From an uncultured Chlamydiales bacterium (GTDB taxonomy: Bacteria; Chlamydiota; Chlamydiia; Chlamydiales; FEN-1388), in the NCBI GenBank assembly GCA_963826935.1, contig CAWGYH010000005.1, positions 704,608 through 768,607 of the forward strand: 64,000 nt of DNA. Direction: 5' to 3'. Positions 1 to 64,000 of the stretch are shown piece after piece (position 1 is the first letter of the stretch; every line of letters begins with the position of its first letter). Both the position numbers and the translations under genes were made by a program. The notes beneath the pieces were generated by a model. That model did not search any database and was not told the DNA's origin. It saw nothing but the letters and a program-made list of their open reading frames with translations.

Positions 1-647
1 CTGCTGCACAACAAGTCATTAAAGAGTGTCGAGAGCGCAAAATAAAACTATTTATTATCCCTTTGGAGACTACTCAAGATCCCTTATGGACAGCTAGTGA
101 GACTAAGATCCTCGATAGCATGGCTAAAATGGACAATGTCTTTGCCGCTCAGATGGAATCGGTGAGTAAAGAAATCCCTCGCGTGTGGGCCCGTCGCTGT
201 CCTCCGGGCACCTATTACCTTAATGACCCGCATAATCCCCTTAATTTGCCCGACTTTTATTCTGCTGAAAACGTCGACGGATTAATCGGCAATGGCGGCG
301 AGTTTATACAAAACAGTACTACTCCCGAGAACGAAAGATCTATCTACATCATCAGCATACCGCAAGAAAAAAAGGCCGCCTTTTGGGGCGCCAACTTGAA
401 GCCGCTTGAAAAATTTAACTGCCCTCCAGGCTCAAATGTAAGCGCCTGCCAGCCCGACACTTTCTTGACCACTTTTTTAGAAATAGCTATTCCTGCAGGC
501 GTAGGTCTAGTTGGCTTGACAGTAGTTGGTGTTATTATCTATAAAAAAAGGGCTCTAAAGGGCATTGAGGAAAAAGGACGCCTGCTTGCGTCGGCACTTG
601 ATCAACAGAAGCAGCGGGCGCCGGACGCGAAGAGCTTTTATCCATAG
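1..647 (+). CDS. hypothetical membrane-anchored protein, 5' end outside window
   Basis: The frame of the listed 63..647 ORF stays open back to base 3 (AAQQVIKECRERKIKLF...), so the gene probably starts upstream of the window. C-terminal hydrophobic helix IAIPAGVGLVGLTVVGVIIY followed by KKR. No recognisable family. Confidence 0.4.
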   Translation, partial: AAQQVIKECRERKIKLFIIPLETTQDPLWTASETKILDSMAKMDNVFAAQMESVSKEIPRVWARRCPPGTYYLNDPHNPLNLPDFYSAENVDGLIGNGGEFIQNSTTPENERSIYIISIPQEKKAAFWGANLKPLEKFNCPPGSNVSACQPDTFLTTFLEIAIPAGVGLVGLTVVGVIIYKKRALKGIEEKGRLLASALDQQKQRAPDAKSFYP

Positions 648-691
648 GCCGCATACAAGCGTTAGAGCAAACTCAAGATAGGAGGATCGCG

Positions 692-2393
692 ATGAAGAGG
701 AGCACCCATATCAAAACATGCTGTATCGCCATACTGATTGGCATTTTTACAACAAGCTTTGCTTTGCAGGCAAAGAGCCCAAAAGCACCTGCCAGCAAGG
801 TAGCGTGCGCTCGCGTGCAACTTAAATACTCCCTTCTTCGCCTTGAAAAGATGGCTATAGGAACGAACGACTCTCAAATACAAGAGGTTATTTCTTATGC
901 TCGCACGGTGCTTCAAGCGGGCTGCAAGACCAAGTGTAAAAAAATAAAAAAGGCTCTTCAGGATACGCTTAGCGCAATAAACTACCTTAACCAGCTACAA
1001 ACGAGCCCCCCATCACAGCCAAGTGAAATGAGCCTTGTTGCGCAGCATTTTTCACAAATTCAAGATGAAATGGGCAATATCCTCACAACATTAAAAGAAA
1101 ATAGTGCCTACGATTTGCCCACGCCCATAATTTTTGTCCCTTTCACCATTACAAGCCCCGGAAAATACTATGTCTTGAGAAACCTTACCTACAATGGCAC
1201 GCAGGCAGCAATTACCATTAATGCAGATAATGTCTACCTCGACTTTTTAAACAACTCCCTCACGCTTACAAATCAAAGCGGAGCAGCCATTCTTGCTCAA
1301 GGTGTAAAGGAGTTTACCCTCGCTGATGGCTCCATTCGTGCAGCCTCTACAAACCCGACAGTGTCGCTAGTAGGCGTACAAAAAGCTGCTATTAGCAATA
1401 TCTACGTTTCAAACAGCTCTACTGCCATTGCAGTTTCAGGATCTTCCGGTCTTCATATAGACAACTCCTATCTGTCAGGAGCTGGAATAGACATTAATGC
1501 CTCGCAAGCTATTGCAATCAACGGCTGCAGCTTTCAAGGCGCAAATGGACAGTCCAATGCCCTCTTAATACGGGGAGCATCCCAGCATATTGCCGTAAGC
1601 GACAGCACCTTTAACAACTGGCAAAATGCAATTTTTGCAAACCAGGTATCGGGACTGCAGATTGAAGAGTGCCTTGTAAAGGGATCGCACGTGGCGCCCG
1701 GGCCGCTTCTTGTCCTTGGCACAGCAAACAGCCCGGCAAATACCATTCAGATACGCAATACAACTTTTGAACAGCAAGCCCCCACTGTTGGCCAAGATGG
1801 CCTTCTTTTTGTTAACGGCTCCGGCTGCCAATTAGAAAATGTTCTTGTAGATGTTGCGACAGGCCATACAGAAAGCTATCAGCCAGCTGCTATTCATGTA
1901 GGCGCATACGACACGCTTTTGGTCAAAAGCTGCATTGTAAAAGGGCCAAACGAATATGGCCTTTATCTAGAAAAGAGTACACATGCTAGCTGCATAGACT
2001 GCCAGTTTACAGATGCCACTGTTGCAAATCTGTTTCTATCCGGCACAGCAGGCTCTGTAATTAAAGGATGCAAGGTCTCTGATGCTAGTAGGAAGCGGCA
2101 TTCTTCTTGCAGATGGAGCAACCGGCAATGCCGTGGTCGATTGCGAAATCAACAACAACGGACAAAATGGCATAAGTGTTGACGCAGATTCCCCAAACAA
2201 CCTTGTTTTAAAGAATAATGTGTATAGCAACGCGAATTATGGCATAGATAACAGCGATGCTACAACATCGACCTTATTTAACATCTCTTGCAGCAACGGC
2301 GTCTCTGACTGCCCTGCAGGCGGCGTTACCCCGCAGCAGGCGCCGGGAGTGGCAGCGCTAGTGCCGGGATCTAACATCTGCTGCATCCCATAA
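692..2393 (+). pseudogene. secreted right-handed beta-helix repeat protein, disrupted by a +1 frameshift near 2082-2100
   Basis: ORFs 692..2182 and 2082..2393 together are colinear with the intact paralog 2411..3859. Shared features: signal-like N-terminus (CCIAILIGIFTTSFALQA), the PGKY.V...L.Y.GT.AAIT core, N/S/G-rich beta-helix-type units, and the C-terminal GSNICCIP end (paralog: GANICCEP), which lies in the second ORF only. Confidence 0.6.
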
Positions 2394-2410
2394 ACAGAGG
2401 AAATATTCTT

Positions 2411-3859
2411 ATGAAAATCCTACATATCTTTTGCGCATTGACCCTCTGGGTCCCTCTCTACAGCACCTCATTAGATGTTGAAGAGCAATTTCGAGCCATC
2501 ACGCAGCAATTTTCTGAAGTTGAGGGGGCGCTTTCCGTATCAATGCCCGTCAGAACTACGCTTTTTGTAAGCCAGGCGCCTCTTGTCATCAGTGAGCCGG
2601 GCAAATATAACGTCATTTCAGATCTAGTCTATGGCGGAACTGGCGCTGCCATAACCGTTACCTCCGATAATGTCTCGATCAACTTTCATAGACACAGCCT
2701 TACTTTGCAAAACAGCAATGCAACAGGCATCCTTGTGCACAATGTTAATAACTTTACCCTTGAAAATAGCATTATTGAAGGATCAGCTACAACTGCTTTG
2801 CAACTACAACAGGTAGCAAACGCAAGCGTAAACAGCCTCTACGCAAGGGGCTGCCAAACAGCCGTCCAGATTACAAACTCGCAACAGGTCCAAATTTCTT
2901 ATTCGCAGTTTGAAGATGGCACAGGGCTTAGTATCGACAGCTCATCTCACGTTGCTCTAGACAGCTCCACCCTTTCCGGAAATAACGCCGACTACGGCGT
3001 GCATATTACTGGGACATCTGAAGACATAGCTCTTACTGAGTCAAGTTTTATAAACTTTCTTTCGGCTATCTGTGCGCTACAGGTTGATGGCCTGCTTGTA
3101 GATCACTGCCAGGCAACTTCGGCGGCCAGCAACGCGCTAAACCTCGTACAACTTGGTTCCACAGTATCTGAAAGCAATGCCAACGATGTCATCATCAAAA
3201 ATTCAACCTTCACACAGCTAGAGGCGATAACAGGTTTTGACGGCATACTCATCCTTGCAGGCTCAAGCTGCTTCTTAGAAAACCTTATAGTTGACAGCTC
3301 ATCGCAAGATCCTGCGCAAGGCGCGCTGCCGTCCGCTGTCCATATTGGCTATCAAGACATAAGCGCCTATGAAAACCTCATAGCAAAAAACTGCATCTTC
3401 AAAGGCAAAAATGGACGATCTGTCTTTATTGAAAATGGACAAAAAATCATCATTGATAGCTGCCAGATATCCAACGCTTCCCTCTATAACCTCCAGATGC
3501 AAAACGCCACGAGCTGCACCGTAAAAAACTGCATGATCTTTGACGGCGACACAGGCGTCTACATCGATAACAGCGCAGGCGGCGGCAATAACAGCGTAAA
3601 AGAGTGCTTTATTGCAAACAATACAACCTGCGGCATCAACGTGTTAGATATGGCCAAAAACAGCATTCTAGCAAATAGCGTCTGGGGCAGCCAAACAGGC
3701 ATACAGATAGCCTACAGCCTCTATACAGAATCCTTTTATAACACAGCCTGCAACAATAGCGAGCAAAACTGCTCTAACGTCTACCCAAGCCAGCTGCCCG
3801 GCGGCACGCCGCCCGGCACACCCCTTGTCGCCGGCGCCAACATCTGCTGCGAGCCCTGA
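2411..3859 (+). CDS. secreted right-handed beta-helix repeat protein (intact paralog of 692..2393)
   Basis: Signal-like N-terminus MKILHIFCALTLWVPLYSTS. Repetitive units rich in N, S, G, I and V, as in parallel beta-helix/pectate-lyase-fold proteins. Clear paralogy to the upstream gene. Confidence 0.65.
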   Translation: MKILHIFCALTLWVPLYSTSLDVEEQFRAITQQFSEVEGALSVSMPVRTTLFVSQAPLVISEPGKYNVISDLVYGGTGAAITVTSDNVSINFHRHSLTLQNSNATGILVHNVNNFTLENSIIEGSATTALQLQQVANASVNSLYARGCQTAVQITNSQQVQISYSQFEDGTGLSIDSSSHVALDSSTLSGNNADYGVHITGTSEDIALTESSFINFLSAICALQVDGLLVDHCQATSAASNALNLVQLGSTVSESNANDVIIKNSTFTQLEAITGFDGILILAGSSCFLENLIVDSSSQDPAQGALPSAVHIGYQDISAYENLIAKNCIFKGKNGRSVFIENGQKIIIDSCQISNASLYNLQMQNATSCTVKNCMIFDGDTGVYIDNSAGGGNNSVKECFIANNTTCGINVLDMAKNSILANSVWGSQTGIQIAYSLYTESFYNTACNNSEQNCSNVYPSQLPGGTPPGTPLVAGANICCEP

Positions 3860-3879
3860 TATGCCTCAGGCCTGCCGTT

Positions 3880-4920
3880 CTATCGTTGCCGCCCTTCAAG
3901 TAGGCGCATGTAGGCGCTCTCTGGATCGCTTGATACATCGATTGCAGAGCAGTGCTGCATGCCGCGATCGGTAAACCCGAGTTTTTCATAAAATGGCTCA
4001 GAAGCGCCTGTGGGCTGTAAACTTATACGGGTGCATCCCCGTTCCATGGTTGTCTTAGCTAGGTGCTGCATCAGCGATGTGGCAGCACCCCAGCCTGTTT
4101 TATCGCGGGGATCATCTGGCATCTGAGCAAGATATTTATCAACCTCGGCGTGGGCTGGTCCCGGTTTGTCCGGTTCTACGTTTTTCTTATACTGTTCAAA
4201 GTCCTTTCGGAGCGACCGCGTGATATTCCAGGGCGCATTTGCGATGCGGTCAACCCATAAACTCTTGCCTTTTTCGCCTGCAATAGCAATGGCCTGCAGA
4301 TTGCCCTTTTCATCATAGACGCCATGCAAGAGCGAAAGAAAGTCAGTCGCTCCTGGGAAGTTGTCTTGCAAGGTCTTTCTATCAAAGTCTTGAAGGTCAT
4401 TATTTAAAATATTTTTGGCAATTCTTGCAAACTCCATCGCATACATGGTGTCGCTTTTTGCTGTCTCAAGCCGACCCTGCAATCGATCCCTTTGAGCACG
4501 TGCAAAAAGCCCTATTCTGCGGCCGCCTCTTGTAGTTGGCACCGGCTGCACCATTTTTTCATAAGGTGGCGGATCGTACTCGGACCATTTCTCCAGCTGC
4601 TGGAGAAAGCGCAGCTTTTGTACGGGATCATTCTTGAGGTTGCCAATAGGCTCAAAATGAAGAGAGCCCCGCGGCCGGCTGCCGGGAAGAAGAACAGGCT
4701 CAGCTACATTGCAAACGGCCGTTTCTTTCGGTAGCAGGGGAGCCTCAGGTAATGGGGTAGAGATGCGCCGTCCTTCCCGGGGAGAAGCTGCTTCTTGCTT
4801 GGCAACGTTTTCCTTAAAAACTTGCGCGCTTTTCTCCTCTAGGACACGCCCATGAAGCACCTCTGGCTCTTGAGTGGAGCCTTCATCAGATGGCCTATAG
4901 CCTGTAATACCATTTTCCAT
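3880..4920 (-). CDS. Pro-rich N-terminal region fused to a GNAT-like acetyltransferase domain
   Basis: The C-terminal part has RDKTGWGAATSLMQHL (R-x-x-G-x-G/A acetyl-CoA motif) and ASEPFYEKLGFTD (typical GNAT end). The N-terminal ~100 aa are low-complexity and Pro-rich. Confidence 0.45.
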   Translation of the reverse strand: MENGITGYRPSDEGSTQEPEVLHGRVLEEKSAQVFKENVAKQEAASPREGRRISTPLPEAPLLPKETAVCNVAEPVLLPGSRPRGSLHFEPIGNLKNDPVQKLRFLQQLEKWSEYDPPPYEKMVQPVPTTRGGRRIGLFARAQRDRLQGRLETAKSDTMYAMEFARIAKNILNNDLQDFDRKTLQDNFPGATDFLSLLHGVYDEKGNLQAIAIAGEKGKSLWVDRIANAPWNITRSLRKDFEQYKKNVEPDKPGPAHAEVDKYLAQMPDDPRDKTGWGAATSLMQHLAKTTMERGCTRISLQPTGASEPFYEKLGFTDRGMQHCSAIDVSSDPESAYMRLLEGRQR

Positions 4921-5009
4921 AAATCCCTCTAATACTATCTTAAAATATTAAAACTATAATTAGCAATATTTTAAATGGTAAAGTAGTGGGATTTAGTCCC
5001 ATTCTTTTC

Positions 5010-5553
5010 ACCCCTGGCCTGGGCTGTCAAAAGTTTCAAAATTTCGGGGTAAAAAGCAATTTGATTGTTTGTCCATAAGTGTTCCATCATCCTGCCTATC
5101 CCATACATATAACTCCAAAAAAAAACAACTAGAGCATTAATTGTTAATACATTGAGAATATTGATAGGCTTGAGACATACTTACGAACCCCTTTTCTATT
5201 AAGAAAACAACAGGATCCGCTGCGCTTGCAGGATCGGGCAGGATAAAATAGTTAAAGAGCATTAATAACAAATCAAAATGATAATAATGATAAAACGATA
5301 AGAACGATAAAATTAGAAAACTAATGTTGTATTTTTCTTTTTTTATCGTTCTTATCGTTTAATCGTTCTTACCGTTTTGTATTTATCCTGCGGATCCTGT
5401 TTAAATTATTAATAAACAACTACTTAAAATCACTGTTTGCTCTTAGTCTGATGCGTATGGGATAAGCAGGATGCTGGAAGAGATTTAGACACATTATTAA
5501 AAACGTCTTTATATTGAAATTTTAGACTTTTTGACAGCCCACCCCTGGCCGGG
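5010..5553. repeat. about 545-bp nested imperfect palindrome (MITE-like element)
   Basis: Four concentric arm pairs. Each left arm matches the reverse complement of its right arm: gggctgtcaaaagtttcaaaatttc (5021..5046, right arm 5515..5540); ttccatcatcctgcctatcccatac (5083..5107, right arm 5453..5478); aacaggatccgc...gcaggataaaa (5209..5248, right arm 5382..5402); aaacgataagaacgataaaa (5292..5311, right arm about 5340..5362). Centre near 5325. Confidence 0.7.
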
Positions 5554-5572
5554 CCGGACTCTTTTACTTTTT

Positions 5573-6688
5573 TTATAGATACTGAAAGAATCTTTTAGCT
5601 TCTACTATTTCAATGCCATTACGAACTTCTTGAGTGCGCAGGTGCTTTACCACTTGAAATGCAGCAAACTTATACTTTTTATGAAAATACAAAAGGCCTT
5701 TTCCGGGGCTATTGTCAGAAACTTTTGCCTCAATCATTACTTGAATCTGGTTATCTTTAACAAGGGCAAAATCCACTTCGTCACCCTCTTTTGTTTTAAG
5801 ATAATGTAATGAATAGGGCTCTGCCTCGTAATCAATTTTCATTAACGTGTGTTTCAAAAGACACAAAGCTGAAAAATTTTCGAATTTAGCGCCCTCATCT
5901 CCATTCACAAGGCCTGTATCAAAAAAATAGATTTTCGGCTCTTTGGCAATGCTGCGGGCAATATTTTTAGAAAATGGGGTAATTTTAAAAACAATAAAAA
6001 GAGCTTCTAGAATTTGGATATATTTCTTTACAGTATTGGGGGCAATACCTATATCTTCAGCCAAAGATGAATAAGATATGGAAGAGCCAACTTTTTTCCT
6101 TAAGAGCTCAAATAACAGCTGCATGGAATTCAAATTATGGATGTTTTCAAAGTCCAAAACATCCGTTCTAATAAGGCTATCAATATACTGCATTCTCCAA
6201 CGCTTAGCATCTATTGGACTCTCATCCAAGTAGGGCTCAGGAAAACCGCCTCTTTCTATTAGTCTTTCCACATTAGGTTCCATGCCAACTTTAAAAAGCT
6301 CTGAAGGACTTAATGGTAAAAGACGATGTAAAAAAAACCTTCCTGCTAATGAGTCACCCACTTTGTTGAAGGTTTCTAAACGCGCACTTCCGGTAACTAA
6401 TATTTTAAGATGTTTGGGTTTAGTATCATAAATGCCCTTCAGGTAATTTTTCCATTTTGGCATTTTATGAATTTCATCAAGTATGAGCAGCTGTGTAGAG
6501 GGATGCCAGGATTCGGCCTTAATAATTTTCCTATCTTCAAGGCGGTCATAGTTAAGGTAAACAGTAGGTGAAAAAAGCGTGCCTATTTCATTAGCTAAAG
6601 TGGTTTTACCCGCTTGCCTAGGCCCCGCAAGAAGCACCATTTTTTTGTCTAAATCACGCACTATGGCATTTTTTTGAAATCTTTCCAT
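5573..6688 (-). CDS. AAA+ ATPase, AAA_14/DUF4143-type
   Basis: Walker A LLAGPRQAGKTTL and Walker B LILDEIH. Length and C-terminal region fit the widespread ATPase-plus-DUF4143 architecture. Confidence 0.8.
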   Translation of the reverse strand: MERFQKNAIVRDLDKKMVLLAGPRQAGKTTLANEIGTLFSPTVYLNYDRLEDRKIIKAESWHPSTQLLILDEIHKMPKWKNYLKGIYDTKPKHLKILVTGSARLETFNKVGDSLAGRFFLHRLLPLSPSELFKVGMEPNVERLIERGGFPEPYLDESPIDAKRWRMQYIDSLIRTDVLDFENIHNLNSMQLLFELLRKKVGSSISYSSLAEDIGIAPNTVKKYIQILEALFIVFKITPFSKNIARSIAKEPKIYFFDTGLVNGDEGAKFENFSALCLLKHTLMKIDYEAEPYSLHYLKTKEGDEVDFALVKDNQIQVMIEAKVSDNSPGKGLLYFHKKYKFAAFQVVKHLRTQEVRNGIEIVEAKRFFQYL

Positions 6689-6786
6689 ATTGACTATTAT
6701 GCACTAGAATGCATTTTAGTCAAGACTATTCCGCATTAGCTTGCGGAATAGTCAAAAATGGAGACAGCCTTGTGGATAAATTACAC

Positions 6787-8214
6787 TTATGCACGGTGTG
6801 ACTGGTCACACAGTCGATTAGCCACTGGTGCGGCCTCAAGGTTAGCAGGTAATGGATGCGCTCGGCTTAACGGCGAATTTGCATGCATCTCCCACTCTTC
6901 ACAAAGAGGACGACCTTCCCCAGGTACATACTTATTAAGACCCTCGTTCAAAAAGTAGTCGAGTGTATAAGAAAGAGAATTTCTTTCGGGGGCGCCAAAA
7001 GTGGGTATTATTCGCTGCATAAATTCGTCTAACTCATCCCATGGTTTTCCATGAGCACCTGGCATACCATGCACAGCACGAAGCCTTGCAAGCATACAGT
7101 TGAACGCTGGACGGTATGTTGGTAGATATGCATTCATAAGAGTGTTCATGGCTGCCTCAAGCTTAGGTCTTTTTTTGGATATAAAAGCCTCTTCAATCTC
7201 TGACAGGCAGTCGTATAAACCGTTGGGAGCATTCTGCACTTGTTGGGTTACTTCTGAATATGCCATTGGTTGCGCTATTGCTCCTTTAAGTTGTTTAAGA
7301 AAGCGAGAGTATTCCTCCACAGCAGCGATGATTAGTTGTCCGCACCTTTCAGACGTGTTCCATCGTTCATTACGGACACATTCATCGGCACGACCTGTTC
7401 TTATAGTTTCTGCTAAGTATTTCCATAGAATTTGTGCGCGATTTAGCTTGGCCATCCATTCTTCTTTTTTTCCTTTATTGTCACCAGCCTCAAGTGGTGG
7501 TATCGCGCATAAGGCCCAGCTTGCTTTTGAGAGGGCCACATGCCATGCGTATAAGCTAAATTGATTGATAGATGGATCAGGAAGCATGCGGCACGCTTTT
7601 TTTATCAATCCCAGATCCAAAGTTTCAAGTGATTTAAGAAGGAACATGAGATGATTGTTTGGAGATGGCGTACCATCTTTTTCTCTATTTGGGATAGATG
7701 CGATCAGCCGCAAGCCATCTACTTGTCCTTCTGTAGGAGGGGTCATGCGAGGAGCGTCGCCAAAGAAGTGCCGAAGGATGGCTCCAACCTTCGCATCGGT
7801 CCAGTTAGTTGCAAACGCCGCTCTAATCTCATTTGCTTGGGCACTTCTTGCCAGAGGTTGTGACAACATAGTCTCTTCCACTGCTACCTTTGGCTGAGGA
7901 GTTGACCATACACTTCCTATAGAAGCTGTTATTACTTTAACACTGCTGGCGAAGGATTGTATCCACGTTGTCTTAGGAGTTAATTGAAACCTTTCCATAA
8001 GTGCTCTTATTACTTCAAGACCTTCTGGTGTGCAGCCAACACGTTTTTCAAAAAATGGATAATATTTTGCAAAGGTATCTTTGCATGCAAGGGAAAGGTT
8101 GAGAACTTCATCTGTTTTTAAGTGACTAATAAGTTGTTTTGCCACGTCACGAGGTTGGTCAGCAAGTGGAGTGGGTTGAGATGTTATGTGTAACACTTTG
8201 CCTGCGGGTTGCAT
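6787..8214 (-). CDS. hypothetical protein with F-box-like N-terminus
   Basis: 475-aa ORF. N-terminal DVAKQLISHLKTDEVLNLSLACKDTFAKYY fits the F-box pattern (L..il..L....L..l..vcK.f). The rest is unassignable. Confidence 0.4.
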   Translation of the reverse strand: MQPAGKVLHITSQPTPLADQPRDVAKQLISHLKTDEVLNLSLACKDTFAKYYPFFEKRVGCTPEGLEVIRALMERFQLTPKTTWIQSFASSVKVITASIGSVWSTPQPKVAVEETMLSQPLARSAQANEIRAAFATNWTDAKVGAILRHFFGDAPRMTPPTEGQVDGLRLIASIPNREKDGTPSPNNHLMFLLKSLETLDLGLIKKACRMLPDPSINQFSLYAWHVALSKASWALCAIPPLEAGDNKGKKEEWMAKLNRAQILWKYLAETIRTGRADECVRNERWNTSERCGQLIIAAVEEYSRFLKQLKGAIAQPMAYSEVTQQVQNAPNGLYDCLSEIEEAFISKKRPKLEAAMNTLMNAYLPTYRPAFNCMLARLRAVHGMPGAHGKPWDELDEFMQRIIPTFGAPERNSLSYTLDYFLNEGLNKYVPGEGRPLCEEWEMHANSPLSRAHPLPANLEAAPVANRLCDQSHRA

Positions 8215-8368
8215 ACTATTGCCTCTTTTATTTATTTTAAAGCGTTATTATAAAATATTGAAATAATTTTTGTCAATTAGCGGATTTGTTTATAAAACAG
8301 GTCGCGTAACTATTGATTGAAAAGTAATCACCGGCATGATAAATTTTTTATAAAAAGGATTGTTTTCT

Positions 8369-9982
8369 ATGATAGTACCGGCGACTTTGGCTCAAGTAAC
8401 TCGATCTCAAGTGCCATTATTACAAGAAGGGCGCCCTCTTTGGGAACAGGCTGTTACTGACTCTGCAAAGTATTCTGCAGCGCTTAATGTAACAAGCGGG
8501 GACTTAGAGGTAATAGAGGCTAATATCCAAAATATTAGTATTAGAGGAGCCGATAGATCTGGGTTTTTAGTTTTTAGTATAGAAGGCAAGGATTTTTTGC
8601 TTTTTACCCAAAAGACCAGTTTGCCATATTATGACCAAAACCAAAATTCGCCCTACCTCCTTTATGCTGTTTGTGTGAATGATCCAGAACTTAACAGAGT
8701 AGAAGGAAAGAGATCAGCGTTTATTACCTGTGTTCCAGAAAAATGGTGTGAGGCCATTGTTCGAGAACTTCCAAAATATCAAAAAGACTTACGAACCCTT
8801 TTGACAGCGACAACAGAACGAAATTCCAGGCTCTGGAATACGACACAGTATCATTCTGAACAGTTATGTGAGGCTTTAGGCGTATCTACTAACGACCTTG
8901 AGTCAATCAATACCTATTTGCAGACCCATAACCAAAGAGAGGGTCGGGCATTTTATGATGTGGCATTAGGTGAGAAGCATTTTGAGCTCATAACAGATAA
9001 CATTTGCGGACACCATTATGGTGGAAAGTGGAAACGTCTCATCCAGGTATTGTGCACAAATGATCCCTCTCTCAATGAAGAAACAGGGCAGCACACAATT
9101 GCCCTCGTTGTAATTCCGGAACTCTGGCACAAGGCACTTCTTGAACATATCAAAAGCATAAATTATAAAGAGACCCTGCGACAGCGGCTTGTTTCTGCTA
9201 TGACGAAAGCAAGCAAGCTGTGGAGTGAGGCGTGCAGCCATTCAAACGATATTGTCAACAAATTAGATTTTACTACGAATGACTTAAAAGTTATTGAATA
9301 TTTTATACAGCCACGATTGAGTTGCTATCCAAGACTTGATGATTATGCAAGTAACTGCTTTTTAACGGTTACGATAGAGGGTAAAATCTTCGGTTTATTT
9401 GCCGCACACACATGTGGGTATAGGGGGGAGTGGAGATCTCTTGTTCAGGTTGTCTCTATAAGTGATTCAGATCTCAATGAGGGCACGGGCGGTGGCACCA
9501 TGTTAGTTAATGTGATTTCTCAAAAATGGCATCAGGCTATTCTCAAAAAATTAGAAACAGCTGATATTAAAGGCTACTTTAAACAACGAATTGCTAATAT
9601 TATCGAAAGAAATGCTCAAATCTGGAAACAAACAAAAAGACACTCCGACGATTTTTGCCAAAAACTTAGGGTGACGCCTGAGAAGTTTCGCGAGTTTATC
9701 CAATTGGTAACAAGAGATAATTCTGTACTTCCCTTTACCTTCAGAGGCAAAGAATTTCAAATATCTTCTAGTACTGTTGTTGCTGACGAATATGGTGATT
9801 ACTACACCCATGTAATTATGGTTGCGTGCAAAACCGACCAATCGCTCAACAACTCGACGGGATTTGGAACAACGTTTATTACGGCCCTAGATGAAGAGTG
9901 GCATCAAGCAATGCTCAATCAACTTGATAGAAAGCCTGTGTATCGCGATGCACTTATGCCAAATACTAAGTATCTTGAATAG
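8369..9982 (+). CDS. hypothetical protein built from four tandem ~125-135-aa repeats
   Basis: Each unit carries: T..DL..IE..IQ; a GK.F.L(F) strand; C/S..D..LNE.TG; W(H/C).A(I/L)L..L; and a following helix ending LW/IW (SRLWNTTQYHSEQLCEAL, SKLWSEACSHSNDIVNKL, AQIWKQTKRHSDDFCQKL). ATG at 8369 is preceded by aaaaagga; the track starts at TTG 8360. Confidence 0.6.
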   Translation: MIVPATLAQVTRSQVPLLQEGRPLWEQAVTDSAKYSAALNVTSGDLEVIEANIQNISIRGADRSGFLVFSIEGKDFLLFTQKTSLPYYDQNQNSPYLLYAVCVNDPELNRVEGKRSAFITCVPEKWCEAIVRELPKYQKDLRTLLTATTERNSRLWNTTQYHSEQLCEALGVSTNDLESINTYLQTHNQREGRAFYDVALGEKHFELITDNICGHHYGGKWKRLIQVLCTNDPSLNEETGQHTIALVVIPELWHKALLEHIKSINYKETLRQRLVSAMTKASKLWSEACSHSNDIVNKLDFTTNDLKVIEYFIQPRLSCYPRLDDYASNCFLTVTIEGKIFGLFAAHTCGYRGEWRSLVQVVSISDSDLNEGTGGGTMLVNVISQKWHQAILKKLETADIKGYFKQRIANIIERNAQIWKQTKRHSDDFCQKLRVTPEKFREFIQLVTRDNSVLPFTFRGKEFQISSSTVVADEYGDYYTHVIMVACKTDQSLNNSTGFGTTFITALDEEWHQAMLNQLDRKPVYRDALMPNTKYLE

Positions 9983-9992
9983 CGCCTAAAAA

Positions 9993-10334
9993 TTAATTAA
10001 GAATCGGCACGGCTGCACCAGCAACGACTCCCGCAGGTTGTAACACTGTATGGCCCACTGGATTGGGAATATGGTTGGGGACACGGCTGGGGATGGGGAC
10101 ATTGGTGGGGGCCTCATTGAGGATGGGATCATGGGTGGAATGGTCACGGCTATGATCATGGCTTCGATAGAGGCTATAGAGATGGAGATCATCATGGATA
10201 TCGTGCTGGCGAGCATCATGAAGCCGAAGAGGAGCATCATCACGGCAGCGGGCATCATCGTGGGGGACATCGCCGCTAAATTGAGAGCTCGCTGTTTCTA
10301 GCAGGAGCAGCTTAAAAATCTTGAAATAAGACAT
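9993..10334 (-). CDS. possible small His/Asp-rich protein; coding strand and frame uncertain
   Basis: Longest of three overlapping ORFs (two on the minus strand, one on the plus strand) across a low-complexity GATGAT/CATCAT-like tract. Begins MSYFKIFKLLLLETASS, then an HD-rich segment (HDHSRDHSTHD). It cannot be discriminated from the Met-rich alternatives. Confidence 0.2.
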   Translation of the reverse strand: MSYFKIFKLLLLETASSQFSGDVPHDDARCRDDAPLRLHDARQHDIHDDLHLYSLYRSHDHSRDHSTHDPILNEAPTNVPIPSRVPNHIPNPVGHTVLQPAGVVAGAAVPILN

Positions 10335-10409
10335 GCAAAACAGACATGTACCTATCCCGCTTTTTCTCTTGCGTTATTGACATGCCATCTATAAATTATT
10401 AGCAAAAAA

Positions 10410-11228
10410 ATGAGCGGGGTTTTTATGAAATGGATTTTTGTTCTTTTGTTGCCAACTTGCTGCTTTGCTTCTATAGAGCAAATTTGTTCAATTCAAGAGG
10501 TGGAGCATCGCCTTGAAGTGGACAAAGATGTCCTGGTCATTTTTGATGTCGATGATACTTTGACGATCCTTAGCGAGCCAGCTTTTCAGTACGCAAACTA
10601 CAAGGTTCATCATTCAGAAGTTTTCTCCAAATTCATGAGCTCTTTGAATGAGGAGGTCAAATTTATAGCGTTTAATCTGCCTATACTTATCTCCCCTTCC
10701 GAGCTGATCGAACCTCAAACGCCCTCGGTCATTGAAAGTTTGCAGAACAAAGGATTGAAAACGATTGCCTTGACAGCTGTCCCAGCAGGGAATATCGACG
10801 GTCTATTACTGGAAGATGCAAGGATTGCCGATCTCAGGCGAGTTGGCATTAATTTTGCCAGCTGTTTTCCACATGTTTCCGATATCCTGTTTACCAATTT
10901 CCCTGCCGGGCCCTACCAAAGCTACATCCTTTTTAAAGAGGGAATTATTTTTGCCAATTATGTTAATAAAGGGGCTGTATTGGTCGAATTCCTAAAGAAT
11001 ATTAACTGGGAACCGGACGTCGTTATCTTTGTCGATGATCGGATCGACCATGTCTATGCCGTTGAAAAGCACCTTGCGGAATTTAATCCTAAAATCGAAT
11101 ATAAGGGTTTGCATTTTCAAACCCAACGCACCCCTTATAAAAAAATTGAAAGAGAGGATTTCAGTGCGATTTGGCAAGAAATAGTCGATACTGGACATCA
11201 GATTGCTTCTAAAAATCTACCTTTGTGA
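10410..11228 (+). CDS. secreted HAD-superfamily-like hydrolase
   Basis: Signal peptide MKWIFVLLLPTCCFAS. VIFDVDDTLT matches HAD motif I (DxDxT) and VIFVDDRIDH matches the motif IV acidic pair. Confidence 0.5.
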   Translation: MSGVFMKWIFVLLLPTCCFASIEQICSIQEVEHRLEVDKDVLVIFDVDDTLTILSEPAFQYANYKVHHSEVFSKFMSSLNEEVKFIAFNLPILISPSELIEPQTPSVIESLQNKGLKTIALTAVPAGNIDGLLLEDARIADLRRVGINFASCFPHVSDILFTNFPAGPYQSYILFKEGIIFANYVNKGAVLVEFLKNINWEPDVVIFVDDRIDHVYAVEKHLAEFNPKIEYKGLHFQTQRTPYKKIEREDFSAIWQEIVDTGHQIASKNLPL

Positions 11229-11248
11229 GTAAAAGCGGACGGCCCCTT

Positions 11249-12178
11249 TTACAAAATGGGATCGGGTAGGATGATGGGGGTGCTTTTTTGCTTAGTCTCC
11301 GGCTGTTTTTGTAGCCCCTTGACAAATGTTGAAATCCAATAACCTTGGGGCAACTCTTTGGAAAGCTCTTCGGCAAGCGCAACAAACTCTGGTTTTTTAC
11401 AGCGCCTTTGAATTTCTAGTTGGAGGGCTGGATCATAAGCTTGGAGAGCAATGGTAACATTGCCATCGCCTTCTGGTGTCAGACTTTTAAAACTTAGATC
11501 GTCGTTTATATTAGAAACGTAAAGCTTTAATAAAAGGGCCTCATCTGTAGTGATGCTATGCATATCCAAGGTAATATCCTTGGTCATTTCACGAAAATGT
11601 GCCATTAATTGCCTCGAATCAACTGTTTCAGCTAGCAATTGCCCTATTTTTACCGAATATTTTCCTGTAAACCGGAATGTGCAACAGAGCCTGATTGTTT
11701 CATTAGACGGCTCACCTGGCATTGGGTTTTCATCAAGGGAAGTCCACATATCGGTTAGTCCAAGACTTGTAAAGCTTGGAATAGCAAATCCTCTAACCCA
11801 ATATTGTTGGACGAGTAATGCTTGGTCTTTAGGTAAAAAAATAGGAACCATCAGCACGCTTGGAGCTTTTGCCATTTCGTCTGCGATTTTGCAAATCAAG
11901 GCCTGTTTTCTGTCTAGAGGAATAGTGTCATCGCTTAAGGTTGGTAGATCTTCCTGTTTGATGCGGCGAAATCCAAATGTGGGGTCGGTAGGGTCGCGTA
12001 AAATGCAAAACCCTGTCCGAAAGCTCTTTAGGGCAACTTCATTTGTTCCTTGTCTGCAGGTTCGTATTTTGGGATCTTCTAGTTTAGCGACAGCCGCGAT
12101 GTATGCTTGGGTTAGTTCTGAACTAACGCGGTCGATAAGTGACATATATTCTCCGGAATTTTGAGTGTATTGAGGCAA
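11249..12178 (-). CDS. hypothetical protein
   Basis: 309-aa ORF with protein-like composition. The antisense 204-aa ORF is Ser-rich and low quality. Confidence 0.5.
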   Translation of the reverse strand: MPQYTQNSGEYMSLIDRVSSELTQAYIAAVAKLEDPKIRTCRQGTNEVALKSFRTGFCILRDPTDPTFGFRRIKQEDLPTLSDDTIPLDRKQALICKIADEMAKAPSVLMVPIFLPKDQALLVQQYWVRGFAIPSFTSLGLTDMWTSLDENPMPGEPSNETIRLCCTFRFTGKYSVKIGQLLAETVDSRQLMAHFREMTKDITLDMHSITTDEALLLKLYVSNINDDLSFKSLTPEGDGNVTIALQAYDPALQLEIQRRCKKPEFVALAEELSKELPQGYWISTFVKGLQKQPETKQKSTPIILPDPIL

Positions 12179-12269
12179 TGATTATGTCAATTGATTCAAT
12201 TATATACAATCATAAAAGGTTTAAATGTTCAACTGTGAAGCCTGACTCAATTTCATTTTTTCGAGGAAA

Positions 12270-13844
12270 TTATAGCACAATGATTTGCTGCTGTATCCTT
12301 GTGATGGCTTCCAGGGATTGGCGGCAGTCAAAGCGATCAAGTGGGCTTAGTCGAAGATGGCTGAAGACAAAATCTTTGAGCTGCTGTTCACGAGTGCGTT
12401 TGGGCCCTTCAACGAACGAAAAGCTCTCTTGGAAACTGCATGGGATTTCGATTTCGAGGTTGATGCTGTCCATAACTTTTTGCACATGCTCCTGAGTCAT
12501 GCACGTTATACGTGTTCCAATGGATTTAACGTAAGGGGTGATTATATCGTCCCACGGAATAACTTCTTGCAAGACAAGTTGGTAGAGTAGGTGACCAAAT
12601 GCCGACATTTCAGCTGCAAACCAGTTGCCGGTAAAGGCTTTTCTACCAAGCACCTCAGGAGCTGTAGGATAGTACGAACCATAAAATTGCTTTTCAAAGG
12701 CGCCCGGAAGGTCTTTTGGATTAACTACCTTCGCAACTTCAAAAGTAAATCCAAAATCAATAAAGCCAGCTTTTACAGTCCCGTCAGCATATATCATAAT
12801 TAGTGTATTCTTTGTCTTAATGTCCGCGTGGAGCAAGCCGCTCTCATGCAGTTTACAAACGCCCACAGATAGCTGTCGAATCATTTCAACGAGTTGAGAA
12901 AGCGTAAGCGTTTGGGCTTTTTTTGCATCCAACACCTCTCCGAAAGGCATAATAAATTCAAATTTTACATCGCCTTTTGCATTTACATATTCATTAACTC
13001 CTAAAATTGGCCAAATCCCTACACCTTTAGGTTCTAGATTATAAAGCATTTGTTGGATTTTAATTTCCTTTTCGAGGTCCGGTCTCAAGGATGGGGACGT
13101 AGGCACGATGCGAGCGATGCGAAGAGGAGGAAGATCTTGTCTATAGAGGCACCCAGTTGTTATTTTTTTAGTGCTCGTTGTTACTCTATCGGCTGTCATA
13201 TTGCCTTTTGAAAGAATGGCGGTTCCAGCTTCACTTACCTCTAACGCTCTTGGAAGGTCAAATTGCTTACGAGGAAAAGAGGCCTTAGGCGCAGAAGTCA
13301 TATTTGAAAAGATGCTTATATGTAGACGCTCAGAGTCTGTGAGGCACGCGGTATCTCTACACGTGGTCCAGTCTTGCGTGTACATGCTCGAAATCTTGCC
13401 AATTCTTTTAACTGTTTCTGAAGAACAGTGTTCTGTTGTGAGACTAAGAAGAACCTTATAAATACATTCAGTAGTTGTGGCCTTTTGCAGTCGCGGCAAA
13501 AGCTCTGAAAGCCGACCGTCATGTAATGAACCTTTCTCTAACAGGAAGGCAAGTCCACGAGATACAACGGGGGAGTGTGGCTGCAAATCAGCTTCTCTTG
13601 CAACCATCCAGGCCAAAAGTTTAGGATGGGGAAAGTATTCATTATATTTATCTAAGTGAGCACCATTTATGAACGTACTTCTTAAATCAAGAAGGGTAGT
13701 GTGTGTAGATAGTATGTCACTCTTATTAGCGCCGATATATGTATTTATTATTTTGTGATATAGTTCAGTTTTAAGATTTTGATCTTCAAGCTCTTGAGCT
13801 TGCACACCAGGACCTGAACCATATGGAGGAACAGGTAATGACAT
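12270..13844 (-). CDS. eukaryotic-type Ser/Thr protein kinase with long N-terminal extension
   Basis: The C-terminal half carries HADIKTKN (catalytic loop), DFGFT (DFG) and YYPTAPEVL (APE). Confidence 0.75.
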   Translation of the reverse strand: MSLPVPPYGSGPGVQAQELEDQNLKTELYHKIINTYIGANKSDILSTHTTLLDLRSTFINGAHLDKYNEYFPHPKLLAWMVAREADLQPHSPVVSRGLAFLLEKGSLHDGRLSELLPRLQKATTTECIYKVLLSLTTEHCSSETVKRIGKISSMYTQDWTTCRDTACLTDSERLHISIFSNMTSAPKASFPRKQFDLPRALEVSEAGTAILSKGNMTADRVTTSTKKITTGCLYRQDLPPLRIARIVPTSPSLRPDLEKEIKIQQMLYNLEPKGVGIWPILGVNEYVNAKGDVKFEFIMPFGEVLDAKKAQTLTLSQLVEMIRQLSVGVCKLHESGLLHADIKTKNTLIMIYADGTVKAGFIDFGFTFEVAKVVNPKDLPGAFEKQFYGSYYPTAPEVLGRKAFTGNWFAAEMSAFGHLLYQLVLQEVIPWDDIITPYVKSIGTRITCMTQEHVQKVMDSINLEIEIPCSFQESFSFVEGPKRTREQQLKDFVFSHLRLSPLDRFDCRQSLEAITRIQQQIIVL

Positions 13845-14045
13845 AATAAAGCCTCCTAAACTACAGTGGAAGGCAGTAGTATAGCATAATACCTATACTA
13901 AAGTAAACATTTTTTTATGTTTACAAAAGTATAGGAGTTACTAGGCGCTTTTTTGCTGCGCTAAAGGAGCGAGTTTGCTGCCGATTATCCTAGCCTAAAA
14001 TGCAACGTTTTGCATAATCTGAAACGAAAAAAATAGGGTAATAAC

Positions 14046-14720
14046 ATGTCTTGGTGTTCACGTATTCTTAATTCTACGCCGATGCAGTATGTATACGCAG
14101 GCGCAGGAGCTTTAGGTACAGCAGCCTCTTATGCTGGAGCAAATATCTGTGTGAATAGATTAACCTCTATGGCTAAAGTTTTTGGGGAGAAGTGCCCAAA
14201 TGATTTTCTTCTTAATGGCCCCTACAGCAGTAAATTTTGCGAGGAGCTCGCAACCGTTTCAAATAAACCGGTGAGTGGGGCAATCGTTTTCTATTTTGTG
14301 GCAGGAGTTGCAGCTACTGGCACGGCACATGCTATCTGGCGTGCAAGGCACTACCGCCAGCTGAGAGGACCAGAGAGCCGAGCGCTTGTAGTACATGAGC
14401 CAGAGCTATATAAATGCCAGCTGCTTGCTCGGCGTCCAAATTCAACATATTGGCTGGCCCTGGGTCTCTTTGTAGGGGGATTTGTTACATATTTGCCGTT
14501 TGTGTTTAAAATGACTCATGAAGCTGAGGAATTGGGCAAATGCATCGCCTGGCACAATGCCACCTCTACTCTCTGCAAAGATATGGAGAGTTTTAATCTC
14601 ACGGTCTCTACGGCAAACAGCGTGATTGTCTCAGTCGTAGGCGGCCTTTGGGCAGGAATTTGGGCTTTATCGTGGATCAGGCGCTCGAGCCAACCCGCAG
14701 ATATTCCGGATAACTTATAA
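14046..14720 (+). CDS. hypothetical integral membrane protein
   Basis: Four hydrophobic segments (YVYAGAGALGTAASYAGA, GAIVFYFVAGVAATGTAHAI, YWLALGLFVGGFVTYLPFVF, VIVSVVGGLWAGIWALSWI). Confidence 0.55.
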   Translation: MSWCSRILNSTPMQYVYAGAGALGTAASYAGANICVNRLTSMAKVFGEKCPNDFLLNGPYSSKFCEELATVSNKPVSGAIVFYFVAGVAATGTAHAIWRARHYRQLRGPESRALVVHEPELYKCQLLARRPNSTYWLALGLFVGGFVTYLPFVFKMTHEAEELGKCIAWHNATSTLCKDMESFNLTVSTANSVIVSVVGGLWAGIWALSWIRRSSQPADIPDNL

Positions 14721-14796
14721 GCTGCTCTTTGCGCATATTTAAAAGGGGCCGGGGTCCCCGAGAATCGTGCGATTTGAATCGAGCAAATCTCGGGGA

Positions 14797-15206
14797 CCCC
14801 GGCCCCAATGGTGTCAACTTAAAGAAATTTATAGCAGATCTAACCGCTGTTTTTTTCTCTCCCGAAGGGAGGGAGCTCGAGTTTGGACATTTGTAGCTTG
14901 CGCATAACGTCTTGGAGGTAAACCGTTCGGTCTCGGTCTCGGTCACGGTCTCGGTCTCGACTGTAGACGTTGTGCAGGCGAAGCTTCGCCTTTAACTAAG
15001 CATACTTCGTACACTGGAGACCGAGACCGTGACCGAGACCGAGACCGAATGGATCACCAATATGTACGTTAAGCATACAAGAACGGTGTCCGTCAAACCT
15101 TCAAATGTCCAAACTCGAGTTCTCTCCCGAAGGGAGAGAATCTGCATTTCACAACCTTTTCAGAGCTAATATAAATTTTCTTAAGTTGACACCATTGACC
15201 CCGGCC
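14797..15206. mobile_element. MITE-like element, family A copy 1 (about 410 bp)
   Basis: Terminal inverted repeats ggccccaatggtgtcaacttaaagaaatttata (left) and tataaattttcttaagttgacaccattgaccccggcc (right). The interior is a long palindrome with GGTCTC/GAGACC hexamer runs. No coding capacity. Confidence 0.75.
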
Positions 15207-15219
15207 TCTTGACTTATTC

Positions 15220-15864
15220 TTATGAAACACCTGTTTCAGGTGATTTGCTTGTCGACTCTAATAATAGAGTGGCTAATGTAGTTTTTATTAGGGGGTAGAT
15301 CAATTTAAGAATATCTTTAGGAAGTTTTGCAGGAAGAGAATTTTTATGCATTGTTGCAATAGCCACAAAGGTAAAAGGCCCTTTGGATATGTCGTCTGTT
15401 GGACGGGCAGTTAGTAGCCTATTTGCCGCTAACGTACCTTGATTCGTTAATACTCTGCTTGGAATATTTTTAAGCAGCTCTCCATATGTTCTGCGACGAA
15501 ATAATTGATTAAAAAAGAGAGGAGGATTAGTGCTTAAAAGTGGACGATAGGTTTCATCAATTGGGCCCATTGTATATTCCAATAGATTTTCTTTTAATGC
15601 CGAATCTGAATTATAAACCGCCGATATAATTAGTAAAACAACTTTAAATTGATCAGCAAGTGGCATCCCGTTATTTTCTAATTCCATTACTACGCGTTCT
15701 ATGTTCCTAGCTCGTATTAAGTCGGGGTGCTCTTCTTTTGTGAAAAAGGATCTAAATCTAAAAAAAAGCCCGGGTTTGAAGGTTTTCTCAAACTTCACTG
15801 CAACAAGGAGTAAACTTGTTTTAAGAGTAGATGTATTTATCATACATTGAAAATTTACCATCAC
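15220..15864 (-). CDS. hypothetical protein
   Basis: 214-aa ORF with no recognisable motif. Confidence 0.45.
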   Translation of the reverse strand: MMVNFQCMINTSTLKTSLLLVAVKFEKTFKPGLFFRFRSFFTKEEHPDLIRARNIERVVMELENNGMPLADQFKVVLLIISAVYNSDSALKENLLEYTMGPIDETYRPLLSTNPPLFFNQLFRRRTYGELLKNIPSRVLTNQGTLAANRLLTARPTDDISKGPFTFVAIATMHKNSLPAKLPKDILKLIYPLIKTTLATLLLESTSKSPETGVS

Positions 15865-15952
15865 TTACTCCTTGGGTAAAGCAGCGATTCTATATTGAAC
15901 AGGGAGATTCTGCCAAGGGTATTTTTAATTGAGCTATCCAGGAACTCAAGGC

Positions 15953-17635
15953 TCATCCTTTTATACCCAGCTTTATTTTGAGAATGCGGTTGATTTCAAT
16001 GACCTTATTCCAGGGTGTTCGTAGGTTTTTGTCTGGATGGACCATCCAGGAGGTAAGCTCTTTTGCAAGTTCATCAGAACTAAGCCGAGGGAGCTTCTTG
16101 CTGTCTTGAAGACTCTTTCTGGCATTTTCGGCTGTCGGTTCATACTCATGCTTTGCTTTTAGTATGCCGTCCATCGTATTCATGCAGTTTTCTCGATCCC
16201 ATGGTAATAATTTATTATGGGTCAGAAAAAATAGTGTACAGCCTACTGAATAGATAACTTGTTCTACCCAGCTGCCTGTATAGGAGCGGTCATGACGCTC
16301 TGGAGGTATGAACTCCGGAGTTCCTACTCGTTCTGAAAAATGTTGCCAGATAATGTCTTTGACACAACTGTCTAGATCGCACAACAATATGGAATCGTTT
16401 GGTCCTACAAGTATATTTTCAAGTTTAATATCGCGATGTACAAAGCCCTCTTTTAGAAGCACATCTACAGCGTCAATGATTCTACAGGCAAGGGGAAGTC
16501 CTCTTTTGAAATCGAGAGTTGAGCCAGTTTTTATAAGGTTAAAAAGATCAATTGCTTTTTCATAAACACAGAGGATCTTATCGGGTTTATCTGCAAAGCT
16601 AAGACTCAGAATATGTTTGGGCAAGATTCCCCTATCTTTAAAGAGGGCATGCAAGGCTCGTTCTTTTCTTGCTACACTTTTAAAAACATGAGAGGAGCTA
16701 TTTTTCTTGGTCGTAAGCGCAAATAGATGGTGCATTTTCCAGCCGGACGGCTCTTTTTCTAAAAGTGTGATCTCTCTTGCGCATTTATCACTTCCGAATG
16801 TGCGCTCCTCTCGATTAGGGTGTTGCTTTGGCAAAAGAAGTATTCGGTCTTTTAAATAAATTATTAATTGATCTAAGCCGCTCCTTTTCCTTGGTATATA
16901 ATAAGGGCCCCCTTCCGGACAGTTCTCAAATAGCGTTTTGACAATCTGTACAATTTCTGCCGGATCTCGCGTCAATAGATTTGCTGGCATGTTCTCAGGC
17001 ACTTCTTGGGGGCTATATGCAGAAAGAGAGGGCAGGCCGTCATCTAAAATATCTTTTAATAATCGACATGCAGTAGTGATGTCTGCTCGCTTTTGTACGT
17101 CAGGATGACACATCCAAAAAAATAGCCCTTTTGCTGCATCGATGTCGCTAAGTAAATCCAGCTCACTTAAAAGAGTTTGTTTGAGTTCCATTTCTCGTAG
17201 TAGGGAGCCATCTTTCCAGGGAGGCTCTTCAAAGAAAAGGAGTAAATAAAAGAGATACCCTGACGCGTAAACATCAGCAGGTTTATAGCTGCCTCTATAG
17301 TGCTCTTGAAGCCGTTCCGGCGCCAAAAAGTCCTTTACTCCAGATACACTCTCATGCCGGTCTTGAACATCGCGATCAAAAGCTTCCTCTCTAGATTTAC
17401 CTAAAACCAGCTGGCCATTACTATTAACAAAAACCTGGGCTATGCTAATAGTGCGATGCACCTTGTTGCTAGCGTGAAGGGCGCTTACCTGCTCTGCCAG
17501 GCGTGCTACCATCTCGAGTCTTTCATACCAAGTACATAGGCGTAGAGTACGCAGGTCGAAAGGGTACAACTCGGGCGTGGTATCTCCCGACACCCACAAC
17601 GACATGTAGTTAAATAAGTTAGTTAGTAGCTGCAT
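15953..17635 (-). CDS. tandem kinase-like protein (N-terminal pseudokinase-like domain plus C-terminal Ser/Thr kinase domain)
   Basis: C-terminal domain: VHRDIKLENILV, CDLDS at the DFG position, GTPEFIPPE. N-terminal domain: KVHRTISIAQVFV and LAPERL, with no DFG-type motif evident. Confidence 0.7.
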   Translation of the reverse strand: MQLLTNLFNYMSLWVSGDTTPELYPFDLRTLRLCTWYERLEMVARLAEQVSALHASNKVHRTISIAQVFVNSNGQLVLGKSREEAFDRDVQDRHESVSGVKDFLAPERLQEHYRGSYKPADVYASGYLFYLLLFFEEPPWKDGSLLREMELKQTLLSELDLLSDIDAAKGLFFWMCHPDVQKRADITTACRLLKDILDDGLPSLSAYSPQEVPENMPANLLTRDPAEIVQIVKTLFENCPEGGPYYIPRKRSGLDQLIIYLKDRILLLPKQHPNREERTFGSDKCAREITLLEKEPSGWKMHHLFALTTKKNSSSHVFKSVARKERALHALFKDRGILPKHILSLSFADKPDKILCVYEKAIDLFNLIKTGSTLDFKRGLPLACRIIDAVDVLLKEGFVHRDIKLENILVGPNDSILLCDLDSCVKDIIWQHFSERVGTPEFIPPERHDRSYTGSWVEQVIYSVGCTLFFLTHNKLLPWDRENCMNTMDGILKAKHEYEPTAENARKSLQDSKKLPRLSSDELAKELTSWMVHPDKNLRTPWNKVIEINRILKIKLGIKG

Positions 17636-17836
17636 AAATATAGATACATTTTATATGACCCGCGTGACTTTGTCTAGAAATATATAAACGGGTGCCAATT
17701 AACTCTATAATCTGCCTCTCATTTTTCGACCAGAATGCAAAATGCCTTCATATAAAAGCAGGCGATTAACAATAAATCCTTTCCCTTAATAGGTTATTTG
17801 TTGCATAATTTCGTTTTATATTTAACTGGAGTTACT

Positions 17837-19300
17837 ATGCAGCCAAGTACTATACAGACAAGTACAAATTTAGACCCGAATCATTCTGGTCTCAATGGGT
17901 ATTTCTACAGTGGTCTTGAGGAACGTCAGCATAAATGTCCATCGGTTCCTGGTTGGTCTGTCCCAAATCAGATGGGTTTCATCGAAGCGAATCGAGAAGC
18001 CAAGGTGAATGTTTTGTGGGAACTTCGCAATAGCATGATGCAGGCTCAGACCGAGGCTGTATTGAATAATCCCAAAAAGCGTTACTGTACCTTCCGGGTA
18101 TCTCCAGAAAGTGCAAATGATGCAGAAGCTGCATGTAAAAGTGAATCTATTCCTTCCGATGCGCCGCTCTCCTATCTGAAATGGTTTGGAGGAAACTATG
18201 CATGGAGTATCCCAACTCCAGAAATTTGTACGTATCTCTCATCGCTTACGGGCCAAGAACAAAGGCCTGTTGTTGAAATTGGCGCAGGGTTAGGCTATTG
18301 GGCAAGGGTAATGCGAGATCGCGGCGTCACATGGTATGCTTACGACAAGTACGTAGAGGGGTACAGTAAAGAGAAGAGACTGTGGACCACCGTTGTGGAA
18401 GGTGGGCCCGAAAAGCTACACGCCCATGACAGCCCCGATACAATTTTGTTCATAGGCTATCCGCCCCAAAGAGGCATGCTGGGCTATGGTATGGATGTGG
18501 AATGTATTCGCAATTTTAAAGGAAGAGATATTATTTATGTTGGCGAGGAACTGTCAGAAAACGAAAAAGAAATAAATAGTACCGGTTCAATCGCCTTCGC
18601 TGAAGCTTTAAGGGAATCGGGTTTCAAGCAAATCGGGTCACTTCCATGTGCTCAAGCGCCTCATAAATTTGATAAAATGTTTCATTATCGAAGAAAAAAT
18701 GAATATTCCCTAGAAGAAAAGGCCCCTATTGAGGCATTCCTTCAATCTCTTGGCATTCACCGAAGTCTTGGAGATTTGGGCATACGTACCTTGGACCTTG
18801 AAAACGTTGAGTTGCAACTACCAGATTTAGTATTTACAAAAAGCCTAGACATGCGTCGCGACTCTAAATTGGTTCAAACATATCTTATGAAGGGCTTTTT
18901 GCAACAAGGACCCCTAAACCCTAAATTTGAAGTGCTGTTCTTTATGCTAAAGTATGGATCGTATAAAGATGCATTTAAGGTCTTGCTTGCTGAATCAACC
19001 GAGTTAAAGCTGCTTCAGAATGCCTATATGAAGAGGAGCGGTCTAGTGGCGCACGTAAAACTCATGCAGGCGATAAGCAGTGTTGTTTCGATACTATGTT
19101 CCCTACCTGCCCAACCAGCTCCTGAAGATATAAGGAACCGTTGGAAAAAAGCACAAGAAATCATGCGTAGTATTTCTGAACAAGATAGCTCCACGGTCTA
19201 TTATGATTGGACTTACAATAAGGTTGTGATGGAATTTTGCTTTGACAATTTCACTCATCTGGAAGGCTGTATAGGCAAGCCACAAAATAAGGGCTACTAA
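17837..19300 (+). CDS. hypothetical protein with class I SAM-methyltransferase-like motif
   Basis: VVEIGAGLGYWARVM resembles MTase motif I (E/D-x-G-x-G-x-G). ATG at 17837 follows ctggag; the track starts at TTG 17798. Confidence 0.4.
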   Translation: MQPSTIQTSTNLDPNHSGLNGYFYSGLEERQHKCPSVPGWSVPNQMGFIEANREAKVNVLWELRNSMMQAQTEAVLNNPKKRYCTFRVSPESANDAEAACKSESIPSDAPLSYLKWFGGNYAWSIPTPEICTYLSSLTGQEQRPVVEIGAGLGYWARVMRDRGVTWYAYDKYVEGYSKEKRLWTTVVEGGPEKLHAHDSPDTILFIGYPPQRGMLGYGMDVECIRNFKGRDIIYVGEELSENEKEINSTGSIAFAEALRESGFKQIGSLPCAQAPHKFDKMFHYRRKNEYSLEEKAPIEAFLQSLGIHRSLGDLGIRTLDLENVELQLPDLVFTKSLDMRRDSKLVQTYLMKGFLQQGPLNPKFEVLFFMLKYGSYKDAFKVLLAESTELKLLQNAYMKRSGLVAHVKLMQAISSVVSILCSLPAQPAPEDIRNRWKKAQEIMRSISEQDSSTVYYDWTYNKVVMEFCFDNFTHLEGCIGKPQNKGY

Positions 19301-19350
19301 ACGATTTAAAACGCGCTGTTAGACTTCAGCGCCTAAAAATTTACAACTTA

Positions 19351-19376
19351 CCTATGGCGTTGCCATAGGCTTTTAT
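19351..19376 (+). terminator. rho-independent terminator candidate
   Basis: Hairpin cctatggc-gt-tgccatagg followed by cttttat, about 50 nt after the stop at 19300. Confidence 0.5.
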
Positions 19377-19444
19377 ATTTCACGCCTTCAGTGTGATCGC
19401 GTGACCAAGTAAAAAGGCTTCACACTTCACAGTCATTTTTAGGA

Positions 19445-19762
19445 TCATACGAGAGCTTCTTCCCGCCTCTCTTCAACGTTATTGCTGGCACAAATGCAGG
19501 TCCAGGCAGTGGTGCTTATCACAGCCGAGGCCGCAGCTCCGCCTAAAAGTACAATACCTTCTATAAATAAATCGGAATTTTGGCCCCAAGAGGATGCGTA
19601 GAGATTATACCCGCCCCACACGACACCGACAACAGCACAGGAGGTAAATATAGAAGCCACGATCGTGTACACCTTATTGGCTGTTGTACAGCGCTCTTGC
19701 ACTTCTCCTGCTAGGCGCCAGGGTTTAGGTTGAATTGGTTGTGGTTGTACGTTACAGCACAT
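19445..19762 (-). CDS. small membrane protein with paired hydrophobic segments (Inc-like topology possible)
   Basis: 105 aa. VYTIVASIFTSCAVVGVVWGGY and IEGIVLLGGAAASAVISTTAWTCI are separated by a short loop. Confidence 0.4.
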   Translation of the reverse strand: MCCNVQPQPIQPKPWRLAGEVQERCTTANKVYTIVASIFTSCAVVGVVWGGYNLYASSWGQNSDLFIEGIVLLGGAAASAVISTTAWTCICASNNVEERREEALV

Positions 19763-19960
19763 ACGCTAGAGTTCTCCAAGTTATATAGAAATGCGTAAGT
19801 ATAAGCTCGTGCCAAATAATGCAAAAGTCAAATCTATATTCTTTGTCCCTTATGGACTTATAGAGAAGGATCTCACGCTTAGCGCTTTCTTTCTCGACGA
19901 CTAAAAGAAAGGGGGCCAAGGTATGCGATTCGCGCGATTTGGGACGAATCGCACATCGCA

Positions 19961-20346
19961 GGCCCCGGCCCCAATGGTGTCAACTTAAAGAAATTTTCAT
20001 TAGTTTTGAGTATAGTGTTAGTCACATTTATTTCTTGTCACTCAAGTTCCGGAGGAACGTTTTAATAATAGCCCATGATGTAGCACCGGAGGTGCAAGTC
20101 GTGGGTATTTGGTAAAAAATAACCTGGAGTCGCGTGAGCGACGGATTAAGCCGTCGCTCACGCGACTTGATGGTTTTTTTGTGCCATACCCACGGTTTGC
20201 CGCTTTGGGGCTACACCATGGGCTATTATTAAGACGTTCCTCCGGAACTGAAGTTGCCACAAAGTCTATCAAGGAATAATTGTGTGTAACACTATGTTCA
20301 AAGCTAATGCAAATTTCCTTAAGTTGACACCATTGGCCCCGGCCCC
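19961..20346. mobile_element. MITE-like element, family A copy 2 (about 386 bp)
   Basis: Same TIRs as copy 1 (ggccccggccccaatggtgtcaacttaaagaaatttt ... aaatttccttaagttgacaccattggccccggcccc). The palindromic interior is different (agttccggaggaacgttttaataatagcccatg / catgggctattattaagacgttcctccggaact). Confidence 0.75.
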
Positions 20347-20546
20347 TTTTACAATGTATAGGTAGTGCGGAGATTAGCCAAGCTTATTTTCCGCATTTTT
20401 GCAGAGAATAGGCTTGCTTTTGCGGAGAATACCTGCCATAATATAAATTTGAGTTCTTTATGTCCCTTTTGTCTCTAAATTTTATTGACTTATTGTATTA
20501 AATAATACATACTTTCAGACAATAATATAATAGGAAAAAATAGATA

Positions 20547-21740
20547 GTGACAATAGAATATCTTTCCCAATGGCCAGTTGCTTTGGCCCTATCATTTAGG
20601 TATCTTTCGATAGAAGACCGAAACCGTTGCTGGCAAACTTGCTGCCTATTCAGAAAAATCCTAGAAAACCCTGATTATCAGACACTATTATGGGCGCCGC
20701 AAATCTTTCGTACGATGCATGTAGACAACCTGCGCTTTACACACATCCGTAATGCACTTTCTCGACTGCGTACAACTGTGCATAGGAATATTATCCCACT
20801 TCCAGAAAGACATACCGACTTTGCATTTAGTCTCCATAGCTACGGCTGTTTACTCCTTTCGTGCGATCACTCATCAAAAAAATGTGCCGGCGAAGTGCTA
20901 ATCTGGAAAAAGGAGAATAACTCCTATTGCCTTTCTAAAAGATTGTCTCAATTTTCCAAAAGATGGTATAGTTTGCAATTACGGACAACCTGCACGGTCC
21001 AAGGTGACTGGTTGATTCGTAGTGCTCTTGATCACGAGGAAAACGGGGAGTTTTCTGTCAAAGTTGATGTATGGAAGTTGAACGAGAAAACCGCAGAAGT
21101 CACTGAGCTATTTGCAACAAAAATACCATCTGCTAAGCCATACCCGAAACCTTCCAGCAATTATGTCTGTGCACCAGCGCTACGCGATAAAAGCACTCTC
21201 TATATTCCTCTTCCATTAACACAAGAAGTACAAGTTGCTATCATCGATGAAACCCCACGTCTAACTACAAGAATCGATTTATCTAACATAGGCCTATCAC
21301 GTATAACCTCTCTCACTATGCGCGGTGATGAACTTATTGTTCATACACCAAATGAGAGCGTGTCTATAAATCGTACAGACCCCTCCCTTATACAGGAAAA
21401 AACAGAAGAAGTACTGCATTCAGATAATGGATGGAAGGTGCTCCAGGATATAGGATTTAAAATTTTAAGAAATGACCAGGTGCACTGCATTATTAACGTC
21501 CCTGCAGATTTTGATAATAGGAAGTGGTCACTACGCACGCACCTTGGCATGCATCATTTTCTTCTTGGCTACGGTCAAGTCTGCCACGTCTACACACTCT
21601 GGAATATGAACCAAAATGGCACACCAAATCGCACGATAACAATACCCAAAGATACCACAATCACTGCCGTCCATATGCATGAAGAAAACGTTATACTAAG
21701 CACCCTGGACGGCGAAAACGGCGAAGTCTGGCAAGCCTAA
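20547..21740 (+). CDS. F-box-like protein
   Basis: N-terminus WPVALALSFRYLSIEDRNRCWQTCCLFRKILENPDYQTLLW fits the F-box pattern. The remainder may be beta-rich. GTG start. Confidence 0.45.
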   Translation: MTIEYLSQWPVALALSFRYLSIEDRNRCWQTCCLFRKILENPDYQTLLWAPQIFRTMHVDNLRFTHIRNALSRLRTTVHRNIIPLPERHTDFAFSLHSYGCLLLSCDHSSKKCAGEVLIWKKENNSYCLSKRLSQFSKRWYSLQLRTTCTVQGDWLIRSALDHEENGEFSVKVDVWKLNEKTAEVTELFATKIPSAKPYPKPSSNYVCAPALRDKSTLYIPLPLTQEVQVAIIDETPRLTTRIDLSNIGLSRITSLTMRGDELIVHTPNESVSINRTDPSLIQEKTEEVLHSDNGWKVLQDIGFKILRNDQVHCIINVPADFDNRKWSLRTHLGMHHFLLGYGQVCHVYTLWNMNQNGTPNRTITIPKDTTITAVHMHEENVILSTLDGENGEVWQA

Positions 21741-21759
21741 ATGATCGGGGTTGGCTCTT

Positions 21760-22470
21760 TTATTCTACAAATTGCGTGAAGCTCTCTACTGGCTCCCGAT
21801 TCGAGAGCAAGCTGTTTTCAACTTTGCTGGTATCTGCATAGCCTAAAGACATTGCGCAGACTAATTGCTGCTTTGGATCGAAATTAAGGTGACGCGATAC
21901 AATTGCATGGTATTGATTAAATGCCGCTTGCGGACAGGTGTCTAAACCGCGTGCTTTTGCCGCCAGCATCACATTTTGAACAAACATGCCATAGTCGAGA
22001 AAACTTCCCTGCTGCATCACTCGATCAATCGTAAAGAATAGGCCAATAGGCGCACCAAAAAACTCATAATTGCGAGCATGTTGAGCGCGCATTTTTTCTT
22101 CATCGCCTTTTGCTATGCCCAATAAGCCATATAAAGCTGCACCCATTTCGCGTCTGCGAGAGAGGTATGGTTCAGTCCACTCCTTAGGATAGTAATGATA
22201 ATCCTCCACATGTTCTTTTGCCTTATCAGGATTTAAATAGGTAGCGATAAGCTCGCTGGAAAGAGCCTCCTTTTTAGCTCCCATAATGACATACACTTTC
22301 CAGGGCTGCGTATTGATACCAGATGGTGCACGTTTAGCAACATCCAGTATTTCCAATATAATTTCCTTTGGAACTTCCTTGGGCAAAAAGGCTCGTACAG
22401 CATGACGTGACTGTATGTTGTCATCAACAATTTCCCGAATTTGATCCTGACTAATAGTAGCTGTTATCAT
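21760..22470 (-). CDS. nitroreductase-family oxidoreductase
   Basis: RHAVRAFLPKEVPKEIILEILDVAKRAPSGINTQPWKVYV is a typical nitroreductase N-terminus. 236 aa. Confidence 0.8.
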   Translation of the reverse strand: MITATISQDQIREIVDDNIQSRHAVRAFLPKEVPKEIILEILDVAKRAPSGINTQPWKVYVIMGAKKEALSSELIATYLNPDKAKEHVEDYHYYPKEWTEPYLSRRREMGAALYGLLGIAKGDEEKMRAQHARNYEFFGAPIGLFFTIDRVMQQGSFLDYGMFVQNVMLAAKARGLDTCPQAAFNQYHAIVSRHLNFDPKQQLVCAMSLGYADTSKVENSLLSNREPVESFTQFVE

Positions 22471-22545
22471 AAATATCCTTTTTAAAGAATATTTTATAGT
22501 TTAAATGCTTATTTTACAATAATTATTTTTTAATATTAATTAGGT

Positions 22546-23373
22546 TTATAGCAAATCGCGATAGGGCAGGAGAAAGTCGAAAAGTGCAGATCGCGAGGAG
22601 ATGCCCAATTTAGCTTTTGCGTTTTCAAGATGGGTTTCTATTGTGCGCAAGGAGCGAAAGCGTTTTTTGGCGATTTCAGGCATGCTGTAGCCTTGAAGCA
22701 GGTAGCGCAAAGCTTCTCGCTCGCTTTTTGTAAGTAAAAAAAGTGCCTTTGCTCTATCTTTATCGCTTTCCAGGGAGCTGAGGAAAATAAACTCGTGCTG
22801 AGGTGTCATCGTGGGGCCTGTCAGCTTGGGATTTTCGAAGTATTTGCTGCCAATGATGCTGGCGATGTTGATGGAACGGTCTTCTGCTTCAAGAATATAT
22901 TTGGAGGCGTTATTTTCAAAATAGTCTATAAATTTTGAGATGATGTGCAGGTTGTTGAGAAAACGTTGTTCAAAGCCTTGCGAAAATTTGCTTGTAGCAA
23001 AGCCATACTCAACAAAATCCTCCCCTTTTTTCACAATGGCAAGCAGTATATGAAAGCAGTCGCCATCTTGAGTCAGCCGGCCTTGCGTCTCTTCAAATTC
23101 TTGCGAGTGAAGAAGGCTGGGAATGGAGTAGCCGCTTTGAAAAAAAATAGGGCTACGAAAGCATGGGTGGCCTATATAGAGCTTTTCTTCGAAAAAAATC
23201 TCAGCTGTCGCAGGATAGTTTCCGATGAGAGAATATAGGCCGCCCACTTTATGAGAGTTGCGCCACATCCTATCCACACCAAGATAGAGCTTTAATGGCT
23301 CTAGCAGTTTGTTAATCTGCGTATAGTACTTTATTGATGCTTGGCCTATTTCATCATAAATATTTTTTATCAT
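22546..23373 (-). CDS. LuxR/GerE-type transcriptional regulator with unassigned N-terminal sensor-like domain
   Basis: C-terminal HTH LTKSEREALRYLLQGYSMPEIAKKRFRSLRTIETHLENAKAKLG. Confidence 0.75.
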   Translation of the reverse strand: MIKNIYDEIGQASIKYYTQINKLLEPLKLYLGVDRMWRNSHKVGGLYSLIGNYPATAEIFFEEKLYIGHPCFRSPIFFQSGYSIPSLLHSQEFEETQGRLTQDGDCFHILLAIVKKGEDFVEYGFATSKFSQGFEQRFLNNLHIISKFIDYFENNASKYILEAEDRSINIASIIGSKYFENPKLTGPTMTPQHEFIFLSSLESDKDRAKALFLLTKSEREALRYLLQGYSMPEIAKKRFRSLRTIETHLENAKAKLGISSRSALFDFLLPYRDLL

Positions 23374-23376
23374 GCG

Positions 23377-24075
23377 CTATGCCCGGGCTGTAACTGCATA
23401 GTAACAGAGTTTTTTAGAAAGATCATTTATAAACTTGTGCTTTACGCCATCTGGAACATAGATCACATCTCCAGCTTTTACCTCTTGCTCCTGGCCATTT
23501 GATACTACTTTTCCACGGCCTTTTGTCACCATATAGGTGCGCTCTCCATCTTTTGCGGCTTTATCTACAGTTTTGCCTTCGTGCACTCTATGATAGCCTA
23601 TCTTATGTAGTTTAGCATGATCTGCTGTGCCGATCAACTTTTGCTTTGCGACCTCTTTAGTTTTTCTCTTTGACTGGATTTCGCAGGTAATGCCGGAAGA
23701 GTAGTCGGGTTGTGGAATTTTAAATCCTTCAAATTTCCATGCAGGGGCGCATATGCAATAAAAGACGAGATCGGCAGCTGCATCATTAAAAATCTGATGA
23801 ACGCGCTTTGTTTCAATAACAATGTGATCTCCCTTTTTGACCATGATTTCCTGGCCGTCAATAACGAGTCGTCCTGTGCCGGCAAGGATGGCGTAAGTCT
23901 CCTCGGCCTCCGGGTGATAGTGGGCATCAGATGCGCCATTTTGTTTAATCGTCACATGGGCCACGCTTTCTTTTTTTGCATCGCCATTTTGCACACCAAC
24001 CAATTCGCGCACCTCTTCACCGTGATTGGCAAAATCAAGTTTACAATTTTCAACTCTTGTAATTCGTAGACCCAT
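23377..24075 (-). CDS. bicupin protein
   Basis: Two cupin units: DAHYHPEAEETYAILAGTGRLVIDGQE..GDHIVIETKRVHQ and GYHRVHEGKT..ERTYMVTKGRGKVV..GDVIYVPDGVKHKF. Confidence 0.7.
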   Translation of the reverse strand: MGLRITRVENCKLDFANHGEEVRELVGVQNGDAKKESVAHVTIKQNGASDAHYHPEAEETYAILAGTGRLVIDGQEIMVKKGDHIVIETKRVHQIFNDAAADLVFYCICAPAWKFEGFKIPQPDYSSGITCEIQSKRKTKEVAKQKLIGTADHAKLHKIGYHRVHEGKTVDKAAKDGERTYMVTKGRGKVVSNGQEQEVKAGDVIYVPDGVKHKFINDLSKKLCYYAVTARA

Positions 24076-24238
24076 AAAGTCCTCCTTTTGTTTATTATGC
24101 CTCTATAATATCCCGGCATGAGCAATTTCCACATCCGTGGAATCCACGGAATTTAGAGGGGCAGCGGCCTCAGGCATTTTTTCTATTCTCATTTAATTAT
24201 TGTATGTTATGCTTATTTTACTTTTTGGAAGATGGAGA

Positions 24239-26305
24239 ATGAATATGCGATACCTAATCTTTTTACTGTTTTTATTACATACACTCAGCGCAGAGGTGCC
24301 AATGACCTACAGGGACATTGTTGAAATCTCACGTCCCGAAGTGATACAACTTGCACCCAATGGCAACGAACTTGCATATGTTACCCGAAGGGGTGATATC
24401 GAGGCAAATTGCAATAGAGACTCTGTTTTTACAGGCACAGTTGAACGAGCTGAGTTTACAAAACTTGCTGAATATGAAAAAGTGATTCAACTTACGTGGA
24501 ATAATGATTCTTCTTGTCTCTATGTGCTGTGTAAAGAAAGCGAGCTCTATCGAATTTCACGCTTTTCAGCTCAAAAATCCGAGATCCTTTGCGAACAAAA
24601 AGAGCCCATCCATCTCTTTACCTTATCCTCAAACGAAGACCACCTCTACTATACCCTGGTAAAGATGTCATCAGAAGAACAAGCCAAAAAATTGAAGGAA
24701 GAGGGGTATGTCTTTGATTGGGACAACGATCAGGCAAACGTCCTGACTAACGAAACTTTTCTTTTTCTCGACCATGAAGAAATATGGGACATTAACCTTC
24801 ACACCCATGCGGCAAATATGATCACTTCGCTGCCAAATGGGAGCTTTCGGTATGATGACATACCTCTTATAAGGCGTATGCAGGTATCTGAAAGCGGAAA
24901 CTCTTTGCTCCTTTTTGTGAGTCGTTTTGGAGATGTAAGCATTGGGGAATCTGGCTTTTCCGGCGATCCAGCAGTATGGGATCTGAGTACTCATAAATGG
25001 GCGCTACCAGTAGCTCCTGCATCACGGGAGCGCTATGCCCCTACATGGGTAGGAGAAACCCAATTTGTCTATTTTGTACCATCGGATGAACGCTCGCCTG
25101 GAACCTTGCGCCTTTATGACCTCTCTACAATGCAAGAGCGCATATTTAACTGTTTGCCTCCAGGTTTTGCATTTGATGACTTTTATTGGGATAAAAAGAA
25201 CAGCCTTCTCTATGGCAAATCGTGGTCGGGCTATTTATATCGAATAGATCTTGCGTCAGATAGATCAGAGATTGTTGAGCTTCCAGGTAAATGTGGAAGC
25301 GCAAATTTTGATAGTGAATGTAGGCGCCTTGCGTATGTAGTAGAATCGTCTAATGTGCCGCCTGAAATTTACTGCTACGATGTTGCCACAAAGCAAAATA
25401 AACGCCTTACCACTTTAAACCCACAGCTTGCCACTATCGCACATGGATACGTGGAAGCCATTAATGAAAAGAGTGAGTCCGGCCTTCCGATTAATGGCTA
25501 CCTTGTTCATCCTGTCAATGAACAGGCGGGCGTACGCTATCCGATTATCATTGCAACCTATGGTTTTGATGGGAAGTATGTGTCTCAAGCAGAAGTTCAC
25601 AGCTCATTTCCCGCTCAGCCGCTTGCAGCAGATGGCTATTTTGTTTTCCTTCTGAATCATCTCAGTTGCGGCCAAGAAGTTGTTGGAGATTTTCAAAAGG
25701 CTCAAGAACTCGCAGGGTGGGACACCTTAGCAATTTTTGAGGCTGCCGTTGATCTTGTCGAAAAGAAAGGCGGCGATAGTGATAAAGTAGGAATCTATGG
25801 CTGGAGCCATGGTTCGTTTCTTGTTTCATTTTGTTTAACCCATTCAACAAAATTCCATGCCGCTTGCATACTCGATGGACTAAACTATAACCCCGGAGCG
25901 TTTTGGTTTGGTGGTCGTCTCACGCAAGAGCTGTATGATAATCTTTTTGGCGGACCTCCTTGGGGTGAAACATTAAAAAATTACCTTGACTTCAACCCAT
26001 TTTATCAGGTAGAGAAAATCAGCGCTCCCTTGCTGTTCGAGTTTTCCGGAGGGGGTATTGCTGGACTTGAACTGTACTCCCCATTGCGCTACCTTGGCGT
26101 GCCTGCCGAGCATGTTACCTATGTAGGGGAGGAACACAATTTTGTACGACCAAAGGCCCGAATTGCAGCGATGGGACGTAAAGCCGACTGGTTCAACTAC
26201 TGGCTTTTAGGCAAAAAAGACGTAAGTCCTGCAAAAGAAGAGCAGTATAGGCGGTGGGACCGGATGAAGTCGGTCTATCAAGCAAAAAAATTGCAGGGAA
26301 CATAG
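24239..26305 (+). CDS. S9-family (prolyl oligopeptidase/dipeptidyl peptidase-like) serine peptidase
   Basis: Signal peptide MRYLIFLLFLLHTLSA and a long propeller-like N-terminal region. Nucleophile elbow GIYGWSHGSF (GxSxG) in the C-terminal alpha/beta-hydrolase part. ATG at 24239 follows ggag. Confidence 0.7.
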   Translation: MNMRYLIFLLFLLHTLSAEVPMTYRDIVEISRPEVIQLAPNGNELAYVTRRGDIEANCNRDSVFTGTVERAEFTKLAEYEKVIQLTWNNDSSCLYVLCKESELYRISRFSAQKSEILCEQKEPIHLFTLSSNEDHLYYTLVKMSSEEQAKKLKEEGYVFDWDNDQANVLTNETFLFLDHEEIWDINLHTHAANMITSLPNGSFRYDDIPLIRRMQVSESGNSLLLFVSRFGDVSIGESGFSGDPAVWDLSTHKWALPVAPASRERYAPTWVGETQFVYFVPSDERSPGTLRLYDLSTMQERIFNCLPPGFAFDDFYWDKKNSLLYGKSWSGYLYRIDLASDRSEIVELPGKCGSANFDSECRRLAYVVESSNVPPEIYCYDVATKQNKRLTTLNPQLATIAHGYVEAINEKSESGLPINGYLVHPVNEQAGVRYPIIIATYGFDGKYVSQAEVHSSFPAQPLAADGYFVFLLNHLSCGQEVVGDFQKAQELAGWDTLAIFEAAVDLVEKKGGDSDKVGIYGWSHGSFLVSFCLTHSTKFHAACILDGLNYNPGAFWFGGRLTQELYDNLFGGPPWGETLKNYLDFNPFYQVEKISAPLLFEFSGGGIAGLELYSPLRYLGVPAEHVTYVGEEHNFVRPKARIAAMGRKADWFNYWLLGKKDVSPAKEEQYRRWDRMKSVYQAKKLQGT

Positions 26306-26353
26306 GGTAAAAAAGGTCTGGGTATCCGATTCGCTCGATTCAGAGAACCCGAG

Positions 26354-26475
26354 TTCCTTCGAGGCTGTGAAAAATGCCACGCCCGAAGGGTGTGGCATTT
26401 TTCACAGCCTCGAAGGAACTGAAAATTGTTTTAATGGCCAGCGCTTAAGTTGACACCATTGACCCCGGCCCCTTT
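26354..26475. repeat. hairpin plus solo right terminus of MITE family A
   Basis: Near-perfect hairpin ttccttcgaggctgtgaaaaatgccac / gtggcatttttcacagcctcgaaggaa (26354..26419). It is followed by cttaagttgacaccattgaccccggcccc (26447..26475), with no matching left TIR. It probably also terminates the peptidase gene. Confidence 0.65.
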
Positions 26476-26525
26476 TACTAAATTCCGAAATCGAATAGAA
26501 TGTTCATATTTATATTTGGTGCTAT

Positions 26526-27155
26526 ATGTCTTATTGTTCGAGTCTAAGTGCTGTCAGATATTTACCCTGTGGGCATCCCCGGGATCAAGTAGCGTATGAG
26601 CTTGGCATGGTAGTACAAACCGATGGACAAACGGTAGTGAAAATTGTTTGCCCGCGGTGTGAACAAACTCAACAAAACCCCGAAAATAGGCTTGAGAGGC
26701 TTGAAAGGCTAGAGCTCCTTTTTGCCAAGTTATTATTTGTATCTAACGAAGAGCGAAAACAGGCTCCTCTTTCTCCACGCGCAAAAGATATCAACTATCC
26801 AGGCAAGCCTGCAACCTTTATCCTCGCCGATGGAGACCGAGATCACGAGGGGAGGTTTCGCTTAACGTTACGGAGCACAACAGAAGGATCGGTTTTTACA
26901 AAAATAGTTGTTTTACGAGCCGACGGAGAACCTCCATCGATACGAGTAGAATTCAAACCTCACAACAAATTACTAAAGCTCTTTTTTGAGACTCACCACC
27001 TTGCTTTACAAGACGTAGAATTTGTAGAGGGCTATTATGCCACAAAAACTCCTTCCGATGTTTTATGCCTCACCCCTCTCCTTGTCTCAAACAACAGATT
27101 TAACGCCGTGTGGACACGATTTATGGAACAAATGATGGCAGAAAACGTTCCGTAA
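26526..27155 (+). CDS. hypothetical protein; weak RING/U-box-like N-terminus
   Basis: 209 aa. The N-terminus has YLPCGHP and CPRC about 25 aa apart, which is only part of a RING-type cysteine pattern. Confidence 0.35.
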   Translation: MSYCSSLSAVRYLPCGHPRDQVAYELGMVVQTDGQTVVKIVCPRCEQTQQNPENRLERLERLELLFAKLLFVSNEERKQAPLSPRAKDINYPGKPATFILADGDRDHEGRFRLTLRSTTEGSVFTKIVVLRADGEPPSIRVEFKPHNKLLKLFFETHHLALQDVEFVEGYYATKTPSDVLCLTPLLVSNNRFNAVWTRFMEQMMAENVP

Positions 27156-27213
27156 TATAACCAATGCTAATTTTGGTACTATGCATCTAACTTTTTTAGC
27201 AGGCAAAAAGAAA

Positions 27214-27312
27214 ATGCTCATCGGGTACATGAGAGTTTTCAATAATGATGGTTCTCAGACACTCGATTTGCAACGCGATGCTCTTATAGCTGTTGGAGTC
27301 GACGAGCTTCAG
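27214..27312 (+). pseudogene. N-terminal relic of a serine recombinase (resolvase/invertase)
   Basis: MLIGYMRVFNNDGSQTLDLQRDALIAVGVDEL matches the resolvase N-terminus (iGYaRVSt..Q.ldlQ...L...G). The catalytic Ser is replaced (RVS to RVF), and similarity is lost after about 33 aa. Confidence 0.65.
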
Positions 27313-27374
27313 CCACCAAACCCTAATCGGCGATATCATCCCCATATCACACCCCATATTAAAGGTCCTCTAAT

Positions 27375-28991
27375 ATGATGTCAGCTAGCGCATGCGTTTC
27401 ACAAGTTACCGAACAAAATAGAGCCTTCTATCAAGTAGGCGGTGAACATCTAGAAAAAATGGATGTTTTGATAGAAATTTTTAAGCGGGTTCTCGAGCCT
27501 CTTTACGGCTCACAAGCAAAAGCTATAGAGCAAATCCGCGAAAGCCGTGACCGCAAATGCTTTTTGCTGTATGAAAACGATGTACCCGCAGGCGTTATTG
27601 CCTTTAAAACAAGTGTAAGCGATGAGTTTGCCAATTTAGGCGTAAAAAACAGTATCGAAGTAAAATCGCTCTTCGTCGATCAATCTGCGCAAAATTCAGG
27701 CCGCGGTCTGGGATCTGCCCTAGTGGATAAGCTAAAGCGCGAAGTTGATCTATTAGGCATAGCCTATGACAGCATTCACGTAACTGTAAGCGAGACAAAG
27801 CCAGAATCATTGATGTTTTTCCAGAAAAAAGGGTTTACCATTTCGCATGCCTGGAAAGATCGTTACAAAAATGGCGTGACTGAGTTTTTACTGTGCTGCC
27901 CCAGAAAACTCCAGGGAATTCAGCCTAATGTCGAAGATCTCGTAGAGCAGATGTCAAGCCTATCCACTGCAGAAGTGCCAGAGCTTCTGCATATCATTCA
28001 CGATGCACATATGGACGACATACACTGCCTGATAAGACTTTCCGATGGAACCTTTGTAAGCGGATCAAAAGACAACTGCCTCTATAAGTGGAATTCCAGA
28101 GGGGAGCTGGTTAAAATTGTAGATGAAGTTGAGCCTACAAACCAGAGTGAGGCCAACTGGGTCACGGCTTTAACAGTAGTTAACGATGAATACTTTGTTT
28201 CAGGAGCAAGGCACGGAGAGCTTGTGCTGTGGAAAACAAACGGCGCCTATGTAAAAGAGCTTAAAGCCAAAATGCCCCATCTATACGACCATGTAAGCCT
28301 GCCCCTTAACAAGCGACGCGTCACATGCCTGGCTGCAGGGACAAATCCGAACAAACCCAGCGTTTTCGTAGGCCTGCCTACTATGTTTGACAGCGTTAAC
28401 CTTATTAATGGCCGAACTGAGTCTTCTGCTAGGGTGCATGCTAACGATTGGGTATGGGCAATAAAACCACTTAGCGACAAATCCGTCCTTACAGTTGTTG
28501 GAGCTACTATCGAATTATATAACCAAACTGATAAGGGATGGATCCATGGTGGGCAAGCAATGCCTGAGCAAAAACGATATCCTGCAATTATTGATGGCAA
28601 AAGTCGGCAACAGCGAACATTTATTTCTGACATCACTGCACTTGATGCGCAAAACTTTCGCTTTGCGGTTGCAAGCTTTGATAGCACTGTAAAAATACTC
28701 GATATACCTAGCAAAAAGATTGTACAGAACTGGCAAGAACATAAGGGCCGCGTCTGGAAGCTCGAAAAATTTTCTGAACAGCTTTTTGCAAGTTCAGCCG
28801 AAGATGGCTGCGTAAAGCTGTGGGATGTACGCGAAACGAAAAGAAGTGCGCACACTATTGATGTATCCTATGGACAAGTAACATCGATGCTTGCTCTGAA
28901 TGACTATACACTGCTTACAGGTTCTTGCCCTGATCAGGCTGAAAATGTACGTAAATCAGCCGAAATTCGTTTTTACGAACTACGTAAATAA
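27375..28991 (+). CDS. GNAT acetyltransferase - WD40 repeat fusion protein
   Basis: The N-terminal ~180 aa carry QNSGRGLGSALVDKL (Q/R-x-x-G-x-G/A) and FFQKKGF. The C-terminal part has WD-type blades SGSKDNCLYKWN, SGARHGELVLWK, ASFDSTVKILD and SSAEDGCVKLWDV. Confidence 0.7.
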   Translation: MMSASACVSQVTEQNRAFYQVGGEHLEKMDVLIEIFKRVLEPLYGSQAKAIEQIRESRDRKCFLLYENDVPAGVIAFKTSVSDEFANLGVKNSIEVKSLFVDQSAQNSGRGLGSALVDKLKREVDLLGIAYDSIHVTVSETKPESLMFFQKKGFTISHAWKDRYKNGVTEFLLCCPRKLQGIQPNVEDLVEQMSSLSTAEVPELLHIIHDAHMDDIHCLIRLSDGTFVSGSKDNCLYKWNSRGELVKIVDEVEPTNQSEANWVTALTVVNDEYFVSGARHGELVLWKTNGAYVKELKAKMPHLYDHVSLPLNKRRVTCLAAGTNPNKPSVFVGLPTMFDSVNLINGRTESSARVHANDWVWAIKPLSDKSVLTVVGATIELYNQTDKGWIHGGQAMPEQKRYPAIIDGKSRQQRTFISDITALDAQNFRFAVASFDSTVKILDIPSKKIVQNWQEHKGRVWKLEKFSEQLFASSAEDGCVKLWDVRETKRSAHTIDVSYGQVTSMLALNDYTLLTGSCPDQAENVRKSAEIRFYELRK

Positions 28992-29034
28992 CATTCGTGA
29001 TAAGCTGTTCACTTATATATCAAGGAGTTACCTA

Positions 29035-38785: not shown

Positions 38786-40396
38786 GGTCCGGAACTCACA
38801 TCGTTTACACTTTAGGGAAGGCACATCATTTACACTTTTTATCGGTGCCTATAGCATGATAAATTGTTTAAATATAAATAATAGTATGTTGTTTTCCCTA
38901 ATATTTCAAGTTTATATCCGGTTTCTGAGCGTTTGAGTGAAGTAGAGGAAGCAATCTGTTTTCTGTCCGGGGTTTGGGGGCAGAGCCCCCAATTAATCCC
39001 TCAGCTTACATCCGTCTAACGTCACGTATCGATCAGTTTCGGAAGCAACCTGTTTTCTGTGCCTACTATTTTATCACTGCCCGTCTATTTTTTCTATCAG
39101 TGCTTTGTTGTCCTGCTTTTTACACCTTTTTTACCGGTATTTTTCTCCTAATTCTTCCAGGCCGTCTAAGGACTTCCAACTCGTTTTTGTGTCTGATTGT
39201 CCCCAGAAATACAGGTCCAAAATACATCTTCAGCCCTTCTTCTGTTTCTAATAACCCTACTAATTCTTCAGCTAATACTCTTCCTACATATACATCACCA
39301 CCTTTCCAAGGCATCTTTCCGCAGCTCCTTACCCTCCCCACTCTAAATTCATCGGCATATTCGGGTGCCTTCAGGCACCCGTTCCAAATTCTCAAAGATG
39401 GACTGTAGATGCTTCCTGGGGTCACTTGACCTAATGTTTCATGAGGTCTTCTAAAGTTGTAATAATTCTGAAATTTAGCTAATTCCTTTTGTTGATCCAC
39501 TAAATCTAATTCAGGAAAAACACCCTCTCGCTGCAGCGTGCCATGCATTCTTTCATGTCGGCCATTTTGCTGGGGATTGCCTGGATCTATCCATTCAGGT
39601 ATTACCCCTGCCTTAATGAGGTTTATAGAAAGCCTTGAAAGCCTTCCCACACCCGATGTTGCAAAAGGGGGTCCATTATCATTTCGCATATAATCGGGTA
39701 AACCATATTCACGAAATGTTGCTTCTAGAATAGCCCAGACATGATCTCCATCATTTTTATTTAGCTTTATACAGCGCAGCAAAAAACGGCTAAAGTTGTC
39801 TACAAGCGTCAGTGGTTCACATTTATGCCCATCTTTTGTAAGCCACCAGCCTTTAAAATCCACAGACCAAACTCTATTAAATTCGGTGGCATGAGATAGT
39901 GGATCTGTTTTTACGGGAAAACGTTTCCGAAGTTTCCGAGCATGTATAAGACCGTTTCTTGCTAAGATGTGCCCTATAGTTTTGGTAGAAGGCCATATTA
40001 TTGTTGGGTTCCTGGCAACTAAATCACCCCTCAACTTTTTCGGGCCCCATTCAGGCCATTCTAATTTTAGGTTCAAGATTGCTTCTACAAGAATAGGATC
40101 GATTGCTAGCGCTTGATTTATAGGAGCTCTGCTCCTATCAGCCAACCCTTCGAACCCTTCTTTCTCATATCTTTCTACCCATTTATAACCACTTGGCCTG
40201 CTAATTCCAAATTGATTACAAAGCGTAGCCATATCTAATTTATCTTCAAGATATAGCTTAATAAATAGTTTTCTTTGTTCCAAAACCTGTACTTCCTTCC
40301 ATGCCATGAACATCCCTTTATTAAAAAAGATATTATACCAGAAAGTGTAAATGATGTGCCTTCCCTAAAGTGTAAAGGATGTGCCTACTCCGGACC
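38786..40396 (-). mobile_element. complete IS481-family insertion sequence (1611 bp)
   Basis: About 52-bp TIRs: ggtccggaactcacatcgtttacactttagggaaggcacatcatttacacttt (38786..) against the reverse complement of aaagtgtaaatgatgtgccttccctaaagtgtaaaggatgtgcctactccggacc (..40396). Flanked by AATC on both sides (38782..38785 and 40397..40400). Confidence 0.85.
39120..40313 (-). CDS. IS481-family DDE transposase (HTH plus rve integrase core)
   Basis: N-terminal HTH ATLCNQFGISRPSGYKWVERY. Integrase core WSVDFKGWW, DNGPPFAT, HERMHGTLQRE. Confidence 0.85.
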   Translation of the reverse strand: MFMAWKEVQVLEQRKLFIKLYLEDKLDMATLCNQFGISRPSGYKWVERYEKEGFEGLADRSRAPINQALAIDPILVEAILNLKLEWPEWGPKKLRGDLVARNPTIIWPSTKTIGHILARNGLIHARKLRKRFPVKTDPLSHATEFNRVWSVDFKGWWLTKDGHKCEPLTLVDNFSRFLLRCIKLNKNDGDHVWAILEATFREYGLPDYMRNDNGPPFATSGVGRLSRLSINLIKAGVIPEWIDPGNPQQNGRHERMHGTLQREGVFPELDLVDQQKELAKFQNYYNFRRPHETLGQVTPGSIYSPSLRIWNGCLKAPEYADEFRVGRVRSCGKMPWKGGDVYVGRVLAEELVGLLETEEGLKMYFGPVFLGTIRHKNELEVLRRPGRIRRKIPVKKV

Positions 40397-40472
40397 AATC
40401 TAAAGCGGCGAAGAATCGCCGCACTCCAAAGACCTGCGGTCGAAGAAAACGTATTTTTTCACAGCCTCTCTG
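40397..40472. repeat. palindromic repeat family B, copy C right part
   Basis: aatctaaagcggcgaagaatcgccgcactccaaagacctgcggtcgaagaaaacgtattttttcacagcctc matches 47741..47795 of copy A. Confidence 0.65.
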
Positions 40473-40606
40473 GAGCATCCAGGTGACAAAAGTCACTATT
40501 ATCATAAAGTAACATGAGCTTAGAAATAGGCTCTTCAAAAAAAATGAGCGAACCTCGATTATAGTTGTGTATCGTTCAAAAAACACACTAAAAAAAAGGT
40601 TCACTC

Positions 40607-41995
40607 ATGTCTAAGAATACTAACAAAAAACATTCTCATAAACCAAAAAATGCACTGGGCTATATTGATCCAACTGTTGCTGGGATCGATATTGGGGCAA
40701 ATTTAATTCATGTTGCAGTTCCTAATGATAACCATGGCGCTACTGTACTTGAATTTGGATCTACTACACCAGAGCTTCATAAGATTGTTAACGTACTCAA
40801 AAAAGCCGGTGTCATCACGGCAGTGATGGAAGCTACGGGAGTTTACTGGATTCCGCTTTATGAAATTTTGGAACAATCAGGCTTAATTGCAGTTTTAGTG
40901 GATGCTAAAAGCTGCAAAACTCCACCAGGGAGGAAAACAGATGTTCTAGATTGTCAATGGATCCAAACACTCTTCTCAAATGGGCTTTTAACTCCAGCAT
41001 TCCGTCCACCTAGAAATCGTATTAAACTTAGGTCATATGTACGTCAACGTCGAAGTAGCATTAAAACAAGGCAATATTCTCTTCATCATATGGAGAAAGC
41101 ATTGCAGTTGTTAAACATTAAGTTAAGCGATGTTCTAGGTGAAATCGGGGGTGTTTCTGGTATGAATATTATGAGAGCGATTGCTGCAGGAGAACAGAAT
41201 CCTAAAAAGTTGGCAGCTCTTCGTAATAAACGGGTAAAACAATCACAAGAGGCGTTTGAAGATGCTCTTACGGGCAACTTTCAAGAAGAGCATGTATTTT
41301 CACTTGGTCAAGCTTTAGATCTTTACGATTTTGCAAACAAGCAACTAGAAGAATGTGATAAGAAAATCGTAGCGGAGCTTGAAACACTTCCAGATGCAAC
41401 TAATACACCCCCACCTAAGCGTGATAAAGATAAGAAAAAGGACGGAAAATATACTGCAGCTGCAAAACCTAAGAAAAATGATCTTTCTTTTGATGCTAGA
41501 GCATTACTTTGGAGAAAGTCTGGAAGAGATTTCACCGCTTTGCCTGGGATACAAGCAAGTACAGCTTTAGTTATCTTTTCAGAACTTGGGGGAGCAGAAG
41601 TAAGCTCCTGGAATAGCGTAAAACGATTTAGCTCTTGGTTAAAAACTTGTCCCGGAAATAATGTTTCGGGAGGGAAAAGTCGCAAAAGCAAACATCAACC
41701 TTGTGCAAACCCCATTACGCAAGCGCTGCGCATGGCAGCGCTATCTGCAAAAAAGTCTACATCTATCGTCGGAGCACGCATAAGAAGCATCAGTGGTCGT
41801 GCAGACAAACGTGTGGGCATTAAAGCGGGAGCACATCAACTAAGCCGTATGATTTATCATATGTGTAAAGAAGGCTGGGAATATCATGAGAAGGGTGAAA
41901 AAGCATACGAAAAGGCATGCGAAGAAAAAAGTTTCAGAAAATTACTAAAAAAAGCCAAGGAATTTGGTTTCGAGTTAGTTCCATCTAAAAAATAA
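40607..41995 (+). CDS. IS110-family (DEDD) transposase/recombinase
   Basis: VAGIDIGANLIHVAV N-terminus, GVYWIPLYE, and the C-terminal LTALPGIQASTALVIFSELGG motif. Element ends are not determinable from one copy. Confidence 0.85.
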   Translation: MSKNTNKKHSHKPKNALGYIDPTVAGIDIGANLIHVAVPNDNHGATVLEFGSTTPELHKIVNVLKKAGVITAVMEATGVYWIPLYEILEQSGLIAVLVDAKSCKTPPGRKTDVLDCQWIQTLFSNGLLTPAFRPPRNRIKLRSYVRQRRSSIKTRQYSLHHMEKALQLLNIKLSDVLGEIGGVSGMNIMRAIAAGEQNPKKLAALRNKRVKQSQEAFEDALTGNFQEEHVFSLGQALDLYDFANKQLEECDKKIVAELETLPDATNTPPPKRDKDKKKDGKYTAAAKPKKNDLSFDARALLWRKSGRDFTALPGIQASTALVIFSELGGAEVSSWNSVKRFSSWLKTCPGNNVSGGKSRKSKHQPCANPITQALRMAALSAKKSTSIVGARIRSISGRADKRVGIKAGAHQLSRMIYHMCKEGWEYHEKGEKAYEKACEEKSFRKLLKKAKEFGFELVPSKK

Positions 41996-42519
41996 ACACA
42001 AAAAGCTATCTATACTTAGAGGGCACGTCAAGTCTAATTAAAATTTTTGATGGAACAAATTGGCCGTACGCACATTGGTGCTTCAAGCCCGCACTGGAGC
42101 CTGGTCGGAATGAGTCATGATAATATCACTGGGAAGTTTAACTATCCCGTTCGGAAGATTACACGATAATAGCACTCTTTCCTTCATCATTTTTTGAGAT
42201 TAAGACTACTAAGCCTAAAAATACAAAGGAGAGAGTATGAGTGATCCACCATAATCAAGAATACATGATGCTTGAGAGGAAAGTAGTTACTCAGAAGTGC
42301 GGGGCTAGCTTGCACCGCTCTCAATTTTCGTACACTTTTACTGTAACAGCGTCTAAGCAAAAAAGCTCGATAAAGCGATTAAAAGAAATAACTGCGACAG
42401 TTTCACGGTCATTATAAAAAAAATTACCTTCAATTGACAAAAACTAGCGATAATAGTATTATTTTGATATGTTGCCAACTATTTATTCTACTTGCAGCAA
42501 TTATCACCTCCAGCAGGTC

Positions 42520-45500
42520 ATGCGCATGTCCTCAGCGGAAGCTCTCATCAGTGCGATAGATGAAGACAATCTTCCTGATATTCAAAAAGTTTCTATAAAT
42601 AAAAAAAGTGGTACAGTGCGTAGATAAAAACGGCTTGGCGCCAGTACACTTGGCTACTTACATAGGCAATGAGGGCGTTATCGAAGCATGGTTAAATGAA
42701 ATGCAGCGGCTGGGCTTTTGCGCTAATAGTGAAAATGATTCAAAAGCACCTCCTCTTGTTTTTGCTGTTGCAGCATCTTCTAAAGCTACAGTTGTGAGAC
42801 TGCTTGCAGCAGGGGCAGACCCTGCATGCGTTGATATCGATGGCTGTTCAGCGTTACATAAAGCGGCTGCTCAAAATGATTGTTCTATTGTTGAAGTGTT
42901 AACAGAAGCAATGCGGCATAAAGGAATTTCTGTAGATACCAAAAATAAAAATGGCCAGACAGCACTTTTTATGGCATCGGCAAAGAGCTCGACTGAGTCT
43001 GTAGAAAACTTGCTGCAAACGGGGGCCTACGTAGGACATGTTGATAATATGGGCGCGTCAGCTCTCTTTAATGCAGCACTTTACGGCAGGTTGAATGTTC
43101 TTAAACTTTTAATTCCAGCAGCCCGACGGCAAGGAGTCTCTCTTGACATCGAAGATAGCGACGGTACAACTCCATTTTTAATTGCTGCAGAGAAAGCAGA
43201 TGCGTCTGTAGTTGAACTTTTGCTTCAGGAGGGGGCTTCACCTACTCATGTAGATAGAAATAAAAGATCGGCGCTTCACTATGCAGCTTTGAACCGTGAA
43301 ATCCAAGGTCATTACACTAGTGATCGAGGCCATGCGTCAGAAAGGGGTTAGGATGATTGACGGTCTTGATAAATGGAACCAAACGCCGCTTATATGTGCG
43401 GTAAGATGCGATAATAAAAAGGCTGTCACTAAGCTCCTAGCTGCAGGGGCAAATATCGATCACGTTGGTTCTAATGGCCTTTCAGCACTTCACATAGCCA
43501 CCTGGCATGACGCAGCGTGGGTGGTTGACTCTTTAATTAAACATAATGCTTGTTCAACACTTCTTACACCCTCTGGTGATACAGCGCTTCGGCTTGCTAG
43601 ACAACGAGGGCATAAATACTCAGCGCTGAAAAAAAATGCCAGGGTAGTCGAATATTCGAGGGAATTACGCCAAAGAAAACTTATTGCACATATCAGCGGT
43701 GTAGCAGGGACCACTACGCTTGCTCACCCAGATAGAGATCAAGCCGCAGCCGTTACTGTATCAGTTAACGGCTGTTATCACAAAGAGACTTGGCACATAA
43801 TAAATAAAAGAATTAAACTGTTTTTCCAAAAAGATAGTATAATACCAGCAGCATGTAAAGGCGCCGCGAAAGACTATTATAATTCAAGCACATTAGTTCG
43901 TCGGTATCTGCAAGAAGATATGCCAATAATTGTTAATACAGGATATAGCGGCCGTTATATATCAGCTATTTTGTGGAGAACATATTTTATTCTCTGTGAT
44001 CGAAACTATGAAGGAAATTCCTGTCAGGTTCTGCAGCTTAATCCTCAAGATGTTGATGAATACTTTATCATGAAGTTACGTACGCTGGAAAAAAATTCAC
44101 GTGAAGAGTACATCGATTTTATTCACAAGACATTTCCTTCACACCACATCCCTCACCCCGTAGATAGCGAAGAAGCACTTCTCGAGCGATTCCTCCTCTT
44201 ACCTGTTGATCAGCACGGGACAAATACTGAACTTGCTGTATATGCACTTTTAGTTATTGAAGAAATAATGAAGTGCCCAAAGGGCATTTTTCCAACTGTC
44301 GAAGAGTTAGCGCATATAGCAAATATGCAGCGACAGGTTTTTGAAAATTGGCAGGCTTTTATGCTTGAAACGCAGATTGAGCGATACGTACGAAATCGAA
44401 ATCATAAGAGTACAGCGGCTGATCAATACCCACATGATTGGGAGCTACTTGAGCGCGTTAAGCAAGTGGCACCGAAAGCTGTTGCTGATAAAATCGATCA
44501 ATTACGCGCAAGAGCCAATGATGAACTTGTTGCAGTTGAAGTCAACAAGGCTATTCGCTTTTATCAACATGATCGCGCTTTGCAACTGCTCTCAGGCAGA
44601 GTTGCTCTTGATTATGTTGATGCTGATGGCAACACTGTACTTCATAACGCAGTATATGGCGGCAATAAGAAAATTGTGAAAGCTACAATTGCTAGTATGC
44701 AACGTACAGGCATATCTTTAGATATTCCAAATAAAAATGGTGACGGCCCCCTCATAGTCGCCTCAAATAGAGGCCACCACCGTATCGCTAAAGCGTTAGT
44801 CAAGGCTGGTGTTGATATGAGTCATTTGTCATATAACGGATGTTCTGCTCTCTATGATGCAGCTCACAATGGCCATGCGCGTGTTATTGAGGTGTTAGCC
44901 CCAGCCATGCTCCTGAAAGGTCTCTCTCTTGATGACGATCATTGCCTTATAATTGCTTCCCAAAAAGGCCATCTAGCTGCTGTAAGAGCGCTCCTAGCAG
45001 AAGGTGCAGCTGTTGATCATCTTAATGAGGCGGGAGGCTGGCCTGCGCTTTTTTACGCAGCCGAACACAACCGAAACGAAGTAGCAAAGCTGTTGATTAG
45101 CGTGGGAGCAAAAGTTGCACGTGTCGATGATAAAGGATATACAGCACTATTAGTGTCTCGTAAAAAAGGGTATAAAGAATTATATACGTGGATGAAAAAA
45201 CAGGATGAGCGGGTGTATGAGTACTCACGTGAGCTACGTCAGAGAAAACTCCTTGCCCATATGCTTTCTATAAATGAAAAAACAAGGCTCCTTCATCCCG
45301 ATAAAAATGCACAGCAGCACGTTGATGTGAATCTTAAGGGTTGGAACTGTAATGATATCTGGAAAATTATTTCCAAAAGAGGTCAAAGCTTTTTCAAAGA
45401 CCATTCAGTAATAAAACGTGCATGCCAGCTCGTAGCAGATGACGCTTCATCATATAAATTAGCCTTCGCCTATCGGCTTAACCAACCCATAATTATTAAT

Positions 45501-46136
45501 ATCGGCTATATTCGCCATCATGTTGCAGCTATTTTATGGGGGCCCTATTTCATTATATGCAATAGAGGCAATGCTAGTCATAGAGCCTCGTGCGAAGTGC
45601 TCCCACTTAACTCTAAAAAAGTTGATCCCTACTTTATTGCAGAACTCCGTAATTTAGAGAATAAAACAGCTGAAGAATACGAGAAGTATCTGAACGAGAA
45701 ATTTCCTGAGCGTTTATCTGCCGCGCCCCAGGGCAGTGCGAGGGCTCTTTTAGAACACTATCTTTCATTGTCTATGCAAGAGATGGGCAACTGTGCTTGG
45801 GCAAATTCCGAGGCAGCTATTTATGCACTTTTATTTCTCATTGAATTTATGCGCTACCCAACTGATCAGCTTCCAACGCAAGATAAATTAGAACAGATTG
45901 CCCTAATGCAAAAACAGATCTTCGCAAGCTTTCGAGAATTCATGATAGATACCCAAGTTGAACGCTATTTACGAGGTCCGAAAACCGACACTTCAGCATC
46001 GTATCTGTATCCGCGCGATTGGGACCTTCTTAATCATGTTAAAGCAAAAGCTCCGGCTTTTGTTGCCGCAAAGATTGATCAATTCAACGTCGCTGCTCGC
46101 GATATGATGAAAGCCTTAGAACTCATTAAAAAGTAA
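42520..46136 (+). pseudogene. large ankyrin-repeat protein gene broken by two frameshifts
   Basis: Three colinear ORF pieces: 42520..42627 (MRMSSAEALISAIDEDNLPDIQKVSINKK), 42608..43351 and 43296..46136. The first shift is in the A7 run 42601..42607; one fewer A gives NKKVVQCVDKNGLAPVHLA. The second shift is near 43292..43300 (LHYAALN / KSKVITLVIEAMRQKG). ANK repeats run throughout (G.T/SALH.AA..G...VV..LL..GA). Confidence 0.7.
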
Positions 46137-46220
46137 AATTGGGCTAAAAAAGCGGCGTCAGGCATAAATATTGGGTTCCTTTTAGTTGACTAAAATATAG
46201 ATTATATAGTAAAATAACTC

Positions 46221-46474
46221 ATAAAAATTCGAGAGCGAGAAGTTACGAGATTAATTTGCGAGATACTGCTGTCCGAGGAACAGGTAGCACCACCCTGGTT
46301 TTTGGGCAAAGATGTACACCCTGTGGCTCGCTCGCTTATTTCCTATGTCGATTGGCAGCAGAGGGAACCTAAATTATTTTTGCTCAATCGAGGAGACGCA
46401 CGAAATAAACCTCAACCGGGCAAGCCCGATCACGCGTCAGTCGTTGTAGCTGACTTTACAGACTCAGGCTAAAC
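46221..46474 (+). pseudogene. 254-bp duplicate of the 3' end of the PP2C gene (fragment)
   Basis: Aligns base-for-base with 38318..38571, including the stop codon, with about ten substitutions. No upstream coding continuation. Confidence 0.85.
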
Positions 46475-46724
46475 AAGCATACGCATTTAAAATTAAAAAA
46501 TAACAGGATCACCAGGATCGCCTACGGCGGCAGGATAGAAAACAGCGGGAGGTGCAACGCTTTCTTTCGTGACAAATATCAGTTCCGGAGAGGCTGTGAA
46601 AATTGCTATTGAGGCTGGCCCTTTCGATCTTTCGATTCTTGGTGTTATTGTTATGAGCTAAGTTTCAAATCCAGGTTTTAGCTAAATCAGCACGAAATCA
46701 ACGCAATGTTACCGAGCACGCGTG

Positions 46725-46787
46725 GGAAAAACAAGCCCCCCAACCTATTTTCTCCCGGGAAAAATAGGTTGGGGGGCTTGTTTTTCC
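46725..46787. repeat. near-perfect 63-bp palindrome / long hairpin
   Basis: ggaaaaacaagccccccaacctattttctccc|gggaaaaataggttggggggcttgtttttcc. One bulged C, centred on CCCGGG. Confidence 0.8.
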
Positions 46788-46953
46788 TATACCTAAGAAA
46801 AACACTCCTATTGTATAAAAATAGGTGCATTGAGCAAATCTGAGCTTGAAGGCGCCCAGCAATGTGTGTAAATAGGTTCCATTAACTATCGCCTTCGAGG
46901 GTATAGTGAAAGGGGAAATGGAGACCCTGGACTGATGCTTACTGCCGACTTTT

Positions 46954-47439
46954 TTGACAATGGCTACTAGTGTGAGTAATAATTTTTCTAGACCAGACTA
47001 TACAATAGTTTCTCCAAAAGAGCTTGTATTTGCCGTAAAATCTGGAAATTGTGCAGCAGTAAAAGAAGGCCAATCGCGCTTTAATTTGCTATTCACTAAA
47101 AACGGAGGAAGTATGACACCAACAAATTGCGAAACTCAAAAGTTTCAATGGGGAGGTATCGAGCGCCAAAGAGAAAGAGCTGAAAAAGCCAAAAAAGAAA
47201 ATTCAAGCATAACTCCGTTATATAGAGCTTTTCAAGTTTTAGATGTAAACGCAGCTAAAGAAAATAAATCAGACGCTGCTACTAAAATAACTTTGTTTCA
47301 TCGTAGCGGCGTAGTTTACCAGAAATCAGTACTCGAGTTAGCTCGCGATGAGTTAGGAGATATCACATGGGGGACTGATCGCGCAGAAAAACTTAATCAA
47401 ATCGTTTCTATACTGACTGTGTCAAAAAAAATCGAGTGA
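46954..47439 (+). CDS. hypothetical protein
   Basis: 161-aa ORF (TTG start in the track; ATG 3 codons in). No recognisable motif. Confidence 0.4.
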   Translation: MTMATSVSNNFSRPDYTIVSPKELVFAVKSGNCAAVKEGQSRFNLLFTKNGGSMTPTNCETQKFQWGGIERQRERAEKAKKENSSITPLYRAFQVLDVNAAKENKSDAATKITLFHRSGVVYQKSVLELARDELGDITWGTDRAEKLNQIVSILTVSKKIE

Positions 47440-47472
47440 TCGGGGCCGGCCTGGGGTGAAACGAATGGGTGA

Positions 47473-47828
47473 TTTTCGAAGAAAACGTTGTCGAATCCTT
47501 CCCCCTAAATTTTGCTCCATTTGCTGAGGTGGTCCTACGTAGAGGATGTGAAAAAATACGTTTTCTTCGACCGCAGGTCTTTGGAGTGCGGCGATGCTTC
47601 GCCGCTTTTACTTACGACCACACACCTTTACTTCCTTACCGCCCAAGCGTACAAAACAGTTCTACATAAATCTGTAGAGGTGCTTTGTGAGGCTTAAGCG
47701 ATCTCGCGATTAAGGTGTGTGCAGAACTTAAAGCGGCGAAGAATCGCCGCACTCCAAAGACCTACAGTCGAAAAAAACGTATTTTTTCACAACCTCGTAG
47801 TAGGACCACCTCGGCAAATGGAGCAAAA
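47473..47828. repeat. palindromic repeat family B, intact copy A
   Basis: About 100-bp inverted arms: ttttgctccatttgctgaggtggtcctacgtagaggatgtgaaaaaatacgttttcttcgaccgcaggtctttggagtgcggcg pairs with cgccgcactccaaagacctacagtcgaaaaaaacgtattttttcacaacctcgtagtaggaccacctcggcaaatggagcaaaa. The structured core contains further inner inverted repeats. Confidence 0.75.
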
Positions 47829-47902
47829 GTCAGTTACTCCGGTCATAATATCTCCCTTTAGCACTTCCTATAATAAGTAAAACTTTAATTGATTGTAAAG
47901 TT

Positions 47903-49294
47903 GTGTTAAAACCATCTTTTTTTGATAATATACAGGCTATGAGCGTAAATTTTCCTCCAGTTACCCCAGGTCTCTTGCGAAGAGAGTGGGACCGCTATAT
48001 GAAAGATAGGTATGATCCTGAGGTTGCACGAAATGTCCTACGTGCGGCAACGACAATTGTGATGGATGCAACACGAGGGAAGCTGTGCGCTATTTCTAAT
48101 GAGTGTTATAGAGTATTGTATAGGCAGCTTGAGCTTGATGTTCCAAGTATGCGTGCAATTCCCAGAACATTTCTGCTTGATTTTGGAAGCGTAAAGCCCT
48201 CCCTGGTTGCCGCCGTTTTGTATAGTAGCGCCTTGTTTTTTTCCTCGCCCGAAGTTCGCTCGCTCTTTGCCGGGGCGGTTTTGGCATTTGGTCTTATTGC
48301 CATGCAAAACTACCGGAACTCATTTGAACTTGACTTTCCCTCTGTTACAGCTCTTGGCAATAGGGTGGATGGCCGAGCTCATGACGCGCGCAGTCGGACA
48401 GAGGAACATATACGGTTAAGTCTTGAAAAACAGTTTCAGCGCGCTCAAGCGCATCTTGAGGGTGAAACAGGTACTGCGCTCTACACTGCCGCTCGGCCTA
48501 TACCTCATCTACTCCATGAACAGATACGAAAGCAGCAAGATACTCCACTTTATGGTATGAGCAGTTTTCTTGGCAGCGATGCATTCTATATTGAACAAGT
48601 TACTATAGAAACTCCAAAAGAAGATTTATGCATTTCTATCTTTGGCCTCGTGCAGGGCACAAGCAGCCTCGAGGTGCAACAATTTTTCTATACCCATTTT
48701 GTAGAGGTGCTGCGAACAAAGCTAAAAGAGCATAACTATGAGATGTGGAATGCGCTAAAATGTACCTTTGTCGATCTTAAAATAAAAGAACTAGCTACTG
48801 CGACGATAGCTCTCTTTATTCGCGATGCACTATGGGTGGCAAATCTGGGCGATGCAAAGGTTTTTCTTACATCTCCTACTAATACAGTCGCACTAACAGA
48901 TGAGATAGCATGTGGAACCTATGAACAGCCGACAGCCTTTACCCGCTCTATCATCAAGCGAGGGGGCGTTATTTCACCAGATGGGTTGCTTGGGGGCATC
49001 CTGCCCACAGCCCGCGCGTTAGGTGAAAAAAATATACCCGGCCTTTCTAGTCGGCCAAAGATTATCCGCTATGATCTTTCGAATCTTGAACCAAAAACTG
49101 ACCTTGTTATAGCCTCAAAAGGTGTTTTTGCTAATGGCGCCTGTTCCGTAAAACAGGTAGCTGCAAAAGTAGAAGCCTTTAAAGATGAGCCTCTTTCGGA
49201 GATCGCAACGCAGCTTGTTGGGGCCCCTTATGATACAGGCTTTTATGGTAGCGCATCGGCCATTATCGTGAGGCTACCTGATTTAACCGGATAG
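47903..49294 (+). CDS. PP2C-family protein phosphatase with membrane-associated N-terminal region
   Basis: ATATIALFIRDALWVANLGDAKVFL (GDS/A motif region), DLVIASKGVF and GSASAIIVRL. Hydrophobic segments lie near residues 95-130. Confidence 0.6.
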   Translation: MLKPSFFDNIQAMSVNFPPVTPGLLRREWDRYMKDRYDPEVARNVLRAATTIVMDATRGKLCAISNECYRVLYRQLELDVPSMRAIPRTFLLDFGSVKPSLVAAVLYSSALFFSSPEVRSLFAGAVLAFGLIAMQNYRNSFELDFPSVTALGNRVDGRAHDARSRTEEHIRLSLEKQFQRAQAHLEGETGTALYTAARPIPHLLHEQIRKQQDTPLYGMSSFLGSDAFYIEQVTIETPKEDLCISIFGLVQGTSSLEVQQFFYTHFVEVLRTKLKEHNYEMWNALKCTFVDLKIKELATATIALFIRDALWVANLGDAKVFLTSPTNTVALTDEIACGTYEQPTAFTRSIIKRGGVISPDGLLGGILPTARALGEKNIPGLSSRPKIIRYDLSNLEPKTDLVIASKGVFANGACSVKQVAAKVEAFKDEPLSEIATQLVGAPYDTGFYGSASAIIVRLPDLTG

Positions 49295-49308
49295 GCAAGG
49301 TAGAATCT

Positions 49309-51345
49309 TTAGTACCAGCGCTTTTCAGGTGCTTGTACATTGGCTAGCAGGAATTCGGGGGTTTGGGAGTTGATCGTGAAGCCGATTTTGTGGGCTTGGG
49401 CGGCCTTGGCGAGGGCAAGAAGCTGTACTTTTCCTGCGTCCCGGTTTATTTGGGTCCACCAATTTTCCTGCGGGCCAAAGGGGCCTACCGTGTAAAACTC
49501 TTCAAGTGAGCTGATTTTTTGTAGTGCGGCAAGCCACGCTTCAGGGTCGTATTCCTCGGCAAGATAGGGCAAGAAGGTGATTTTGCGCACATGTTTGTGA
49601 GGTGCTGCTCCGATATCAGCAAGAGTTACGACGCCTTTAAGTGAGAGCTCTCTAAGTGATGGCGTATGCTCTAAAACGCATAAGGGTTCACGCTTTTCGC
49701 TTGTAGTAAGAGTCAGTTGTAGTGTTGTGAGGTTGCGAAGCGCGGGCAGACGAGGGGCAAGAGTTTTAGCCCAATGTGAGTGGCCATAAACCACGAGTTC
49801 CTCAAGGCCTTCCGGCAGGGTAGAAAGATCAAATTCAGCTTTGTCATGGGTTGAGAATGATACTCTTTTTAACGTAGCCGGAAATGGTGAGGTATGCTTC
49901 TGGTCGCCTTCTAGATATACCTTAAGTCTTTCAAGGGCAGGAGGAAGCGGCTGAACCATTGGGACTTCTGGAGCAAGTGAGGAAATCTTGAGGTTTTTTA
50001 GCTGCGATGCTCCTTGCAATGATGCAACACTGCTTAGCTCAGTGCTGACATAGAGTTTTTCTAAGCGAGTGAGCAGAGGTATAAGAGGATCTACATCCGC
50101 ATCAGATCGCCACTTATTTTGTTGTGTAGTTAAAGTAATTTTTGTAATTGGCAAATCGCCTGTAATTTGAGCACGAACAGCCTCTGGCAGCTTTGGAAAG
50201 TCTACCGAAAGTTCAAATGTATAGCCGTTGGCCTGTCGCATAAGCTGAACGAATGTATCGGTTGATTTTTCTTCATCATAGCAGGTAAGCGTGATGTGGC
50301 GTTGATCTACTTCTACTCTCCACGAAAAAGGTCTGAGCCAGTAGGTGAGGATTGAGCCCATCAGCTCATCGGCCTTCAGTTTCTTTTCTCCTTTTGTGAG
50401 TAAAAAGACTGCAGCGGTTATCTTGCCACAAAGAATTCTGAGTGCGTCAAGAGCATCGGAGCGAACATGTGGCTGCATGACGGTATAAAAGTCCTCGTGG
50501 GAAAGGATGCAGTACTTGAGTGCGAGCCCGCGACTCTCTGCATCTGGAATATGCTTTTGCAACCAAGCGACAACGCTATCTATTGAATTTGTCTTTGCAT
50601 AGTGCTCCTGAGCCCTACTCGAGCCTGCCAAAAGGCAAGAAAGCGGGTATGTTTCGCCGTCGATTGTAATATTTTTTGTAAGCGTATCAGGAGAGGGTCT
50701 TGCCGCAACGACAGCGCACAATTGAGAGCCATTAAGCGGCAAGGCTCCTTCAACTTCGAGGCCATAGTGTCCATCATGCGTTGATTCATAGTTAAGAGCT
50801 TCCCAGAAAATATCTTGGAGTTCATTTTTTTTAGCTGACGGTGTGCTTAGCGCCTCTAGCAATTGGGGAGAAATCTTCTTGGGAAGCTCGTGAGGGCGCT
50901 CATCTTGGCATTTTACGCCATAATAGAAGCGAGCAAAGTGCTGTGAGGGGTTTACGTATGCAATGCCTGCTGCCATCACAAGCGCTGGAAGAAAACTTGC
51001 GAGAAGCGCTCGTTTACTATCTTCATGAAGATCTGCCCATCTTTGAACCCTACTCCATTTATCTTTATGTTGGAAAAGTGATATTGCACGCTTAAATACC
51101 TGCCAATGTTCAGGATCTGGTTCGTCGTGCTGCATCGCCTGTCTGAACGCTTCGGCAAACCAGGAAGCCACTTCTGCCCGTTCTTCTTCAAAAAGTTGAT
51201 AGCAGTTAAAACAGTTATGCACGCTGTAGGTGCCTGCTCTACAAATTGTATTAAATACATAATCACGATCAAATTCGGGACCTGCTAATGGATTCATAGG
51301 TATGGGCTCTTTTTTTTGCAGATATTGTGGCATCTGCAATGGCAA
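49309..51345 (-). CDS. leucine-rich-repeat protein
   Basis: The C-terminal ~250 aa have periodic L-rich units (LEKLYVS, LKNLKISS, LERLKVYL, LKRVSFS, LEELVVYG, LRNLTTLQLTL, LRELSLKG). The N-terminal ~400 aa are unassigned. Confidence 0.55.
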   Translation of the reverse strand: MPLQMPQYLQKKEPIPMNPLAGPEFDRDYVFNTICRAGTYSVHNCFNCYQLFEEERAEVASWFAEAFRQAMQHDEPDPEHWQVFKRAISLFQHKDKWSRVQRWADLHEDSKRALLASFLPALVMAAGIAYVNPSQHFARFYYGVKCQDERPHELPKKISPQLLEALSTPSAKKNELQDIFWEALNYESTHDGHYGLEVEGALPLNGSQLCAVVAARPSPDTLTKNITIDGETYPLSCLLAGSSRAQEHYAKTNSIDSVVAWLQKHIPDAESRGLALKYCILSHEDFYTVMQPHVRSDALDALRILCGKITAAVFLLTKGEKKLKADELMGSILTYWLRPFSWRVEVDQRHITLTCYDEEKSTDTFVQLMRQANGYTFELSVDFPKLPEAVRAQITGDLPITKITLTTQQNKWRSDADVDPLIPLLTRLEKLYVSTELSSVASLQGASQLKNLKISSLAPEVPMVQPLPPALERLKVYLEGDQKHTSPFPATLKRVSFSTHDKAEFDLSTLPEGLEELVVYGHSHWAKTLAPRLPALRNLTTLQLTLTTSEKREPLCVLEHTPSLRELSLKGVVTLADIGAAPHKHVRKITFLPYLAEEYDPEAWLAALQKISSLEEFYTVGPFGPQENWWTQINRDAGKVQLLALAKAAQAHKIGFTINSQTPEFLLANVQAPEKRWY

Positions 51346-51528
51346 TTTACAAGAGAATTCGCTTTTATCCCTTTACTGAAATACTCTTCCTTGAAAAAAT
51401 ACACTGCTTTAAATAAGGAACCTTTTTCTTGCCTCACAGGAGGCTTCCTGCATTACCGGATCCCTCTATTTAATCGACGGCGGCCTTACTGCCTATTGAC
51501 TTGCCACCTCTCAATCATTGGCAATAAA

Positions 51529-51815
51529 TTTTCGAAGAAAACGTTGTCGACCCCCCCCCCTAAATTTTGCTCCATTTGCCGAGGTGGTCCTACGTAGAGG
51601 ATGTGAAAAAATACGTTTTCTTCGACCGTAGGTCTTTGGAGTGCTGCGATTCTTCGCAGCTTTTACTCCGACCACATACCTTTACTTCTTTACCGCCCAA
51701 GCATACAAAACAGTTCTACATGAATCTGTAGAGGTGCTTTGTGAGCCTTAAGCGATTTCACGATTAAGGTGTGTGCAGAACTTAAAGCGGCGAAGAATCG
51801 CCGCACTCCAAAGAC
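51529..51815. repeat. palindromic repeat family B, copy B (right arm cut by IS insertion)
   Basis: Colinear with copy A from ttttcgaagaaaacgttgtcga to ccgcactccaaagac. Contains a C10 run (51551..51560) where copy A has atccttccccc. Confidence 0.75.
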
Positions 51816-52123
51816 GGTCCGGAGTAGGCACATCCTTTACACTTTAGGGAAGGCACATCATTTACACTTTCAGGTATAATATCTTTTTTAATGAAGGGAT
51901 GTTCATGGCATGGAAGGAAGTACAGGTTTTGGAACAAAGAAAATTATTTATCAAGTTATATATTGAAGATAAATTAGATATGGCTACACTTTGTAATCAA
52001 TTTGGAATTAGCAGGCCAAGTGGTTATAAATGGGTAGAAAGATATGAGAAAGAAGGGTTCGAAGGGTTGGCTGATAGGAGCAGGGCTCCTATAAATCAAG
52101 CGCTAGCAATCGATCCTGTTCTT
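51816..52123 (+). mobile_element. 5'-terminal 308 bp of a second IS481-family copy (truncated)
   Basis: TIR ggtccggagtaggcacatcctttacactttagggaaggcacatcatttacacttt plus the first ~75 codons of the transposase, nearly identical to 39120..40313. Similarity stops at ..AIDPVL (52123); the listed ORF 51899..52189 then runs into unrelated sequence. Confidence 0.85.
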
Positions 52124-52124
52124 A

Positions 52125-52169
52125 AAACGGGGTCAGGCCGAAACGAAACGGGGTCAGAAACGGGGTCAG
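52125..52169 (+). repeat. three direct copies of AAACGGGGTCAG
   Basis: Copies at 52125..52136, 52146..52157 and 52158..52169. Inverted degenerate copies at 52373..52394 and 53309..53326. Confidence 0.8.
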
Positions 52170-52547
52170 GCCGGACAATGGGACATTAGCTTTTACTACT
52201 ATTCGCCTTTCTCGGTAGCGTGTCCGTGGATTTGTCATTGAAAACACAGAATCAGATGGAGGACAATAGTGGCCCGTAGAAAACGATATCACCTGCCAGG
52301 TGCAACTTTCATGTAATGCTTTGCGGGAATGCTGCAGAGCAAATATTTTTTATGTCCTGTTGCCCCCCCCCCCTGACCCCATTTGATCCCGTTTCCTCGA
52401 TCCTCTGTTCACAAGGATCTTATAGAAAACCCTGCTAGAATGTTAGCGCTCGTCGATTCTGTTTGCTAAAAAATGCACAAAAGTGAAATATAGATGCCAT
52501 CCCATAATTGGATAAAATAATTTACCAATAAAGATATATGAGGTCAT

Positions 52548-53135
52548 ATGGTCGACAATTTAAAAGAAATAGAATTCTATACCGATGAGTTAGCAAAAAA
52601 TATATACAGGACACACGAGTCAATAAACTGTTTGAAGGAGATTATAGAATTTGCTAATCATCCAATAGGTAAGCGATGCTACGGTAGCATAGTAGATCAT
52701 TTGTATAGAATTCATTTTGATACTCTTTATTTACAGATATGCAAATTTTTTGACGAAGACGATAAAGCTTTAAGTTTTTACTATGTCTTGAACCTCAGTA
52801 ATACAAAAGAACTATTGAAAAAGTATAAAAACACACAACTACTAGCCAAAATTAAGGCTTGGCGGAACAAAGTTGTGGCCCATTTAGACCGGGAGTACAG
52901 TCACCCAGTGAAACGACAGGAGTTTTATGAGAGCAACAAAACTCATTTAGACGAGATTATTTCATTTGTTAATGGGCTTCAGACATTGATTAATGAAATT
53001 TTGGAAATTATAGGATCTAATTTATCAATTTTTGGACTATGGGATAGTCCTACTCACTATCAGTTGCGTGACATGTTTGAGGGCCTTAAAGACAATTCCA
53101 ACGCTACTGCTTTTGACGTTGATCTCCAAGAATGA
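52548..53135 (+). CDS. HEPN-like (Rx4-6H motif) protein, abortive-infection type
   Basis: 195-aa, predicted all-helical, AT-rich gene. AWRNKVVAHLD gives R-x5-H at about residue 105-111, the position and context (RNK..AH.D) seen in Abi-type HEPN families. Followed by the hairpin tgatcggggcc-ggct-ggccccgatca (53179..53204). Confidence 0.4.
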   Translation: MVDNLKEIEFYTDELAKNIYRTHESINCLKEIIEFANHPIGKRCYGSIVDHLYRIHFDTLYLQICKFFDEDDKALSFYYVLNLSNTKELLKKYKNTQLLAKIKAWRNKVVAHLDREYSHPVKRQEFYESNKTHLDEIISFVNGLQTLINEILEIIGSNLSIFGLWDSPTHYQLRDMFEGLKDNSNATAFDVDLQE

Positions 53136-53474
53136 CTAACAACCGCTGCACGCGTAGTCTGTTCCCCATGATTGGCTGATCGGGGCCGGCTGGCCCCGAT
53201 CACCACCTTGACTTTAATGGGCCCACTTCATAAACTTAATGATTAAAAAAAAGGTCAGGCCTCATAGTACCATAGTTGCAAACTGAAAAAAGGGTCAAAA
53301 AAACGAACTCCCGTTTGACCCCGTTTAAAAAAATACTGCGGCGGCTTGTCATAGGATAAAGTCCCGTAGCCGAAGTAAGTTGGTATGGATTGTGTGTAGT
53401 AAATTCAATTTAACTTAGAGGGGATTGTGCCAGTAAATATTACACAAAATGAACTTATAACGGATGATTAGTCT

Positions 53475-56105
53475 ATGAAGCCACAAAGCGCTCATTATGC
53501 CAATACTCAAAGGCAATCTTTAAGTGCACATCTTTTTGCTGTTGGACATGTCGCAGAATTGTTAATAAAACGACTAATGCCAGAAATAAAACCTTTAGCT
53601 GATGCCGCATTTATTGCTGGTTGTTTACATGACCTTGGAAAAATTGATTCTCATTTTCAGACTTGGGTAATAAATCCTAAACAAAAGAATTTTATTGCGG
53701 AAGATGGACAACATATTGATGAAAAGTTTAGCTTTGAAAAACATCCAAGGCATAATGAGCTTTCTTTATTGCTGTACAATCTTTTGAATCAGCCAGAAAA
53801 CAAAACCATTAATAGCCAAAATAAACAATCAATAGAGCATTGTATATATTGGCACCATGCCAAACCGTTCCGGAAAGACAAAGACTATGTAACCCTCAGT
53901 GATATATATTCAAACTTTTGTAACAATATTAAGGGGCAAGATTGGGAAAATTTCAGTAAAAGTGCATTTACCTGTATCCAGGAAATCTCGGAGATAGACT
54001 TACGGTACCGAGCATCTGAAGTGTCAATTTTAACCAAATTGATCCCTAAAGATTTAGTGATAGATAACGACAAAGTGAACGACTTAAACAAAACTTTATT
54101 GCCGGCATATAAAGAGTACAATAATCAAATTGAAAATATCGAAGAATATGTACGCCATATTAAAAAAAATGCAATAAATAATATTTTGCGAGCTGCTCTG
54201 ATTACAGCTGATCGCATAATTTCTTCTTTAGATGCTGAAGTATTGTTGAAACATATCGCTCATCGAACATTAGATGAGATAGTTTGTGAGGAATTGAAAA
54301 ATGAATCGATGCTGTCCGAGCATATACAACAATGCTTAAATTATTTTGAGCATAAATACCCTATTAGTGAGCGCAATTTAGAGCAAAAAGCTGCTGCAGA
54401 ACGCCTTCAAGGAGTGAGTAATGTTGGCGTTTTAGCCGGTGCTGCCGGCTGTGGTAAAACTAAAATTGCTTTAGAGTGGGCGAAGTTGAAAAAAGCGAAT
54501 AAAATTATATGGATTTGCCCTCGCGTTCAGGTATGTCAGGGTATCTTTAATGATCTTATTTCAGAAGCTTATTTGCCGAATGCGAAAGTGGAAATAAACA
54601 CTGGTGAATTCAAATTTACAAATAGCTGGGAAAGTCCTACCGATGAAGGTGCATATTTTTCGGGCGATGTGGTTATTACAACGATTGATCAAGTGTTGGG
54701 TAATATTATTACCCACAAAAATGTAACGGGGTTGATCGACTATTTAAATGCACATGTCATTTTTGATGAATATCACGAATACATAAATATGCCAGCATTT
54801 AATTTATTGTTTGCTGAATTGGTGCAGTGTAAAAAAGAATTAGATAGCGGTGCCAATATATTATTGGTCTCTGCAACACCAAATTACTATTTTACTAAAA
54901 ATTTTCTTAAAATAGATGATTTTAATATTATTAAAATGCCATCTTTTAATAAAAGCGAATACAAAATTAATTTTGTCGAATATGATGAAACATTAGAGGA
55001 TGATAGTAATCCATTGTATAAGGCTCAAGCAGGAGTGGTATTTGTCATTAGTAATACGGCAACTACGGCCCAAAAAAGCTTTATTCGAAATCATACTGTA
55101 GAAAATGCAGTATTACTGCATTCAAAATATAAAAAAAGTGACAAAAAGAATTGGTTTAACGAAGTGTTCGAATCATTTAAAAATGATGGCACGCGTAAAT
55201 TTGACGTGTTGCGCAGTGGGCCGATTGTTCAAGCCTCTTTAAATATCAGTTGCGACCACATGATTACTGAATTAACCAATGCCGAAAACTGCTTGCAGCG
55301 ATTGGGGCGATTGGATCGATTTGGGGTAAACAAAAAAACCAATCTCTTAAAAATTACTATTCCTGAAAGTTTACATGACGGTAAGGGCAGTGGGGCTGCA
55401 GCAAGGTATTTATCCCGACTGTACATATTCAATTCGTCGCGAGCATGGTATGATTTTTTGCGATGTAAACTTTCTGATAACTCTTTCAAACTGCCAGAAA
55501 TCTACCAGTTGTATGAAGAGTTTTATAATCTAGATAATACCATTAAAAAGATCGAAAGCGATTTGTTAAGTGCCTTGAAAAAAAGCGTAGTTGTCATTAA
55601 GGATAAAGTTATTGATCCGATTGCGATTCCTTCTAAAAAATCCCAAAAAATTGGAGTTTTAAAAATAAGTAAAAATTCTTTACGAGGAGGCAATCGATTT
55701 GTGCAAATGGCTGTCTGCGAGGTTAACGCAGAAAACAAGCTAAATTTCATTGAACAATACGCATATTCTTTTATCGAAAGTGAAACAGTGGACAATTTGA
55801 CTGCTTCGATTGAAAAAATTCAAGGGTATGGTGATAGTAATAATAATCTATTAGCACATATGGCAAAGAAACATCACAATATGATTGATGGCGCTAAGAA
55901 AGCTTATAAAGACATCGTCTTGCTTACTCAAGCATTGTCGCCAGAGTTTCCAATTTATTTAAGCTATACACCTTCTGATTTAGCTAAAGTAGGTGGAGAG
56001 TCTAGTCGCCATTCCGAGGCGATGTATTATGTGGTTACCGACAAGCAACCTGTTGGAGCGATGTCGGTGAAATATTTATTTAATAATGGAGTATATAATG
56101 AATAA
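53475..56105 (+). CDS. cas3: Cas3 HD-nuclease/helicase, not fused to Cas2
   Basis: The N-terminal HD domain starts within 20 aa of the start ([29 protein letters not shown]). Helicase motif [12 protein letters not shown], motif [10 protein letters not shown], motif III VSATP. 876 aa, with no Cas2-like N-terminal extension. Confidence 0.85.
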
Positions 56106-57081
56106 GGTTACAGGTATTAAGAGTGTTGATTTTAAAATCGTTTCTCGAGGATATGGCGTAGTGAATTGGAACGGGCCCACAACCTTGGTAGGCGATGACG
56201 GTAAAAATGTGGATAACCATACTTTGCCCAAACTGCGCGGTTACAGCAATTTATCCGGTAAAGTAAAGGACGAGAATGGCTACAAATATAAAAAACAAGC
56301 TACTGATATAAATTTCAAAGAAACACCATTATATATTAGTCAAAATTGTATTCGTCATCATTTATTCCGCGATCAAACTTTTGATTTGCATTTTGCTGGG
56401 AAAAAAAATTTAGGGCTTGTGTTGGCTTCAATTACAGGATTGGTTCGTGGTTTTGTGGTGCCCGAGAGCCAATGCAAACGGACAAGTCCATTATTGCTAG
56501 AGGATTTTGTTGATCAGTTGGGTAATGGCAATTTTGAGCAAATGGGACGCTCTGGCTCTAAAGCAAAAGGTACAGATGAAGAAGGTAAAGCAATTGCAAG
56601 TAATTCTTTTTTTTCAAAAACCACTTTCGGTGAAACAGAGTACATCTCTTATGGTTCGATAAGCATTGAGCAACTGCAATTCATTTCTCTAGATAAAAAA
56701 TTCGATCGCGCGGCCATGATTATTGATGACAGTCAGGGTGAAGTGGTTGCTAAAGCTGTGCAAGATTTTATCCAACAACTTGACCCAAAACGTAACCCGA
56801 AAATTACTTTTCATAACAACTATGTTCGTAAAGGCACGATTTTTGAAGAAGGTGAGGTGGGACTTTTATTAGACGATGAAGCTGTCGATATTGTTGTTAA
56901 TGAAACTTTACGAATGATCAAAGAGCTTAATATCCGACAAGCTAAAGGCTATATGTACGTGCACACAATTGAGGAAGACTACAATGATAGTCACAAAATG
57001 ATGCGCATTAAACACTTTCCAAACGAAATAGAGCAAAAATCGGATAAATCTTATGCTGTCTATTTTTATGCAAAATCATAG
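56098..57081 (+). CDS. cas7fv: Cascade backbone subunit, Cas7fv-like (assignment by position and size)
   Basis: First of only two genes between cas3 and cas6f. About 327 aa. Start ATG 56098 (ggag 6 nt upstream) overlaps the cas3 stop. Gene order matches the Cas8-less type I-F variant (cas3-cas7fv-cas5fv-cas6f). No family motif could be verified by eye. Confidence 0.55.
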
Positions 57082-58140
57082 GTGATAATTATGACATTGC
57101 ATATTCGTGTGAAATATGAAGCTTCTTGGAGAAATTCGTTTTTGGAGGGTTCGAATGACGAACCTTTGCCTAAAAGCGGAAGAAGTTTTGTTGGTTCTAT
57201 GACTAGTCTTAAGGAGGATGGGAATTTTAAACAACGAGAAGTAAGCAAAAATACAGTAATGGGAATCTTATGTCGTTTGATTGGTGATCAACGTAAATTA
57301 TATCAAGCAAGGAAAGAAGCAAATTACTACTTTGCTGACATGGAGGACAAAATTTATTTTCAAGATGTAACATCTAAACAAATAAAAAATAGTGAGCTGG
57401 TTTATGTTAGAAATATATCAGGTAGTACAGATCAAAATTCTTTTACAGGAATGATTAAAGCAAATGACGCAGCCTTTACCTCTGGTTTTTCACAAGAGCT
57501 ATGGGCTGTTTTATTTCTTGAACTGGATGAATTATTTGAGTTTATTCAAAACAAAGAAAAGCGAGTTAGTAATAAAGAAATATTTAATCCATTAGGTGTA
57601 GTTGATCAGTTGGAAAAAATCAACAAAATGAAGTCAATTGAGGTTGTCGATGGTGTAGGATCAGCACTTCAATCATTAGAAGGAAAATTTTCTATAGGCG
57701 ATGACGCTGTTTCGTATACATTAGACAACAAAGGGCGCATTAAGCCTATTGTATTTTACACTTCAGCTTTGTATCTTCAGATTGAGCGACTAAGCAAAGA
57801 TAATGATCTAAGTGAAATTCTCACTAAAAAGGGTGGTCTTAGCGGCATTTCTAAAAGAGGATTCACAAAGAAAGATTTTATGGATCGATATACAACGGGA
57901 AAAAAGAAATTGATTTTCGGTAATCCGTACCTTTTAAAAGAAAGAATAAAAGGACAGGGTGAACTGACTTCAATACTGACTAAGGCCTCTGGTGTCTTAG
58001 AGATCCAAATTGACATTCCCAGGGTGAAGGCCGATGAATTAAAATACATGATCGAATGTGCAGGGGTGTCCAGTTTTTATTTGGGGAAAAAGGGCTTGGC
58101 CTATGTTGATAATATACACTTTATTGAGAGTTGCATATGA
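57082..58140 (+). CDS. cas5fv: Cas5-like Cascade subunit, Cas5fv-like
   Basis: The N-terminal region LHIRVKYEASWRNSF...NTVMGILCRLIGDQRKL resembles the Cas5 signature (beta-strand, then ..s.i.GlL.a.lG..r). GTG 57082 or ATG 57091 abuts the cas7fv stop. The gene's stop overlaps the cas6f start (ATGA). Confidence 0.6.
   Translation: MIIMTLHIRVKYEASWRNSFLEGSNDEPLPKSGRSFVGSMTSLKEDGNFKQREVSKNTVMGILCRLIGDQRKLYQARKEANYYFADMEDKIYFQDVTSKQIKNSELVYVRNISGSTDQNSFTGMIKANDAAFTSGFSQELWAVLFLELDELFEFIQNKEKRVSNKEIFNPLGVVDQLEKINKMKSIEVVDGVGSALQSLEGKFSIGDDAVSYTLDNKGRIKPIVFYTSALYLQIERLSKDNDLSEILTKKGGLSGISKRGFTKKDFMDRYTTGKKKLIFGNPYLLKERIKGQGELTSILTKASGVLEIQIDIPRVKADELKYMIECAGVSSFYLGKKGLAYVDNIHFIESCI

Positions 58141-64000: not shown

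Follow-up and report, generated by a model that had tools for sequence, protein, structure and literature searches.

Why does a gene with the signature of a HEPN RNase lie directly upstream of cas3 in a CRISPR-Cas locus that has no cas1? HEPN partners accompany type III and type VI systems, and the 2025 classification describes no such partner in type I systems (PMC12669027). The gene lies in a stretch of 64,000 nucleotides from an uncultured Chlamydiales bacterium (the window), and its position admits two readings, both proposed in the initial annotation of this DNA: an independent gene that is merely co-located with the cas operon, or an accessory effector that serves the cas1-less system. 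Is the protein a HEPN protein at all? If it is, do homologues of the gene travel with type I-F systems elsewhere? And how did it come to occupy this particular place?

A HEPN gene of the AbiU2 family

The open reading frame at 52548-53135 (+) is uninterrupted from its ATG start to its TGA stop and encodes 195 aa, as annotated, and direct reading of the sequence places a GAGG Shine-Dalgarno motif at 52540-52543 (+), 4 nt 5' of the ATG. The gene is AT-rich, as had been noted, with a G+C content of 34.2% compared with 43.7% for positions 1-51000 of the window and 35.6% for the cas operon. The cas3 ATG at 53475 follows in the same orientation after a gap of 339 nt (about 340 bp in the earlier estimate). 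Is there a partner gene? Apart from the HEPN gene and the tail of a truncated IS481 transposase ORF, which ends at 52189, the interval 52124-53474 holds no ORF longer than 56 aa, in agreement with the annotation, which had seen no antitoxin-like ORF nearby.

The proposed HEPN identity started from the motif R-N-K-V-V-A-H. The motif is present, with codons at 52863-52883 (+), but its numbering was off by one: the homologue alignment and the AlphaFold2 (AF2) model place it at residues 106-112, not at 105/111, as an Rx5H signature that sits at the C terminus of helix 97-111. Taken alone an Rx4-6H motif is no evidence, because at least one occurs in 58% of residue shuffles of this very protein; its weight comes from conservation. 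A Pfam search gave a clearer answer. The profile PF18734 (HEPN_AbiU2) matches the protein with an E value of 7.8e-12, scoring 45.5 bits where the family's gathering score is 26.8, over protein residues 46-157 (profile positions 39-174 of 193), and it also matches 34 of the 39 homologues described below. The annotation had pointed to the HEPN clan, with AbiU2/AbiV-type families as examples to check, and this is where the protein falls. With the HEPN protein as query, PADLOC, NCBIfam and PHROGs returned nothing significant, and a weak Pfam match to ToxN (E 0.012, 16.2 bits) stays below that family's cut-off of 25.

How large is the family around this protein? Among 5.8 billion proteins, a word-indexed search picked out, besides the protein itself, a single relative of 56% identity (P0002). 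A two-sequence profile, run with HMMER exhaustively over 1.84 billion cluster representatives, returned 39 proteins at E<=1e-3, 11 of them at E<=1e-10; with 39 representatives among 1.84 billion, this sub-branch of AbiU2 is sparsely populated. A search of genome, metagenome and viral contigs with the two-sequence alignment found no relatives, and tblastn of the collections of plasmids and phages was negative. All 38 aligned homologues that cover positions 106 and 112 keep R106 and H112. D69 (codon 52752-52754, +), an acidic residue just after helix 46-67, is kept in 38 of 39 and is invariant in sub-alignment A3. S76, K101, A111, Y127, N130 and K131 are strongly conserved too, N130 and K131 being present in about 80% of homologues.

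The AF2 model built from the 39-sequence alignment is confident (pLDDT 92, pTM 0.86) and all-helical, which bears out the earlier prediction of a helical protein. It has ten helices (residues 2-36, 39-44, 46-67, 77-84, 87-94, 97-111, 115-118, 120-130, 134-154 and 168-183). Foldseek found nothing below E 0.1 for this model in PDB and BFVD. The weak, non-significant matches include the HEPN toxins HepT (6m6w, 6m6u, 5yep) and 8xdj with TM scores of 0.3-0.5, those of HepT type reaching 0.49 when normalised by the target, and a sequence-profile search of the PDB produced coiled-coil noise only. With no significant structural neighbour, the case for the HEPN fold is made by the sequence profile together with the secondary-structure layout. 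HEPN proteins carry a conserved Rx4-6H where core helix 3 ends and, as an optional feature, a conserved acidic residue in or near core helix 2; here the motif lies at the end of predicted helix 97-111, and D69 directly follows helix 46-67. Judged from its sequence, the 195-codon gene genuinely belongs to AbiU2, a known branch of the HEPN superfamily of predicted RNases, where the curated profile, the residue conservation and the layout of its secondary structure all place it.

A type I-Fv neighbour and the scars of a rearrangement

What is the system next door? Pfam matches identify a type I-Fv (I-F2) interference operon at 53475-58727 (+), composed of cas3 (53475-56105; HD and helicase, no Cas2 domain), cas7fv (56086-57081), cas5fv (57082-58140; PF20158, E 7e-62) and cas6f (58131-58727; PF09618), all on the + strand. 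Two CRISPR arrays with the I-F repeat GTTCACTGCCGCATAGGCAGCTTAGAAG follow at 59048-60187 (+), one of 10 repeats (59048-59615) and one of 4 (59978-60187). Rfam recognises the CRISPR repeats only, with no match in the HEPN region, and no viral contig matches spacer 1 exactly. Neither cas1 nor a trace of it was found anywhere in the window, so the system is cas1-less as described. The Cas5fv protein is 51-61% identical to its homologues in 40 related I-Fv loci, across which Cas3 and Cas7fv are also conserved and Cas6f more loosely. Most of these relatives carry a cas1 of about 325 aa directly before a cas2-3 fusion of about 985 aa, and residue 1 of the window Cas3 aligns with residue ~107 of these fusions. 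Protochlamydia naegleriophila was rejected as the source of the window, because its published CRISPR system is of type I-E, with cas1-2 (PMC5010888).

Where did the adaptation genes go? Part of the answer lies between the HEPN gene and cas3. Using the Cas2-3 N-termini of six relatives as queries, tblastn detects (E 1e-13 to 1e-18) a Cas2-domain pseudogene stub of a former cas2-3 fusion at 53329-53471 (+), which begins at residue ~56 and carries a frameshift near 53400-53420. Residues ~56-89 are encoded by 53329-53427 in one frame, with the translation KNTAAACHRIKSRSRSKLVWIVCSKFNLT and then a stop, and residues 82-135 by 53406-53564 in the cas3 frame, in which a TAG at 53469-53471 stands two codons 5' of the present cas3 ATG. 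The left border of the HEPN segment is a 5' fragment of an IS481-family element (51816-52123, +), whose homology stops at 52123. This fragment is 97% identical to 40396-40089 of an intact copy at 39120-40396, and its 96-aa ORF matches the Pfam families HTH_28 and LZ_Tnp_IS481. The HEPN gene is contained in a segment of about 1.2 kb (52124-53328), with a truncated IS481 copy on one side and a truncated cas2-3 on the other, and because of this bracketing we conclude that the adaptation module, meaning cas1 and the 5' end of cas2-3, was lost by rearrangement exactly where the HEPN gene sits.

The segment carries a further mark. A motif scan found three direct copies of AAACGGGGTCA(GGCCGG) at 52125-52175 (+), two degenerate inverted copies of AAACGGGGTCA beside a poly-C run at 52368-52394 (-), and inverted copies (TCCCGTTTGACCCCGTTT) at 53309-53326 (-) that abut the cas2 stub, whose start lies within 3 nt of the inverted copy at 53316-53326. 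Counted as AAACGGGGTCA itself, the direct copies span 52125-52168 and the degenerate inverted ones 52374-52394. With at most one mismatch, AAACGGGGTCA matches the whole window 8 times against 0.63 expected, and six of these matches flank the HEPN gene. What kind of motif is this? Its tandem form, AAACGGGGTCAG, occurs at more than 120 foreign loci in very diverse bacteria. At 13 of 120 loci examined, a gene for an IS200-like Y1 transposase (PF01797, RAYT-type) lies near the motif cluster, within about 50 nt in most cases and at most about 225 nt away, and is the commonest recurring neighbour. The many diverse loci and this recurrent neighbour identify the motif as a REP-like repeat. Neither the remainder of the window nor 307 kb of chlamydial loci nor the loci of other HEPN homologues contain it, and the I-Fv loci have a single isolated copy, in L029. 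The idea that such repeats flank the island as a whole was rejected, as only the copies at 52125-53326 rise above noise.

Is the loss of adaptation genes linked to the arrival of the HEPN gene? Three other relatives lack cas1, from Acinetobacter (L012), Gallibacterium (L024) and Janthinobacterium (L048). Their breakpoints differ (Cas2 residues ~49, ~93 and ~110) and housekeeping genes lie upstream, which argues that loss of the adaptation genes is recurrent and unrelated to HEPN.

Could the HEPN gene nevertheless be transcribed together with cas3? The annotation had given it a hairpin terminator of its own. The stem-loop is real: folding and a self-inverted blastn match place a G+C-rich hairpin with an 11-bp stem and the core GATCGGGGCC-GGCT-GGCCCCGATC at 53177-53202 (+), and the 131-nt stretch containing it (53130-53260) has a folding z of -2.95. 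The terminator part of the claim is weak, as the hairpin is followed by ACCACCTTGACTTT instead of a T-run and was not called by a terminator scan; it is not a canonical terminator. Lacking a T-tract, it makes read-through from the HEPN gene into cas3 possible. Between the hairpin and cas3, a consensus scan marks a promoter-like site, TTGACT-17-TAAACT, at 53208-53236 (+), which is weak on its own. The block that holds it (53191-53335) resembles 59860-59980, the sequence preceding CRISPR array 2, with a local alignment score of 58, where shuffles reach 22 +- 4 and the best of the control segments 40. A promoter-like site in such an array-2-like block fits separate transcription of cas3.

Homologues of the gene and their neighbourhoods

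If the HEPN protein served the CRISPR-Cas system, the two should be found together elsewhere, and co-occurrence was examined in both directions. Forty I-Fv loci, mostly from Gamma- and Betaproteobacteria, were retrieved with the window Cas5fv, and all ORFs of at least 60 aa within +-10 kb of cas5fv were probed with a profile HMM made from the 39 homologues, which recovered every known positive. A HEPN homologue was found in 0 of these 40 loci. The opposite direction gave the same answer: none of the seven informative homologue neighbourhoods holds cas genes. The closest homologue (P0002), from a sister Chlamydiales lineage, is solitary and adjoins an rlmF-like methyltransferase gene. Others lie in an integrase/RepB-primase element that also carries genes for AbiEii, ParD and VapC (P0003), beside a Fic-MazE-like pair (P0004), behind an XRE-type HTH (HTH_3) gene and before a Gp49/HI1420 (HigB/HigA-like) pair (P0005), directly behind a Fic/DOC gene (P0006), on an ankyrin-rich contig near AbiEii/DUF6088 (P0007) and among small unknown ORFs (P0008). 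No partner family recurs across these contexts, and a close co-oriented upstream gene is found only in P0005 (HTH_3/XRE) and P0006 (Fic/DOC). The HEPN-cas arrangement itself was seen once more, in a 6.9-kb contig of an independent read assembly (ERR10755938); as that contig is identical in sequence, it is probably from the same organism. With both tests negative, the association between the HEPN gene and a type I-Fv system is unique to this genome. Of the two readings proposed at the outset, these counts favour the independent, co-located gene and speak against the accessory effector.

Does the gene belong to the chlamydial genome in which it was found? The window is chlamydial in character, with a PyrG that is 89-90% identical to those of Chlamydiales metagenome-assembled genomes (MAGs) and with many ankyrin, WD40, Ser/Thr-kinase, PP2C and LRR-like genes. 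The rlmF gene beside P0002 is 90% identical to that of JTS-AC372, one of the same Chlamydiales MAGs, in which rlmF is present without a HEPN gene. The presence of the HEPN gene at one rlmF and its absence from the other mark it as a variable accessory gene within the chlamydial clade. Homology between the window locus and the P0002 loci is limited to the ORF. An integron cassette was considered and rejected, because this ORF-only homology leaves no conserved flanks with the closest homologue.

What the HEPN protein may do

Which function would fit these observations? In our assessment the locus probably holds a stand-alone AbiU2-type HEPN gene, autonomous and horizontally mobile, whose product would be a latent RNase of the abortive-infection or addiction type and which came to lie beside the I-Fv operon by rearrangement. 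HEPN proteins of Abi and toxin systems are generally modelled as latent, dimeric, metal-independent endoRNases (PMC3710099, PMC3632139). By homology, the window protein is likewise predicted to be a metal-independent endoribonuclease. It would probably work as a homodimer, as characterised HEPN enzymes do, in which the two R106-x5-H112 motifs would build the active site with the help of D69 and of the conserved patch F126-Y127-x2-N130-K131. Latent in healthy cells, it would cleave cellular RNA, invader RNA or both upon sensing an invading element or upon loss of its own control, and the expected outcome would be an arrest of growth, a behaviour of the abortive-infection or addiction type. With a ribosome-binding site of its own, the gene would be autonomous, neither a subunit nor a dedicated effector of the I-Fv system. 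The local rearrangement would have truncated the IS481 copy on the left and removed cas1 and the first ~55 codons of cas2-3 on the right, with REP-like repeats at both junctions.

But is an intact ORF enough to assume an active defence protein? A serious rival is that the gene is an orphan or a regulator similar to the lactococcal AbiUii (AbiU2), its partner (an AbiU1/AIPR-type nuclease, a Sel1-repeat protein or restriction-modification genes) having been lost; alone it would give no defence, and it may be decaying. AbiUii is dispensable for phage resistance and lowers the resistance given by AbiUi (PMC13064643), and it is not toxic in E. coli (PMC3985639), and it is because of this behaviour that the rival stays serious. 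AbiU2-family operons with a Sel1-repeat, a restriction-modification or a second HEPN gene have been described (PMC3710099), and in the window no partner ORF is present and the locus is scarred by the truncated IS481, the truncated cas2-3 and the REP-like repeats. Set against this are the intact ORF with its good Shine-Dalgarno sequence and all family-conserved residues, the lack of any single recurrent partner family in the contexts examined, and a closest homologue that is just as solitary. On balance we find an orphaned or regulatory gene unlikely, if still to be reckoned with. An addiction-module toxin that stabilises an acquired island, rather than a phage-sensing Abi protein, would need an antitoxin that has escaped recognition, such as a small RNA or a peptide. 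Homologues do occur among toxin-antitoxin genes, two of them adjoining Fic/Doc genes, single sub-threshold matches to antitoxin-type Pfam families (dnstrm_HI1420, UPF0175) appear in two family members, and the sub-threshold ToxN match points the same way. That match remains under its cut-off, however, neither an MNT-type nor any other antitoxin ORF is adjacent, Rfam has no match in the region, and TRF detects no ToxI-like tandem repeat, just a 12-nt unit in 2.1 copies some 380 nt upstream. A ToxIN-like (type III) system was rejected, as there is no array of ~36-nt repeats directly upstream and ToxN scores 16.2 of the required 25 bits. A toxin of an addiction module seems quite improbable to us.

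What, then, of a link to CRISPR-Cas? The HEPN protein could be an accessory effector of the adaptation-less I-Fv system, taking the place of cas1 and cas2, co-transcribed with cas3-cascade and backing up DNA interference by an abortive or RNA-level response. The geometry is suggestive: the gene shares the orientation of cas3, lies 339 nt upstream of it at the very place once taken by cas1 and the 5' part of cas2-3, is separated from it by a hairpin without a T-run and has a similarly low GC content. The second assembly with the same arrangement adds little, its sequence being identical and its source probably the same organism. The comparative evidence runs the other way, with no homologue within 10 kb in any of the 40 related I-Fv loci, cas genes in no homologue context, housekeeping genes and other breakpoints in the three further cas1-less relatives, a promoter-like site between hairpin and cas3, and no HEPN partner of type I in the 2025 classification (PMC12669027). 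We therefore regard an accessory effector as very unlikely. Its most far-reaching form, in which, within this chlamydial lineage, a HEPN RNase functionally replaced the lost adaptation module and, co-transcribed with cas3-cascade, serves as an RNA-cleaving abortive backup of a frozen, spacer-limited interference system, strikes us as the least credible reading, although if true it would make this the first HEPN-coupled type I CRISPR-Cas unit. A HEPN gene beside a CRISPR-Cas operon is here no new CRISPR accessory; its position is explained by decay of the adaptation module and local rearrangement.

How does the stand-alone gene that we favour compare with known systems? CRISPR-linked HEPN RNases such as Csm6/Csx1 (type III) and Cas13 (type VI) share with it a HEPN signature beside a CRISPR-Cas locus. 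In contrast to these, the window protein has no CARF or SAVED sensor, the locus has no Cas10 to produce cyclic oligoadenylates, and the gene is not conserved beside any of the 40 I-Fv loci. To our knowledge, type I-Fv systems have no signalling output. HepT of the HepT-MntA (HEPN-MNT) module is likewise a small HEPN toxin with Rx4-6H, and it is among the best, though non-significant, Foldseek matches. The differences are that no MNT nucleotidyltransferase gene is adjacent here, that there is no match at the sequence level, and that the window protein has additional helices and exceeds HepT by about 60 residues. The single-gene Abi proteins AbiD/AbiD1, AbiF, AbiJ and AbiV are also stand-alone HEPN proteins from defence or mobile regions, and RNA cleavage on infection has been proposed or shown for them (PMC3710099, PMC13064643). 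They belong to different HEPN families, none of which matched here in Pfam, and AbiV lacks the canonical motif histidine that the window protein keeps.

The nearest relative in name is AbiU2/AbiUii of Lactococcus lactis LL51-1, with the family profile PF18734. The two are alike in their match to the HEPN-core profile, in Rx4-6H, in being small and all-helical, and in residing in bacterial accessory genomes. Unlike the lactococcal AbiU locus, no AbiU1/AIPR-type gene adjoins the window gene, whose neighbours are the IS481 fragment and cas3, and its host is an uncultured member of the Chlamydiales, with the protein in a sparsely populated sub-branch. We know of no demonstration of stand-alone defence by lactococcal AbiU2, nor of an Abi function for any protein of the AbiU2 family. 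As neither defence nor toxicity has been demonstrated for AbiUii alone, the function of the window protein does not follow from the family name.

The window protein adds a well-conserved and confidently modelled member to the AbiU2 family of HEPN proteins, from a host of obligate-intracellular type (Chlamydiales), in whose genomes defence and addiction genes are rarely described. Should it turn out to be an active RNase toxin, this would be the first demonstrated function for the family. For mutagenesis, D69, R106 and H112, invariant in the family, offer themselves as clear targets, as do the highly conserved N130 and K131.

Remnants of a cas1/cas2-3 locus

How does a type I-Fv system come to lack cas1? 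The initial annotation described the cas operon (cas3, cas7fv, cas5fv and cas6f; 53475-58727, + strand) as cas1-less, and this is borne out, no cas1 having been found anywhere in the window. Directly 5' of cas3 there is a pseudogene stub (53329-53475) of what was once the Cas2 domain in a cas2-3 fusion. The stub has its first residue at about 56, its frame is broken by a frameshift, and a TAG lies immediately ahead of the current cas3 ATG. The apparently minimal system has therefore arisen by decay from an I-Fv locus of the standard cas1/cas2-3 type, and its Cas3 is now re-initiated from an internal Met. The I-Fv loci retrieved with the window's Cas5fv include other cases. Both cas1 and the Cas2 domain are also missing from loci of Acinetobacter calcoaceticus (L012), Gallibacterium salpingitidis (L024) and a Janthinobacterium MAG (L048), with breakpoints unlike one another and housekeeping genes upstream. 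The I-Fv subtype thus seems to lose its adaptation module recurrently while retaining Cas3-Cascade.

The spacer between the HEPN gene and the cas operon carries a further similarity. The segment running from the HEPN hairpin to the cas2 stub (53191-53335) is significantly similar to 59860-59980, just 5' of CRISPR array 2 (alignment score 58; shuffles gave a mean of 22 and a maximum of 45), and the blocks common to both are CCTTGAC(T/C)TTAATGG, AAAAAAGG(G)TCAAAAAAA and CCCCGTTT. The two segments may represent a duplicated leader-like or promoter element that took part in the rearrangement. Array 2 (59978-60187) has four repeats, partly degenerate, and is separated by a gap of ~360 nt from array 1 (59048-59615), which has 10 perfect repeats. 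The last repeat and a ~53-nt trailer are present after both arrays (59588-59668 vs 60160-60240, 93% identity). Together the arrays hold 12 spacers of 32-33 nt each; an exact match to the first spacer was sought in IMG/VR and none was found.

Mobile-element remnants and REP-like repeats

Upstream of the island, the DNA is pieced together from remnants of mobile elements. An intact IS481-family element (39120-40396, - strand) is accompanied by a truncated second copy (51816-52123, + strand), an IS110-family transposase gene lies at 40607-41995, and a repeat of ~290 nt occurs at both 47472-47761 and 51528-51815 (94% identity). Around the HEPN gene itself the motif AAACGGGGTCAG forms tandem or inverted clusters (52125-52175, 52368-52394 and 53309-53326). 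What is this motif? It occurs in tandem in more than 120 loci from many phyla (Lysobacterales, Verrucomicrobia, Planctomycetes, Marinobacter and others), and an exact 12-mer is common to different phyla. Among 120 such loci that were examined (L141-L260), 13 have a RAYT-type gene, encoding an IS200-like Y1 transposase, near the cluster, mostly within ~50 nt, and AAACGGGGTCAG is therefore a REP-like repeat family. In one locus (L150) the cluster interrupts an IS110 transposase gene. The window itself contains no RAYT gene. Between the REP-like clusters, ~170 nt 5' of the HEPN start, there is a run of 11 C (52366-52376), which may be either prone to slippage or sensitive to assembly.

Host type and gene neighbours

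Eukaryote-like genes are densely grouped at 12270-17635, 27375-31381, 43296-46136 and 47903-51345. They encode two Ser/Thr kinases, a PP2C phosphatase, two WD40 proteins, of which one carries a fused GNAT domain, an ankyrin-repeat protein of 946 aa and an LRR-like protein of 678 aa, a set typical for amoeba-associated Chlamydiales. None of the 40 best Cas5fv relatives in the reference-genome collection is chlamydial, these being mostly proteobacterial. As for the HEPN gene, a Fic/Doc-family gene directly adjoins the HEPN_AbiU2 homologue in two of the seven informative neighbourhoods (L007, 8655-9272; L010, 2-649), an adjacency that may reflect chance inside TA-rich islands or a real linkage.
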